DNA from: Dehalococcoidia bacterium
Lineage (GTDB): Bacteria > Chloroflexota > Dehalococcoidia > GIF9 > AB-539-J10
Reading direction: 5' to 3'
Assembly (NCBI GenBank): GCA_030615965.1
Contig: JAUWYE010000002.1
Coordinates: 1-42,338 of the forward strand
Length of the DNA stretch: 42,338 nt
Below the pieces are notes generated by a model. That model searched no databases, had not been told where the DNA came from, and saw only the letters and a program-made list of their open reading frames with translations. This document shows, in pieces, positions 1 to 42,338 of the stretch. The position numbers and the translations under genes were made by a program. Positions within the stretch are counted from its first letter, which is position 1. Every line of letters starts with the position of its first letter.

Positions 1-150
1 GGAGCAGAGGCGGTGATACTTTGGTGGAGATATCAGATTCACCGTGACAGAAAGGCGCTGGATTTGTTGCTGGAATACAACAAGGAAGACGTGGTTAATC
101 TGATAACATTGAGGGGGAAGCTAGAAAGGTTCGGATGTGGACCCCGCTGA
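1..150 (+). CDS. 3' end of a CDS truncated by the window edge; the tail resembles RNase H-like (YprB/PF13482-type) proteins
   Basis: Frame 1 is open from the window edge to TGA at 148-150. It reads GAEAVILWWRYQIHRDRKALDLLLEYNKEDVVNLITLRGKLERFGCGPR. Only 49 aa are visible, and the family call is from memory of the LLxYNxEDVxNL tail. Confidence 0.3.
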   Translation, partial: GAEAVILWWRYQIHRDRKALDLLLEYNKEDVVNLITLRGKLERFGCGPR

Positions 151-188
151 GGAAAGCGGTTAAAACAGATTTTGCTATCTCGCTTTGC

Positions 189-914
189 TTAATCTTCATC
201 CCATGGAAAAGATTCATCATAGCAATAGAGGTCGTTGAAGGCTTCGGTAATTTCGTATTTGTCTAGTTCAGAATCAGAGTGTGCCTTGGGAGGCCCGAAC
301 CAGGAATGCCAAGAAGAAAGTTGAGCAGGTGCTTGGGACTCTATCCTCCGCCACTCCCCGTCGTGATACCAATCCTCTATCAGGAAGGCATGTCCATATT
401 CCTCATCATCAACACCAAGGGCGACATATACCCGCTCCGCATCAATGCCATAGGCTCTAAGGAGGGAGCACAATAAAATAGAAAAGTCCTCGCAATCCCC
501 AGTGCTGTAGGACAGGGTTTCTTCGGGGGTTTGCCAATAGTCCTCACCCCATCGCTCTTCATCAGACATATATTCTATATTAATATAGACCCAGTCTCGG
601 ATATCATCAAAGCCAACTTGAGAAGGTTCGTATGGGGAGTCACCGAGGATACCTTGCAAAGTTCCCTCAACCCATGGGCATTCGGGCGTGACGTAAGACT
701 TAAATTCAAACCCCGTCGTCGGAAGCCCATGAGCAGTAGGCGAGTTTTCGGGGTAAATGACGCAGCTGACGCAACTCAACCCAGACACGATGAGCAAGCC
801 AAGCGCGGCTCCACAGGCTAAAGGGATTAAAAAGCGCTTTTTCATACCCAAGCCCCCGGTCATTTTAAGTAATAATTTAGTTTTTCCAAAACCCGAATAC
901 GATTTACCACTCAA
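189..914 (-). CDS. Transglutaminase-like cysteine protease-fold protein, membrane-anchored or secreted
   Basis: The Cys-His-Asp core is recognisable: YSTGDCEDFSILLCSLL ... YGHAFLIEDW ... ESQ. The N-terminus MKKRFLIPLACGAALGLLIVSG looks like a signal peptide or anchor. The true start is probably the internal ATG at 845 (MKKRF). Confidence 0.7.
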   Translation of the reverse strand: MSGKSYSGFGKTKLLLKMTGGLGMKKRFLIPLACGAALGLLIVSGLSCVSCVIYPENSPTAHGLPTTGFEFKSYVTPECPWVEGTLQGILGDSPYEPSQVGFDDIRDWVYINIEYMSDEERWGEDYWQTPEETLSYSTGDCEDFSILLCSLLRAYGIDAERVYVALGVDDEEYGHAFLIEDWYHDGEWRRIESQAPAQLSSWHSWFGPPKAHSDSELDKYEITEAFNDLYCYDESFPWDED

Positions 915-948
915 AGGGACATAAGTCCCACTGCCGGGCTTGGAAATA

Positions 949-1884
949 TTACTTTCTCTTGACCACTGACTTCACCGACTCTTCAATGTCCCTGGCGGTC
1001 AATCCGTATCTTTGAAGCAGTTCCTCAGCTTTGCCTGACAAAGCATACCTGTCACCAAGGTTGACGAATTCCATAGGCACTGGCTTCTCTCTGGCTGTCG
1101 TTTGGGCAACTCGGCTGCCTAGACCACCCTGGGCTAAGTGCTCTTCAGCAACAACAATTGCGCCCGTCTCTGAGGCTGCTTTGACTACGGCTGCTTCATC
1201 CAAAGGTTTGAGGGTATGCATGTTGATTACCTGGCAATCTATACCTTGCCTCGCTAAGATATCTGCCGCCTCCAGAGCCTTAGCAACCATGATACCCACG
1301 GCTATAACAGTTGCATCCGTGCCTTGTCTCATGGTTACTGCCTTGCCTAATGTGAAGTGATAGCCTTCGGGGTAAACAATCGGTGTCTTAGGGCGACTTA
1401 GTCTGATGTAGAAAGGGCCATAGTCACTTGCCGCCACTCTTATTGCCTCAGCAGCCTCTATAGCATCAGCAGGAACAACAACAGTGAAGCCGGGGAGAGC
1501 ACAATACAAGGCTAAGTCCTCAATGGCGTGATGGGAGGTGCCGTCTTCACCAACGGTGATGCCTCCGTGAGTGGCAACAATTTTGACATTTAGTTCTGGC
1601 TGGGAAAGGCAGAGCCTTAGCTGGTCAAAACAGCGGCATGAAGCGAAGATGGCGAAACTGCTGACAAAAACGATTTTTCCCGAGGCAGCTAATCCGGCAG
1701 CTATGCCGACCATGTTTTGTTCTTCTAGGCCGCAGTCAAAAAAGCGGTCAGGAAACTCCCGTGCAAAAACACTGGTCATTGTTGAGGGCGATAAATCGGC
1801 GTCCAGAACAACAATGTCTTTGTTTTGCCTGCCCAGCTCTACCAGAGTTTTGCCGTAGGTTTCCCGAGTAGATGCTTCAGCCAT
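949..1884 (-). CDS. tkt: Transketolase, C-terminal (pyrimidine-binding) subunit of a split transketolase
   Basis: 311 aa. Motifs seen: DADLSPST, FFDCGLEEQNMVGIAAGLA, THGGITVGEDGTSHHAIEDLA. It lies 2 nt downstream of the N-terminal subunit gene. Confidence 0.9.
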   Translation of the reverse strand: MAEASTRETYGKTLVELGRQNKDIVVLDADLSPSTMTSVFAREFPDRFFDCGLEEQNMVGIAAGLAASGKIVFVSSFAIFASCRCFDQLRLCLSQPELNVKIVATHGGITVGEDGTSHHAIEDLALYCALPGFTVVVPADAIEAAEAIRVAASDYGPFYIRLSRPKTPIVYPEGYHFTLGKAVTMRQGTDATVIAVGIMVAKALEAADILARQGIDCQVINMHTLKPLDEAAVVKAASETGAIVVAEEHLAQGGLGSRVAQTTAREKPVPMEFVNLGDRYALSGKAEELLQRYGLTARDIEESVKSVVKRK

Positions 1885-1886
1885 AC

Positions 1887-2753
1887 TTACTCTAACTCCT
1901 TCAGTGCCCTTTCGGCTTCTTCCCGGGTAGGTGCCTTGCCATGAAACGCCGCATTGTTTTCCATGAAGCTAACCCCCTTGCCTTTGATGGTGCGGGCGAC
2001 GATGACAGTTGGTTTGCCTTTTATCTTTTCAGCCCCTTGGCAAGCGGACAGGATTTGGTCAAAGTCATGTCCGTCTATATCAATAGTATGCCAGCCAAAG
2101 GCTTGCCATTTCTGGGCAAAAGGCTCAAGGTTCATGATGTCTCGAGTCCATCCGCTGAGCTGCATACCATTGCAGTCAACTATAGCCGTTAGGTTATCTA
2201 GTTTGAAGTGGGCCGCTGAAAGAGCCGCCTCCCAAGTTTGCCCCTCCTCACATTCTCCATCGCCAAGAAGAACATATGTCCGGTAAGTTTTGGAATCCAG
2301 CCTGGCGGCCAGGACGACGCCAATGGCGAAGGACAAACCCATACCTAAAGAACCAGCTGACATTTCTACCCCGGGGGTGAACTTCCTATCAGCGTGTCCT
2401 TGGAGGCGGCTATCCAACTTTCTCAATGTTGCCAGCTCTGCCACGGGAAAGTAGCCAGTTTCGGCCAAGGCAGCGTACAAAATTGGAGCAGCATGTCCCT
2501 TGCTCAATATAAATCGGTCACGGTCTGACCACTGGGGATTTTCGGGGTTATGGCGCAAAACCTTAAAATAAAGAGCAGTGATGGCGTCAGCTGCTGATAG
2601 AGAGCCGCCAGGATGCCCACTGCCTGCCGTAGCTGTCATGGTGATTACATGACGGCGTAGCTTTTTAGCCATTTCCTTGAGTTCGGCCGTGGACAGGTTA
2701 AATTTGTTACCTGGAGAGGCACTTCCGGGGGGCACTTCGCTATGATTTGGCAT
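1887..2753 (-). CDS. tkt: Transketolase, N-terminal (TPP-binding) subunit
   Basis: 288 aa. Motifs seen: GSGHPGGSLSAADAITALY, RDRFILSKGHAAPILYA, LLGDGECEEGQTWEA. Confidence 0.9.
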   Translation of the reverse strand: MPNHSEVPPGSASPGNKFNLSTAELKEMAKKLRRHVITMTATAGSGHPGGSLSAADAITALYFKVLRHNPENPQWSDRDRFILSKGHAAPILYAALAETGYFPVAELATLRKLDSRLQGHADRKFTPGVEMSAGSLGMGLSFAIGVVLAARLDSKTYRTYVLLGDGECEEGQTWEAALSAAHFKLDNLTAIVDCNGMQLSGWTRDIMNLEPFAQKWQAFGWHTIDIDGHDFDQILSACQGAEKIKGKPTVIVARTIKGKGVSFMENNAAFHGKAPTREEAERALKELE

Positions 2754-2834
2754 TGGTCAAGGACTAAATTGTAACTCAGAATAGCTTACACTGTCTATAG
2801 TAAGTAGGCTACCCTCAGACCAAAAGGGAACATA

Positions 2835-3470
2835 TTATATCGGGGGTGGGAGAAGGTGCTTTAATTGAGTCAAATCGCTAAGAGATTCCTGATGGTTTCT
2901 CCCCGACCTGTCAAGATAGAAAGCATTTACGCCAGCCTGTCGGGCATTGAGGAAATCAAATTGCCAGTTATCACCCACATGGATGACCCGGCTCGGCTTG
3001 ACGCCCATCTCTTCACATATCCTGAGGTAAAAATCAGGGCTTTTTAATTGCCTATAATGTGAAACGGAGGAAAAAATTCGAACGAAATAAGGTTTGATAT
3101 CTCGTAATAAGCAATGCAGTAGCTCCAGTGGTGTGCCTGAGGCAACAATCAACTTATATTCACTGGCTAAGGAAGAAAGGACCTCAGTTACCTCAGGATA
3201 ATAGCCTATCTTACCCAGGCAGCTTTGTATCACTGGCTCAGAAGAACCCAAGCCAAGATAGCTAAACCAGTATTCGATATCATACCACTCAAGCCTCTGG
3301 TCGCCAATCCTGCCATACTCCTCAGCAATACGCTTCTTGGCTTGAGCAAGGTCAAATCCTTTTTTCTGAGCATAAAGCGCAGGGATAGCCTCATGCCATA
3401 TAGCCTGGCTGAAATCAGGCGTTACCACTGTTCCCTCAGCATCAAAGGAGATTAATTCAATTTGCTTCAT
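2835..3470 (-). CDS. HAD-superfamily hydrolase (subfamily IA-like)
   Basis: Motif I reads ISFDAEGTVV, with the second Asp replaced by Glu. A later motif reads HVGDNWQFD. I placed the start at the ATG at 3468-3470 (MKQIELISFD) rather than the longer ORF start at 3530. Confidence 0.75.
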   Translation of the reverse strand: MKQIELISFDAEGTVVTPDFSQAIWHEAIPALYAQKKGFDLAQAKKRIAEEYGRIGDQRLEWYDIEYWFSYLGLGSSEPVIQSCLGKIGYYPEVTEVLSSLASEYKLIVASGTPLELLHCLLRDIKPYFVRIFSSVSHYRQLKSPDFYLRICEEMGVKPSRVIHVGDNWQFDFLNARQAGVNAFYLDRSGRNHQESLSDLTQLKHLLPPPI

Positions 3471-3512
3471 TTGAAATGCTGATATTATCATGGTAAGGAG
3501 GCAAAAGTCCAT

Positions 3513-4712
3513 TTGCCTATCCCCCTCCAATACGCTAAAATACGCAGAATGCTAAGTTATTCAGTCACAGAGAAGCTGAGCCATACCTTTGAGTTAGGTC
3601 CCATAAGGCCTCCTAGTGAAGCTTATTCCCTCCTGATAAGGGCGACCAGGAATTGCCCCTGGAATAGATGCCAGTTCTGCCCTATATACAAAGGCAGTAA
3701 GTTCGGGCTGAGGTCAGTGGAGGAGATTATAAAAGATATTGAGGCGGCTAAGGCTATCAGCGAGGGTATAAAGGAAATAGCCTGGAAGAGGGGCTATGGC
3801 AACAAACTGATAGAGGTAGCGGCAATGTTCTCTAATCAACTTCAATATGGACAATGTGTGCATAACGTTGCCCTCTGGCTTGGGACAGGAGGCAAGTCAG
3901 CCTTCCTCCAGGATTCCAATACCTTAATTATGCGCACCCCTGAGCTAACTCAGGTGATTACTTTCCTGAGAAAAACCTTTCCCAGCTTAAATAGAGCAAC
4001 TACATATGCTCGGTCCCATACGGCAGCTAGAAAGTCGTTAGCGGAGTTAAAGGAACTCAAGGATGCCGGGCTAGATAGGATTCACATTGGACTGGAGACT
4101 GGCTATGACCCTTTGCTGGCTTATATGGAAAAGGGATGCACTGCCAAGAACCACATTGAGGGTGGAAAGAAGGTGAAAGAAGCAGGCATTTCTCTGTGTG
4201 AATATGTCATGCCTGGTCTTGGGGGCAAGAAAATGTCTCAAGAACATGCCCAGGAAACAGCCAAGGTGTTAAACGAAATTGACCCTGATTATATCAGGCT
4301 GCGCAGCCTCCACGTCACTCCAACTATGCCGTTGTGGACCAGGTTGCAAGACGGAGATTTTGAGTTGCAAACGGAGGACGAAGTAGCAAAGGAAATAGGT
4401 GTTTTCATCGAAAACTTGCAAGTCACCAGTCATCTCAAGAGCGACCATATACTTAACTTATTGATGGAGGTCGAAGGCAAAATGCCCGAGGATAAGGAAA
4501 AATGCCTCAATATCATAAATAAGTATTTATCTTTGCCGGATGAGGAAAGACTCAATTTCAAATTTGGCAGACGGGCTGGTTTATACAATAGGCTAGCCGA
4601 CCTCAGTGATAGCTACAAACACGATAAAATAGAACAAGCTATAAAACGCCTCAGAGCACAGGGTAGCAATGTTGAGGAGGCGATATTCAGGCTGAAGGAC
4701 ATCTTTATTTAG
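3513..4712 (+). CDS. Radical SAM domain protein, subfamily unknown
   Basis: The Cys cluster is RNCPWNRCQFCPIY. The motif GPIRPPSEAYSLLIRAT precedes it and TIM-barrel-like motifs (HIGLETG) follow. An alternative start lies at 3549 (MLSYS). Confidence 0.8.
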   Translation: MPIPLQYAKIRRMLSYSVTEKLSHTFELGPIRPPSEAYSLLIRATRNCPWNRCQFCPIYKGSKFGLRSVEEIIKDIEAAKAISEGIKEIAWKRGYGNKLIEVAAMFSNQLQYGQCVHNVALWLGTGGKSAFLQDSNTLIMRTPELTQVITFLRKTFPSLNRATTYARSHTAARKSLAELKELKDAGLDRIHIGLETGYDPLLAYMEKGCTAKNHIEGGKKVKEAGISLCEYVMPGLGGKKMSQEHAQETAKVLNEIDPDYIRLRSLHVTPTMPLWTRLQDGDFELQTEDEVAKEIGVFIENLQVTSHLKSDHILNLLMEVEGKMPEDKEKCLNIINKYLSLPDEERLNFKFGRRAGLYNRLADLSDSYKHDKIEQAIKRLRAQGSNVEEAIFRLKDIFI

Positions 4713-4723
4713 GGGGAGAAATC

Positions 4724-4852
4724 GTGGCAAAAGGATTTGTAAACCTAAATCGTTTCAAGCATGGCCGGGCAATAAAGCGGAACAGCAAACAAAAAGCCGA
4801 TTTGCAAAGTAAGAAAAAATCAGAGGGAGGGAAAGTTAAATTTCGTGGCTAA
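4724..4852 (+). CDS. Possible 42-aa highly basic small ORF
   Basis: GTG at 4724 lies 5 nt after a GGGGGAG Shine-Dalgarno-like sequence. The translation is MAKGFVNLNRFKHGRAIKRNSKQKADLQSKKKSEGGKVKFRG. Its stop overlaps the next GTG (GTGGCTAA). No homology was recognised. Confidence 0.2.
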   Translation: MAKGFVNLNRFKHGRAIKRNSKQKADLQSKKKSEGGKVKFRG

Positions 4853-5067
4853 AATAAATGAACTTACCTTTGGCTCTATAGTAGTTGAAGGCAAGAAATA
4901 CCACCGGGATGTTCTGATTTTTGCCGATGGCATGGTAAAGAGGCGGAAAGCTGGTCTCAGGGAAAGAATCTAAGCTTACTGGTTCACCCATCCTATGGCG
5001 CTGTAGCCAGGCTAAATGGGCTTGCGAACAGAAGAAGGTTGCTGCCTTGATTCACATAACTTGCTAA
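4845..5067 (+). pseudogene. Decayed Mth938-like (DUF498-type) gene with an internal deletion and a frameshift
   Basis: The N-terminal frame reads MAKINELTFGSIVVEGKKYHRDVLIFADGMVKRRKAGLRERI and stops at 4971-4973. A different frame continues ESKLTGSPILWRCSQAKWACEQKKVAALIHITC and stops at 5065-5067. The GSIxxxGKxYxxDVxI start and VAALIHxTC end match my recollection of the ~115-aa Mth938 family; the middle is missing. Confidence 0.45.
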
Positions 5068-5081
5068 GGCATAAATTTATC

Positions 5082-5459
5082 TCAGCGTGATTTCTCTATA
5101 ATGCTCTCAGATGTGCTTCTGGTGTCCTCTTCCAAATGAATAAATAAGTAAATAAGTTCCCTAGTTGCAAGCAATAGTAACCACACCAGGAATGAGCCAA
5201 GTATTCCTATTACAATCCGAAACCCACCTCCAATTCCACCCGTGGTAATTCCCCAAACAATCGAACCAATAAAGCCAAGTACTAATATTATCCATGCTAT
5301 GACCCTCAAAGCACTAGTCGCATACTTTATATAATAATACTCCTGTATCTTTTTTGCCTTCCGCCCTCTCTGCAAAACATCGTGCGTTTTCTTCCCGGGC
5401 ATCAGTAGCCACCGTTTTTGAATGAGCCTGACGAACAAGGAAAAGATTACTGCCTTCAT
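5082..5459 (-). CDS. Small two-TM membrane protein, paralogue of 5491..5763
   Basis: The core RVIAWIILVLGFIGSIVWGITTGG...LLLLATRELIYLFIHLEEDTRSTSESI aligns with the neighbouring gene. The likely true start is the ATG at 5402 (MPGKK), because the first 19 codons overlap a duplicated gene-end remnant. Confidence 0.6.
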   Translation of the reverse strand: MKAVIFSLFVRLIQKRWLLMPGKKTHDVLQRGRKAKKIQEYYYIKYATSALRVIAWIILVLGFIGSIVWGITTGGIGGGFRIVIGILGSFLVWLLLLATRELIYLFIHLEEDTRSTSESIIEKSR

Positions 5460-5490
5460 TCACATAACCACCTAAGGCATAAATTTAATC

Positions 5491-5763
5491 TCAGCCTGAT
5501 TTCTTTGTAATGGTAATACTCTCAGCGGTGTTTCTGGTGTTCTCTTCCACGTCCATAAACAGGTAAAAGAGTTCACTGGCGGCAAGCAAGAATACCCAAG
5601 CCAGAAATGAGACAATTATTCCCCCTATAGCCGTAAAAACACCTACAGTTCCACCCGTCATAATTCCGAAAACAATCGAACTAATAACGCCAAGTACCAG
5701 TACTATCCAACCCACAACTTTCAAAACCCTAGCTGCAAAGGGCAGAAAACTATACTTTTGCAT
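5491..5763 (-). CDS. Small two-TM membrane protein
   Basis: 90 aa. The segment RVLKVVGWIVLVLGVISSIVFGIMTGG...FLLAASELFYLFMDVEENTRNTAESI is a clear paralogue of 5082..5459. Confidence 0.65.
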   Translation of the reverse strand: MQKYSFLPFAARVLKVVGWIVLVLGVISSIVFGIMTGGTVGVFTAIGGIIVSFLAWVFLLAASELFYLFMDVEENTRNTAESITITKKSG

Positions 5764-5929
5764 CTTGCCTCCTTTCTGTACTTAAAGTTTTTCCAACAAA
5801 ATTTTGTAGTTGCCTGATTCATCAAGCACAATCGCATAATAAATTCTTACCCAACCAAATCTTCGATCTGGTTGGGTAAAATGAATTGGGTAACTACTCT
5901 GATGCACATAACTTGCAGAACCTTAAGCC

Positions 5930-6244
5930 TTACTCAAATTCGCCCTTCCCCAAGCTGACGAATATAATGGCGAGTATCCCGAGAAGACCCCAAGGACCAA
6001 GGAATGCACAGATAGACCCGGTAAGCGCCAGTCCCCAAATCTTTCTTTTTAAGGCGCATATACCACCAATGATAGCAATTATCCCCAATACGATTATGGG
6101 AACACCAATGGCGCTAAACCATGGCATCCAAAAGAACCATCCGATGCTACCAACTGCAGCAATTACTATACCGACGATCACACCAATAACTCCTGCAATA
6201 ATACAGAGTATGCCCGCAGCTGTCGGCTTCCATGTTTCCTTCAT
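5930..6244 (-). CDS. Small multi-TM membrane protein
   Basis: 104 aa that is almost entirely hydrophobic, with Gly/Ile-rich helices. The plus-strand ORF 5886..6278 is its shadow. Confidence 0.6.
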   Translation of the reverse strand: MKETWKPTAAGILCIIAGVIGVIVGIVIAAVGSIGWFFWMPWFSAIGVPIIVLGIIAIIGGICALKRKIWGLALTGSICAFLGPWGLLGILAIIFVSLGKGEFE

Positions 6245-6434
6245 TTCTCGTCCCTCCTTTTTTTACATAACGATATAATCAGAAGCTCGCATTGTCAATA
6301 CCCCAAAACCTCAATCACCGCCACGGCAGCAGGTTTGCTTGCCATAAGCTATCCCGGCGCTGCAACCACCACACCCTTGCCTTGTCAGCAATAGCAAACC
6401 TCACAACACTCCAGGCAACCATTCAAAGAGCTCA

Positions 6435-6593
6435 TCAAGGTATGCACCAAGGCATAAGTTCCCAGGGTATCCATGCCCTACACACAAAGAATAGAATTAC
6501 CCCGATTATCACAGATATCCCCAGGCTAATAAGAAACATCCGCCACCACAATCCCCAAGCTAATTTCCAGGTTGGCTTTACCTCATTATCCAT
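6435..6593 (-). CDS. Possible 52-aa single-TM peptide
   Basis: ATG at 6593 gives MDNEVKPTWKLAWGLWWRMFLISLGISVIIGVILFFVCRAWIPWELMPWCIP. It is below the ORF-track cutoff. It has the same strand and character as the neighbouring small membrane genes. Confidence 0.2.
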   Translation of the reverse strand: MDNEVKPTWKLAWGLWWRMFLISLGISVIIGVILFFVCRAWIPWELMPWCIP

Positions 6594-6844
6594 CTGCTCT
6601 TTCTCCTTTCCTTGTTTTCTCAGGTTCCAAGCTTCTCAATTGATTGAGTAGCTTCTGCGGCCCCTTCAACTCATTATAATTATAGCTATTACTCGATGTC
6701 AATACAGTTAAGGGATTGTTTATTAAATCGCTCGTGGTGAGCTTATCGAACCATGAACGGCACTCAAGAGCAGACTAGCTTGCCCTTCGACTTCGCCAGG
6801 ACGGACGGGTTGCTAAACAGTCTTTCCGAAGGCTTCCAGGTAGC

Positions 6845-8191
6845 TTAACCAAGCTCCTTGACCATATAAGCGCCTTCCAGACCATAACCAAGCGAGCGAT
6901 AATACTCCCTGGCACCGACACCACTAAGCACCGATAATTTATCAGCCTTAAATTCCCCCCTGGCGATTCTCTCTGCCTCTCGAAGCAACCTTTCACCGAG
7001 ACCGTGATGTTGAGCGGCTCGCTCTAGCCTCCCCCCCAGGGGAACTTCAGGACCAAAAATGTGTAGCTCCCTAACTACCGCTTTTTTCCCATTTATCCTC
7101 AACCTCAGCAAGCCAAACAAGGTTTCATTCTCATCCTCGTAGGAAAGGAAGACCTCCCTCCCCCCCAAGGCTTCATAATCCATCCTGGTTAACCAAGGCT
7201 CGCCAATTGCCCAGCCATCCCTCAGGCGATGCCCATATTCCCGACAACGAATGCAGCTACAGCGAAGTCCTGTTTGCCCCATCTTCTTTCTAATAGTTCC
7301 TCTGAGCGCTAAGTCTCTGCTCCCGGCAATGATAAATTTGCTGGGAATATCCCGCATCAACCTCGAAATCCTTACATATTTGGGAATTAGAGCTTTAATA
7401 GCCATAAGCAAATCAATCATTTCCTCATCACCATAAGGCCGGTAGCGATTATCCCGATACCAACTCTCTAGCTCACTCCCCCGAACTACCAGCGTGGGGT
7501 AAAGCTTGAGCCCGTCAGGTCGAAAGCGCTCGTCCCCAAACAATTGCCGCGATAGCTCTAGGTCATGCTCAGGCGTTGACCCTGGTAAACCAGGCATCCA
7601 ATGATAGTAAACCTTAAAGCCATAATCTCGTAATAGCCTGGTCGCGGAGATAACTTCAGCTACCCCATGTCCCCTCTTTGTCAAGCAGTGAACCTCATCG
7701 TCCAGGGTCTGCACCCCAAGCTCCACCCTCGTGGTGCCAAAATCGAGCATGCTCCTTATCTCCTCCTCCCCACAAAAGTCAGGCCTGGTCTCAATGCACA
7801 ATCCCACACAGCGATGCTCAGCATTTTCATTCAATTTCCTGGCTTCCTCTAAACTACCAGAGGGAATGCCGTTCAGAGCATCATAGCAATCCTTAATAAA
7901 CCGATACTGATAGTCCCGGGGATAAGACAGAAAGGTGCCTCCCATGATGATAAGTTCTACCTTATCCTGGGCATGTCCCATTTCAGCCAATGTCTTGAGC
8001 CTGACCTCCACCTGCTTTTTGGCATCAAAGCCACAACTTCGAGCTCGGAGCACCGCTGGAGACTCCACAGTATAGCTCTTGGGCGCCTCAGGAGAAGTGG
8101 GGCAATAAACACATTTGCCGGGGCAAGGAAATGGCTTGGCCATAACTGCCACCGGGGTTACTCCAGAAATAGTTCGAGATGCTTTCTTCAT
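6845..8191 (-). CDS. elp3: Elp3-type tRNA uridine(34) carboxymethyl-modification enzyme (radical SAM + GNAT)
   Basis: 448 aa. The radical SAM cluster is FPCPGKCVYCP. Elp3-typical blocks include IMGGTFLS, CIETRPD and RVELGVQT. The C-terminal GNAT motif is QHHGLGERLLREAERIA. Size and architecture match bacterial Elp3, as in Dehalococcoides mccartyi. Confidence 0.9.
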   Translation of the reverse strand: MKKASRTISGVTPVAVMAKPFPCPGKCVYCPTSPEAPKSYTVESPAVLRARSCGFDAKKQVEVRLKTLAEMGHAQDKVELIIMGGTFLSYPRDYQYRFIKDCYDALNGIPSGSLEEARKLNENAEHRCVGLCIETRPDFCGEEEIRSMLDFGTTRVELGVQTLDDEVHCLTKRGHGVAEVISATRLLRDYGFKVYYHWMPGLPGSTPEHDLELSRQLFGDERFRPDGLKLYPTLVVRGSELESWYRDNRYRPYGDEEMIDLLMAIKALIPKYVRISRLMRDIPSKFIIAGSRDLALRGTIRKKMGQTGLRCSCIRCREYGHRLRDGWAIGEPWLTRMDYEALGGREVFLSYEDENETLFGLLRLRINGKKAVVRELHIFGPEVPLGGRLERAAQHHGLGERLLREAERIARGEFKADKLSVLSGVGAREYYRSLGYGLEGAYMVKELG

Positions 8192-8264
8192 GCCATCTCC
8201 ATGTCATTCTGAGCCTTTCTCCTAATGTCATTGCGCGCGGAGCGAGGCAATCCCCTACCCTCCA

Positions 8265-8307
8265 CGAGATTGCTTCGTCTCGATAAATCGGGACTCGCAA
8301 TGACAGG
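8265..8307 (-). repeat. Copy of the GTCATTGCGAG...CGAAGCAATCTC palindromic interspersed repeat (family G)
   Basis: The sequence cgagattgcttcgtctcgataaatcgggactcgcaatgacagg is the reverse complement of the unit seen at 20276-20321 and 22553-22598. Related GTCATTCTGAGC...GAAGAATCTC units flank it at about 8203-8380. Confidence 0.85.
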
Positions 8308-8488
8308 ATGAAAGTGCCATTCTGAGCCTTCACTTTGTCATTCTGAGCCGAAGGCGAAGAATCTCACCCCTCCACTCAATTCCTCTTCACTTTGTTCAGA
8401 GTCATAGCTTTGGCTCAGGGTGACAGCATAGACAATTGCGACCATAAGCATTTCACCATAATATGCTAAAGTTTAGCAGAGTGTATCT

Positions 8489-9163
8489 ATGACCACAAAT
8501 AGAGAAGTTTTCGACCAAATAGCTGAAAGCTGGTATCGGGTGAGGCATTGGCCTTTATTAAAAGAAGAGCTAGAGGAGCTGGCGGCAAGATGGCAAAGTG
8601 GAAAGCTGCTAAATGTGGGCTGCGCTCACGGACCGGACTTCTTGCCTTTCAGCCAAGGCTTTGAACTCTGGGGAGTAGATTCCTCCCCAGCCATGCTTGA
8701 GCAAGCTCTGAGATATTCTGCCAAGTTTAAGCTTTATGTCAACTTAATGGCCGCTGATGCCTCGTCCCTGCCCTTCCCCAATAATACCTTCGATTGGGCA
8801 ATATCAGTAGCCACTTACCACCACATCAAAGGCAGAGAGGAAAGGGGAAAAGCATTCGTAGAATTAAAGCGGGTATTAAAGCCCCAGGGCGAGGCCTTTT
8901 TAACCGTGTGGAACCACGGACAACCAGGGTTCTGGTTCAAATCAAAAGAGCGACAAGTCCCCTGGAGGCTAAAAGAAAAAACAATTTACCGCTACTATCA
9001 CCTTTTCTCTTATGGCGAGCTAAGAAAGCTATTAGTCAAAACTGGCTGGGAAATCATTACTATGTCACCAGAGAAGTCCTATCATTTCCCGATAAGGAAT
9101 TTCTCACGCAATATATGCGTTCTGGTAAAGAAACAAAGCACCCCTCGGGTACCAGCGGTGTAA
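8489..9163 (+). CDS. Trm9/ALKBH8-like class I SAM-dependent methyltransferase
   Basis: VFDQIAESWYRVRHWP, NVGCAHGPDF, FDWAISVATYHHIKGREERGKAFVELKRVLKPQGEAFLTVWN and IYRYYHLFSYGEL align block for block with yeast Trm9. The corresponding Trm9 blocks, recalled from memory, are VYNEIAPHFSQTRYKPWP, DVGCGNGKYL, FDFAISIAVVHHWSTRERR...GGQALIYCWA and KYRYYHLYREGEL. Confidence 0.75.
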   Translation: MTTNREVFDQIAESWYRVRHWPLLKEELEELAARWQSGKLLNVGCAHGPDFLPFSQGFELWGVDSSPAMLEQALRYSAKFKLYVNLMAADASSLPFPNNTFDWAISVATYHHIKGREERGKAFVELKRVLKPQGEAFLTVWNHGQPGFWFKSKERQVPWRLKEKTIYRYYHLFSYGELRKLLVKTGWEIITMSPEKSYHFPIRNFSRNICVLVKKQSTPRVPAV

Positions 9164-9229
9164 CGCTTTAGCCCTACACAAAACTCGATATCTCTAAACT
9201 TCCGTAGGGGCGATACTTTAGACCCGCAG

Positions 9230-12200
9230 CTACGGAGCCGTTTGCTCACTGGATGAGTCTTGACCCAGCTTCACCCTCCCAGGAAATCCAGCCTCGCTAA
9301 GGCCAATGAAGACCTCCACCAACTTAGGGTCAAACTGAATCCCGGCACCTTGCCTAATCTCTTTTACTACCTCCTCACGAGACAAGGCAGGACGGTAAGG
9401 ACGGGCAGAACTCATAGCTTCAAAGTTGTCAGCTATGGCGAGGATGCGAGCTTCTATGGGAATCTCTTCGCCTTTCAGCCCTTCAGGATAGCCACCACCA
9501 TCCCACCTCTCATGATGATGTAAAATGCTACTTACACAGGAAACTAGATGGGGTATGTTACCGACGATATTTGCCCCTACCCTGGGATGAGCCTTAAGCG
9601 CTTCCCAATTTTCTCTATTAAGCTTCCCCTTTTTGTTAAGCACACTATCGGGAATGCCAATTTTGCCAATGTCGTGAAGCAAAGCAGCAGTGCTCACCCT
9701 AGATACCTCATCAGGCGATAGCCCAATCGCTTCCGCCAAAGCCTCGGCATAAGTGCTAACTTTCCTGGAATGACCATAGGCATATGGATCTCTAGCCTCC
9801 ACTGCCGAGACTAAGGCATAAACACTACTCAAACCGTTATGCTTGGCATAAATCCCCTGAATCCCTCCGTAGTGCGGTGGCTCGGATAAAATCTTGGAAG
9901 AGAGGAAGATCCGATTACCTCCAGTTCGCTTAGCATGATAAAGCGCAGTATCAGCCACATCAACAAGTTCATCAGATACCACTCCATCTGTAGGATAGCT
10001 AGCCAAGCCAATGCTGCAAGTTACAGTAATTGCCTTCTTCTTCATCTCCCGGGCAATATGCTCTCGAACTCGCTCAGCTACGACATAGGCATCATCCATA
10101 GCTGCCTGGGGCAAAATGACAACAAATTCATCGCCGCCATAGCGAAAAGGCTGATCAGCATTCCTGATAGAGCTTTCGATAATTTTCCCTACATGGCTCA
10201 GAAAAATGTCCCCGGCGGGATGCCCATATACATCGTTATAGATCTTAAAGTTATCCAGGTCAAGCATGAATATAGAGAACACCTCGCCATAACGAGAATG
10301 CCGGGAAATCTCATCTCTGAGTCGCTCTTCAAAATGACGGCGATTAAATAGCCCGGTAAGCGCATCCATACGAGACTTTTGTTCCAATTGGGCATAAAGT
10401 TGCGCATTCTCAACTGGCGCAGCAATCTGCAAAGCCACCTTTTCCAGAAGTTGTATTTGCCTGCCACTGTAAGCGCTAGGTTTGCGGCTGGCCAAAATCA
10501 GGCTGCCAATAGTACGGTCTGTGACACTCAAGGGCAGGTAAACAATAGAACGAATCCCTCGCTTCATGTGACTCTCCGCGGTCCAGAATCTGTGGTATCG
10601 TTTCAGATCAGCTTCATATACGGCCTGCTTGTCCCGGTACACCAACTCCGTAGCCGTCCCTTCAAGCGGTATCCTCTCATCCGGCTGCCAAGCAGAACCT
10701 ATGGTGCTGGATAGAGCCAGAAAATGAAGCTCACTTCCATCAATTAAAGCAATTGATGCCCAATCAATATCCACCACTTTCTTTAATTCCTGGGCGAACC
10801 CCTCAAATATCATCTGAATGCTCATGCTGGAGGTTATGATGGCGGTTAAACGGTTAACCAGGGTTGTTTCTTCGTCTTGTTCCCTCAATTGCTCATGGGA
10901 ATACTCCTTTTCCATGCTCGCTGCCACCTGGGCGGTGATAAACTCCAGTAAATCAATATCCTCAACGGTGTAAAGCCTCCCATCTCGCCTCTCACTTATT
11001 GCCAGAACAGCCACAAGCTTCCCCTTGTTCATTAAGGGAACGAATGTCTTCACCCCTGCCAATTGGATTTCTTCTCTCTCCTCCTCCCATATAGATTGGA
11101 ATTCAGGAAAGATAGCGAGATTCCTTTCCGGCAATATGGTGCTTTCGTTCTCCAGCCAGGTCACAACAGGACTATCTGCCCTTAATGTCAACTCCCCCAT
11201 AGGATTATCCTCCACAGGAGGGTAGCTAAATCGGGCGCTAAAACCTCCGTTTCCAGCCTGGGGCAAAAGCAGACAAGCTCTCCGACAGTCAAGGGACTGA
11301 GCAAGTAGTGATATAAATTCGCTGCCCAACTGCTCCAGGGTGGGAACATCGTGTATCTTGGTGATAAACTGAGATAACTGCCTGCGATAGGAGTATCTTG
11401 CCCCGATAAAGGCTTCCTCCACCTTCTTTTGCCAGAGGTCGCGCACCTTGTGACTAAAAAACAGAATAGCGGGAATTCCTAGACCGATGGCTACCGCTAA
11501 AGAGGCAAAATTAAGCTCAAAGCCGACGAACCGGTGAGCAAACCTAAAAAATAGTAACACCATGCCAACACTACCGCCATAGAGGACTACGTATATCAGG
11601 GCTTGACGGAATACAACCCTGATATCCACCAGACGGTGGGTCACAACGGCGTAGGTTAAGACACAGGCCATGATAAGATTGCCAATATGGCTCACAGGAA
11701 ATTCGCCTCCACGGGGACCAACGGAGCTAAAAATGAACACCGTTAGGATAGCAATAGAAGCGAGTAAATAAACAATCTGATTACGCTCCGCAGGGTCAGG
11801 CGAAATCTTGTGCCTTCGCAGCAAAGAATATACATCCCTGGTGCCTACTGTGAAAAGAAAAAGTAAACATATAACAATAATCCAGGGGCCATAATCAACA
11901 TTGATACCGCTGGCAGTGACTTCAATGTTACGGGGGAGATAGCCCAATGCTGTCAGGACAATGGTGGCTATCAGGAAGATATAAGCCAATGGTATCTTGA
12001 TGCGTTCAGACTGGTAGAAAGAGCAGATAAAATAATGAAGTTGGACTAGCATCCAGATCACAAGGCAGATGCCAATTCTAATTAGGAGGAGCTTGTATGG
12101 CATAAGGAAATCGCTGCGGAAGAGAACGATGCTCAAACTCCACAATATGGTAGGAATCAAGAATAGGAAGAAAAGCCTATGCTTTCGTTGCCATGGCCGG

Positions 12201-12274
12201 TTAGATAGCAAAATAACAAATAAGGGGATATAAGCAATCGTAGCAATTAAGGGAACTAAAACATGGACATTCAT
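9230..12274 (-). CDS. Membrane sensor with 7TM N-terminus, GAF domains, a GGDEF diguanylate cyclase and an HD-GYP phosphodiesterase
   Basis: 1014 aa with about 7-8 N-terminal TM helices. The GGDEF site RYGGDEF is intact and is preceded by the I-site RNAD five residues upstream. The HD-GYP motifs are LLHDIGKIGIP and HHERWDGGGYPEGL. Confidence 0.9.
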   Translation of the reverse strand: MNVHVLVPLIATIAYIPLFVILLSNRPWQRKHRLFFLFLIPTILWSLSIVLFRSDFLMPYKLLLIRIGICLVIWMLVQLHYFICSFYQSERIKIPLAYIFLIATIVLTALGYLPRNIEVTASGINVDYGPWIIVICLLFLFTVGTRDVYSLLRRHKISPDPAERNQIVYLLASIAILTVFIFSSVGPRGGEFPVSHIGNLIMACVLTYAVVTHRLVDIRVVFRQALIYVVLYGGSVGMVLLFFRFAHRFVGFELNFASLAVAIGLGIPAILFFSHKVRDLWQKKVEEAFIGARYSYRRQLSQFITKIHDVPTLEQLGSEFISLLAQSLDCRRACLLLPQAGNGGFSARFSYPPVEDNPMGELTLRADSPVVTWLENESTILPERNLAIFPEFQSIWEEEREEIQLAGVKTFVPLMNKGKLVAVLAISERRDGRLYTVEDIDLLEFITAQVAASMEKEYSHEQLREQDEETTLVNRLTAIITSSMSIQMIFEGFAQELKKVVDIDWASIALIDGSELHFLALSSTIGSAWQPDERIPLEGTATELVYRDKQAVYEADLKRYHRFWTAESHMKRGIRSIVYLPLSVTDRTIGSLILASRKPSAYSGRQIQLLEKVALQIAAPVENAQLYAQLEQKSRMDALTGLFNRRHFEERLRDEISRHSRYGEVFSIFMLDLDNFKIYNDVYGHPAGDIFLSHVGKIIESSIRNADQPFRYGGDEFVVILPQAAMDDAYVVAERVREHIAREMKKKAITVTCSIGLASYPTDGVVSDELVDVADTALYHAKRTGGNRIFLSSKILSEPPHYGGIQGIYAKHNGLSSVYALVSAVEARDPYAYGHSRKVSTYAEALAEAIGLSPDEVSRVSTAALLHDIGKIGIPDSVLNKKGKLNRENWEALKAHPRVGANIVGNIPHLVSCVSSILHHHERWDGGGYPEGLKGEEIPIEARILAIADNFEAMSSARPYRPALSREEVVKEIRQGAGIQFDPKLVEVFIGLSEAGFPGRVKLGQDSSSEQTAP

Positions 12275-12620
12275 GATATTACCCTTATAAAGTCAAACAC
12301 ATAAATCCCGACACAATTTTACCTGTCATTCTGAGCCCCTCACTTCTTGTCATTCTGAGGGAGCGAAGCGACCGAAGAATCTCTTCTTCACTCTGCTCAG
12401 GATAGGGCCTGGAGACCCTTCGCTACGCTCAGGGTGACAAATAATAAACTCCACAAAGCTATTATTGACATAAATTTGGAAGCTGTCAAGAAGGACTATA
12501 GTAATCCCCCAAAAGTACTAGGTGTTCTCAGTCACATGCTTTCCCAGCATAGGGCGAGCTTGAAGCTTCACCTTTTTCATTCTGGGCTACAGGCGAAGAA
12601 TCTGCGAAGAGCTTAGAGTG

Positions 12621-12651
12621 ATAAACGAAAGGGCGAGGTTAAAACCTCGCC
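12621..12651 (-). terminator. Candidate intrinsic terminator of the GH3-like gene
   Basis: The minus strand reads GGCGAGG-TTTTAA-CCTCGCC followed by CTTTCGTTTAT. It lies about 45 nt downstream of the stop at 12696. Confidence 0.4.
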
Positions 12652-12695
12652 TGCCTTGTCCTGTGGCAAGGCGTCCTGTTTTTCTCTAAACTATG

Positions 12696-14372
12696 CTACT
12701 CTCGTGGAGCAGCCGCACGTTCGGCTTCAGTTACTGGCGCAGCCTCCACCACCACCCTTGGAGCTCTCAGCAAAGAAAGCACTTCGTCAGAGGGGTTAAT
12801 ATGCGGCGGCCTCAGGCTTTCCAAAGTGGCCCCCTCAGACCGCCGTTGAGAGATATAACTGGAGAAGGCGCCCTGAGGAAGAAAAGTAACTGCTATCGGT
12901 CTTAGGCCAAGGAACTTTGTAGCATTACCATAGGCATACTTATAAAGATTGAAGTGATAAACACCGTCTAATTTCTCCAGTTCATTGTACACAGATGCAG
13001 TCACGCTCTGCTCACTGGCAATATAGTTACCTTTGAGCTCAATATAGATATGTAAAGCTGGCTTATTACTGATCACCTCCTTGCATGCTGTCCAATCTAC
13101 ATAAGGAATACCAGTATTTTCAATCGCCTCCCCGATTAGTTTTTCCGTCAAATAACCAATACCGAATATGATAACAAGGTCATCAGCTCGCTTTTCAAAC
13201 ACCATCTGGGGAATATCAATACCTAACTTTTCGTTTCGGAGCGAAGTTATTCTGACCATATCACCAGGTCTATATCGAGTCATAATACCGCCATGAAAAT
13301 TGGTGATGACTATCTCGTATTTCTCACCAGCCTTTACTTCGTCTAGCAAGACGGTCTTCGGCTGGTAGGAATGGTCTAATTGCCATTTGAACCACTCTCT
13401 TTCGGGAATGAACTCAAAGAAGTTGAGGTTGGGAACAAAAGTCATACCTTCATAGTCCCAGGTCTGAACGGCGTAAATACCGCCCTCAGTGCCACCATAC
13501 AGCTCCAGAGGGCGTCTCCCCCACAGTTCTTCCACGCTCTCCTGAAAAATAGCGCTATCAATGCCGCCACCGACAATCGCTTTGAGGGACCATAAGTCTT
13601 TGGGCAGCATAGGGCGATGAGCCAGCTTGCTCTTAACTAATCCTTTAATTAAGCGAGCAGATGCGTTGGGGTGGGATAATAAAAAGCGGGTGTCTACATT
13701 TATTATTCCTTGCCTGAACATCTCACCAACATAAACCATGATGGAAGACAAACCGCCACAACTATCAAGACCCCGATATAAGGCTTCCTTAAAGCCAGCT
13801 TTTATCTTTTCTTGAAGAGAACTCCCATCAGCCTTAGAAGGCAAGAAATCGCAGCCAAGCGCTTTCTTTATCATATATCCTATAACACCAGTCCCATAAT
13901 ATCGTGAACCCAGGGTGGACAAGGTTTTCATATGTTCTTTCATTGGAAAATCACCTTGAGGGTTGCAAGAGGCAAGAAGCCCAATGCCACCAGCCACCCG
14001 CTCAAACTCATACAAGAACCTCTCAGAAAACGGCACCAATTTGACGTTATATTCGCCAGCCCTGCCTATAGTATGTGCCCATATGGCAGGCTTGGTCGGC
14101 AATACGTCTTCCCTTTTTTCCACAAGCTCAGGTAGGTAATCGGCGTAGGTGGTCAAGGGTACCTGCTCTCGAAATTCTTCCACCGTCTCAGGCATGGCAC
14201 CACGCATCACCTTCCTGCCCAGCTCGCTGTTCTTTAATAGCTCAATCTCCTCCAGAAGCAGTCTCTTCTGGATAGCCATAAACTGCTCCAGGCTGAGGTA
14301 AATAAAGCCGCAGCACATCTGCCATAGCTCCTCTTTTCTCCCCTCGCGCAGTAAATCAACGGGACTTGTCAT
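12696..14372 (-). CDS. GH3-family (acyl-adenylate-forming, ANL-like) protein
   Basis: LELYGGTEGG and ITNFHGGIMTRYRPGDMVRIT resemble the GH3 blocks Y.SEG and T..GLYRYR.GD. I placed the start at the ATG at 14372 (MTSPVD), 7 nt after GGAGGG. The ORF track starts 10 codons earlier, at 14402. Confidence 0.55.
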   Translation of the reverse strand: MTSPVDLLREGRKEELWQMCCGFIYLSLEQFMAIQKRLLLEEIELLKNSELGRKVMRGAMPETVEEFREQVPLTTYADYLPELVEKREDVLPTKPAIWAHTIGRAGEYNVKLVPFSERFLYEFERVAGGIGLLASCNPQGDFPMKEHMKTLSTLGSRYYGTGVIGYMIKKALGCDFLPSKADGSSLQEKIKAGFKEALYRGLDSCGGLSSIMVYVGEMFRQGIINVDTRFLLSHPNASARLIKGLVKSKLAHRPMLPKDLWSLKAIVGGGIDSAIFQESVEELWGRRPLELYGGTEGGIYAVQTWDYEGMTFVPNLNFFEFIPEREWFKWQLDHSYQPKTVLLDEVKAGEKYEIVITNFHGGIMTRYRPGDMVRITSLRNEKLGIDIPQMVFEKRADDLVIIFGIGYLTEKLIGEAIENTGIPYVDWTACKEVISNKPALHIYIELKGNYIASEQSVTASVYNELEKLDGVYHFNLYKYAYGNATKFLGLRPIAVTFLPQGAFSSYISQRRSEGATLESLRPPHINPSDEVLSLLRAPRVVVEAAPVTEAERAAAPRE

Positions 14373-14424
14373 AGCTATCCCTCCAGCTTTCCTCCGTGTC
14401 ATTCAGAATGACAAAGAGAACTAC

Positions 14425-14497
14425 ATTATCCTGAAGATAGTATGACAGGGCTGGGAATAACTTGGGAAGAGATTATGTTCTAGAAGATAGTTCTATT
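14425..14497 (-). repeat. 73-nt module B, copy 1, directly upstream of the GH3-like gene
   Basis: This is the reverse complement of 26685-26757 with 2 mismatches by eye. It contains TAGAAC-N7-TAGAAC and the TTCTAGAA palindrome. Confidence 0.9.
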
Positions 14498-14545
14498 TGA
14501 AGCTGTGGAGAATGTGATTGTGGAGAAAAATGCGAGGAAAGAAAG

Positions 14546-14866
14546 TCAGGAGCTTTTTACTTTTGCCGAGCTACCTAAACTTTGCAGTTTCTGGGCTAAT
14601 TGCTCGAATTCGTTATCGCTAGGTTGCTTGCCTAGCTCCAACCCATAGCTGATAAAGAATTCCAGGAAATTGCGCAATAGTTCTTTCGTTCCTTCCTGAA
14701 ACTGGTGAAATTCCTCTCGGGTTACGCTGCCTTGCTTTTTACTTTCTTCCTTCAACTGACTCTCAATAAGAAAGTTGATGAACTCAGACCGGTCCATATC
14801 ACCACGATTGTCGTCTACCTTTTTCACCAGCTCAGCATCTACTATTAGCATCCTTTTTTCAGACAT
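14546..14866 (-). CDS. Small protein with a ribbon-helix-helix-like N-terminus
   Basis: 106 aa. MLIVDAELVKKVDDNRGDMDRSEFINFLIESQL fits a CopG/RHH strand-helix-helix pattern. No firmer homology was recognised. Confidence 0.45.
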   Translation of the reverse strand: MSEKRMLIVDAELVKKVDDNRGDMDRSEFINFLIESQLKEESKKQGSVTREEFHQFQEGTKELLRNFLEFFISYGLELGKQPSDNEFEQLAQKLQSLGSSAKVKSS

Positions 14867-14978
14867 ATACCGCTCCTATCATACTTAACACTCCTCAGAT
14901 TTTAGATTTTTATGTTAAATAAGGGGTGACCTCACGCTACTTCCAGGCACCCCTCTATAACTCCACAACATCCGAGCC

Positions 14979-15263
14979 TCAAGCTCCATTGCCATTATGA
15001 CCATTTCGGAACTCGAGTACTTCAATTATGCAGTTTATATTTTTGAGCAGCTCTCCGCCTTTATCCGTTACCTGATAGGTAACTACGGGATTTCCCACCT
15101 TCACCTTGTTAATGAACCCGTGGCTCAAGAGGAAACCAAGATACTTCTGTATCTGGGCATAGCTCATATTGGCGCTATACATAATCTCCGTCTTGCCAGC
15201 GCCATTTTCCCCAACTCTGAGCATATCAGCTATTATCTCTATATTAGACCTTCGCCGATTCAT
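14979..15263 (-). CDS. Winged-helix DNA-binding protein (archaeal-type small wHTH, PF14947-like)
   Basis: 94 aa, reading RRSNIEIIADMLRVGENGAGKTEIMYSANMSYAQIQKYLGFLLSHGFINKV. Confidence 0.55.
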   Translation of the reverse strand: MNRRRSNIEIIADMLRVGENGAGKTEIMYSANMSYAQIQKYLGFLLSHGFINKVKVGNPVVTYQVTDKGGELLKNINCIIEVLEFRNGHNGNGA

Positions 15264-15371
15264 TATACCACCCCATTATGTACACTTTTAGCTTATTACT
15301 ATTATACTACCTCAATGGCACTTGTCAAGCCCCCAAATGCTTGGCAGTGCAGCGTGATATAATATAGACTA

Positions 15372-15399
15372 TTGACACCAAAGAGGATTACGTTATACG
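15372..15399 (+). promoter_or_regulatory. Candidate sigma70-type promoter P1 (response regulator gene)
   Basis: TTGACA, a 16-nt spacer and TATACG. The 33-nt block gactattgacaccaaagaggattacgttatac is nearly identical to 22623-22653. Confidence 0.5.
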
Positions 15400-15481
15400 A
15401 TAAATCACTGGAGATAAATCTAAATAACCAAGAGGGTGTTTAAATTAAAAAAAGATGTAAATCTTCGTCAGGAGGCAACCG

Positions 15482-16186
15482 ATGGACAAGATCAAAGTGA
15501 TGATAATTGATGAGCAAGCATTTTTCAGAGCTGGGGTGCGTCAGACTCTGTCTCAACAATCTGACCTGGAGATATTGGAATGCGACCCAACTCAGAATGC
15601 ACTCGAGCTAATTGAAGCTAATCTCCCTGATGTTGCTTTACTTGGCTCTGACCTGACTAGCTTCAGCGGGATTGAGCTGGGTAGAAAAATTGCCCAACAC
15701 CACCCCAATACTAAAGTCATAGTGCTAAGCCCTGACCCTAATGATGAAGAGCTTTTTGAGGTTATTAAGACTGCAGCCGTAGCCTGCTTGAGTAAGAAAG
15801 CCACTGCCGACGAGCTGGCTAGCACTATAAGACGAGCCTACAGTGGTGAATACCCCATAAATGAAAGCTTGATGGCTAGACCCAGGGTTGCCACGCATAT
15901 ATTAAACCAATTTCGCGGTTTTACGAGAACTATGGAAGGCGTAGCTGCTCCTCTTACCAAAAGGGAAACGCAGATTCTAACCTACATTGCTGAGGGCAAC
16001 TCAAATAAAGAAATCGCCCATATTCTGGAAATCAGCGAGCAAACAATCAAGAATCATGTCAGCGCTATCCTTCGTAAGCTAAATGCTAATGATAGAGCCC
16101 ACGCTGTTACTCTCGCCCTGCGAGGCGGTTGGATTTCACCGGAAGCAAAACCACGAAGGGTATTAGAGGATTTTGATGGAATTTGA
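15482..16186 (+). CDS. NarL/LuxR-family response regulator (REC + LuxR HTH)
   Basis: The REC domain shows IIDEQ, LLGSDL, VIVLS and CLSKK. The C-terminus reads LTKRETQILTYIAEGNSNKEIAHILEISEQTIKNHVSAILRKL. Confidence 0.9.
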   Translation: MDKIKVMIIDEQAFFRAGVRQTLSQQSDLEILECDPTQNALELIEANLPDVALLGSDLTSFSGIELGRKIAQHHPNTKVIVLSPDPNDEELFEVIKTAAVACLSKKATADELASTIRRAYSGEYPINESLMARPRVATHILNQFRGFTRTMEGVAAPLTKRETQILTYIAEGNSNKEIAHILEISEQTIKNHVSAILRKLNANDRAHAVTLALRGGWISPEAKPRRVLEDFDGI

Positions 16187-16230
16187 ATGCCACTCGGGCG
16201 GGGACAAGCCCCACCCCTACGATATTGAAA

Positions 16231-16329
16231 AATCCTAAATCCCAAGCACCAAATATTAAACAAATTCTAAATTCCAAATTTCAAATTCAAAATCGTTTAG
16301 CCCTTTGGATTTTGGTCATTTGATATTGT
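16231..16329 (+). repeat. AT-rich repeat module D (AATCCTAAAT...GGTCATTTGATATTGT), copy 1
   Basis: About 100 nt that are near-identical to 28018-28116. It is followed by the hairpin GTCCCGACATTGTCGGGA and by GGATTTAG/GGATTTGG iterations up to about 16440. Confidence 0.85.
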
Positions 16330-16536
16330 CCCGACATTGTCGGGAGGAAATCGGCATTTAGGATTTAGAGTTTCCCTCTTCAGGGCTTGGAGTTTAGGAT
16401 TTGGAGCGAAGCGACTTTGGGATTTAGAATTTAGCCCCCGACAAGTCGGGGGCTAAAACCAACAACTCTTGTAGGGGAAGGACTTGTCCCCTCCCAATCC
16501 ACGGGAGACCACAAGGGACCCCCCCCAAAAGTTCTA

Positions 16537-16564
16537 TTGACAAACTAATCAGATATGCTAAATT
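16537..16564 (+). promoter_or_regulatory. Candidate promoter P5 (pilB-pilC unit)
   Basis: ctaTTGACA, a 16-nt spacer and TAAATT, about 75 nt upstream of the pilB start. Confidence 0.45.
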
Positions 16565-16637
16565 ATATTTATGTTCTGGGAGAGGGAGACTATTACGCCC
16601 TAGTTAACTTGGGTTAAGACATGGTTAAAACCTTGCC

Positions 16638-18989
16638 TTGAGCCAATTGGCGAATTACAGTTTACCCGAATTATTGAAAATGGCTGTGAAGGTGCGTCAG
16701 ATGGAAATCAGTCCGGAGCTAAAGACCCAGATTAAAGGGTATCTGGAGCAGCAGGGGCATGAAGTAACCGATGGAGCCAAGCTTCTCGGAAAGTCAGGGA
16801 TTGAGCATACCTTTGAAATGCTGGCTCAAAGAGACGATGGTTTTACTAGCTACACTATTGCTATCAACATTGCTGCTGGTGGTGATAAGGAGACAGAAAT
16901 GGGCACTATTTTCAACTTTGCTAATAAAGCCTACGATTGCGGCATCATTGACAGGCTTCTTATTGCCGTCCCTGAACTCAGTCAGGAAGCGAAACAGTTG
17001 GCCAGCAGGCAGCGAATAAAGGTTATCGATGGAGAACTAATTGAGACACTATTAACCTGGAAACCCACGCAATCAGTTAAGCCCAGGGAGCCGGTTAAGT
17101 TTGAGACAAAGGAGCAACTGCTCAAATCTTTAGTCGACCTGGGCTATATCGTAGAGGAGAAAGCCAAAGCCAAAAGCAAGTCGGGACTTGAATATACCTT
17201 TGATATCCTGGCTCATACTAACAACGGTCATGTTGCTCATATCTTGGGTATAGATTTCCTGAATGGGGAGAAAGAAGTGAGCCTGGAACAGGTAATCTTA
17301 TTTGATACTAAAGCCTACGACACTGAAACTACTGGCAAAGTCATTGTCGTATCCCCAGGGATTAGCTCTGAAGCAAGACAATTTGCCCAGCACCAGGGGA
17401 TAAGAGTTTTTGAGTTGAATCAAAAACCAGTTTCTGAACCTGTGACCGAAGAAATGCCTGGCCAGCCAAAAGAGAAGCCAGCCAAATCAGATAAGCCTCG
17501 AGCCAAGCTACTGAAGCAGCTGCCCCAGCCTGAGGCATTACAGTTGATTCCCGAGGTGATGGCCAGAAGGTATAATGCCATACCCCTGACTATATCTGGT
17601 AGGACAATGGAAGTGGCTATGGCAGACCCGACCGATATCTTTGCCCTGGAGGCTCTTGCCGCCCAGAGCCGAATGAGGATTAAGCCTGTGGCTGCCACTG
17701 CCCAGGAAATCAGGGACGCTATTGACTTCAATTATAAGTCCTTTGGCGAAATTGCAGAGCATATTTCTCGTATCTCCATCCCGGCTGAAGAAACTGATGA
17801 GAAGGTTGTCCTTCGTGCTGCTACTGATACTCCGCTGGTTCAGGCTCTCAACCTCATAATTGAAGAGGCAATCAAAGCCCGAGCATCTGACATTCATATT
17901 GAGCCACAAGAAGATAGAGTGCGAATACGCTACCGTATAGATGGCACTCTTCAAGATACGATGTCTCTACCTATAAGTGTACATCGAGCACTCATTTCAC
18001 GCATCAAAATCCTGGCTGAACTGAACATCGCTGACCATTTTCGTCCTCAAGATGGTCAATTCTCTACCAAGGCTAAAGGGCGAGAGATAGATGTCAGAGT
18101 TGCTACCGCTCCCACTGTCTCGGGGGAGAGATCAACCCTGCGACTTCTGGATAAGTCACTGGCTACTCTGGGGTTACCAGAACTCGGTCTACTCCCTGAT
18201 AGCCTGGCAAAGTACGAAGATATGCTCAAGATTCCCTATGGTATGATTCTGGTTAGCGGTCCCACCGGAGCTGGCAAAACTACCACTCTATATGCCGCAA
18301 TCAATTCTCTTGATACACAGGGGAGAAACATCATTACTATTGAAGACCCTGCCGAATACCGATTTAAGGATATTAACCAGATTCAGGTTAACCCACAGGC
18401 GGGCATTACCTTTGCCAGTGGCTTGAGGGCTATACTGCGTCTTGACCCCGATGTAATATTGGTCGGCGAGATACGTGATGCCGAGACAGCTAACATAGCT
18501 ATTCAGGCAGCCTTAACCGGACACCTGGTGCTGTCTTCTATCCACGCTAATGATGTTGCCGGTGTGCTCACCCGTCTAATTGACCTGAAAGTAGAGCCTT
18601 TCCTGGTAGCCTCAGCAGTTATTGGTGTTGTTGCCCAGCGGATGGTGCGCTGCGTCTGCCCTGATTGTAGTCGCCCTATTGAGACCCCCTTGGTCGAGCA
18701 GATAGCTTATGAAAAGGAAATGGGGGAGAAGCAGACCAAGTTCCTCTACGGTACCGGCTGTAAGTCCTGCGCCTATACCGGTTACCTGGGGCGTACGGGA
18801 ATCTTTGAGATTCTAACTACGAGCGACTCCACAAGAACGATGGTCTGTAATCGAGACAACAGTAGTGTTATCCGAGAGCAGGCACTTAAAGACGGTATGA
18901 TATCTATGATAAACGATGGTATGCGCAAGGTAAAGGCAGGTATTACCACTCCCTCTGAGGTGCTGCGTAATGCCTACATTACAACTTAG
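16638..18989 (+). CDS. pilB: Type IV pilus extension ATPase PilB/GspE with a ~290-aa N-terminal extension carrying two Mrr-like domains
   Basis: The T2SSE_N domain reads LIPEVMARRYNAIPL...VAMADPTDIFALEAL. Walker A is GPTGAGKTTTL, Walker B is DPDVILVGEIRD, the His box is SSIHAND, and the tetra-Cys motif is CPDC...CKSC. The TTG start at 16638 is uncertain; an alternative ATG lies at 16680. Confidence 0.9.
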   Translation: MSQLANYSLPELLKMAVKVRQMEISPELKTQIKGYLEQQGHEVTDGAKLLGKSGIEHTFEMLAQRDDGFTSYTIAINIAAGGDKETEMGTIFNFANKAYDCGIIDRLLIAVPELSQEAKQLASRQRIKVIDGELIETLLTWKPTQSVKPREPVKFETKEQLLKSLVDLGYIVEEKAKAKSKSGLEYTFDILAHTNNGHVAHILGIDFLNGEKEVSLEQVILFDTKAYDTETTGKVIVVSPGISSEARQFAQHQGIRVFELNQKPVSEPVTEEMPGQPKEKPAKSDKPRAKLLKQLPQPEALQLIPEVMARRYNAIPLTISGRTMEVAMADPTDIFALEALAAQSRMRIKPVAATAQEIRDAIDFNYKSFGEIAEHISRISIPAEETDEKVVLRAATDTPLVQALNLIIEEAIKARASDIHIEPQEDRVRIRYRIDGTLQDTMSLPISVHRALISRIKILAELNIADHFRPQDGQFSTKAKGREIDVRVATAPTVSGERSTLRLLDKSLATLGLPELGLLPDSLAKYEDMLKIPYGMILVSGPTGAGKTTTLYAAINSLDTQGRNIITIEDPAEYRFKDINQIQVNPQAGITFASGLRAILRLDPDVILVGEIRDAETANIAIQAALTGHLVLSSIHANDVAGVLTRLIDLKVEPFLVASAVIGVVAQRMVRCVCPDCSRPIETPLVEQIAYEKEMGEKQTKFLYGTGCKSCAYTGYLGRTGIFEILTTSDSTRTMVCNRDNSSVIREQALKDGMISMINDGMRKVKAGITTPSEVLRNAYITT

Positions 18990-19007
18990 CCGCTTGGAGG
19001 TTTGTAA

Positions 19008-20219
19008 ATGGATTTCGTTTATACGGCTTATACTGAAGATAAAAAATTAGTTAAGGGCAAGGTTTCCTCTATCAGCGAAGAGGCGGCAACCGAGCTGTTG
19101 AGCTATGGCGGCTATCGGGTCGTTAGCCTTAAGAAAGTCGTTCCCTTGTTTGATAAGGAAAAACTACTAGCCCGCTTTTCTCAGATAAAGCCGTCAGAAA
19201 TAATCATGCTTTCCCGCCAGCTAGCGTTACTCCTGGAATCCGGCACCGATATTGTTACTTCTTTAGACTTGTTACAAGTCCAGACAGATAATCAAACCTT
19301 GAGGAAAATACTTGGTGAGGTATCCTCAGATATTCGCGGTGGTAGCTCACTGTCAAAGGCTCTAAGCAAGTACCCTCGGGCTTTTTCTACAATGTACTCC
19401 CAGGCAATAGCTGCTGGTGAGCAAGGTGGTAACATGGAGGTGGTGCTGAGGCAAATGGCCGATTATCTGGAGAGGGGAGCCACCACTGAGAAGAAGATAA
19501 AAGGTGCCTTGACCTATCCCTTTATGGTGGTTCTTGTAGCTGTTGTTGTGGTAGTGATACTGATCACCTTTGTTTTCCCCAGCTTTATCGGCTTCTATGC
19601 TGAAATTGGAGCTGAGTTGCCTCTGGCCACCAGAATGCTTATCGGCATTACCAATTGGTTTGGCCATTATGGGCTTTATCTTCTGATTGTGATTTTAGCT
19701 GCTGTTGGTGCCACCTATGCCTATATCAAGACCCCAGCCGGGAAATACCGTTGGCACAAAATGATGCTTCGTTTGCCTGTAATCGGGCGTATTATCCAAC
19801 TTAGTGAGCTTTCTCGGTGTTGCCGCACTATGTCATTGTTAATCAGAGTCGGCTTACCCCTACCAGAAGTCATGGCGGCAACCATCCGCGGTACTACCAA
19901 TAAGGCTATAGCGGAGAGTCTGACCGAGGTTCAGCAAGCGTTAATCAGAGGTGAAGGCTTGGCCCAACCTATGGCCAAGAGGGACCTCTTCTTGCCTCTG
20001 ATGACGCAGATGGTGAGCGTTGGTGAGGAAACCGGTAATCTCGAGAACACACTAGTTACTGTAGCCGAAAGCTTTGAGACCGAGACTAATGATAAGACCA
20101 CTGCGGCTGTGGCGCTAATTCAGCCAGTGATAACGGTGTTTCTCGGTTTAGGGGTTGGTTTTGTTGTCTTAGCCATGTTGTCAGCTATGTATTCTGTCTA
20201 TGGTCAGCTAAATATCTAG
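19008..20219 (+). CDS. pilC: Type IV pilus platform protein PilC/GspF
   Basis: 403 aa with two T2SSF repeats (SRQLALLLESG and SRCCRTMSLLIRVG) and 3 TM helices. A GGAGG sequence lies 8 nt upstream of the ATG. Confidence 0.9.
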   Translation: MDFVYTAYTEDKKLVKGKVSSISEEAATELLSYGGYRVVSLKKVVPLFDKEKLLARFSQIKPSEIIMLSRQLALLLESGTDIVTSLDLLQVQTDNQTLRKILGEVSSDIRGGSSLSKALSKYPRAFSTMYSQAIAAGEQGGNMEVVLRQMADYLERGATTEKKIKGALTYPFMVVLVAVVVVVILITFVFPSFIGFYAEIGAELPLATRMLIGITNWFGHYGLYLLIVILAAVGATYAYIKTPAGKYRWHKMMLRLPVIGRIIQLSELSRCCRTMSLLIRVGLPLPEVMAATIRGTTNKAIAESLTEVQQALIRGEGLAQPMAKRDLFLPLMTQMVSVGEETGNLENTLVTVAESFETETNDKTTAAVALIQPVITVFLGLGVGFVVLAMLSAMYSVYGQLNI

Positions 20220-20275
20220 GTGAGGGTTATCAGGGGGTCATATATGGCAATTTGCAGGAATGGTGGCACAAAAGT

Positions 20276-20451
20276 CCCCCTGTCATTGCGAGTCCCGATT
20301 TATCGGGACGAAGCAATCTCGTGCGCCCTTCTGTCATTGCGAGGAGCCCCGATGAATCGGGACGACGAGGCAATCTCAGGGGCAAGGGAATCGCCACGCA
20401 CTCCCCACCTGTCATTGCGAGTCCCGATTTATCGGGACGAAGCAATCTCGG
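20276..20451 (+). repeat. Three tandemly spaced copies of the family G repeat
   Basis: Units lie at 20276-20321, 20331-20380 (variant) and 20406-20451. The unit is ccctGTCATTGCGAGtcccgatttatcgggaCGAAGCAATCTCg, with an internal TCCCGA-TTTA-TCGGGA hairpin. Confidence 0.9.
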
Positions 20452-20487
20452 TGGGGCAGGGGGATTGCCGTGAGCATTCTTAGGAAA

Positions 20488-20943
20488 ATGAAAAAACTAA
20501 GACTGAATAGCCAGGCAAGGAAAGCCTTTCAAGGCAGCTCAAGGGGCTTCACTCTGGTTGAGATAGTGATAGCTATAGCTCTTCTGGGGGTAATTGCTGT
20601 CGCCATTTTAAGCTCCCTATCCTATGCCTCCACGATTCTCATCATTGCCGATAGGCGGGCCACTGCCGAAAGCCTGGCCCGAAGCCAGATGGAATATGTT
20701 AAGAACGAACCGTACATTGACTATTCCGAGCTTGGCCACGGCGATTATGACTTGATAACGATTCTTGACGGTGAGGAGTATGAGCTTGAGCCTGTTATTG
20801 TTGAGCAGCTTGAGGTCGGACTTCAGAAGATAACGGTGACTGTTAGCTATGAGATTCTCAGGTATAACATTAGCACCCATGGCTCTAAAGCAGTACAAGA
20901 ACAATTTACCCTGGATGGCTATAAGAGAGAGCCGGTGACATAG
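20488..20943 (+). CDS. Minor pilin or pseudopilin with a prepilin-type N-terminal cleavage/methylation signal
   Basis: The class III signal is QGSSRG|FTLVEIVIAIALLGVIAV, with Glu at +5. I placed the start at the ATG at 20488 (MKKLRL); the ORF track starts at GTG 20470. Confidence 0.8.
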   Translation: MKKLRLNSQARKAFQGSSRGFTLVEIVIAIALLGVIAVAILSSLSYASTILIIADRRATAESLARSQMEYVKNEPYIDYSELGHGDYDLITILDGEEYELEPVIVEQLEVGLQKITVTVSYEILRYNISTHGSKAVQEQFTLDGYKREPVT

Positions 20944-21031
20944 AGAGGTATAGAAAATTCCGAAATCGCAAATTACAAATGGGAGCTTGGAATTTGGAAT
21001 TTCTATAGAGTCGCGATTGAATCTTAAACAA

Positions 21032-21562
21032 ATGAAGATGAAAAAGCTAAAGAAGGACCAGAGGGGCATTACCCTGATTGAGCTGGTAATAGCCTTCGCT
21101 ATTACTGGCATCATCACCGCCGCCATTACCATGGCCGTTTTTCAGGTGTTTACCATGAACACCCGCACCTCTAACCGCATGGCCGCTGTGAGCCAGGTGC
21201 AACACGCTGGCAAACTGGTCAGCGAAGATATCCTGAAGGCTCAGCCTGCTAAAATAGATGATACCCCGCCAGATGGAAAATTTCTCGTTTTAGGTTGGAC
21301 TGCTCAGAATGGTGCGGAGCATGAGGTTATTTATACTTTAGAGGCTATGCCGCCGTCTGGCTTATTGAAGATACTCTGGCGAGAGCACCGTATTAACTCA
21401 GTCCCTAGTCCCACTACAAAGGTGGCTGAATATATTGACTCTGACCCTGACCAGACTAGGTATGATTGGGATGGTGAGGTGCTCACTTTCAAGGTGACCG
21501 CCAACGTGGGCGGACAAAGTGAGACCAGGGAATATGAAGTTATGCCCAGACCGGGCTCATAA
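21032..21562 (+). CDS. Minor pilin with a prepilin-type N-terminal signal
   Basis: The signal is KKDQRG|ITLIELVIAFAITGIITAA, with Glu at +5. I placed the start at the ATG at 21032 (MKMKKL). Confidence 0.8.
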   Translation: MKMKKLKKDQRGITLIELVIAFAITGIITAAITMAVFQVFTMNTRTSNRMAAVSQVQHAGKLVSEDILKAQPAKIDDTPPDGKFLVLGWTAQNGAEHEVIYTLEAMPPSGLLKILWREHRINSVPSPTTKVAEYIDSDPDQTRYDWDGEVLTFKVTANVGGQSETREYEVMPRPGS

Positions 21563-21776
21563 TAGAAATCCAAAAATCAAAGGCCAAAAATCAAAATGAC
21601 AAACCAAAACGCAAAACTTAAAATGCTTATACCTCTGCTTGCATCTTTGCTTTTTACATTTTAATTTATCGAGGCGTGAAGGAATCCTTTCCTTCACAAT
21701 TCAAATCCCAAATCCTAAATGCCGATTTCCTCCCGACAATGTCGGGACAAAGTCGGGACAATATCAAATGACAAAA

Positions 21777-21824
21777 AGAACTAGTTTTGGCATTTAAGCA
21801 TTTGGATTTTGACATTTGGATTTG
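21777..21824 (+). repeat. Repeat module A, copy 3
   Basis: The sequence aagaactagttttggcatttaagcatttggattttgacatttggatttg is identical by eye to the first 48 nt of 26617-26684. Confidence 0.85.
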
Positions 21825-21986
21825 TTTGGGGCAATGACATCCCCCCTGTCATTGCGAGGAGCGAGATTCCTCGCTTGTGCTTCGGAACAGGCTCCGCAAT
21901 CTCGGTGTGCTTCCTTACTTACACCCAGAACAGCTTCCTTTGACAGTGTTCGCCGGCCTATATATAATTCCTGTGGAGGCATAATT

Positions 21987-22250
21987 ATGTTGACGGAGTA
22001 CGTTGAGCGGGCGATGAGCAAAGCTGTGTATGAGAAGCTCGAAGATGGTACCTATTGTGGCAAGATTCCTGAATGCCATGGGACAATTGCTTTTGGTGAA
22101 ACGCTTTATCAGTGCCAAAGTGAGTTGAGATCGGTTCTCGAAGGCTGGCTGCTGGTCAAGATAAGGCATGGTGACCACCTGCCTGTTATAGATGGACTCG
22201 ACCTAAACAGGGGCATACCAATACTTGAGGAAACTGTAGCCCATGGCTAA
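21987..22250 (+). CDS. hicB: HicB-family antitoxin (module 1)
   Basis: MLTEYVERAMSKAVYEKLEDGTYCGKIPECHGTIAFGETLYQCQSELRSVLEGWL is a paralogue of 28622..28882. GGAGG lies 7 nt upstream of the ATG at 21987. The longer ORF from 21816 runs through repeats. Confidence 0.8.
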   Translation: MLTEYVERAMSKAVYEKLEDGTYCGKIPECHGTIAFGETLYQCQSELRSVLEGWLLVKIRHGDHLPVIDGLDLNRGIPILEETVAHG

Positions 22251-22476
22251 ATGGGCACCGTGCAAACGCCAGGTTTTTATAAGGAAATTAGTTAGATTGG
22301 GTTTTAGCCCACCTGAGCCAGGTGGGCGTCATTTTTATATGCGCTATGGGACACATACCTTGGCTATTCCCAACAATGCTGAATACTCTGTGCCTCAGCT
22401 CAAGACACTTCTCAAGGAAGTGGCACAGATTATGGGAAGGGGGATTTCCTTGCAGGAGTGGCAAGGTCTTTCCTGA
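22243..22476 (+). CDS. hicA: HicA-family mRNA interferase toxin (module 1)
   Basis: 77 aa, reading KRQVFIRKLVRLGFSPPEPGGRHFYMRYG. This is the YcfA/HicA pattern with a conserved His. It overlaps hicB by 8 nt. Confidence 0.8.
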   Translation: MAKWAPCKRQVFIRKLVRLGFSPPEPGGRHFYMRYGTHTLAIPNNAEYSVPQLKTLLKEVAQIMGRGISLQEWQGLS

Positions 22477-22626
22477 GAAATTTGGAGATTGGGTTTTGGG
22501 ATTTAGAATTTAGCCAATGGGCTTGCCGCGCCTCGCTCAGAATGACACATCCCCCCTGTCATTGCGAGTCCCGATTTATCGGGACGAAGCAATCTCGTGG
22601 AGGACAATGATAGTACAGATGGACTA

Positions 22627-22654
22627 TTGACGCCAAAGATGATTACGCTATACT
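22627..22654 (+). promoter_or_regulatory. Candidate promoter P2 (PilX-like gene)
   Basis: TTGACG, a 16-nt spacer and TATACT. A second extended -10 element, TGGTATAAT, lies at 22672-22680. Confidence 0.5.
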
Positions 22655-22693
22655 AATAGTATACTGCTACCTGGTATAATGGGGGGTGAGGTG

Positions 22694-23821
22694 ATGAAAA
22701 TTGCCATGAAGAGATTAATAAGAGATGAAAAAGGGCAGGCGCTGGTCCTGGTCCTGATTCTGCTTCTTGTCGGCGGGCTCATCATCGCTCCCTTGCTGGC
22801 TTATATGGGCACCGGACTTATCGCCGGTAAGGTCTATGAGAGGAGGACGGCTGAGCTTTATGCCGCCGATGCCGGGGTGGAGGACGCGGTATGGAAGATA
22901 CAGCATCAAGTAGCTGGAGTGGAGGGATTGGATAATTGTTACCCGGACTGGTCTTACAATATGACCGACGTTAATGACAAAAGCGTGGATGTTACCATAA
23001 CATGGGTGGATGGTCGAACTTATCGCGTCGTATCAACAGCTACTGGCGATGGCAGCGGGACCCAAATAGATGCTTATGTTGCCAGTGTGTATGGTAATTA
23101 TTCCGGCATAACGAATCAAGTTATTACCAGCCAGGGTGACATTATCCTCCAACCTGGTGTGGATGTCACCCCTGAAGAGGGAGAGAATGCCGCGGTAGAG
23201 TATTATGTTGGTCCCTGGCCGACAGCGGATGAGCTTGCTGCTTGGTACTGGCAGGATGTCGAAGGCGGGACGCACTACGATTCAGACACTGAAATAGACC
23301 TTAACGGCGTTGACAAGGATTTAGGGCCGCTATATGTAGAGGGCGAATTGGATATCGTGAACTCAAGTAATACTCCCGCTACTTTAACCCTTACTGGAAC
23401 TATTTACATTACCGGTGACACACTAATCGGCAAGACTGGCAAAGACTTTACCCTTGAATTAAATGGTCATACTATCTTTGTTGAGAGCGATTCTGCTGAC
23501 CCCCAAAAAGCACTTTGGATAGGGGGGCAGTGTAGCATCGTCGGTCCCGGCGCTATTATGGCTGTAGGGGACATCTATTTTGAACCAAACATAGAAGCAG
23601 GTATGACCGACCCCATATTTATAATGTCAGTTTCGGGCGAAACCCTTTTAAATCCCGGAGGTGATTTCTACGGTTCTGTAGCTGGTAGTGTCCAGGTGCA
23701 ATTACAACCCGGCATAAGCCTGAATTATCCAGAAGGGGGTTTTGGGGACCTTAACTTCCCCGGTTGTAGTGGAACTCAGCTAATTTACAGCATTGCTTCG
23801 TGGGATATTAACCAGCAATAG
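22694..23821 (+). CDS. PilX-N-like pilus-associated protein with a large, probably beta-rich C-terminal domain
   Basis: The N-terminus EKGQALVLVLILLLVGGLIIAPLL...YAADAGVEDAVWKI resembles PilX_N. It has no Glu at +5. The choice of start (22679, 22694 or 22706) is uncertain. Confidence 0.55.
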   Translation: MKIAMKRLIRDEKGQALVLVLILLLVGGLIIAPLLAYMGTGLIAGKVYERRTAELYAADAGVEDAVWKIQHQVAGVEGLDNCYPDWSYNMTDVNDKSVDVTITWVDGRTYRVVSTATGDGSGTQIDAYVASVYGNYSGITNQVITSQGDIILQPGVDVTPEEGENAAVEYYVGPWPTADELAAWYWQDVEGGTHYDSDTEIDLNGVDKDLGPLYVEGELDIVNSSNTPATLTLTGTIYITGDTLIGKTGKDFTLELNGHTIFVESDSADPQKALWIGGQCSIVGPGAIMAVGDIYFEPNIEAGMTDPIFIMSVSGETLLNPGGDFYGSVAGSVQVQLQPGISLNYPEGGFGDLNFPGCSGTQLIYSIASWDINQQ

Positions 23822-24087
23822 GATGGGTTAATCAGATTTGAATTATAAAGGAGGCGGCATTTATATGTCGCCCTACGGGGTTTATTAGGCGAATGCGCTA
23901 TTTAATAATGTGGTTGCCCAATTTATTTAGCAACCTCCTTTGTCATTGCGAGGCACGACAGTGCCGAAGCAATCTCGGTGATGGAGGCAGGGGATTGCCG
24001 CGCACCTTTCAGGGGCTCGCAATGACAAAAAGCGTTGTGCTCCGATTTCATCGGAGCAACTACTTATGCTGGAAAGGAAGATAGGAA

Positions 24088-24303
24088 ATGAAGCAAATTA
24101 CTGTTACCGCCGAATTGATAAAAGAGGAAGAAGGGGGCTATACCGTCTACTGCCCAGAATTAGATATTTATACTCAGGGAGACGATGTAAAAGACGCTAT
24201 CAAAAACCTTAAAGAGGCTGCCGAACTTCACATAGAAGAGTTGGGAATCGAGAACATCAAGCTGAAAAAAATACAGCGGAGACAGATAGAAATGGTAATT
24301 TGA
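24088..24303 (+). CDS. hicB: HicB-like (UPF0150) antitoxin (module 2)
   Basis: 71 aa, reading TAELIKEEEGGYTVYCPELDIYTQGDDVKDAIKNLKEAAELHIEE. Confidence 0.7.
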   Translation: MKQITVTAELIKEEEGGYTVYCPELDIYTQGDDVKDAIKNLKEAAELHIEELGIENIKLKKIQRRQIEMVI

Positions 24304-24304
24304 G

Positions 24305-24541
24305 ATGTCCAGATTGCCAAGGATAACAGGAAAGGAATTGGCGAAGGCGTTGCAAAAGGAGGGCTTTGAAATTACACGGCAAAGGGGAAGCCACGTGCAG
24401 ATGACAAAGTATATTGACGGCGAGAAATTAACCTTTCCTGTTCCCGTCCATGCTGGCAAAATCGTTAAACAAGGGACTTTAAAGGGAATACTGAGGAAGG
24501 CAAACATTTCTGTGGAGCGACTGGAGAGACTCCTTAGATGA
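24305..24541 (+). CDS. hicA: HicA-family toxin (module 2)
   Basis: 78 aa, reading ITGKELAKALQKEGFEITRQRGSHVQM. It starts 1 nt after the hicB stop. Confidence 0.8.
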   Translation: MSRLPRITGKELAKALQKEGFEITRQRGSHVQMTKYIDGEKLTFPVPVHAGKIVKQGTLKGILRKANISVERLERLLR

Positions 24542-24622
24542 TTGAAAAAGACAAACATTTCCGGGGGACTAGTGGACAGATTTATTAGACAATGGTATAT
24601 TACCGAGGAAGCGGAGTAGTTT

Positions 24623-25177
24623 ATGAAGCTGAGTAAGAAGGTTTGGCTGATTATAGGAATCGCCATTCTCGCTATCGTCCTCGCCGTCCTGTTCTCGAAT
24701 TACTCCGGGCTGGCTGGAGAGCGGAAGCAATTAGAGAACGACCTCTCGGATGCTCAAGATCTCTTGCCTAGGCTCACTGTTGAAAAGGGAGACCTGAAAA
24801 ACCAACTCGCTCAAGCTCAGTCATTGCTTGACAGTAGCCGGGCAAAATTCCCTGAATCAGTGACGAGCATTGAATACGGCGAGGACTTATTTGAGATTGC
24901 TGACGATTGTACTGTGGAGATAACCAGGCTCACTGCATCAATGCCGACTGACAAAGAAGCAGGAGGTTCTACCTATTCTGTTTCTTCATTTGCGGTAAGT
25001 GTCAGGGGTGACGTGGATGACATACTGGATTTTGTAGACGCTTTGAGGGCCGGTGTGGATTTTCAACTACCGTGGAGTGCTGAGCTGACGGCAGTAAAAA
25101 TCAATTATGCCGGTGAAGAAGATACCGCAGGAACAGCTACCATCAACCTGGATATCTATGCCTATAAAGGTGAATAA
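24623..25177 (+). CDS. pilO: PilO-like pilus alignment protein (TM anchor + coiled coil + globular domain)
   Basis: 184 aa. The N-terminal TM segment is VWLIIGIAILAIVLAVLF, followed by the coiled coil ERKQLENDLSDAQDLL...NQLAQAQSLL. The call rests on architecture and genomic context. Confidence 0.5.
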   Translation: MKLSKKVWLIIGIAILAIVLAVLFSNYSGLAGERKQLENDLSDAQDLLPRLTVEKGDLKNQLAQAQSLLDSSRAKFPESVTSIEYGEDLFEIADDCTVEITRLTASMPTDKEAGGSTYSVSSFAVSVRGDVDDILDFVDALRAGVDFQLPWSAELTAVKINYAGEEDTAGTATINLDIYAYKGE

Positions 25178-25179
25178 AC

Positions 25180-26607
25180 ATGGCGAAAAGAGTTACCACC
25201 TTATTTATTAGAGATACCGCTATTAACCTGCTGGTAATGAAGGGCAGACAGGTGGAAAAGTGGGCTATCTTGCCACTGGAGCCAGGTCTGGTCAGCCAGG
25301 GGCTCATCGTTGATGAAGCGCGGGTAGCCGACGAGGTGAAACAGCTATTCAAAAGGGAAAAGGTAAGCACAGCGAAGGTTATCATCGCTTTAAGCGGGCA
25401 CGATTCCCTGTACCGTATCATAACCCTGCCTGAGCTGCCTGAAGCTATACTTCCTGAGGCGGTAAGGCGTGAGGCAAAGAGAACGATACCAACACCTTTA
25501 GAAGAGGCCTATTTTTCGTACCAGCGCCTTCCCTCCGAAAGGGGAGAAGGTCGCGTTTTTCTGGCCAGTTTTCCCCGCAATCTGACTGATTCCTTAGTCA
25601 GAACGCTGCGTCAGGCCGGTATTAAGCCGTATATTATAGACTTAGCTCCTCTAGCCCTGTGCCGAATCCCCAATGAGCCCAGAGCAATCATTATAAATGC
25701 CGGGTTAGACCACCTGGATGTCATGGTTATAGCAGACAGGCTCCCCCAGGTCATCCGCAGGTTATCCCTGCCCGGCGAGGCTGAATCTTTAGAAGAAAAG
25801 CTGCCCCTCATCACTGAAGAGTTCAACAGAACTGTTGCCTTCTATAATTCCAGCCATATGGAACAGCCTCTAGATTCAACTGTGCCTGTGTTTGCCTGCG
25901 GCGACCTGGCAGAAGCACCGGAGACCTGGCAGTCAGCGCTTGGCCAGTCAGGTTATTCGGTGTCACCGTTGCCATCGCCTGTGGAACCCCCCGAGGGCTT
26001 CAACCCGAACGACTTCATGGTCAATATGGGGCTGGCTCTCAAGGAACTACTGCCAGAACAGAAAGAGGCTAACTTTTCACTAGTGAATTTCAATGTCCTG
26101 CCCGAGGCCTATTTACCCGAGCGTTTCTCTATATCACGAGTCCTTGTCCCTATCGGTAGTGTCGTTGGTATCGGCCTCATTATCTTTGGCGTAATTTTTA
26201 TCCAGGCTAATCGCGCCCAAATCGAGACATTGCGTTCCCAGGTGACAGCAACTGAGAGCAGCGTCACCCGATTGCAAAGAGAAACAACAATATTGCGCAC
26301 GCAGATTGGGCCGATAAAAGCCACCGCCGATGAGCTTAATGCCAGAGTTGTCACTATGGAACGGGGGCGTGCACAGATTGCCATGGATTTGAGTGAAATT
26401 GATAGACATGCCGGAGAGAAGATAACCTTGAGTAATGTTAGTCATGCAGGCGACTCGGTAACAGTGAACGCGGTGGCTTCAGATGAAGATGCCGTTTTCG
26501 GGTACGCCGACGATTTGAGAAAGAGCGATAGATTCTCGGATGTTTGGATTTCCTCTATCGCCGGGAGCGGCAAAACATTTAGTTTTGTGCTCTCCTTAAC
26601 AAAATAA
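25180..26607 (+). CDS. pilM: PilM (actin-like ATPase fold) fused to a PilN-like TM/coiled-coil segment
   Basis: The N-terminal ~300 aa resemble PilM (IALSGHDSLYRIITLPE and IIDLAPLALCRI). They are followed by the TM helix VLVPIGSVVGIGLIIFGVIFI and a coiled coil. Confidence 0.7.
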   Translation: MAKRVTTLFIRDTAINLLVMKGRQVEKWAILPLEPGLVSQGLIVDEARVADEVKQLFKREKVSTAKVIIALSGHDSLYRIITLPELPEAILPEAVRREAKRTIPTPLEEAYFSYQRLPSERGEGRVFLASFPRNLTDSLVRTLRQAGIKPYIIDLAPLALCRIPNEPRAIIINAGLDHLDVMVIADRLPQVIRRLSLPGEAESLEEKLPLITEEFNRTVAFYNSSHMEQPLDSTVPVFACGDLAEAPETWQSALGQSGYSVSPLPSPVEPPEGFNPNDFMVNMGLALKELLPEQKEANFSLVNFNVLPEAYLPERFSISRVLVPIGSVVGIGLIIFGVIFIQANRAQIETLRSQVTATESSVTRLQRETTILRTQIGPIKATADELNARVVTMERGRAQIAMDLSEIDRHAGEKITLSNVSHAGDSVTVNAVASDEDAVFGYADDLRKSDRFSDVWISSIAGSGKTFSFVLSLTK

Positions 26608-26616
26608 AGTTATTTA

Positions 26617-26684
26617 AAGAACTAGTTTTGGCATTTAAGCATTTGGATTTTGACATTTGGATTTGGGCAAAGGGATTTTGGGGG
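26617..26684 (+). repeat. Repeat module A, copy 1 (upstream of pilT)
   Basis: The sequence aagaactagttttggcatttaagcatttggattttgacatttggatttgggcaaagggattttggggg has its reverse complement at 29892-29976. The 29.9-kb copy carries an 18-nt insertion. Confidence 0.9.
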
Positions 26685-26757
26685 AATAGAACTATCTTCT
26701 AGAACATAATCTCTTCCCAAGCTATTCCCAGCCCTGTCATACTATATTCAGGATAAT
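26685..26757 (+). repeat. 73-nt module B, copy 2, inserted between modules A and C
   Basis: See 14425-14497. Module B is absent from the otherwise matching A-C junction at about 29890. Confidence 0.9.
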
Positions 26758-26832
26758 AAGGGGAGGGTGGGTTAATACTATTTTCCTATTACTAATGGGC
26801 GATTGACAGTAAGGATGAAGGAAGCTTACACT
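26758..26832 (+). promoter_or_regulatory. Module C (50 nt) ending in a -35 element; candidate pilT promoter P4
   Basis: The sequence aaggggagggtgggttaatactattttcctattactaatgggcgaTTGAC matches the reverse complement of 29841-29890 with 1 mismatch. The -35 TTGACA lies at 26803-26808. The -10 is weak (TACACT, 18-nt spacer). Confidence 0.5.
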
Positions 26833-26917
26833 ATATTATAAATATACTCAAATATACTATAAAGCAGGGGTAAAATTGTGTTGGGATTTATGTAGTTGAC
26901 TATAGAAGGGAAAAAAT

Positions 26918-27985
26918 ATGGATGTTTTTTCATTGCTTCGGACAGCTAACTCAAAGCGGGCTAGCGATTTGCATCTGGTTGTTGGCAGCCCAGCAATATT
27001 CCGTATCGACGGCACTCTGGAATCATCAAACGGTGTAGCTCCACTAAGCGCTGAGGATATAAACGAAGCTTTTCTCCAGCTAACCACGCCTGAGGAGAGA
27101 GAAACCTTCCACCGCCATCTGGAGCTTGACTTTGGCTATACATTACCGGATGTCGGTCGTCTGCGATGCAATGCCGCTCAGCAGCGCGGGTCTATCAGCC
27201 TTGCCGTGCGCCTGCTGCTGCCAAAAATCCCCACCCTAGACGAACTGGAACTGCCCCAGATATGTAAGGAGCTTGCTTTGAAGCCGAGAGGACTGGTAGT
27301 GATTACTGGACCTACCGGCAGCGGTAAAAGCACCACCCTGGCAGCTATGATTCAGTACTTGAATACTCATGAGACTCGCCATGTGGTTACCATTGAAGAC
27401 CCCATAGAATATGTTTACACCAGCCTTAAATGCGCTGTGACCCAGCGCCAGTTGGGCACTGATACCCTATCATTTACTAATGCTCTAAAGCATATCTTGA
27501 GGCAGGACCCGGATGTGATTCTGATCGGGGAGATGAGAGATACCGACACTGCGGATGCCGTCCTTACCATAGCTGAGACCGGGCACTTCATATTAACTAC
27601 CGGTCATGCCCCCAGCGCTACTCAGGCAATGGAGCGAATAATTGATTTGTTCCCACCTCATCAGCGCCACCTAGCTCAGACACGGCTGGCTTCTCTACTT
27701 GTTGCTGTGTTGTGTCAGGTGCTTGTGCCCCGGACTGACGGCTCAGGAAGGATAGCCGCCGTGGAAATCATGCTCGGCAATCCGGCAGCGAAGAACCTCA
27801 TTCGTGAAGGCAAACTCTACCAGCTACCCAATGTAATCCGTACCCACCGGGAACTAGGCATGATTTCGCTTGACGAAGCCCTGGTCAGTCTCTATCTTAA
27901 GGGAACCATCAGTGGCGCAACCGTGCTTGCTTCCTGCAACGACCGCCAGGAAGTGGAAAAGCTCATCGGCAAGGTAAAATTATAG
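26918..27985 (+). CDS. pilT: Type IV pilus retraction ATPase PilT
   Basis: 355 aa. Walker A is GPTGSGKSTTL and Walker B is DPDVILIGEMRD. AAKNLIREGKLYQL matches the PilT AIRNLIRE signature. Confidence 0.9.
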   Translation: MDVFSLLRTANSKRASDLHLVVGSPAIFRIDGTLESSNGVAPLSAEDINEAFLQLTTPEERETFHRHLELDFGYTLPDVGRLRCNAAQQRGSISLAVRLLLPKIPTLDELELPQICKELALKPRGLVVITGPTGSGKSTTLAAMIQYLNTHETRHVVTIEDPIEYVYTSLKCAVTQRQLGTDTLSFTNALKHILRQDPDVILIGEMRDTDTADAVLTIAETGHFILTTGHAPSATQAMERIIDLFPPHQRHLAQTRLASLLVAVLCQVLVPRTDGSGRIAAVEIMLGNPAAKNLIREGKLYQLPNVIRTHRELGMISLDEALVSLYLKGTISGATVLASCNDRQEVEKLIGKVKL

Positions 27986-28017
27986 TCAAGCACATAACAC
28001 GACCCCGCTTCGCTCCA

Positions 28018-28116
28018 AATCCTAAATTCCAAGCACTAAATCCTAAACAAATTCTAATTTCTAAATTTCAAATTCAAAACCGTTTAGTCCTTTGGATTTT
28101 GGTCATTTGATATTGT
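28018..28116 (+). repeat. AT-rich repeat module D, copy 2
   Basis: Near-identical to 16231-16329. Confidence 0.85.
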
Positions 28117-28403
28117 TTAGTATTTAGAAATTAGGATTTAGGATTTCTTCAATACCGTAGGGGCGATGCTCGTCCCCGCCCTTTTGTCATTGCGAGCCTT
28201 TCCCTTTTGTCATTCTGAGCCGCAGGCGAAGAATCTCACCTCCGTTCAGGCCTGTCCTGAGCGAGGTCGAAGGAGTAAACTCCGCGTGGCAATCCCATTG
28301 CCCCCGCGAGATTGCTTCGGCTGACTGCGTCAGCCTCGCAATGACACGGGAAGAAGACGCCTCACAACGGCAGGATGGGGTGCCTCGCAATGACACGGCC
28401 AAC

Positions 28404-28622
28404 CTATAGCTTTTCCCAGCTATCCTTGTCTATTCCTGCCTGCTTAAGAATCCTCGAGAGCAATTCCCTTCCGACGTCTCTCCGGTGCGGATTAGGAAGT
28501 CGCAAGCGAATCATGCCTTTGAGCATAAATTGGTGTTTTCCACCAGAATAGGGGCCTTCAAAACCTAAGATTTGTAAATATCTGATTAGCTCGACTCTTT
28601 TTATAGGCCCAAGGCGGGGCAC
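28404..28622 (-). CDS. hicA: HicA-family toxin (module 3)
   Basis: 72 aa, reading KRVELIRYLQILGFEGPYSGGKHQFMLKG. It is a paralogue of 22243..22476. Confidence 0.8.
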   Translation of the reverse strand: MPRLGPIKRVELIRYLQILGFEGPYSGGKHQFMLKGMIRLRLPNPHRRDVGRELLSRILKQAGIDKDSWEKL

Positions 28623-28882
28623 TAAACTGCTTCCTCTACTACTAATTTAATTCCGTCAACAATTGGCAGCGGTAGATGATGAGATATGCCAAGCATAATC
28701 CATTCCTCTAGGACCTCTTTCAGTTCGCTGCGGCATGTTTCCAAATCCTCAGCATTGGCATAAACACCATCAAACCCAGGGATATATCCGTAAAATGTAT
28801 TGTCATCACAGAGGATTTCATATTTTGCCTTCCTCATGGCTGCTTCGATGTATTCTGTTAGCATGACTACCCTCTGTGTCAA
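28622..28882 (-). CDS. hicB: HicB-family antitoxin (module 3)
   Basis: 86 aa, reading MLTEYIEAAMRKAKYEILCDDNTFYGYIPGFDGVYANAEDLETCRSELKEVLEEWI. Confidence 0.8.
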   Translation of the reverse strand: MTQRVVMLTEYIEAAMRKAKYEILCDDNTFYGYIPGFDGVYANAEDLETCRSELKEVLEEWIMLGISHHLPLPIVDGIKLVVEEAV

Positions 28883-29201
28883 TTGTAGTATAAGCCAGCG
28901 AGCATTGTCAAAAGAAATTGTTCCAAGCGTAAGCGTGGAATCCCGCTGGAGATTGCTTCGGCACTGTCGTGCCTCGCAATGACAGGAGGGGTGTCATTGC
29001 GAGCCGAATTTCCTCTCCCTTGATGGGAGAGGACTAAGGTGAGGGTGAATTATAAGGACTTTTGCAATTGACTATATATTTCGGGCTTTGATATTGTTTA
29101 GTATTCAGCGGTCGGCTTTTAGATTGTCCCTCACTCAGGACTGATCGCTGAATACTGACTACTGACTACTGATTACTGATTACTTAAATATGCAAAAGCC
29201 T

Positions 29202-29235
29202 ACCGGCGGGGTTGGCATTAACCAACTCCGCCGGT
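29202..29235 (-). terminator. Candidate intrinsic terminator of pilA
   Basis: A 14-bp stem (ACCGGCGGAGTTGG / CCAACCCCGCCGGT) with a 6-nt loop. On the minus strand it is followed by AGGCTTTTGCATATTT. It lies about 50 nt after the pilA stop. Confidence 0.6.
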
Positions 29236-29287
29236 AAGTTATTCCGGATCAGTTGTCTAGTGTCTTCCTTGTGACGCTCTGACCGAC

Positions 29288-29680
29288 TTACCTGACCCAC
29301 TTGCCATGACTTCCGCTCGCCCCGGAGGTGCCCGCTTGCCATGTGAGTTCGTCCCAGCCGGTGCCGGTCGTCACCCAGCCGTAGTCTGTGTCAAAACCGT
29401 AGGTACCCGTGACGTTTCCTGCGAGGAAGTCACTCAGGTCGCCTGAGCCCGCAGGCCACGCACTGTTCTCAGCATAATAGGCCAGCGATGCCGTTTTCAC
29501 ATTCTCCACTTCGCTGTTGGCTGCGCTCAGTTTCCCCGTGATCATAAAGGCACCTAGATTGGGGATAACCACGGCAGCGATAATGCCCAGAATGGCCACC
29601 ACGATGAGCAACTCGATGAGGGTGAAGCCCTTCTCTCCACGATGTAGACCCTTAAATATGGGATATTTTGTCTTTGTCAT
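29288..29680 (-). CDS. pilA: Type IV major pilin (prepilin-type N-terminal signal)
   Basis: 130 aa with the signal HRGEKG|FTLIELLIVVAILGIIAAVVIPNL. It has its own promoter and a strong terminator. Confidence 0.85.
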   Translation of the reverse strand: MTKTKYPIFKGLHRGEKGFTLIELLIVVAILGIIAAVVIPNLGAFMITGKLSAANSEVENVKTASLAYYAENSAWPAGSGDLSDFLAGNVTGTYGFDTDYGWVTTGTGWDELTWQAGTSGASGSHGKWVR

Positions 29681-29817
29681 TTTCTACCTCCTTTTTTTGA
29701 TTTTTTTGGAGCTTCGCTCCGGTAATCTGTTTTGCAGATATGTTATCTCACAACTCTCTTTTACCTCCCCCTTCCTGTTTTCTGGATTTAGCTCCAGTAA
29801 TTCATCGTATATAATAT

Positions 29818-29845
29818 AGTATAGCGTGCTCCTCATAGCCGTCAA
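29818..29845 (-). promoter_or_regulatory. Candidate pilA promoter P3
   Basis: The minus strand reads TTGACG (29845-29840), a 16-nt spacer and TATACT (29823-29818). Confidence 0.55.
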
Positions 29846-29976
29846 TCACCCATTAGTAATAGGAAAATAGTATTAACCCACCCTCCCCTTTCCCCCAAAA
29901 TCCATTTGCCCAAATCCAAATGTCAAAATCTAAATGACAATTGAAATCCAAATGCTTAAATGCCAAAACTAGTTCT
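29841..29976 (-). repeat. Modules C and A upstream of pilA, without module B
   Basis: The reverse complement of 29841-29890 equals module C, and 29892-29976 equals module A. Confidence 0.9.
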
Positions 29977-30056
29977 TTTTGTCATTTGAATTTTGGGCTT
30001 GTCCCGATTAGATCGGGATTGAGCTTCGTCATTTGATATTGTTTGGGATTTAGAAA

Positions 30057-31448
30057 TTAGGATTTAGAATTTTCCTGCGTAGGTGGCTCCAGTTGCTCGA
30101 CCTCAAAGACCCTTATTCCCTGACGCTTAGCGAACTGCCTGGCTTCCCTGGTGAGTCCGGGAACAGCAATAAAGACCTTATCCAGAATACCTGCATCATA
30201 AGCCTTGTCGTCAAAGTCAAATACCTTATCCAGTCCCATCGGCTTCTCATCCACCTCGATGCCAATAGCAATACGATGGATAATGATGCCCTCATCTCTG
30301 GTAGCCAGTATGTCTATGTTATGGGCAGCGCCAGACCGGCCTCTGACTTCAGCATCTTCCTTTACTCTGTAGCCCTGTTTCTCCAGGTATTGTATAAGCT
30401 GTGATTTGGACTTAAATTCAAAGGGCTCCTTCACTATTTCCCGGCCTGGCTGGGGACCACCAGCCAGCACTGTCTCCAGGTCCTTGGGTTCAAGCACCTT
30501 TATTCTCTGATAGCTGGCAAATTTCTCCGCCTCTTCGCCTAACGCGGGGATGATAATCATTATTTTATCGTGAATGCCGCTATCGTAGGCTTTGACATCA
30601 AAGTCCAGCATCCTGTCCAGTCCTATCTTATCCCTGGCAATCTCAACCCCGATAGCGATATTATGGGTAACGACGCCGTCATCCCTGGTAGCTAGTATAT
30701 CTATGCAATGTTCTGCTCCCGACCTCCCTTTTATTCTGGCATTTTCCGTTACTTCGTAGCCATGCTGCCTCAAGAGTTTTATAAACTGTGCTTTAGGCTG
30801 AAGTTCAAATTCCAGCCAGCTTCTCTTCGTTTCATCAAAGCTGTATGAGTAGACATTTACCTCGTCAACCTCATCCTCATCGGCAAGCGAGGAACATTTC
30901 AGACAGCGCCATTTTAGCAGCGGCACGCTAAATATCTCGCCGCAATCACGGCACTTGCGCAGCACTCCCAGGCTCTGGTAGTCGATGTCGATAGTTCGCA
31001 GCTCCACTTTACACCTGGGGCATATATATCTACCCCTGGCTATAAATTCGTCTTCAAGGCCGACATACTTGCAGGCAAAGTGCTCGAGGACTCTGCCCCG
31101 GACGATATCTCCCGAGCCGCATTTAGGGCAGTGGATGGATGGTCTTATATTTATTGACTGGCACCGGGGACAACGGAGGAGCCTATCAAAGAAACTCTTT
31201 TTCAATATACCCTTATCAGCCAGGGATTCCATAATTGCTACTGCTTCCTTGCCTTTGATTTTTAGTGTTTGCTCAACGACTGGATAGATGAAGCCCAGCT
31301 CAGTGGCGAAATCAAGCCGGGGTTTAATATCAACGATCTTCGCCGCCAGCATTGCCGCCACCAATTTCATCGCTATCTCACCTTCCTCCATGCCGCTTAC
31401 GGCTTGTGAGGTTTCTGTTGCTTCTATCGCCTTATCGACTTCTTCCAT
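30057..31448 (-). CDS. wHTH-like N-terminus + five CxxC pairs (Zn ribbons) + tandem pair of the same Mrr-like domain found in PilB
   Basis: 463 aa. The CxxC pairs are at C93/96, C107/110, C143/146, C166/169 and C182/185. Residues ~212-330 and ~340-452 align with PilB residues ~27-140 and ~153-262. Shared blocks are GRSGAEHCIDILATRDDG...IAIG...FDVKAYD...EEAEKFASYQRIKV. Confidence 0.8.
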   Translation of the reverse strand: MEEVDKAIEATETSQAVSGMEEGEIAMKLVAAMLAAKIVDIKPRLDFATELGFIYPVVEQTLKIKGKEAVAIMESLADKGILKKSFFDRLLRCPRCQSINIRPSIHCPKCGSGDIVRGRVLEHFACKYVGLEDEFIARGRYICPRCKVELRTIDIDYQSLGVLRKCRDCGEIFSVPLLKWRCLKCSSLADEDEVDEVNVYSYSFDETKRSWLEFELQPKAQFIKLLRQHGYEVTENARIKGRSGAEHCIDILATRDDGVVTHNIAIGVEIARDKIGLDRMLDFDVKAYDSGIHDKIMIIIPALGEEAEKFASYQRIKVLEPKDLETVLAGGPQPGREIVKEPFEFKSKSQLIQYLEKQGYRVKEDAEVRGRSGAAHNIDILATRDEGIIIHRIAIGIEVDEKPMGLDKVFDFDDKAYDAGILDKVFIAVPGLTREARQFAKRQGIRVFEVEQLEPPTQENSKS

Positions 31449-31754
31449 ACTTTGCCTCCGTTCACGTAGTTAGAAAAGTATAATTCGCAATATCGCAGAA
31501 GTCAATAATAGTCAACCACAGCCAAAAAGTGGTCAGCGGTCAGCTTTCAGCCCGGATACTGACCACCAATCTCATTGCCCCACGAGACTGCTTCGCTGCC
31601 CCAATTCATCGGGGCTCCTCGCAATGACAGGGGAAGAGGGCAGGCCCAGCTTCGAGGCGTGAAGGAATCCCTTCCTTCACGCTTGAAATGGTAAACAATG
31701 CGACTGCCTCTTTCAAAAAATTTTGATTTTTGAATTTCTATGGGGTTAGTTTAC

Positions 31755-31837
31755 TGCCGAGGGAGGGACTCGAACCCACACTCCCTTACAGGAAGCGGAT
31801 TTTAAGTCCGCCGCGTCTGCCATTCCGCCACCTCGGC
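31755..31837 (-). tRNA. tRNA-Leu (anticodon TAA)
   Basis: The hand-folded sequence is GCCGAGGTGGCGGAATGGCAGACGCGGCGGACTTAAAATCCGC...GGGTTCGAGTCCCTCCCTCGGCA. It has a long variable arm and no encoded CCA. Confidence 0.85.
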
Positions 31838-31858
31838 CTGATAATTGCTAACTCAAGA

Positions 31859-31931
31859 AGGCGGCGGGCGGATTCGAACCGCCGCATCGGGGTTTTGCAG
31901 ACCCCTGCCTTAACCTCTTGGCTACACCGCC
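31859..31931 (-). tRNA. tRNA-Cys (anticodon GCA)
   Basis: The acceptor is GGCGGTG/CGCCGCC, the anticodon arm is GGGGT-CTGCAAA-ACCCC, the T-arm is GGCGG-TTCGAAT-CCGCC and the discriminator is U. Confidence 0.8.
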
Positions 31932-31948
31932 GCAACTACCAAATTTAC

Positions 31949-32023
31949 TGGAGCGGAAGACGGGATTCGAACCCGCGACCTCTTCCTTGGCAAGGAAGCA
32001 TTCTACCGCTGAACTACTTCCGC
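31949..32023 (-). tRNA. tRNA-Gly (anticodon GCC)
   Basis: The sequence is GCGGAAGTAGTTCAGCGGTAGAATGCTTCCTTGCCAAGGAAGAGGTCGCGGGTTCGAATCCCGTCTTCCGCTCCA, with CCA encoded. Confidence 0.9.
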
Positions 32024-32069
32024 TCTGAATAAATTTTACCGCCTTTTCTCAGTTCCCGCAAGCTAACCT

Positions 32070-32156
32070 TGGTGCCGAGGGGGAGATTTGAACTCCCACG
32101 GGCTTGCGCCCACCACCCCCTCAAGATGGCGTGTCTACCTATTCCACCACCTCGGC
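32070..32156 (-). tRNA. tRNA-Leu (anticodon GAG)
   Basis: The sequence is GCCGAGGTGGTGGAATAGGTAGACACGCCATCTTGAGGGGGTGG...GAGTTCAAATCTCCCCCTCGGCACCA. It has a long variable arm and an encoded CCA. Confidence 0.85.
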
Positions 32157-32157
32157 C

Positions 32158-32235
32158 TGGCAGGGGCGGCAGGATTCGAACCCGCGACCTGCGGTTTTGG
32201 AGACCGCTGCTCTAGCCAAACTGAGCTACACCCCT
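32158..32235 (-). tRNA. tRNA-Trp (anticodon CCA)
   Basis: The sequence is AGGGGTGTAGCTCAG...GCGGTCTCCAAAACCGC...GCGGGTTCGAATCCTGCCGCCCCTGCCA. The A1-U72 pair and G73 match bacterial tRNA-Trp. Confidence 0.85.
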
Positions 32236-32259
32236 GAATCAGCGTAATTATATCAAAAA

Positions 32260-32333
32260 TACCCCTGGGGCGACTCGAACGCCCGACACACGGTTTAGGA
32301 AACCGCTGCTCTATCCAACTGAGCTACAGGGGC
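32260..32333 (-). tRNA. tRNA-Arg (anticodon CCT)
   Basis: The sequence is GCCCCTGTAGCTCAGTTGGATAGAGCAGCGGTTTCCTAAACCGT...GGGCGTTCGAGTCGCCCCAGGGGTA. It has a G1-U72 wobble pair and no encoded CCA. Confidence 0.75.
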
Positions 32334-32587
32334 ACGCCACTACCAGAACCTTCGCTGTGTCACAGCTCTTTCGCGAGTTTTTCCGATTTTTATATTAACA
32401 AAAAGCCTTAACCATGGCAATAGCAATGCAGAGCGGTTTGCTGGGCGATAGTTTGACAGGGGCTCGCATCTGTAATATCTGTAACCTAAGCCTCCTCTCA
32501 AATAACAGAGCGTATATTTTGTCACCCCCAAGCCAAAGCTCTGAGCAAAGAGCCTAGCGGAGGGTCTAGATTCTTCGCCTCAGCTAG

Positions 32588-32644
32588 AGTTCCCGAAGGG
32601 CACTCCAGCCAGCTTTCCAGAATTTCATGGTGGAGATAGGGGGA
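32588..32644. repeat. 57-nt direct repeat, copy 1 (contains 17 nt of a tRNA 3' end)
   Basis: The sequence agttcccgaagggcactccagccagctttccagaatttcAtggtggagataggggga differs from 33467-33523 at one position. Confidence 0.9.
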
Positions 32645-32847
32645 CAGTTCCCGAACTTTTATCTGAGGAGAAGGGGCTGATTACGGCGGTGTAGGAGTTG
32701 CTTGTATCGTGCTTACATTGAGCAGGGGGTAACACTCGACATTTGTTAAACCGTCCTGCCTTCAGAAACTTGAAATAACTACACTTCCCAATATTGCTTG
32801 CCAATTATGGAAGCGTATGTTAGGATACAAAAGAGGAGGTCACATAT

Positions 32848-33114
32848 ATGCGAAGAAAGACAAAGAAAGCCACATTCAACCTGCCCACCGATGTTCTAGC
32901 AGCCTTAGACGAGATAATGGCTCGAGGGATGGTACCCAGCAAGAACGCTCTAGTTGAGCAAGCGTTAAACAAGGAGTTAAAAGAGTTGCAGAGGCAGGCA
33001 AGGCAAAGACTATGGCAAGAGGGGGCTAAAGATACCTTGTTGGTCAAGGATGTTGAGGATACCGAGGCTGCTTTCCGAACTGCAGATGCTGAAACTGCCC
33101 GGAGGATAGGCTGA
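32848..33114 (+). CDS. Ribbon-helix-helix (CopG/MazE-like) antitoxin
   Basis: 88 aa, reading KKATFNLPTDVLAALDEIMARGMVPSKNALVEQAL. It overlaps the toxin start by 1 nt. Confidence 0.75.
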   Translation: MRRKTKKATFNLPTDVLAALDEIMARGMVPSKNALVEQALNKELKELQRQARQRLWQEGAKDTLLVKDVEDTEAAFRTADAETARRIG

Positions 33115-33458
33115 TGCCAGGTTTTCAGTGGGCAGTTTTTGAGGCTGATCTTGACCCTGTGGCTGGAGCTGAACAAAAAGGTACGCGCCCGGTGCTCATT
33201 GTAAGCAACGAGGAATTCAACCAGGCTATGCCTAATGTTACCGTCCTGCCACTTACATCAACACAACGCCGGCTATATCCATCTGAGATTCTTTTGCCAG
33301 AAAGAAAAGCGGGGCAGCCTCTGGAATCTATTGTAATGGCTCACCAGATAAGAACAATCTCAAAACAGCGACTGGGAAGATTGCTTGGCTATCTTGATGA
33401 CGCCCAGCTTCGGCATGAAATACATCGAGCTATCAAAGAGCACTTGGATATGGAATGA
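33114..33458 (+). CDS. mazF: MazF/PemK-family endoribonuclease toxin
   Basis: 114 aa, reading VFEADLDPVAGAEQKGTRPVLIVSNEEFN...VTVLPLTS...IVMAHQIRTISKQRL. Confidence 0.85.
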   Translation: MPGFQWAVFEADLDPVAGAEQKGTRPVLIVSNEEFNQAMPNVTVLPLTSTQRRLYPSEILLPERKAGQPLESIVMAHQIRTISKQRLGRLLGYLDDAQLRHEIHRAIKEHLDME

Positions 33459-33466
33459 ATAGTGAC

Positions 33467-33523
33467 AGTTCCCGAAGGGCACTCCAGCCAGCTTTCCAGA
33501 ATTTCCTGGTGGAGATAGGGGGA
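33467..33523. repeat. 57-nt direct repeat, copy 2 (overlaps the truncated tRNA 3' end)
   Basis: See 32588-32644. Confidence 0.9.
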
Positions 33524-33561
33524 TTCGAACCCCCGACCTTCCCGATGTAATCGGGACGCTC
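33507..33561 (-). pseudogene. 5'-truncated tRNA: D-stem 3' strand, anticodon arm (TAC, Val-like), T-arm, acceptor 3' strand and CCA
   Basis: The minus strand reads GAGCG-TCCCG-ATTACAT-CGGGA-AGGTC-GGGGG-TTCGAAT-CCCCC-TATCTCC-A-CCA. No matching 5' acceptor or D-arm lies upstream. The last 30 nt before CCA are identical to tRNA-Ala at 33829-33858. Confidence 0.7.
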
Positions 33562-33568
33562 TTCCTGA

Positions 33569-33817
33569 TTATCGATTTATTCTAAGGGCTTTTTCCATAT
33601 ATTCGTGACTTTTCCATGATTTAATCTCTCGTTCTCTTTGTCTGGCTTCGGCTAGAGTTTGAAAGAATTCGGAATATACCAGTTTCCAGGGACGATAACT
33701 CTTTGTTGACCTGCTTTTTCCGTCGTTATGCTGAGCTACTCTACGTGATATATCCTTTGTAGAACCTATATAATATCGATTGTTTAATTCACTAAGAAGG
33801 ACATATGTATAAAACAT
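33569..33817 (-). CDS. Small GIY-YIG nuclease-domain protein (UPF0213-like)
   Basis: 82 aa, reading MFYTYVLLSELNNRYYIGSTKDISRRVAQHNDG...YRPWKLVYSEFFQTLAEARQREREIKSWK. This is a GIY-YIG pattern with YxY...YIGxT...R...H...E. The longer ORF from 33937 reads through the tRNA and I rejected it. Confidence 0.8.
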   Translation of the reverse strand: MFYTYVLLSELNNRYYIGSTKDISRRVAQHNDGKSRSTKSYRPWKLVYSEFFQTLAEARQREREIKSWKSHEYMEKALRINR

Positions 33818-33828
33818 ATCGATAAAAA

Positions 33829-33901
33829 TGGAGATAGGGGGATTCGAACCCCCGACCTCTGCGATGCGAACGCAGCGCTCTCCCAACTGAGCTATATCCC
33901 C
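33829..33901 (-). tRNA. tRNA-Ala (anticodon CGC)
   Basis: The sequence is GGGGATATAGCTCAGTTGGGAGAGCGCTGCGTTCGCATCGCAGAGGTCGGGGGTTCGAATCCCCCTATCTCCA. The G3-U70 identity pair is present and CCA is not encoded. Confidence 0.9.
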
Positions 33902-33989
33902 AAATTCAATTCTAGCAATGCCCCGAGTGTGGGTCAAGTCAACTGCTCCTTGCCCTTGCCTGATAACACTGCTATACTGAGCGAAAGCT

Positions 33990-35426
33990 ATGACCTATGA
34001 AATCGTCATCGGCCTGGAGGTTCATACTCAGCTATTAACCAAGAGCAAGATGTTCTGTAGCTGCAGCACCGATTATGCCAGCGCTCCTCCCAATACCCAC
34101 GTCTGCCCCATCTGCCTGGGCATGCCCGGCGTCCTCCCTGGCATCAATGAAAAAGCAATAGAATATACAGTAATGACCGCCCTGGCTTTAAATTGCACCA
34201 TCCCCGAATATACCAAATTCGACCGTAAGAACTACTTTTACCCTGACCTGATGAAAGGTTACCAGATTTCCCAGTATGACGCCCCCATTGGAAAAGGAGG
34301 GTTGCTAACCATTGGTAGCAACGGTACCAGTAAAAGAATCAATATCACCAGGGTGCATCTCGAAGAGGATGTCGCTAAATTGTGGCACAGGGGGAATTAC
34401 AGTCTGATAGACGTCAATCGCTCCGGGGTGCCCTTGATGGAGGTTGTTAGTGAGCCCGAAATAAGCTCCCCCGAGGAGGCTCGGGATTACCTTATCAGGT
34501 TACGCAATATCTTGCGTTATCTGGGAGTGTCCACCGGCAACATGGAGGAAGGAAGCTTTAGGTGTGATGCCAACATAAGCATACGTCCAGTGGATAGTAG
34601 AGAGCTTTTGCCCAAGGTGGAAGTTAAAAATATGAATAGCTTCAAAGCGGTTTACCAAGCCCTGGAATATGAATCGAGGCGACAAAGAAAGGTGCTTGAA
34701 GAAGGTGGAGAACTGGTACAGGAAACCAGAGGTTGGATAGAGGAAGCAGGCATAACAGTGACCCAGAGAACTAAAGAGTATGCTGATGATTACCGATATT
34801 TTCCCGAACCTGATTTGCCTCCCCTGGTTTGGGACCGAGCCTGGATAGAGGAAATCAGAGCAAGACTCCCTGAATTACCCGAAGCACGCAGAGACCGATT
34901 TATGACCCAATATGGCTTGTCCTTGTACGATGCTAATATTCTAACTAGCTCCAGGGCCATGGCAGATTATTTTGAAAACTGCGTTAAGCTAATGGACCCT
35001 GGCAAGGCCAAGACGGTTAGTAACTGGCTTTCAGGAGATTTCAGCCGACTGCTTAACGCTACCAACACTGAGGTTGAAAATGTTAAAATAAGTCCGAAAC
35101 ATCTAGCAGAAATGCTTGGCTTGGTAGATAATGGCACTATAAGCGGACCGGCTGCCAAGGCAGTGCTTGAGGAGATGTTTCGCAGTGGCAAGGGAGCCAG
35201 CGAGATTATAACAGAAAAGAAACTCAGCCAGATTAGCAATACCGGTGAAATAAGGGAAATGGTAAAACAAGTGATGGCCAATAATACCGGGGCAGTAGCA
35301 GATTATACCTCTGGCAAACAGCAAGCTTTGACGTTTATTATAGGGCAGGTAATGAAAGCTACCAGAGGAAGGGCTAATCCAGGCGTGGTGAGAGAGATTA
35401 TTATACAGGAGCTAGGAGGTAAATAA
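33990..35426 (+). CDS. gatB: Asp-tRNA(Asn)/Glu-tRNA(Gln) amidotransferase subunit B
   Basis: 478 aa, reading YEIVIGLEVHTQL...KMFCSC...CPICLGMPGVLP...RVHLEEDVAKL...RCDANISIRP. Confidence 0.95.
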   Translation: MTYEIVIGLEVHTQLLTKSKMFCSCSTDYASAPPNTHVCPICLGMPGVLPGINEKAIEYTVMTALALNCTIPEYTKFDRKNYFYPDLMKGYQISQYDAPIGKGGLLTIGSNGTSKRINITRVHLEEDVAKLWHRGNYSLIDVNRSGVPLMEVVSEPEISSPEEARDYLIRLRNILRYLGVSTGNMEEGSFRCDANISIRPVDSRELLPKVEVKNMNSFKAVYQALEYESRRQRKVLEEGGELVQETRGWIEEAGITVTQRTKEYADDYRYFPEPDLPPLVWDRAWIEEIRARLPELPEARRDRFMTQYGLSLYDANILTSSRAMADYFENCVKLMDPGKAKTVSNWLSGDFSRLLNATNTEVENVKISPKHLAEMLGLVDNGTISGPAAKAVLEEMFRSGKGASEIITEKKLSQISNTGEIREMVKQVMANNTGAVADYTSGKQQALTFIIGQVMKATRGRANPGVVREIIIQELGGK

Positions 35427-35427
35427 A

Positions 35428-35646
35428 TTGCCTACTTATTTTTCTATCGCCCAGATACTAATAGCAATAGCCTTAATTGCCACTGTACTATTTCAGTTAC
35501 GCGGTGGAGGTATAGGGGGTATCTTTGGGCAAGCCGACTCAGTGTATCGAACTCGGCGAGGGATAGAAAGCACCCTTTTCAAGCTGACCATAATCTTAGC
35601 TGTCGTGCTTGTCGTTTTTGCTGTTTTAATCGCTAATCTGGCTTAG
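35428..35646 (+). CDS. secG: Preprotein translocase subunit SecG
   Basis: 72 aa with two TM helices and a Gly-rich loop (LFQLRGGGIGGIFGQ). It uses a TTG start 2 nt after the gatB stop. Confidence 0.8.
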   Translation: MPTYFSIAQILIAIALIATVLFQLRGGGIGGIFGQADSVYRTRRGIESTLFKLTIILAVVLVVFAVLIANLA

Positions 35647-35655
35647 TATCTATAG

Positions 35656-36495
35656 ATGAGTTCCATAATAACCCTGACTACCGATTTTGGCTATGATGAT
35701 GCTTACGTTGCTGCTGTGAAAGGCGCTATCTTAAGCACTAACCCTGAAGCTAATATTATAGATATCAGCCATTCTATCGAGCCGCAGAATATCCTTCAGG
35801 CTGCTTTCATACTTGGTACTGCTTATCGCTACTTCCCTAAGCAAACAATTCATGTGGCTATTGTTGACCCCGGCGTAGGTAGTGAGCGCCAGGGGATAAT
35901 ACTGAAAACACCTTCGGCCCTCTTTGTTGCCCCCGATAATGGCATCCTCAGCTATATAATTGATGATTTATTTCTCGTTGAAAGTCGCTCATTAACCGAA
36001 CATACTCATGACCTCAAAGAGATAGTATTTAAGACAGGCCTTGAAGCTGTAGCCATTACCGACCCTCGCTTCTGGCGACATCCAGTCAGCCCTGTCTTCC
36101 ATGGAAGAGATGTTTTTGCCCCCGTGGCTGCCGGCCTCTCTCTGGGCATTTCCCTTTATGAATTCGGGGAGAAAGTTAACTCCCTGCATGTCCTCCCCAT
36201 ACCAAAGCCGTCCCTCGATCCAGAGGGTAATTTAGTTGGCCGAGTCTTACATGTTGACCGTTTTGGCAACTTGATTACAAATATTAAAAGCAATGATTTA
36301 CCTGGAAAGGATGTCGTGGTTGAGGTGGCTGGGCACCGTATTCAAGGTATCAGCAGTTACTACGCGCAAAATGAAGGGGTAATGGCTATCGTGGGCAGCA
36401 GCGGTTATCTCGAAGTATCGCTGAGAGACGGAAGCGCTTGCGATTTCTTGGGCACGGTGGTGGGAGACGAAATAAAGGTGATTTCGGTTATATAG
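35656..36495 (+). CDS. SAM hydrolase / SAM hydroxide adenosyltransferase family protein (DUF62)
   Basis: 279 aa, reading IITLTTDFGYDDAYVAAVKGAIL...IIDISHSI...HVAIVDPGVGSER...FHGRDVFAPVAA. Confidence 0.85.
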   Translation: MSSIITLTTDFGYDDAYVAAVKGAILSTNPEANIIDISHSIEPQNILQAAFILGTAYRYFPKQTIHVAIVDPGVGSERQGIILKTPSALFVAPDNGILSYIIDDLFLVESRSLTEHTHDLKEIVFKTGLEAVAITDPRFWRHPVSPVFHGRDVFAPVAAGLSLGISLYEFGEKVNSLHVLPIPKPSLDPEGNLVGRVLHVDRFGNLITNIKSNDLPGKDVVVEVAGHRIQGISSYYAQNEGVMAIVGSSGYLEVSLRDGSACDFLGTVVGDEIKVISVI

Positions 36496-36715
36496 TGCGG
36501 CGGTATAAAGAATATCAATCCAAATCACCACGCTAACCGAAAATACCGCTGCCAGGATAAATCTTCTTGCCCCACCGAGATTGCTTCGGCACTGTCAGCC
36601 TCGCAATGACAAGGGAGTGTCATTGCTCTAAACAAATCCATTATAAAGTGGTAATATATTATGCGATGCCCAGGATACAGGCTTGAATGAAAAAGGCTTC
36701 AGGAGAAAGAAACTA

Positions 36716-37657
36716 ATGAACAAGAAAAGATATCTGGTAATTACAGTAGTTGTGGTGGTGGCAGTGCTACTTTCAATCCTATTTTACACGATGCTAGCCA
36801 ACCATCGCCCAGCTATCACCAGTTTGAAAGCTGAGCCGGAGAGGGTTCTTCCTTCGGGAAGCTGCCAGATTGTATGTACTGCTTCAGACGGCGATGACGA
36901 CGAGCTAAGCTATGGATGGTCGGCTGGCGGAGGTGGAATAAGTGGGGAAGGAGCTACGGTTACCTGGACAGCTCCTCGCTCTGAAGGCTCCTACAATGTT
37001 ACAGTCACGGTGACCGATGGCCGTGGTGGCGAAGTCATGAGTCATGTAACCATCAAAGTGAGAACCAACAGGTCGCCACAAATTACCAATCTGGTAGCCG
37101 ATGCAGACTGGACCACTCCTTCGGGTAGTCTCCAGGTGACGTGTACTGCTTCAGACCGTGACGATGACGAGCTGAGCTATGAGTGGTCAACCACCGGAGG
37201 TGATATTTCTGGCACAGGCGCGGCTGTAAACTGGATTGCTCCCGAAGAAGCTGGCATATACCACGTCATAGTTGTGGTTACCGATGGGCACGGTATGGAA
37301 GACACATGGCCGTCGATACCTCTTAGCGTGACAACTGGTACTCCGCCAACTATTGAAGACCTGATTGTCACTGCCGAGCATAAATATCTGAAAACAACCA
37401 CGTATGGGTACATGGTCGGGAAAGCAAAGGAATACGATATTGAGTGCAGTGTTTCAGACACGAGCGTCGGAGTGGTTTACACATGGTCATGCGATGGTGG
37501 CGAAATTTCCGGGGAGGGCTCTATGATTACCTGGACTGCCCCGGATATGAACGATTACTCTACAGTCACGGTAATAGTGTCTGATGTCGCCGACAATAGG
37601 GTGAGTAAGAGCATAGTTTTCTACGTCGTGTCCTGTTCAGCATGTACTTTTAGATAA
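36716..37657 (+). CDS. Membrane-anchored or secreted protein with three Ig/PKD-like repeats and a C-terminal VVSCSACTFR tail
   Basis: The signal anchor is KKRYLVITVVVVVAVLL. The repeated block is ITSL.A......SGS.QV.CTASD.DDDELSY.WS..GG.ISG.GA.V.W.AP...G.Y.V.V.VTDG.G. I placed the start at the ATG at 36716; the ORF track starts at TTG 36683. Confidence 0.75.
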   Translation: MNKKRYLVITVVVVVAVLLSILFYTMLANHRPAITSLKAEPERVLPSGSCQIVCTASDGDDDELSYGWSAGGGGISGEGATVTWTAPRSEGSYNVTVTVTDGRGGEVMSHVTIKVRTNRSPQITNLVADADWTTPSGSLQVTCTASDRDDDELSYEWSTTGGDISGTGAAVNWIAPEEAGIYHVIVVVTDGHGMEDTWPSIPLSVTTGTPPTIEDLIVTAEHKYLKTTTYGYMVGKAKEYDIECSVSDTSVGVVYTWSCDGGEISGEGSMITWTAPDMNDYSTVTVIVSDVADNRVSKSIVFYVVSCSACTFR

Positions 37658-37853
37658 AATCAGGAGATAAATAGTATTCTAGCTAAGGGCATAGTCTTCC
37701 AGGTGAAGACCTGCACACCATGGGCACTTCATACAGAAGATGCCTGAAAAGTCATTCAAACGGTAGTTTCCATCACCCTTATAAGAGTGGTAATATATTA
37801 TGTGATGCCCTGGATTCAGGCTTGAACGAAGGAAGCTCCAGGGAAAGAAACTA

Positions 37854-38522
37854 ATGAACAAAAAAAGATTTCTAGCGATTATGGTAATTGTGGCGGTAGC
37901 AATGCTGCTCTTGGCCTCATCTTGCACGGACAACTATCAGCCAATTATCACCAGCCTGGAAGCTGAGGCAGACTGGACCGCTCCTTTGGATAGTCTTCAG
38001 GTGACATGCAATGCTTCAGACTATGATGGCGACGAGCTAAGCTATAACTGGTCGGCTAGCGGAGGTAATATTACTGGCACGGGGCCTGAAGTTATCTGGA
38101 CTGCTCCTGAAGAAGTTGGTATGTATGACATCACAGTTGTGGTTACTGATAGTCAGGGTGGGCAAGACACAGCATCGCTAGCTCTCATCGCATCAAATGG
38201 TCCTCCGCCAATTATTGAAGGCCTGATTGTTACTGCCGAGCACAAGTATTTGAAAAAAACCACTACTGGGTACAAGGTCGCGAAAACAAAAGAATACGAT
38301 ATTGAGTGCATTGCTTCTTCAAACACAAGCGGCGAACTGGTTTACGAATGGTCATGCGATGGTGGCGAAATTTCCGGGGAGGGCTCTACGATTACCTGGA
38401 CTGCCCCGGATACGGCCGGTGACATTATGGTCACGGTGAAAGTGTTTGATGACATAGGTAATTGGGTCAGGAAGAGCATAGTTCTCGAGGTGGTGTCTTG
38501 TTCATCATGCGTGTTTGGGTGA
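37854..38522 (+). CDS. Paralogous Ig/PKD-like repeat protein (two repeats) with a C-terminal VVSCSSCVFG tail
   Basis: 222 aa with the same leader, signal anchor and repeat architecture. A 64-nt stretch (38349-38412) differs from 37484-37547 at one position. Confidence 0.75.
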   Translation: MNKKRFLAIMVIVAVAMLLLASSCTDNYQPIITSLEAEADWTAPLDSLQVTCNASDYDGDELSYNWSASGGNITGTGPEVIWTAPEEVGMYDITVVVTDSQGGQDTASLALIASNGPPPIIEGLIVTAEHKYLKKTTTGYKVAKTKEYDIECIASSNTSGELVYEWSCDGGEISGEGSTITWTAPDTAGDIMVTVKVFDDIGNWVRKSIVLEVVSCSSCVFG

Positions 38523-38627
38523 TGTTAGGAGATAAATAGCGATTTTAGCTAAGGGCATAGTTTTCCAAATGGTGACCCGCACACCATGTGCCTTTCATGT
38601 GAAAAATCCCAAACAGGGGAGGCTATC

Positions 38628-39902
38628 TTGAAGTGGCATTTGTCAATTCACAACAGGTTGACCAATTTTTTGAGAAACACTTTCCAGGACCGCTTCAGGA
38701 GGTACTTGATTATATCCCTGATAATCTTAGGAATAGTCATCGGATTCACGAGTCAGGGAACGTCGAGTACCGGTGAAGGTGTTGAGGTCCATTTCTTTCA
38801 TCTTCCTGGCTGTTCAAGTTGTGAGGAACAAGAGCCATTCAATGAAAAACTAGAAAGTGAATACCCTTCAATTAACATTACTCGCCACGATGCCACTACA
38901 CCTCAAGGAAGTGCCCTATTGTCTGAGGAGCTTGCAGAGCTAGGAGTAGAAGACGAGCCAGAGTTTCCCATAACAATCATAACCATCTCCGAAAATCAAG
39001 TATTTATTAGTGGTTGGGTATCTGGTGGCTGGGAATCCGAGGAAACAACGGGCAGAGCGATTGAGGAAGCTTTGCAGCAATGTCTGGCAGGGAACTGCCC
39101 GCCGCCGGCAGGTGAAGAACCCGGAGATGGAATCGTATTGCCCTTCTGGGGGGACTTTGTACCTGGTGATTATTCGCTTCCAGCTTTGGCCGTAATTCTG
39201 GGCCTTGTTGACGGCTTCAACCCCTGTGCTATGTGGGTACTTGTTTACCTTATATCCCTGATAGCGACCCTGAGAGATAGAAAAAGAATATGGCTGATTG
39301 TCGGCTCTTTTGTTCTGGCTTCAGGAGTCCTGTATTTTCTGTTCATGACAGCCTGGCTCAATGCTTTCCTGTTCATCGGCTACGTCAGGCCAGTGACAAT
39401 TGTGATTGGATTGGTAGCTCTGGGTGGAGGGATATTGCAGATAAGGGAGGTGATAAAGACTAAAGGCGCCATTGTCTGTGAAGTTACAGACGAGGAATCC
39501 CGAAAAAAGACGATGACCAGAATACAGAAGATTGTATCTTCCCCCCTAACCCTGGGAACGGTAATGGGAATTATAGCTCTGGCCTTTTTGGTAAATTCTA
39601 TCGAATTCGTCTGTTCAGCGGCAATTCCGGCGATTTTCACTCACGTTCTATCCCTGGCCAGTCTCACCACCTTCCAATACTATGGCTACATCCTGCTGTA
39701 TGTTCTCTTTTTTATGCTCGACGACCTCATTATCTTCGGCTCGGCTGCTATTGCTATGACTTCAGGCCTGGGAGACCGATATGCGAAGTATTTCAGACCA
39801 GTAGGCGCAGCAATACTGATAATTCTGGGGGCACTGCTCTTGGGCTGCCTTTACTCTGCCCGGTTCGAGTTTCTAAAACCCATATGCAGCGTACTCTGGT
39901 AG
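38628..39902 (+). CDS. Thiol-disulfide oxidoreductase membrane protein: N-terminal thioredoxin/glutaredoxin-like CxxC domain + DsbD/CcdA-like TM domain
   Basis: HLPGCSSCEEQEPF carries the CxxC motif. LGLVDGFNPCAMWVLVYLI matches the DsbD_2 signature, and multiple TM helices follow. I placed the start at the TTG at 38628, 5 nt after GGGGAGG; the ORF track starts at ATG 38586. Confidence 0.7.
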   Translation: MKWHLSIHNRLTNFLRNTFQDRFRRYLIISLIILGIVIGFTSQGTSSTGEGVEVHFFHLPGCSSCEEQEPFNEKLESEYPSINITRHDATTPQGSALLSEELAELGVEDEPEFPITIITISENQVFISGWVSGGWESEETTGRAIEEALQQCLAGNCPPPAGEEPGDGIVLPFWGDFVPGDYSLPALAVILGLVDGFNPCAMWVLVYLISLIATLRDRKRIWLIVGSFVLASGVLYFLFMTAWLNAFLFIGYVRPVTIVIGLVALGGGILQIREVIKTKGAIVCEVTDEESRKKTMTRIQKIVSSPLTLGTVMGIIALAFLVNSIEFVCSAAIPAIFTHVLSLASLTTFQYYGYILLYVLFFMLDDLIIFGSAAIAMTSGLGDRYAKYFRPVGAAILIILGALLLGCLYSARFEFLKPICSVLW

Positions 39903-39948
39903 ACCAGTAAGTGCGGCAATACCGCCGATTTTTGGTGCCTTTTAGGGC

Positions 39949-40782
39949 TCAAAGCCCTGTGCCCAGTTTAAATACGCCAATCATCTTTAAGCCCGCGTAG
40001 ACCATAAAAGCAATAAAGATATACCTTAGTGGTTTGGCCGGCAGAGCATGTGCTGCCTGGGCTCCAAGCTGGGCCAAGGGTATGCTAGTAGCTGCCAGGC
40101 ATAGCCATATTGGCAAATTTATATAGCCTAGGGAATAAGGGAGGAGTTCGGGCACTCCCAGCCCATTTACGATATAGCCAACAATACCACCAAGGCTGGC
40201 GAATATTATTGAAGCCACCGATGTTCCTATAGCAATATGCATGGGAAAATTTAATGCTAACACCAGCATGGGGACTATCAGTGCCCCACCACCCAGCCCG
40301 GTCAACCCGCTGACCATGCCTATAGGGAAACCGCAAGCCGCGACAAGACCGCGATTTTCACGTAGCTCCTCAGCCCCCCTTCTCAACCTTGGAATTATCC
40401 CCAAGCCCATCCATAAAGCAATAGCCAGAACCAGTCCCCCAAAGCCTTTCTCCAGTATCTCGCCAGGAAGATGAGCAGCCAGAGTAGCTCCAACTACGCC
40501 CCCAACCAAAGCGCATGGGCCTAAAACCAAGGCGGTTTTCCAGTGAACTGCCTTCTTCTTATTATGTCTCCAGGTACCACTTATCGCTGTGGGCAGAATC
40601 ACCAGCAAACTTGTCCCGAAGGCTATTAGCGGAGCAATATCAGGGGAGATGCCCATAGCCAGAATAAGCCAGTAGCTGGCTGGGACCATGATGAGCCCAC
40701 CACCCACTCCCAGCAGTGCGCTGGCAAAACCAGCACCCGCCCCTGTAGCCAGCAGTATGCCGATATGAGTCGCTGTCAGCAT
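39949..40782 (-). CDS. TauE/SafE-family anion exporter (sulfite exporter-like membrane protein)
   Basis: The protein is Gly-rich and polytopic (LLGVGGGLIMVP and GLGGGALIVPML). I placed the start at the ATG at 40782 (MLTATH), which overlaps the trmO stop. The 60-codon upstream extension is implausible. Confidence 0.8.
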   Translation of the reverse strand: MLTATHIGILLATGAGAGFASALLGVGGGLIMVPASYWLILAMGISPDIAPLIAFGTSLLVILPTAISGTWRHNKKKAVHWKTALVLGPCALVGGVVGATLAAHLPGEILEKGFGGLVLAIALWMGLGIIPRLRRGAEELRENRGLVAACGFPIGMVSGLTGLGGGALIVPMLVLALNFPMHIAIGTSVASIIFASLGGIVGYIVNGLGVPELLPYSLGYINLPIWLCLAATSIPLAQLGAQAAHALPAKPLRYIFIAFMVYAGLKMIGVFKLGTGL

Positions 40783-41240
40783 CTGTCCTTTCCCAGCTTG
40801 CCTTCGAGCCAGCCAAGTTTGGCAACCGGCCTTTCGTCTACTCCAGGAATATATGGCTTGATGTCTAAAAGGGGGGTGCCGTCTATGGCGTCCAGTCCCT
40901 TCACCCTGAGGATATTCTTTTCCCTGGCTACCAGCTCCACTACAGTCAACCCCAGGGGACAAGGTCTATGTGGTGATCTGGTAGCGAAGAGACCATGTAA
41001 AATATCGTCCCAGGGCGTTTTAACCAACAGATGGTATCCCTGAGATTTATGAAACCAATAAATAGTGATAATATGGGAAAATCCCTCAATGTCTTTTAAG
41101 CCCTCCTCGAATTCCTTAAATACCTCTATCTGAGAAATCTCCTCGCTTTTATAGCCCTGATAAGGGACTGCCCCCGTATTCTTGTAAGGAGAATGAATTA
41201 TCCCGATGGGGTTCAATTCCAGGCTACGCCTTTTCCTCAT
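40776..41240 (-). CDS. trmO: tRNA (N6-threonylcarbamoyladenosine(37)-N6)-methyltransferase TrmO (TsaA/YaeB family)
   Basis: 154 aa, reading LNPIGIIHSPYK...GFSHIITIYWFH...GLFATRSPHRPCPLGLTVVELV...LRVKGLDAIDGTPLLDIKPYIP. Confidence 0.85.
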   Translation of the reverse strand: MRKRRSLELNPIGIIHSPYKNTGAVPYQGYKSEEISQIEVFKEFEEGLKDIEGFSHIITIYWFHKSQGYHLLVKTPWDDILHGLFATRSPHRPCPLGLTVVELVAREKNILRVKGLDAIDGTPLLDIKPYIPGVDERPVAKLGWLEGKLGKDRC

Positions 41241-41284
41241 CCCTCAAGCCTTACTAACTAAGCTATCAATGCTTACTTCAAATT

Positions 41285-41746
41285 CTAACGACCCTTATAG
41301 GCCTTTTTCCATGGTTCTTTCTTAAAAGCCAGGTAGTCCTTGATTGCTTCTTTAAGCGCATTGGCCGCCAGGAGGGCACTGTGGAGATTATCCTCAGGGA
41401 GTCCCCCTAAGGCATCCAATATATCGTCTTGGGTAATCTTCTGAGCCTCCAAAACGCTCTTCTCTTTAGCCAGTTCGGTGACCATGCTACCCGAGGCAAT
41501 AGTGGTGCCACAGCCATCTGTCCAGAAAGAAGCATTTATAACCCTGCCATCTCTCACCTTAAGGTATATTTCCATAATATCCCCACAGGGACCAATTATC
41601 CTGCCAAATCCATCGGGGGTGGGAATTTCACCCAGATTTCTGGGGTTCAGAAAATAGTCAATCGTTTTCTCTGAGTAGATCTCTTTCATATCATCCATGA
41701 CGGCTTGCTCCAGTTCTTTGAAAGGGTCATCAAATTCCTCTGCCAT
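41285..41746 (-). CDS. IscU/NifU N-terminal-like Fe-S cluster scaffold protein
   Basis: 153 aa, reading GPCGDIMEIYLKV...FWTDGCGTTIASGSMVTEL...LHSALLAANALKEAI. Confidence 0.8.
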   Translation of the reverse strand: MAEEFDDPFKELEQAVMDDMKEIYSEKTIDYFLNPRNLGEIPTPDGFGRIIGPCGDIMEIYLKVRDGRVINASFWTDGCGTTIASGSMVTELAKEKSVLEAQKITQDDILDALGGLPEDNLHSALLAANALKEAIKDYLAFKKEPWKKAYKGR

Positions 41747-41806
41747 TTTCTCTACTCCTCTAAAAAAGATTTCACGGGCTAGGCCCGCTTGCCTGACTGC
41801 GTATAG

Positions 41807-42338
41807 CTACTCTTCACTCTTCCCGTTTAGAGCTGCAACCACATTGACAAAAAGTTCAGACACAGCATCTGAGCTATATCTCTCAATTCTTCCTTCGTCA
41901 CACAACCTGGCTAACTCTGGGTCAATGGGCAAGCTCCCCAAAAGAGGAGCTCCGGAAGCCTTAGCCATTTCCTCCCCCTTGCTCCTACCGAAAATTTCCA
42001 GCTTCTTACCTGTCTCGGGCAATACGAGATGGCTCATGTTCTCCACTACTCCCAAAACTCGAACATTCATCTTTTGTGCCATTTTCACTGCTTTTTTGAC
42101 TATCATCTCAGTCAACTCCTGGGGGGTAAAAACAGCGATTACCCCTGAGATGGGTATTGCCTGCAGCACCGTCAATGGGGCATCTCCAGTGCCCGGCGGC
42201 AGGTCTATTATGAGATAATCCAGCTTGCCCCAAAGAACTTCCTCCCAGAATTGCGTGATAGCTCTAGACATGAGGGGACCCCTCCAGATAACCACTTCAT
42301 CCTCACTAGGCAAAAGCAGATTCATGGACATAATTTCA
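41807..42338 (-). CDS. Mrp/NBP35 (ApbC) family Fe-S cluster carrier ATPase; the 5' end lies beyond the window
   Basis: The C-terminal part reads WGKLDYLIIDLPPGTGDAPLTV...VLGVVENMS. The frame stays open to the window edge. Confidence 0.8.
   Translation of the reverse strand, partial: EIMSMNLLLPSEDEVVIWRGPLMSRAITQFWEEVLWGKLDYLIIDLPPGTGDAPLTVLQAIPISGVIAVFTPQELTEMIVKKAVKMAQKMNVRVLGVVENMSHLVLPETGKKLEIFGRSKGEEMAKASGAPLLGSLPIDPELARLCDEGRIERYSSDAVSELFVNVVAALNGKSEE

Follow-up and report, generated by a model that had tools for sequence, protein, structure and literature searches.

The PilB-family extension ATPase encoded in the analyzed stretch of Dehalococcoidia DNA (the window, 42,338 nt) starts with ~262 residues that are predicted to form a tandem of inactive PD-(D/E)xK (Mrr_cat-like) domains. 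This nuclease-fold subfamily was labelled iRE here, and its limits were taken from our own profile and an AlphaFold model. In the explanation that we prefer, the inactive iRE tandem would have been copied from a companion protein, TackOD1-iREx2, and would act as an adaptor or regulator coupling PilB to TackOD1 signalling. Both the physical coupling and the regulatory role are what we infer, and we judge the chances of the whole explanation to be about even.

Domain layout of PilB

The pilB ORF (16638..18989, + strand) encodes 783 aa, with the order two iRE repeats, Pro/Lys-rich linker, T2SSE_N domain, and ATPase core. Repeat 1 comprises aa 24–141 (16707..17060) according to AlphaFold2, Foldseek, and the Pfam Mrr_cat profile, and repeat 2 comprises aa 156–262 (17103..17423) according to AlphaFold2 and BLASTP against repeat 1. 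The linker (17424..17495) is predicted to be disordered from pLDDT and composition, with 8 Pro and 7 Lys among the 38 residues of aa 263–300 and AlphaFold2 pLDDT values below 50 over aa 264–295. It is followed by the PF05157 domain, currently named MshEN in Pfam and formerly T2SSE_N (aa 287–367, 17496..17738, E 1e-17), and by the T2SSE ATPase core (PF00437, aa 395–777, 17820..18968, E 5.8e-126). Since the PF05157 match starts at aa 287, ~286 residues precede T2SSE_N, in agreement with the ~290 residues of a sequence-only reading of this DNA, which had also described two ~110-aa repeats at aa ~27–140 and ~153–262 and a Pro/Lys-rich linker. The same reading had placed the pair in place of known PilB sensor domains; the tandem was indeed found, but it is added before T2SSE_N and does not replace it.

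The protein was assigned to the T2SSE secretion ATPases based on the T2SSE domain, T2SSE_N, and a Walker A motif (GPTGAGKT, aa 541), and it also contains two CxxC motifs (CPDC, aa 674; CKSC, aa 708). TIGR02533 and TIGR02538 matched with E 1e-158 and 1e-149, both under their equivalog cut-offs. The TIGR02538 match (type IV-A PilB equivalog) reached 496.6 bits against a cut-off of 675.65 and was aligned only over aa 294–779, so that the PilB N-terminus lies outside the model. A regular-expression search with the c-di-GMP motif of MshEN (tandem RLGxx(L/V/I)(L/V/I)xxG(L/V/I)(L/V/I)xxxxLxxxLxxQ), including its 10-residue core RLGxx(L/V/I)(L/V/I)xxG, gave no match anywhere in PilB.

Four iRE copies in two proteins

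When the two halves of the PilB extension were compared using BLASTP, aa 21–145 and aa 146–270 shared 33% identity over 105 aa (E 3.7e-19). The same pair was found, as had been claimed, in the 463-aa protein encoded at 30057..31448 (− strand), where it is C-terminal. BLASTP, the profile, and AlphaFold2 placed copy T1 at aa 212–331 (30456..30815) and copy T2 at aa 342–456 (30081..30425). These two copies were 53% identical to one another (E 5e-37) and 37–43% identical to the PilB copies (E 1e-24 to 3e-32). By sequence comparison, the four window copies are thus homologous.

The Mrr_cat profile (PF04471) matched PilB at aa 29–138 with E 1e-3 and 19.6 bits, just under the 21-bit gathering threshold, and gave two matches above this threshold in the 463-aa protein (E 9.5e-13, 48.7 bits). 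When the copies were scanned singly, two of the four matched, with a best E of 5.4e-8. NA-iREase1 (PF22722) matched the four window copies only weakly (best E 0.032); some homologues were matched by this family, including P0070 (E 4.9e-8) and several with precomputed matches. A sequence search of PilB aa 1–295 against the PDB returned nothing meaningful (best E 1).

The N-terminal part of the 463-aa protein is a TackOD1 domain (PF18551, aa 25–203, 30840..31376, − strand), recognized with 139.1 bits against a 32-bit cut-off (E 1.6e-40) and by the invariant Cys columns of its CxxC/HxxC zinc ribbons, which accompany a helical head. This part of the model had no informative Foldseek match. TackOD1 has been described as a zinc-ribbon response-regulator output domain, whose helical head and zinc ribbons resemble the PriA insert (PMC5847659), and arCOG06883/TackOD1 was previously noted in thaumarchaeal type IV pilus (T4P) loci (PMC4858521, PMC5847659). 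The 463-aa protein is the putative partner of PilB and likely belongs to the donor family of the module.

Predicted nuclease fold and loss of the catalytic motif

The AlphaFold2 models of PilB aa 1–295 (pLDDT 83.9, pTM 0.74) and of the 463-aa protein (pLDDT 87.7, pTM 0.71) both showed confident packing between the repeats. In PilB, the order α-β-β-β-α-β(-α-β) occurs twice, with helices (H) and strands (E) at H26–38, E42–50, E56–66, E71–80, H84–100, E105–111, H116–124, and E127–130 in repeat 1, and at H158–167, E171–179, E185–195, E200–209, H216–228, E233–239, H244–252, and E255–259 in repeat 2. The α-β-β-β-α-β core is also present in both copies of the 463-aa protein. In Foldseek, the best PDB matches of the PilB model were all PD-(D/E)xK nucleases, with AF1548 (1y88, E 1.5e-5) in first place and Cdn1, VC1899, Can2, Card1, NucS/EndoMS, MspJI, FokI, and the R2 endonuclease among the others, and the model of the 463-aa protein retrieved the same matches (1y88, E 6e-7). 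The models and these matches, together with the Mrr_cat hits, support a PD-(D/E)xK nuclease fold for each repeat, in line with the Mrr_cat-like fold that had been proposed earlier.

For the motif comparison, 130 copies in five classes were used (50 PilB tandems, 26 TackOD1 tandems, and 28 single copies). The β2 Asp was retained in more than 94% of copies, but none of the five classes kept a full D...(D/E)xK. The two (D/E)xK positions on β3 read, class by class, C/G and A/T, D and L, G and E/K, G and E, and G/D and A/L; in the four window copies the strand reads N-I-A, D-F-L, G-V-E, and G-I-E. PilB repeat 1 thus has N and A at the motif positions and repeat 2 has D-F-L without Lys, so that the INI and IDF segments, which had been pointed out as lacking the lysine, both lie on β3 with no Lys two residues on. 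This pattern supports the earlier suggestion of a non-catalytic domain, and iRE is accordingly taken here as probably inactive. Outside the lost motif, S30, G31, H34, K73, Y75, D76, E93, and Q101 were near-invariant, as were the family-specific motifs GxSGxEH..D and KAYD, and all iRE classes were net acidic, with a mean charge of −1.7 to −4.7 per domain. PADLOC models gave nothing better than E 0.0017, a spurious zinc-ribbon match, and a defence-system reading was therefore dropped.

Pilus gene cluster and distribution of iRE

Directly upstream of pilB, the window encodes a REC-GerE (NarL/LuxR-type) response regulator (15482..16186, + strand, Pfam), and this gene is immediately upstream of iREx2-PilB in most window-type loci. 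Downstream of pilB follow PilC, two minor pilins, a HicB-like gene, orf380, orf184, a PilM-PilN fusion, and PilT (19008..27985, + strand, Pfam), and the order from PilC to PilT is conserved across related loci. The major pilin gene (29288..29680, − strand, N_methyl motif E 1.6e-9) lies directly downstream of the TackOD1-iREx2 gene. The ORFs of the window that were scanned included no identified competence genes (ComEA, ComEC). A gene for a GGDEF/HD-GYP protein lies nearby (9230..12274).

A search of 1.84 billion representatives with the single-repeat profile yielded 849 matches. The multi-domain proteins among the best 150 of these 849 were all TackOD1-iRE(x1–3), REC-...-TackOD1-iRE, REC-(GerE)-iRE, or iREx2-PilB, so that iRE was mainly found after TackOD1, ahead of PilB, or within response regulators. 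In 21 Dehalococcoidia loci, a TackOD1-iREx2 gene was located 4–28 nt upstream of a gene for a ~525-aa PilB without iRE, and in five loci TackOD1-iREx2 was followed by iREx2-PilB. The TackOD1-iREx2 gene stood beside a pilin gene of the same cluster in the eight window-type loci of the synteny scan and in most of the 26 TackOD1 loci of an earlier scan. Both TackOD1-iREx2 and iREx2-PilB were present in at least 18 assemblies, a count from pattern-limited scans of incomplete MAGs. The T4P connection, which had been made conditional on enrichment near pilus genes, is borne out: within Dehalococcoidia, iRE shows a tight association with type IV pilus genes.

Outside this class the contexts were more varied. 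In Nitrososphaeria, TackOD1-iRE genes are direct neighbours of a gene for a T2SSE/PilB3-type ATPase, and one locus has the order T2SSE-T2SSF-T2SSF-TackOD1-iRE (L082). In WOR-3 bacteria, TackOD1-iRE is found among housekeeping genes, and in other Chloroflexota, REC-TackOD1-iRE regulators adjoin a ParA-like ATPase or a GT2 glycosyltransferase. Because of these last two contexts, the iRE module is regarded as a general signalling part that is not specific to pili.

The repeats also carry traces of their history. PilB repeat 2 had an identity of 0.45–0.46 to TackOD1 repeat 2 versus 0.36–0.38 to TackOD1 repeat 1, and PilB repeat 1 showed the same like-with-like trend, albeit weakly. In a rough neighbour-joining tree, the two PilB repeats grouped together, as did the two window-type TackOD1 repeats, a grouping that could result from independent duplications or from repeat homogenisation. 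The PilB of one locus (L077) contains a duplicated pair and hence four iRE copies, which shows that the pair is a unit. This protein was rejected as Rosetta-stone evidence, as its extra pair resembles PilB's own pair and not a captured TackOD1 pair. Two loci with split iREx2 and PilB (L001, L002) were likewise not accepted as true split genes, since they look like frameshifts or assembly artefacts.

Proposed adaptor role and alternatives

As TackOD1-iREx2 genes adjoin pilB or pilin genes and TackOD1-iRE genes adjoin archaeal pilus ATPase genes, the PilB N-terminus has the appearance of a module acquired by fusion from a conserved neighbour. Its apparent source is the TackOD1-iREx2 protein, whose gene lies immediately upstream of pilB in many relatives. 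We propose that iRE is a narrow subfamily whose main home would be the C-terminus of TackOD1 zinc-ribbon proteins, including response-regulator outputs, and that the association of the TackOD1-iREx2 gene with pilB is conserved in Dehalococcoidia. The iRE pair would have been copied as a unit onto the PilB N-terminus in a Rosetta-stone-type fusion, where its most likely function would be that of a non-enzymatic adaptor or regulatory module, by which the extension motor is connected with TackOD1 signalling. Coupling could occur via iRE-iRE or iRE-PilB contacts or via a response to the same input, and motor activity would consequently be coordinated with TackOD1 output and possibly with pilin expression. 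Among the hypotheses raised earlier, the synteny and fusion data favour a shared partner or hetero-oligomerisation. A more specific version, which we put forward tentatively and consider doubtful, is that iRE is a putative docking domain, with the C-terminal dead-nuclease domain of TackOD1 proteins, many of which form the output half of response regulators, binding and gating the T4P assembly ATPase. Pilus-motor control of this kind would be common to Archaea and Bacteria, and the iREx2-PilB fusion would be the Rosetta stone for the contact.

A shared ligand sensor is an unlikely alternative. Here, the pseudo-dimer of iRE domains would recognize a small-molecule ligand, e.g., a nucleotide second messenger, and PilB and the TackOD1 protein would read the same signal independently, without direct contact. 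The tandem takes up the N-terminal position that belongs, in other PilB/MshE proteins, to the c-di-GMP-binding MshEN modules, and this PilB has no c-di-GMP motif of its own. Furthermore, the near-invariant polar cluster (the residues listed above together with D37) resembles a binding pocket, a pseudo-dimer fits a symmetric ligand, and the GGDEF/HD-GYP protein is encoded nearby. However, no PD-(D/E)xK domain is known to us that senses small molecules, and in the matched Can2, Card1, and Cdn1 sensing is the task of the CARF domain, with the nuclease domain as effector. In the REC-TackOD1-iRE proteins, REC already supplies the input, which places iRE on the output side.

It is quite unlikely that iRE merely drives the dimerisation or higher assembly of its own carrier, i.e., PilB hexamers or clusters and TackOD1 regulator dimers, without cross-talk. 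PD-(D/E)xK domains commonly dimerise, so that single-copy TackOD1-iRE could homodimerise and the tandems would be intramolecular pseudo-dimers (pTM 0.71–0.74), the L077 duplication comprises a whole pair, and iRE is also present in REC-GerE-iRE regulators. If the KAYD patch is the intramolecular pseudo-dimer interface, other proteins could not make use of it, which would speak against the adaptor that we prefer. Nevertheless, self-association leaves unexplained why the same narrow subfamily occurs specifically in PilB and its conserved neighbour, and why TackOD1-iREx2 lies within 4–28 nt of an iRE-less PilB gene in 21 loci.

It is very unlikely that iRE still binds DNA or RNA, a reading in which PilB would have a tie to DNA uptake and TackOD1-iREx2 would control the neighbouring pilin gene by binding DNA. 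Inactive nuclease folds often retain this ability, as does the Rpb5 jaw among the Foldseek matches, the helical head and zinc ribbons of TackOD1 resemble the PriA insert (PMC5847659), and the TackOD1-iREx2 gene does adjoin a pilin gene. By contrast, each iRE class has a net negative charge, the residues of a canonical DNA cleft show no conservation, and the scanned window ORFs included no identified ComEA or ComEC. An active nuclease with migrated catalytic residues (e.g., D37 with K73 and D76) is hardly credible: the β2 Asp and the near-invariant Lys and Asp on α2 are present and migration to a helix is known for some restriction enzymes, but K73 and D76 lie, judged from secondary-structure order, at the C-terminal end of α2, far from β3 and the canonical site, no class combines a second acidic residue with a β3 Lys, no defence model matched, and there is no obvious rationale for a nuclease on a pilus motor.

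Comparison with known systems

The regulation of PilB is known mainly via c-di-GMP (MshEN), PilZ/FimX-type partners, and Pil-Chp response regulators. With a new N-terminal module of another fold, regulation would have a further, separate route. Our literature search found no description of Mrr_cat combined with PilB, which upholds the earlier claim of novelty, nor of type IV pili and PilB in Dehalococcoidia, and searches on NA-iREase1 and on inactive restriction endonucleases with NACHT returned nothing relevant. In the library searched, the name TackOD1 occurred in a single paper. The iRE pair on PilB therefore points to an undescribed route of pilus-motor regulation. In PilB/MshE proteins with an N-terminal MshEN c-di-GMP sensor or an extra GSPII domain, a module likewise precedes the N1/T2SSE_N domain of a hexameric ATPase, and the ATPase core is as fully conventional here as it is there. 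Unlike these modules, iRE has a different fold, lacks the c-di-GMP motif, and is common to a separately encoded partner; this conserved neighbour is in its own right an output domain of two-component systems.

Compared with Mrr_cat (PF04471) and AF1548 (1y88), the closest solved structure, iRE has the same core, the same element order, and GxSG...D on β1/β2. It differs in lacking the β3 (D/E)xK, in the new near-invariant KAYD on α2 and H34, E93, and Q101, and in being a net acidic tandem pseudo-dimer in signalling and motor proteins instead of restriction systems. NA-iREase1 ("NACHT-associated inactive restriction endonuclease 1") is likewise a catalytically inactive Mrr-like accessory module, but the window copies match it weakly and the partners of iRE are TackOD1, REC, and PilB instead of NACHT/STAND NTPases. 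XPF-ERCC1 and MUS81-EME1, in which an active and an inactive nuclease-fold domain form a heterodimer, offer a precedent for dead PD-(D/E)xK domains as protein pairing modules and pseudo-dimers, although iRE has no sequence relationship to them, no active partner, and no DNA-repair context.

The 463-aa partner has the same domain as the TackOD1/arCOG06883 proteins of archaeal T4P loci (PMC4858521, Makarova 2016; PMC5847659, Galperin 2018), and the link between TackOD1 and T4P ATPase genes holds in both Nitrososphaeria and Dehalococcoidia. The fusion suggests that the TackOD1 protein works with the pilus ATPase, which would provide a first lead to the function of TackOD1/arCOG06883, described as obscure, and a testable prediction for Dehalococcoidia, a widespread but uncultured lineage. 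The C-terminal nuclease-fold domain, which is mentioned in neither PMC4858521 nor PMC5847659, was detected here in bacterial and archaeal members, so that many TackOD1 proteins, including those of archaea, have an inactive nuclease-fold domain that is missing from their annotation. In Dehalococcoidia, iRE is also fused to PilB.

Fold and catalytic site of the PilB N-terminal module

The PilB-family ATPase of the window, identified as an ORF with Pfam support (16638..18989, + strand, 783 aa), has the core of an ordinary PilB/GspE, with a complete T2SSE domain at aa 395-777 (Pfam, E 5.8e-126) and PF05157 (T2SSE_N, presently titled 'MshEN') at aa 287-367. In NCBIfam, the equivalog models for GspE and PilB cover only aa 294/304-779, with scores below their cut-offs. 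The two repeats (aa 24-141 and 156-262) and the linker that had been read from the sequence ahead of T2SSE_N were recovered by BLASTP, profile alignment, Pfam and the structural model; the linker (aa 263-300) is abundant in Pro and Lys and is predicted to be disordered. As also proposed, the same pair is present in the 463-aa protein encoded at 30057..31448 (- strand; ORF and Pfam), where TackOD1, a zinc-ribbon response-regulator output domain (PF18551, aa 25-203, E 1.6e-40), is followed by two Mrr_cat matches (E 9.5e-13). Homology among the four ~110-aa segments is clear, with 33-53% identity in pairwise BLASTP (E 3.7e-19 to 4.6e-37) and 24 invariant columns in their alignment.

The Mrr_cat match on PilB itself was weak (aa 29-138, E 1e-3, 19.6 bits versus a 21-bit cut-off), and a PDB search by sequence alone gave no match. 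The AlphaFold2 model of PilB aa 1-295, built with a 52-sequence alignment (pLDDT 83.9, pTM 0.74), presented both repeats as alpha-beta-beta-beta-alpha-beta-alpha-beta, and its top Foldseek matches in the PDB were only PD-(D/E)xK nucleases, including AF1548 (1y88, E 1.5e-5), Cdn1, VC1899, Can2, Card1, NucS/EndoMS, MspJI, FokI and R2 endonuclease. The two C-terminal domains of the 463-aa protein (pLDDT 87.7, pTM 0.71) gave the same matches, and the Mrr_cat-like fold suspected in the sequence-only reading is thus supported.

For the catalytic site, the profile of the four window copies, whose columns are used as residue numbers, served to align the repeats of 50 PilB tandems, those of 26 TackOD1 tandems, and 28 repeat domains from TackOD1 proteins with a single copy. 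The beta-2 Asp (column 37) was kept in >94% of copies. The beta-3 (D/E) and K positions (columns 54 and 56) were occupied by C/G and A/T in PilB repeat 1, D and L in PilB repeat 2, G and E/K in TackOD1 repeat 1, G and E in TackOD1 repeat 2, and G/D and A/L in single copies, in line with the earlier remark that the lysine is unconserved. Since the complete motif D...(D/E)xK was present in none of these five classes, the domain, here called iRE (inactive restriction-endonuclease fold; iREx2 for the tandem pair), is judged from its residues to be catalytically dead by canonical criteria. A family-specific set of polar residues appears strongly constrained, with S30, G31, H34, K73, Y75, D76, E93 and Q101 ('GxSGxEH..D', 'KAYD') near-invariant across all classes. 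The module shares its fold with Mrr_cat and the Pfam family NA-iREase1 but does not retain the catalytic D...(D/E)xK motif and reaches the Pfam thresholds only marginally. An MshEN c-di-GMP sensor was rejected as its identity because the search found no c-di-GMP motif in the window PilB, and a defence-system identity was rejected as no defence-system model matched.

Distribution and domain partners

With the N-terminal 295 aa of PilB as query, 68 proteins were retrieved from a set of 5.8 billion, all from metagenomes or Dehalococcoidia MAGs and all of two architectures, iREx2-T2SSE_N-T2SSE and TackOD1-iREx2 (~453 aa). The single-repeat profile gave 849 matches among 1.84 billion cluster representatives (174 at E<=1e-10). 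Domain partnerships were restricted: the multi-domain proteins in the best 150 of the 849 matches were exclusively of TackOD1/REC/PilB type, comprising TackOD1-iRE (~320 aa), TackOD1-iREx2, REC-...-TackOD1-iRE with one to three iRE copies (600-980 aa), REC-GerE-iRE or REC-x-iRE, and iREx2-PilB. One homologue, P0070, combines REC and TackOD1 with three copies of iRE. TackOD1 proteins of Alphaproteobacteria were without iRE. GTDB species representatives yielded 122 matching loci, nearly all from Dehalococcoidia or Dehalococcoidales MAGs.

Within the literature searched, which falls short of all journals, no description was found of a PilB with iREx2, as the sequence-only reading had supposed, or of iRE on TackOD1 proteins. 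The protein is a PilB ATPase carrying a new, putatively regulatory module whose fold is a known one.

Gene order and origin of the fusion

The genes around the window pilB form a type IV pilus (T4P) cluster in the order REC-GerE response regulator, PilB, PilC, two minor pilins, HicB-like gene, two unknown ORFs, PilM-PilN fusion, PilT, second HicB-like gene, major pilin, TackOD1-iREx2 and tRNA cluster. The first scan covered 79 loci; iRE was borne by PilB in 52 of them and by TackOD1-iREx2 in 26, and pilin or other pilus genes lay within the fetched stretch in 19 of the latter. The conserved order was GH3-like, orf106, HTH_45, REC-GerE, iREx2-PilB, PilC, minor pilins, orf380, orf184, PilMN, PilT, pilin and TackOD1-iREx2. 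The trio of GH3-like acyl-amido synthetase, 106-aa unknown ORF and HTH_45 winged-helix protein, at 12696-15263 (- strand) beside the window's pilus cluster, recurs in dozens of Dehalococcoidia loci, flanking the cluster on its PilB side in some and on its TackOD1 side in others.

A second scan with the 453-aa TackOD1-iREx2 class as query yielded three configurations. In configuration A (21 loci, for example the complete chromosome OY970123.1), TackOD1-iREx2 is followed after 4-28 nt, in the same orientation, by a ~525-aa PilB without iRE, its 3' end abutting the pilB 5' end, and the same PilC...PilT cluster comes next. In configuration B (5 loci) it lies 0.6-3.4 kb upstream of iREx2-PilB, and configuration C (8 loci) has the arrangement of the window. 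Both iREx2 proteins occurred together in at least 18 assemblies, a lower bound from scans of incomplete MAGs.

PilB repeat 2 had a mean identity of 0.446 (configuration A) and 0.458 (B) to TackOD1 repeat 2, versus 0.362 and 0.382 to repeat 1; PilB repeat 1 followed the same trend weakly (0.396 versus 0.374). The PilB repeats thus track the matching TackOD1 repeats, which fits a TackOD1-iREx2 gene having donated both of them together. In a rough neighbour-joining tree of window-type sequences only, the repeats grouped by protein instead; the two repeats of window-type TackOD1 proteins are 55% identical to each other, which may reflect homogenisation. A PilB of 1103 aa from another genome (L077:9950-13258) has four iRE copies through duplication of its own pair.

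The pilus link beyond Dehalococcoidia

Archaeal (Nitrososphaeria) TackOD1/arCOG06883-type proteins of ~320 aa carried a C-terminal ~110-aa iRE (loci L188-L192 and L194, e.g., L188:9995-10960), matched over nearly the full profile length at E 1e-7 to 1e-9, where Pfam gives TackOD1 only. In 6 of 7 loci this single-copy gene has a T2SSE/PilB3-type ATPase gene as its neighbour, and in locus L082 the order is T2SSE-T2SSF-T2SSF-TackOD1-iRE (the last at L082:5176-6153). The adjacency agrees with the known presence of arCOG06883/TackOD1 proteins in thaumarchaeal T4P loci (PMC4858521, PMC5847659), in whose supplementary tables the archaeal TackOD1 proteins measure 303-336 aa and bear no further annotation; neither the papers nor these tables mention a nuclease-like domain. 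TackOD1-iRE beside T4P ATPase genes is therefore conserved in two domains of life, and in one lineage the iRE pair is fused to PilB.

In WOR-3 bacteria (L083-L093, e.g., L083:8001-8951), a conserved single-copy TackOD1-iRE is followed by signal peptidase II (LspA) and a class-V aminotransferase; its neighbours are housekeeping genes (LspA, aminotransferase, Na/Pi transporter), and no pilus genes were found within 8 kb. In other Chloroflexota, REC-TackOD1-iRE regulators adjoin a ParA/MinD-like ATPase gene (L125:10001-12346) or a GAF histidine kinase, an OmpR-type regulator and a GT2 (chitin/cellulose-synthase-like) glycosyltransferase (L126:10001-11863), which suggests targets other than pili. 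Because of these contexts, TackOD1-iRE is a general signalling output module. The T4P connection raised earlier thus held strongly, through gene adjacency, in Dehalococcoidia and Nitrososphaeria, but not universally.

Interpretation

Since PilB is fused to one module of a neighbour whose gene is conserved and tightly linked, iRE is suggested to be the part of the TackOD1 protein that works with PilB. For the same reason we favour, at about even confidence, a non-enzymatic adaptor or regulatory role in which iREx2 would couple the TackOD1 protein and the extension motor, perhaps by contacts of iRE with iRE or with PilB. The new genomic context strengthens the case for functional coupling of the two proteins; the mechanism is plausible and testable, though unproven. 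A small-molecule sensor common to both proteins is a distinctly less probable reading, and pure self-association is slightly less probable again. Nucleic-acid binding seems unlikely, being disfavoured by the acidic charge of the domain (mean net charge -1.7 to -4.7). A non-canonical active nuclease is very improbable.

Other features of the window

The 450 nt that separate pilB from the response regulator gene (16187-16637) are repeat-dense, with four TTTAGGATTTAGAGTTT-like units and inverted partners, a perfect 13-nt hairpin at 16430-16457 and a 25-nt inverted repeat with arms 250 nt apart; a promoter-like site, TTGACA-N17-TAAATT, lies at ~16537-16565. The spacer that separates pilC from the first minor pilin gene contains a ~46-nt palindromic element (TGTCATTGCGAG-TCCCGATTTATCGGGA-CGAAGCAATCTCG) in three copies at 20275-20450, and the 87-aa 'ORF' at 20220-20483 is probably translated palindromic repeats. 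The HicB-like (UPF0150) antitoxin-family genes of the pilus cluster lie at 21816-22250 (+) and 28622-28882 (-); no HicA partner was evident among the window ORFs examined. Immediately beyond the TackOD1-iREx2 gene are six tRNA genes (Leu, Cys, Gly, Leu, Trp, Arg; 31755-32334, -), with tRNA-Ala farther on (33828-33902, -). Beside this tRNA cluster, an 88-aa ORF overlaps the 5' end of a PemK/MazF-family toxin gene (pair 32848-33458, toxin 33114-33458, +), likely a type II toxin-antitoxin pair. A 1014-aa GAF-GAF-GGDEF-HD-GYP protein of c-di-GMP turnover is encoded at 9230-12274 (-), ~4 kb upstream of the pilus cluster.

Follow-up and report, generated by a model that had tools for sequence, protein, structure and literature searches.

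The window, by which we mean the whole 42,338-nucleotide stretch of a Dehalococcoidia bacterium contig, contains a type IV pilus (T4P) cluster. At one end of this cluster, between a tRNA cluster and pilA, lies a gene for a 463-aa protein that combines a TackOD1 domain with two inactivated Mrr-like (iREase) domains. A preliminary description of the same DNA had placed this open reading frame and pilA on one strand across a spacer; the coordinates were as given there, and the spacer is 376 bp long, with pilA downstream. The features are as follows:

15482–16186, plus strand: REC-LuxR response regulator gene directly upstream of pilB; Gly at the phospho-acceptor position (Asp to Gly)
16638–18989, plus strand: pilB, extension ATPase of 783 aa (two iREase domains, MshEN and T2SSE)
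16722–17420, plus strand: N-terminal tandem iREase of PilB (aa 29–134 and 158–261), homologous to the tandem of the 463-aa protein
19008–27985, plus strand: rest of the T4P cluster (pilC, two minor pilins, a 380-aa ORF, a pilO-like gene, pilMN and pilT)
29288–29680, minus strand: pilA, major pilin (class III signal peptide / N_methyl motif)
29818–29845, minus strand: promoter-like site of pilA, TTGACG-16-TATACT (consensus match)
30057–31448, minus strand: TackOD1-iREase gene (463 aa, ATG start; TackOD1 and two iREase domains)
30087–30407, minus strand: iREase repeat 2 (aa 348–454; canonical E to G396, K to E398)
30474–30797, minus strand: iREase repeat 1 (aa 218–325; Mrr_cat-like PD-(D/E)xK fold; E to G267, K to E269)
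30840–31376, minus strand: TackOD1 domain (aa 25–203; match to Pfam PF18551, AF2 model)
30894–31172, minus strand: Cys-rich zinc-ribbon cluster (aa 93–185; five CxxC and one HxxC, three predicted Zn sites)
31173–31376, minus strand: wHTH-like N-terminal sub-region of TackOD1 (aa 25–92; AF2 secondary structure)
31477–31505, minus strand: promoter-like site of the TackOD1-iREase gene, TTGACT-17-TATACT (consensus match), between the tRNA cluster and the ATG

The promoter-like site ahead of pilA, whose pattern is repeated in 9 of 14 orthologous spacers, indicates that pilA is a separate transcription unit. The pilB operon is headed by the REC-LuxR gene, which is conserved upstream of the fused pilB in 19 of 20 loci. 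A GGDEF/HD-GYP protein (motifs recognized by eye) is also encoded in the window, where no kinase gene was seen. The AAATCCAAATG repeats of the pilA spacer were considered as an operator and rejected: they belong to a dispersed element of about 55 nt that has near-identical copies in other intergenic gaps and is poorly conserved in the orthologous pilA spacers.

The zinc-ribbon half and its winged-helix-like start

The 463-aa protein matched TackOD1 with 139.1 bits (cut-off 32, E=1.6e-40, HMM positions 9–187 of 188). The preliminary description had tentatively given the correct name for this domain, but as an NCBIfam model, whereas it is the Pfam family PF18551. The five CxxC pairs reported there are all present (C93/96, C107/110, C143/146, C166/169 and C182/185), and an HxxC pair (H123/C126) had been overlooked. 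Seven of the Cys are invariant, and four further Cys and the His are at least 90% conserved in the 52-sequence family alignment (A2). The published TackOD1 pattern, eleven conserved Cys in five CxxC and one HxxC, is the same (PMC5847659). These 12 ligands are predicted to be sufficient for three Zn sites. No Response_reg match was found in the Pfam search, and thus no receiver with a phospho-acceptor Asp. Searched by sequence against PDB chains, the full-length protein had no significant match; the zinc region of PolD DP2 came nearest (E=0.05). In Dehalococcoidia/Chloroflexota, the identical architecture is found in more than 1,000 close homologues. We regard the protein, which is probably cytoplasmic, as a stand-alone, receiver-less member of a TackOD1-iREase family.

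The final AF2 model, a monomer like all our AF2 models, was computed with 52 diverse sequences in the alignment (pLDDT 95.4); with 27 close homologues alone, the TackOD1 half was poorly modelled (pLDDT 27–62). The N-terminal segment, previously described as resembling a winged helix, falls within the TackOD1 model in the Pfam alignment. The AF2 model (pLDDT 95) has three helices and a long beta-hairpin there (helices 2–10, 32–38 and 42–54, hairpin 58–82), a sub-region without a fold match of its own. The weak profile matches were all to winged-helix proteins (SelB, PH0061, RPA, Z-alpha, CooA and MarR), but all were below threshold, the best being the SelB winged helix with E=0.018 and MarR_2 with E=0.0068 (2 of 27 members). 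Foldseek searches of both AF2 models against the PDB matched the iREase part only, with no TackOD1 neighbour among the best 50 matches.

These data bear on the possibility that the protein is a transcription factor of the pilin gene, as the preliminary description had proposed. The winged-helix-like segment, the zinc ribbons or the dead-nuclease tandem, as a pseudo-dimer, would then bind upstream of the pilA promoter, and REC-fused relatives would be ordinary DNA-binding response regulators. DNA binding is indeed the commonest type of response-regulator output. In 15–16 orthologous loci the gene immediately precedes pilA, a conserved sigma-70-like promoter with conserved flanks serves pilA itself, and the modelled start of the protein, like the profile matches, is of the winged-helix kind. 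REC-wHTH-TackOD1 architectures exist as well (PMC5847659). Against this, the profile matches are non-significant, and the third helix, as the putative recognition helix, lacks conservation and is mostly acidic in the family. The mean net charge, a crude proxy for DNA binding, is −1.6 for the wHTH-like segment (29% of members are net positive) and −3.3 for the Mrr-like domain. The spacer repeat is a dispersed, non-conserved element and offers no conserved operator. From the acidic helix, and from the conserved REC-LuxR regulator at the head of the pilB operon, we concluded that DNA binding by the 463-aa protein is unproven and mildly disfavoured, and the designation as a DNA-binding regulator of the pilin gene was not supported. 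We consider a transcription factor somewhat unlikely, though it is the strongest competitor of the reading that we favour below.

Inactivated Mrr-like repeats and their counterpart in PilB

Both C-terminal repeats scored above the Pfam Mrr_cat gathering threshold (48.7 bits against a cut-off of 21, in two stretches). The best structural match of this part in Foldseek was AF1548 (PDB 1y88, E=7e-7), with further matches to MspJI, FokI, EcoT38I, Can2 and Cdn1. The catalytic site is degenerate. D250 and D379 are kept, the (D/E) position is occupied by G267 and G396, and the Lys position by E269 and E398. The mapping was checked on AF1548, whose ExK (E-C-K) aligns with G-V-E in our protein. In 179 repeats of the family, the canonical Lys position holds L, A, I or E and never Lys, the (D/E) position is acidic in just about 44%, and D250 is kept in 74%. 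Conservation is dominated not by the catalytic set but by the residues of a G-x-S-G...H..D...K..D pattern (G241/S243/G244 90–94%, D289 93%, H247 78%, K286 71%), which both PilB repeats also keep. PilB repeat 2 and the relative P0122 touch the Pfam family of inactive REases NA-iREase1 as well.

Public annotation at NCBI names the homologues "restriction endonuclease", and the Mrr_cat score above cut-off, the PD-(D/E)xK fold confirmed by Foldseek and the D250 kept in most repeats agree with an active restriction or defence nuclease. However, the canonical Lys is absent family-wide, both repeats in the window have Gly at the (D/E) position, and the module occurs in fusion with a pilus ATPase and with response-regulator receivers. 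PADLOC assigned the protein to no defence family, and no methyltransferase or defence genes were found next to it in the window and the sampled loci, where the surroundings are pilus, GT2/EPS, tRNA and housekeeping genes. With the (D/E)xK motif lost, the protein appears to be non-cutting, and an active or defence nuclease, which the preliminary description had named as the finding that would overturn its proposal, is very hard to credit.

The tandem of the 463-aa protein is collinear with aa 21–262 of PilB (41% identity over 243 aa, BLASTP E=5e-62). This confirms, far beyond chance, the earlier observation of a common domain pair, including the common ending of the second copies, EARQFA(K/Q)(R/H)QGIRVFE. 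Identities of 32–53% were obtained for every combination of PilB and regulator repeats, giving no clear R1-R1/R2-R2 orthology, which indicates that the transfer of the tandem between the two proteins is old. An iREase-fused pilB was found at 27 genome loci of the Dehalococcoidia type; every complete copy has two repeats, and the fusion is confined to Dehalococcoidia. The domain itself had been called rare; this was mistaken, as the full-library search returned 2,369 representative clusters at E<=1e-3, and the PilB fusion alone is lineage-restricted. The tandem-only representatives are PilB N-terminal fragments or probable truncated genes, and no GT2-iREase fusion was seen. Why the same tandem should be present on the pilus ATPase is left unexplained by a transcription factor.

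Genomic neighbourhoods and a possible link to the pilus motor

The suspected association with T4P genes was borne out by the survey of genome context: the gene adjoins pilA (downstream) or pilD in 19 of the 21 informative orthologous Dehalococcoidia loci. The nearest non-orthologues (39–46% identity, e.g. P0122–P0148) have the architecture REC-linker-TackOD1-Mrr with one to three Mrr domains. Among the 12 distant relatives sampled, the next gene downstream is a PgaC-like GT2 in seven and an unfused pilB in two; nine are tightly coupled in an operon with GT2 or pilB (overlaps or gaps of 37–97 bp). Three relative loci are T4P-linked (L061, L062 and L063). Single-protein scans of the species-representative genome set found no relatives with P0133 and P0126, and just two loci with P0163. 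We conclude that the TackOD1-iREase family has no T4P specificity and that most of its sampled distant members stand upstream of a PgaC-like glycosyltransferase. Across the family, an iREase domain follows TackOD1 in 103 of the 104 representatives with room for it (median linker 13 aa).

Three observations relate to the partners of the module. In L062 and L063, the TackOD1-iREase gene lies directly upstream of, or overlaps, a pilB without the module; taken with the fused PilB of the window, this looks like a Rosetta-stone relationship. Pairing of iREase with iREase is suggested by L058/59, where a separate iREase ORF stands between the TackOD1-iREase gene and GT2. OmpR-type regulators co-occur with TackOD1 relatives in L027, L060 and L066, and these DNA-binding regulators, with the LuxR-type one, suggest a division of labour in TackOD1-iREase loci. 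Both the presence of such canonical regulators and the translational coupling of relatives to GT2 or pilB genes count against a transcription factor, which leaves the coupling unexplained.

We tentatively favour the reading that the 463-aa protein acts on the pilus motor post-translationally, as a regulator or adaptor. TackOD1-iREase is a fixed two-part cytoplasmic module, with a winged-helix-like start and a predicted three-zinc ribbon cluster and, some 13 residues on, one or two dead Mrr-type domains. In relatives, it forms the output end of response regulators and is encoded beside cell-surface polymer machines (PgaC-like GT2 or T4P), and in the Dehalococcoidia lineage it is dedicated to the type IV pilus. 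Its tandem may pair with the homologous tandem of PilB, as REase-fold domains normally dimerise, and such pairing would link pilus extension to a signal from upstream. This reading draws on the dead nuclease, the tandem homology with PilB, the Rosetta-stone pilB loci and the tight operon coupling to GT2 or pilB, and also on the net acidic wHTH-like and iREase segments and the separate DNA-binding regulators in TackOD1 loci. Several points speak against it. The winged helix, zinc ribbon and REase fold are all of nucleic-acid-binding ancestry; for the majority of GT2-linked relatives the partner enzyme carries no iREase, so that iREase-iREase pairing cannot be the family's general mechanism; and since the gene in the window adjoins pilA rather than pilB and has its own promoter-like site, its position fits a transcription factor equally well.

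Alternatively, the dead-nuclease domain could be a nucleotide or second-messenger pocket, with which the regulator and PilB would read one signal independently, as PilZ and MshEN do with c-di-GMP. The targets of c-di-GMP receptors include the T4P ATPase and processive GT2 enzymes, and thus match those of the family. The conservation of G-x-S-G...H..D...K..D over the catalytic set, in both PilB repeats too, and the GGDEF/HD-GYP protein of the window (motifs by eye) would also suit such a sensor. However, G-x-S-G...D is partly an ancestral Mrr motif and need not mark a new pocket, no ligand-binding precedent with an REase fold was retrieved, and in Can2 and Cdn1 it was the nuclease domain that Foldseek matched. 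We regard a shared ligand sensor as improbable.

Regulation of the pilus motor by an adaptor has a broader form, which we hold to be doubtful at present: TackOD1-iREase proteins may be an unrecognised class of post-translational switch, present from archaea to bacteria, that plugs two-component signalling into surface-polymer machines, the dead-nuclease domain docking or sensing. If so, TackOD1-iREase would be a functional counterpart of the PilZ/MshEN receptors in, for example, Nitrososphaerota and Dehalococcoidia, and its target would be revealed by the PilB fusion in the window, as by a "Rosetta stone". TackOD1 has counted as an orphan among response-regulator output domains since 2016–2018, only loosely noted in thaumarchaeal pilus loci. 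The functional unit now appears to be TackOD1 plus a dead Mrr-type nuclease domain, with a PgaC-like synthase or pilus machinery as recurring genomic partner, and the tandem common to regulator and pilus motor in Dehalococcoidia suggests PilB as a direct target. If confirmed, this would reveal a new route by which ammonia-oxidising archaea and Chloroflexota bring structures for adhesion and biofilms under two-component control, and the "restriction endonuclease" label widely given to more than 1,000 proteins would be corrected.

Comparison with known systems

The preliminary description had suspected an undescribed system, which is wrong at the family level. TackOD1/arCOG06883 was noted in thaumarchaeal T4P loci in 2016 by Makarova et al. 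(PMC4858521) and described as a response-regulator output domain in 2018 by Galperin et al. (PMC5847659). Literature on TackOD1, on inactive REases with T4P and on Dehalococcoidia PilB yielded comparative genomics only, namely these two papers, which describe a zinc-ribbon domain of about 200 aa and nowhere mention the fused REase-like domain. New here are the near-constant fusion of TackOD1 to a dead nuclease, the REC-TackOD1-Mrr relatives, the linkage to GT2 and pilB and the Dehalococcoidia-confined PilB fusion.

The Nitrososphaerota TackOD1/arCOG06883 proteins share with ours the full-length domain with five CxxC and one HxxC, the cytoplasmic location and the occurrence in T4P loci. These archaeal proteins of about 314–336 aa align with query aa 25–330, which indicates that they also carry one iREase domain. 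In contrast, the protein of the window is bacterial, has two iREase domains and is encoded beside the pilin of a bacterial-type T4P (PilB/PilC/PilMN/PilT), while the sampled Nitrososphaerales relative (L028–30, L068/69) lies upstream of GT2, outside a pilus locus. REC-TackOD1 response regulators have the same C-terminal output unit of TackOD1 and one to three iREase domains but, unlike our protein, an N-terminal receiver and a linker of 100–400 aa, and they occur in operons of the order HK, OmpR-type RR, REC-TackOD1 and GT2. In Methanobacteriaceae, GT2 enzymes of the same type carry a directly fused REC (PMC5847659), a precedent for protein-level two-component control of such synthases.

With Mrr-family PD-(D/E)xK restriction endonucleases, the window protein has the fold, the Mrr_cat match and the beta-2 Asp in common, but it has neither the catalytic Lys nor a restriction-modification or defence context. 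The closest functional analogy may be to the PilZ and MshEN c-di-GMP receptor modules, which control PilB-type ATPases and BcsA/PgaC-type synthases post-translationally. Like these, TackOD1-iREase would be a small cytoplasmic module fused to, or encoded beside, a T4P extension ATPase or a processive GT2; the two are related neither in sequence nor in fold, and the input of the TackOD1-iREase relatives is phosphorylation of a fused receiver rather than a nucleotide.

Domain composition and the tandem shared with PilB

The following genes carry the argument; iREase denotes an inactivated Mrr-type restriction-endonuclease-fold domain.

30057-31448 (-), TackOD1-iREase gene, 463-aa ORF
29288-29680 (-), pilin of 130 aa with class III signal peptide and Pfam N_methyl
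16638-18989, PilB of 783 aa: 270-aa N-terminal extension, then MshEN and T2SSE

As described previously, the 463-aa ORF lies upstream of the pilin gene on the same strand; 376 bp separate the two. In a Pfam scan, aa 25-203 matched TackOD1 (PF18551; E=1.6e-40, HMM positions 9-187/188) and two Mrr_cat stretches appeared in the C-terminal half. The preliminary description had tentatively given TackOD1 as an NCBIfam name: the family was right but the database was not, as NCBIfam has no model for this protein. All five CxxC pairs noted there were found; together with a sixth pair, HxxC (H123/C126), they provide 12 putative ligands, as expected for three zinc sites. This Cys/His pattern agrees with TackOD1 as published, which has 11 Cys in five CxxC plus HxxC (PMC5847659). 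On every criterion that could be tested, the protein belongs to the TackOD1/arCOG06883 family.

The proposed sharing of a domain pair with PilB was confirmed: the PilB extension is collinear with aa 213-455 (41% identity over 243 aa, E=5e-62). Scanned by itself, the extension reached Mrr_cat and weakly touched NA-iREase1, an 'inactive restriction endonuclease' family. The repeat HMM matched only these two proteins in the whole window. The iREase-PilB fusion was found at 27 genome loci; all are Dehalococcoidia-type, and each complete copy carries two repeats. One representative from the library search (P0259) has the PilB-type tandem and a degenerate MshEN remnant, without the ATPase domain.

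An exhaustive search among 1.84 billion representative proteins gave 2,369 clusters with E<=1e-3, of which 1,654 reached E<=1e-10. The closest non-orthologues (39-46% identity) are response regulators consisting of REC, a 100-400-aa linker, TackOD1 and one to three Mrr-like domains, and a large group of 310-350 aa (~30% identity), which includes one Nitrososphaerales/Thaumarchaeota cluster and another from candidate division WOR-3, covers aa 25-330, i.e. TackOD1 and one iREase. Where a representative contains the whole TackOD1 and continues for 100 residues or more, an iREase follows in 103 of 104 cases (median linker 13 residues), although the full-length query favours two-domain matches.

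Fold and loss of nuclease residues

From a shallow alignment, AlphaFold produced good models for the C-terminal domains alone, whereas aa 25-333 with 52 diverse family members gave pLDDT 95.4 and pTM 0.78. The model runs from three helices and a long beta-hairpin, a start resembling a winged helix-turn-helix (wHTH), through beta-rich zinc-ribbon elements to an alpha/beta domain. Foldseek matches were confined to the last of these and were PD-(D/E)xK nucleases, with AF1548/1y88 best (E=7e-7), followed by Cdn1, MspJI, Can2, FokI, EcoT38I and Rpb5.

In a profile of 179 repeats from 150 diverse representatives, conservation is highest at G241-x-S243-G244 (90-94%) and D289 (93%), then H247 (78%), D250 (74%) and K286 (71%). 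At the equivalent of the catalytic Lys the repeats have L, A, I or E but in no case Lys, the (D/E) position before it is acidic in just ~44%, and in the profile alignment the E-C-K of AF1548 falls opposite G267-V-E269. Since PADLOC, in addition, detected no defence family, we conclude that the C-terminal domains are, judged by sequence, inactivated restriction-endonuclease-fold modules; the public name 'restriction endonuclease' for homologues is misleading. That the protein is an active nuclease is very unlikely. The conserved non-catalytic residues could instead make up a pocket whose ligand both this protein and PilB would read, which we consider improbable.

Genomic neighbourhoods and mode of action

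Orthologues were compared at 26 Dehalococcoidia/Chloroflexota loci (52-84% identity), 21 of them informative. A same-strand pilin gene lies downstream in 16, usually with pilT, pilMN and a pilO-like gene farther on, and the prepilin peptidase gene pilD adjoins divergently in three (a 55-57% identity subgroup); no pilus gene was found within 10 kb in the other two. The type IV pilus (T4P) association thus withstood the genome-context check, with pilin or pilD adjoining in 19/21.

Twelve loci of distant relatives were also inspected. In seven (L027, L028-30, L058/59, the contig of P0134, L065, L066 and L067), a same-strand gene for a PgaC/IcaA-like processive glycosyltransferase (GT2) is directly downstream, at gaps of 37-97 bp or with a 25-nt overlap, and with a small ORF between in L058/59. 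That ORF (L058 9013-9447, L059 1075-1509) overlaps the TackOD1-iREase gene by 17 nt and encodes a 144-aa iREase-only protein (E=5e-15 to the repeat HMM). Two loci (L062, L063) have pilB directly downstream, its product beginning at MshEN without the iREase module; archaeal T2SSE/T2SSF genes adjoin one (L061), lspA another (L064), and one was uninformative. Given the GT2-linked loci, the pilB-linked loci and L061, the theme of the family is cell-surface polymer machines and not pili alone. Three REC-fused relatives come after a GAF histidine kinase and/or an OmpR-type regulator. In P0196, a UDP-glucose/GDP-mannose dehydrogenase N-terminus is fused to TackOD1, in keeping with the exopolysaccharide theme.

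Control regions and further genes of the window are:

31505-31477, promoter-like site of the TackOD1-iREase gene, just downstream of the six-tRNA cluster
29845-29818, pilA promoter-like site TTGACG-16-TATACT, separate from that of the upstream gene
31755-32334 (-), six tRNA genes (Leu-taa, Cys, Gly, Leu-gag, Trp, Arg-cct), immediately upstream of the TackOD1-iREase gene, same strand
33828-33902 (-), tRNA-Ala, overlapping a 122-aa ORF
~21780-21830, ~26620-26670, ~29894-29997 (pilA spacer), copies of a ~55-nt element
~16290-16330, ~28070-28110, variants of this element
24088-24541 (+), 28404-28882 (-), 21816-22250 (+), 32848-33458 (+), candidate toxin-antitoxin pairs, by eye
15482-16186 (+), REC-LuxR regulator heading the pilB operon
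9230-12274 (-), 1,014-aa multi-pass membrane protein with GGDEF-type (RYGGDEF) and HD-GYP-type (HHERWDGGGYP) motifs, by eye
36683-38522 (+), two adjacent paralogous secreted proteins (324 and 222 aa) with repeated 'ITSL.AE...C.ASD.D.DELSY.WS..GG.I.G.G....W.AP' modules and a C-terminal CSxC motif

The pilA-type promoter pattern recurs in 9/14 orthologous spacers. The intergenic element CCCAAATCCAAATGTCAAAATCCAAATGCTTAAATGCCAAAACTAGTTCTTT has inverted-repeat ends, and its core AAATCCAAATG gave 12 matches against 1.26 expected. Because near-identical copies occupy three pilus-cluster gaps and conservation in orthologous spacers is poor, we rejected it as an operator; it resembles a MITE/REP-like repeat specific to the strain. 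The toxin-antitoxin look-alikes (HicA/HicB-type and MazF/RHH-type) are inserted inside the pilus cluster and next to it, in some cases adjoining copies of this repeat.

The REC-LuxR regulator precedes fused pilB in 19/20 loci. Aligned to an approximate NarL guide sequence, it and 10/12 homologues have Gly at the phospho-acceptor Asp position, so its receiver would lack the aspartate. We saw no histidine kinase gene within the window. The motifs of the 1,014-aa protein suggest that c-di-GMP signalling is probably present in the organism.

The preliminary description took the TackOD1-iREase protein for a candidate DNA-binding regulator of the pilin gene; this transcription-factor reading has support in the gene position, the wHTH-like topology of the modelled N-terminus and several weak profile matches to winged-helix domains. 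However, these matches were all non-significant, acidic residues predominate in the putative recognition helix, which is also variable, and the wHTH-like and iREase segments carry a family-wide net negative charge; moreover, pilB already has its REC-LuxR regulator, and the PilB fusion would be left without explanation. We tentatively favour a post-translational regulator or adaptor that would act on the assembly machine, because of the Rosetta-stone relationship with PilB, the tight operon coupling of relatives to pilB or GT2, the free iREase ORF, the conventional DNA-binding regulators sharing the operons, and a published precedent from Methanobacteriaceae, where REC is joined directly to a GT2 of this type (PMC5847659). 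The weak point of the adaptor reading is that the enzyme lacks an iREase in most GT2-linked systems, so any contact there must come via the TackOD1 part and not by iREase pairing.

Comparison with described TackOD1 systems

In two published accounts (PMC4858521, PMC5847659), TackOD1 is presented as a ~200-aa double-zinc-ribbon domain alone, and the nuclease-like partner goes unmentioned; the T4P link of TackOD1/arCOG06883 was already noted for Thaumarchaeota (PMC4858521). In the literature searched, we found no account of the near-obligate fusion of TackOD1 to an inactivated Mrr-type domain, the predominant link of TackOD1-iREase genes with PgaC-like synthases, the bacterial receiver-less tandem-repeat form adjoining pilA, or the tandem grafted onto PilB in Dehalococcoidia. 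The locus overturns nothing; it brings the role of an orphan signalling domain within reach of direct tests.
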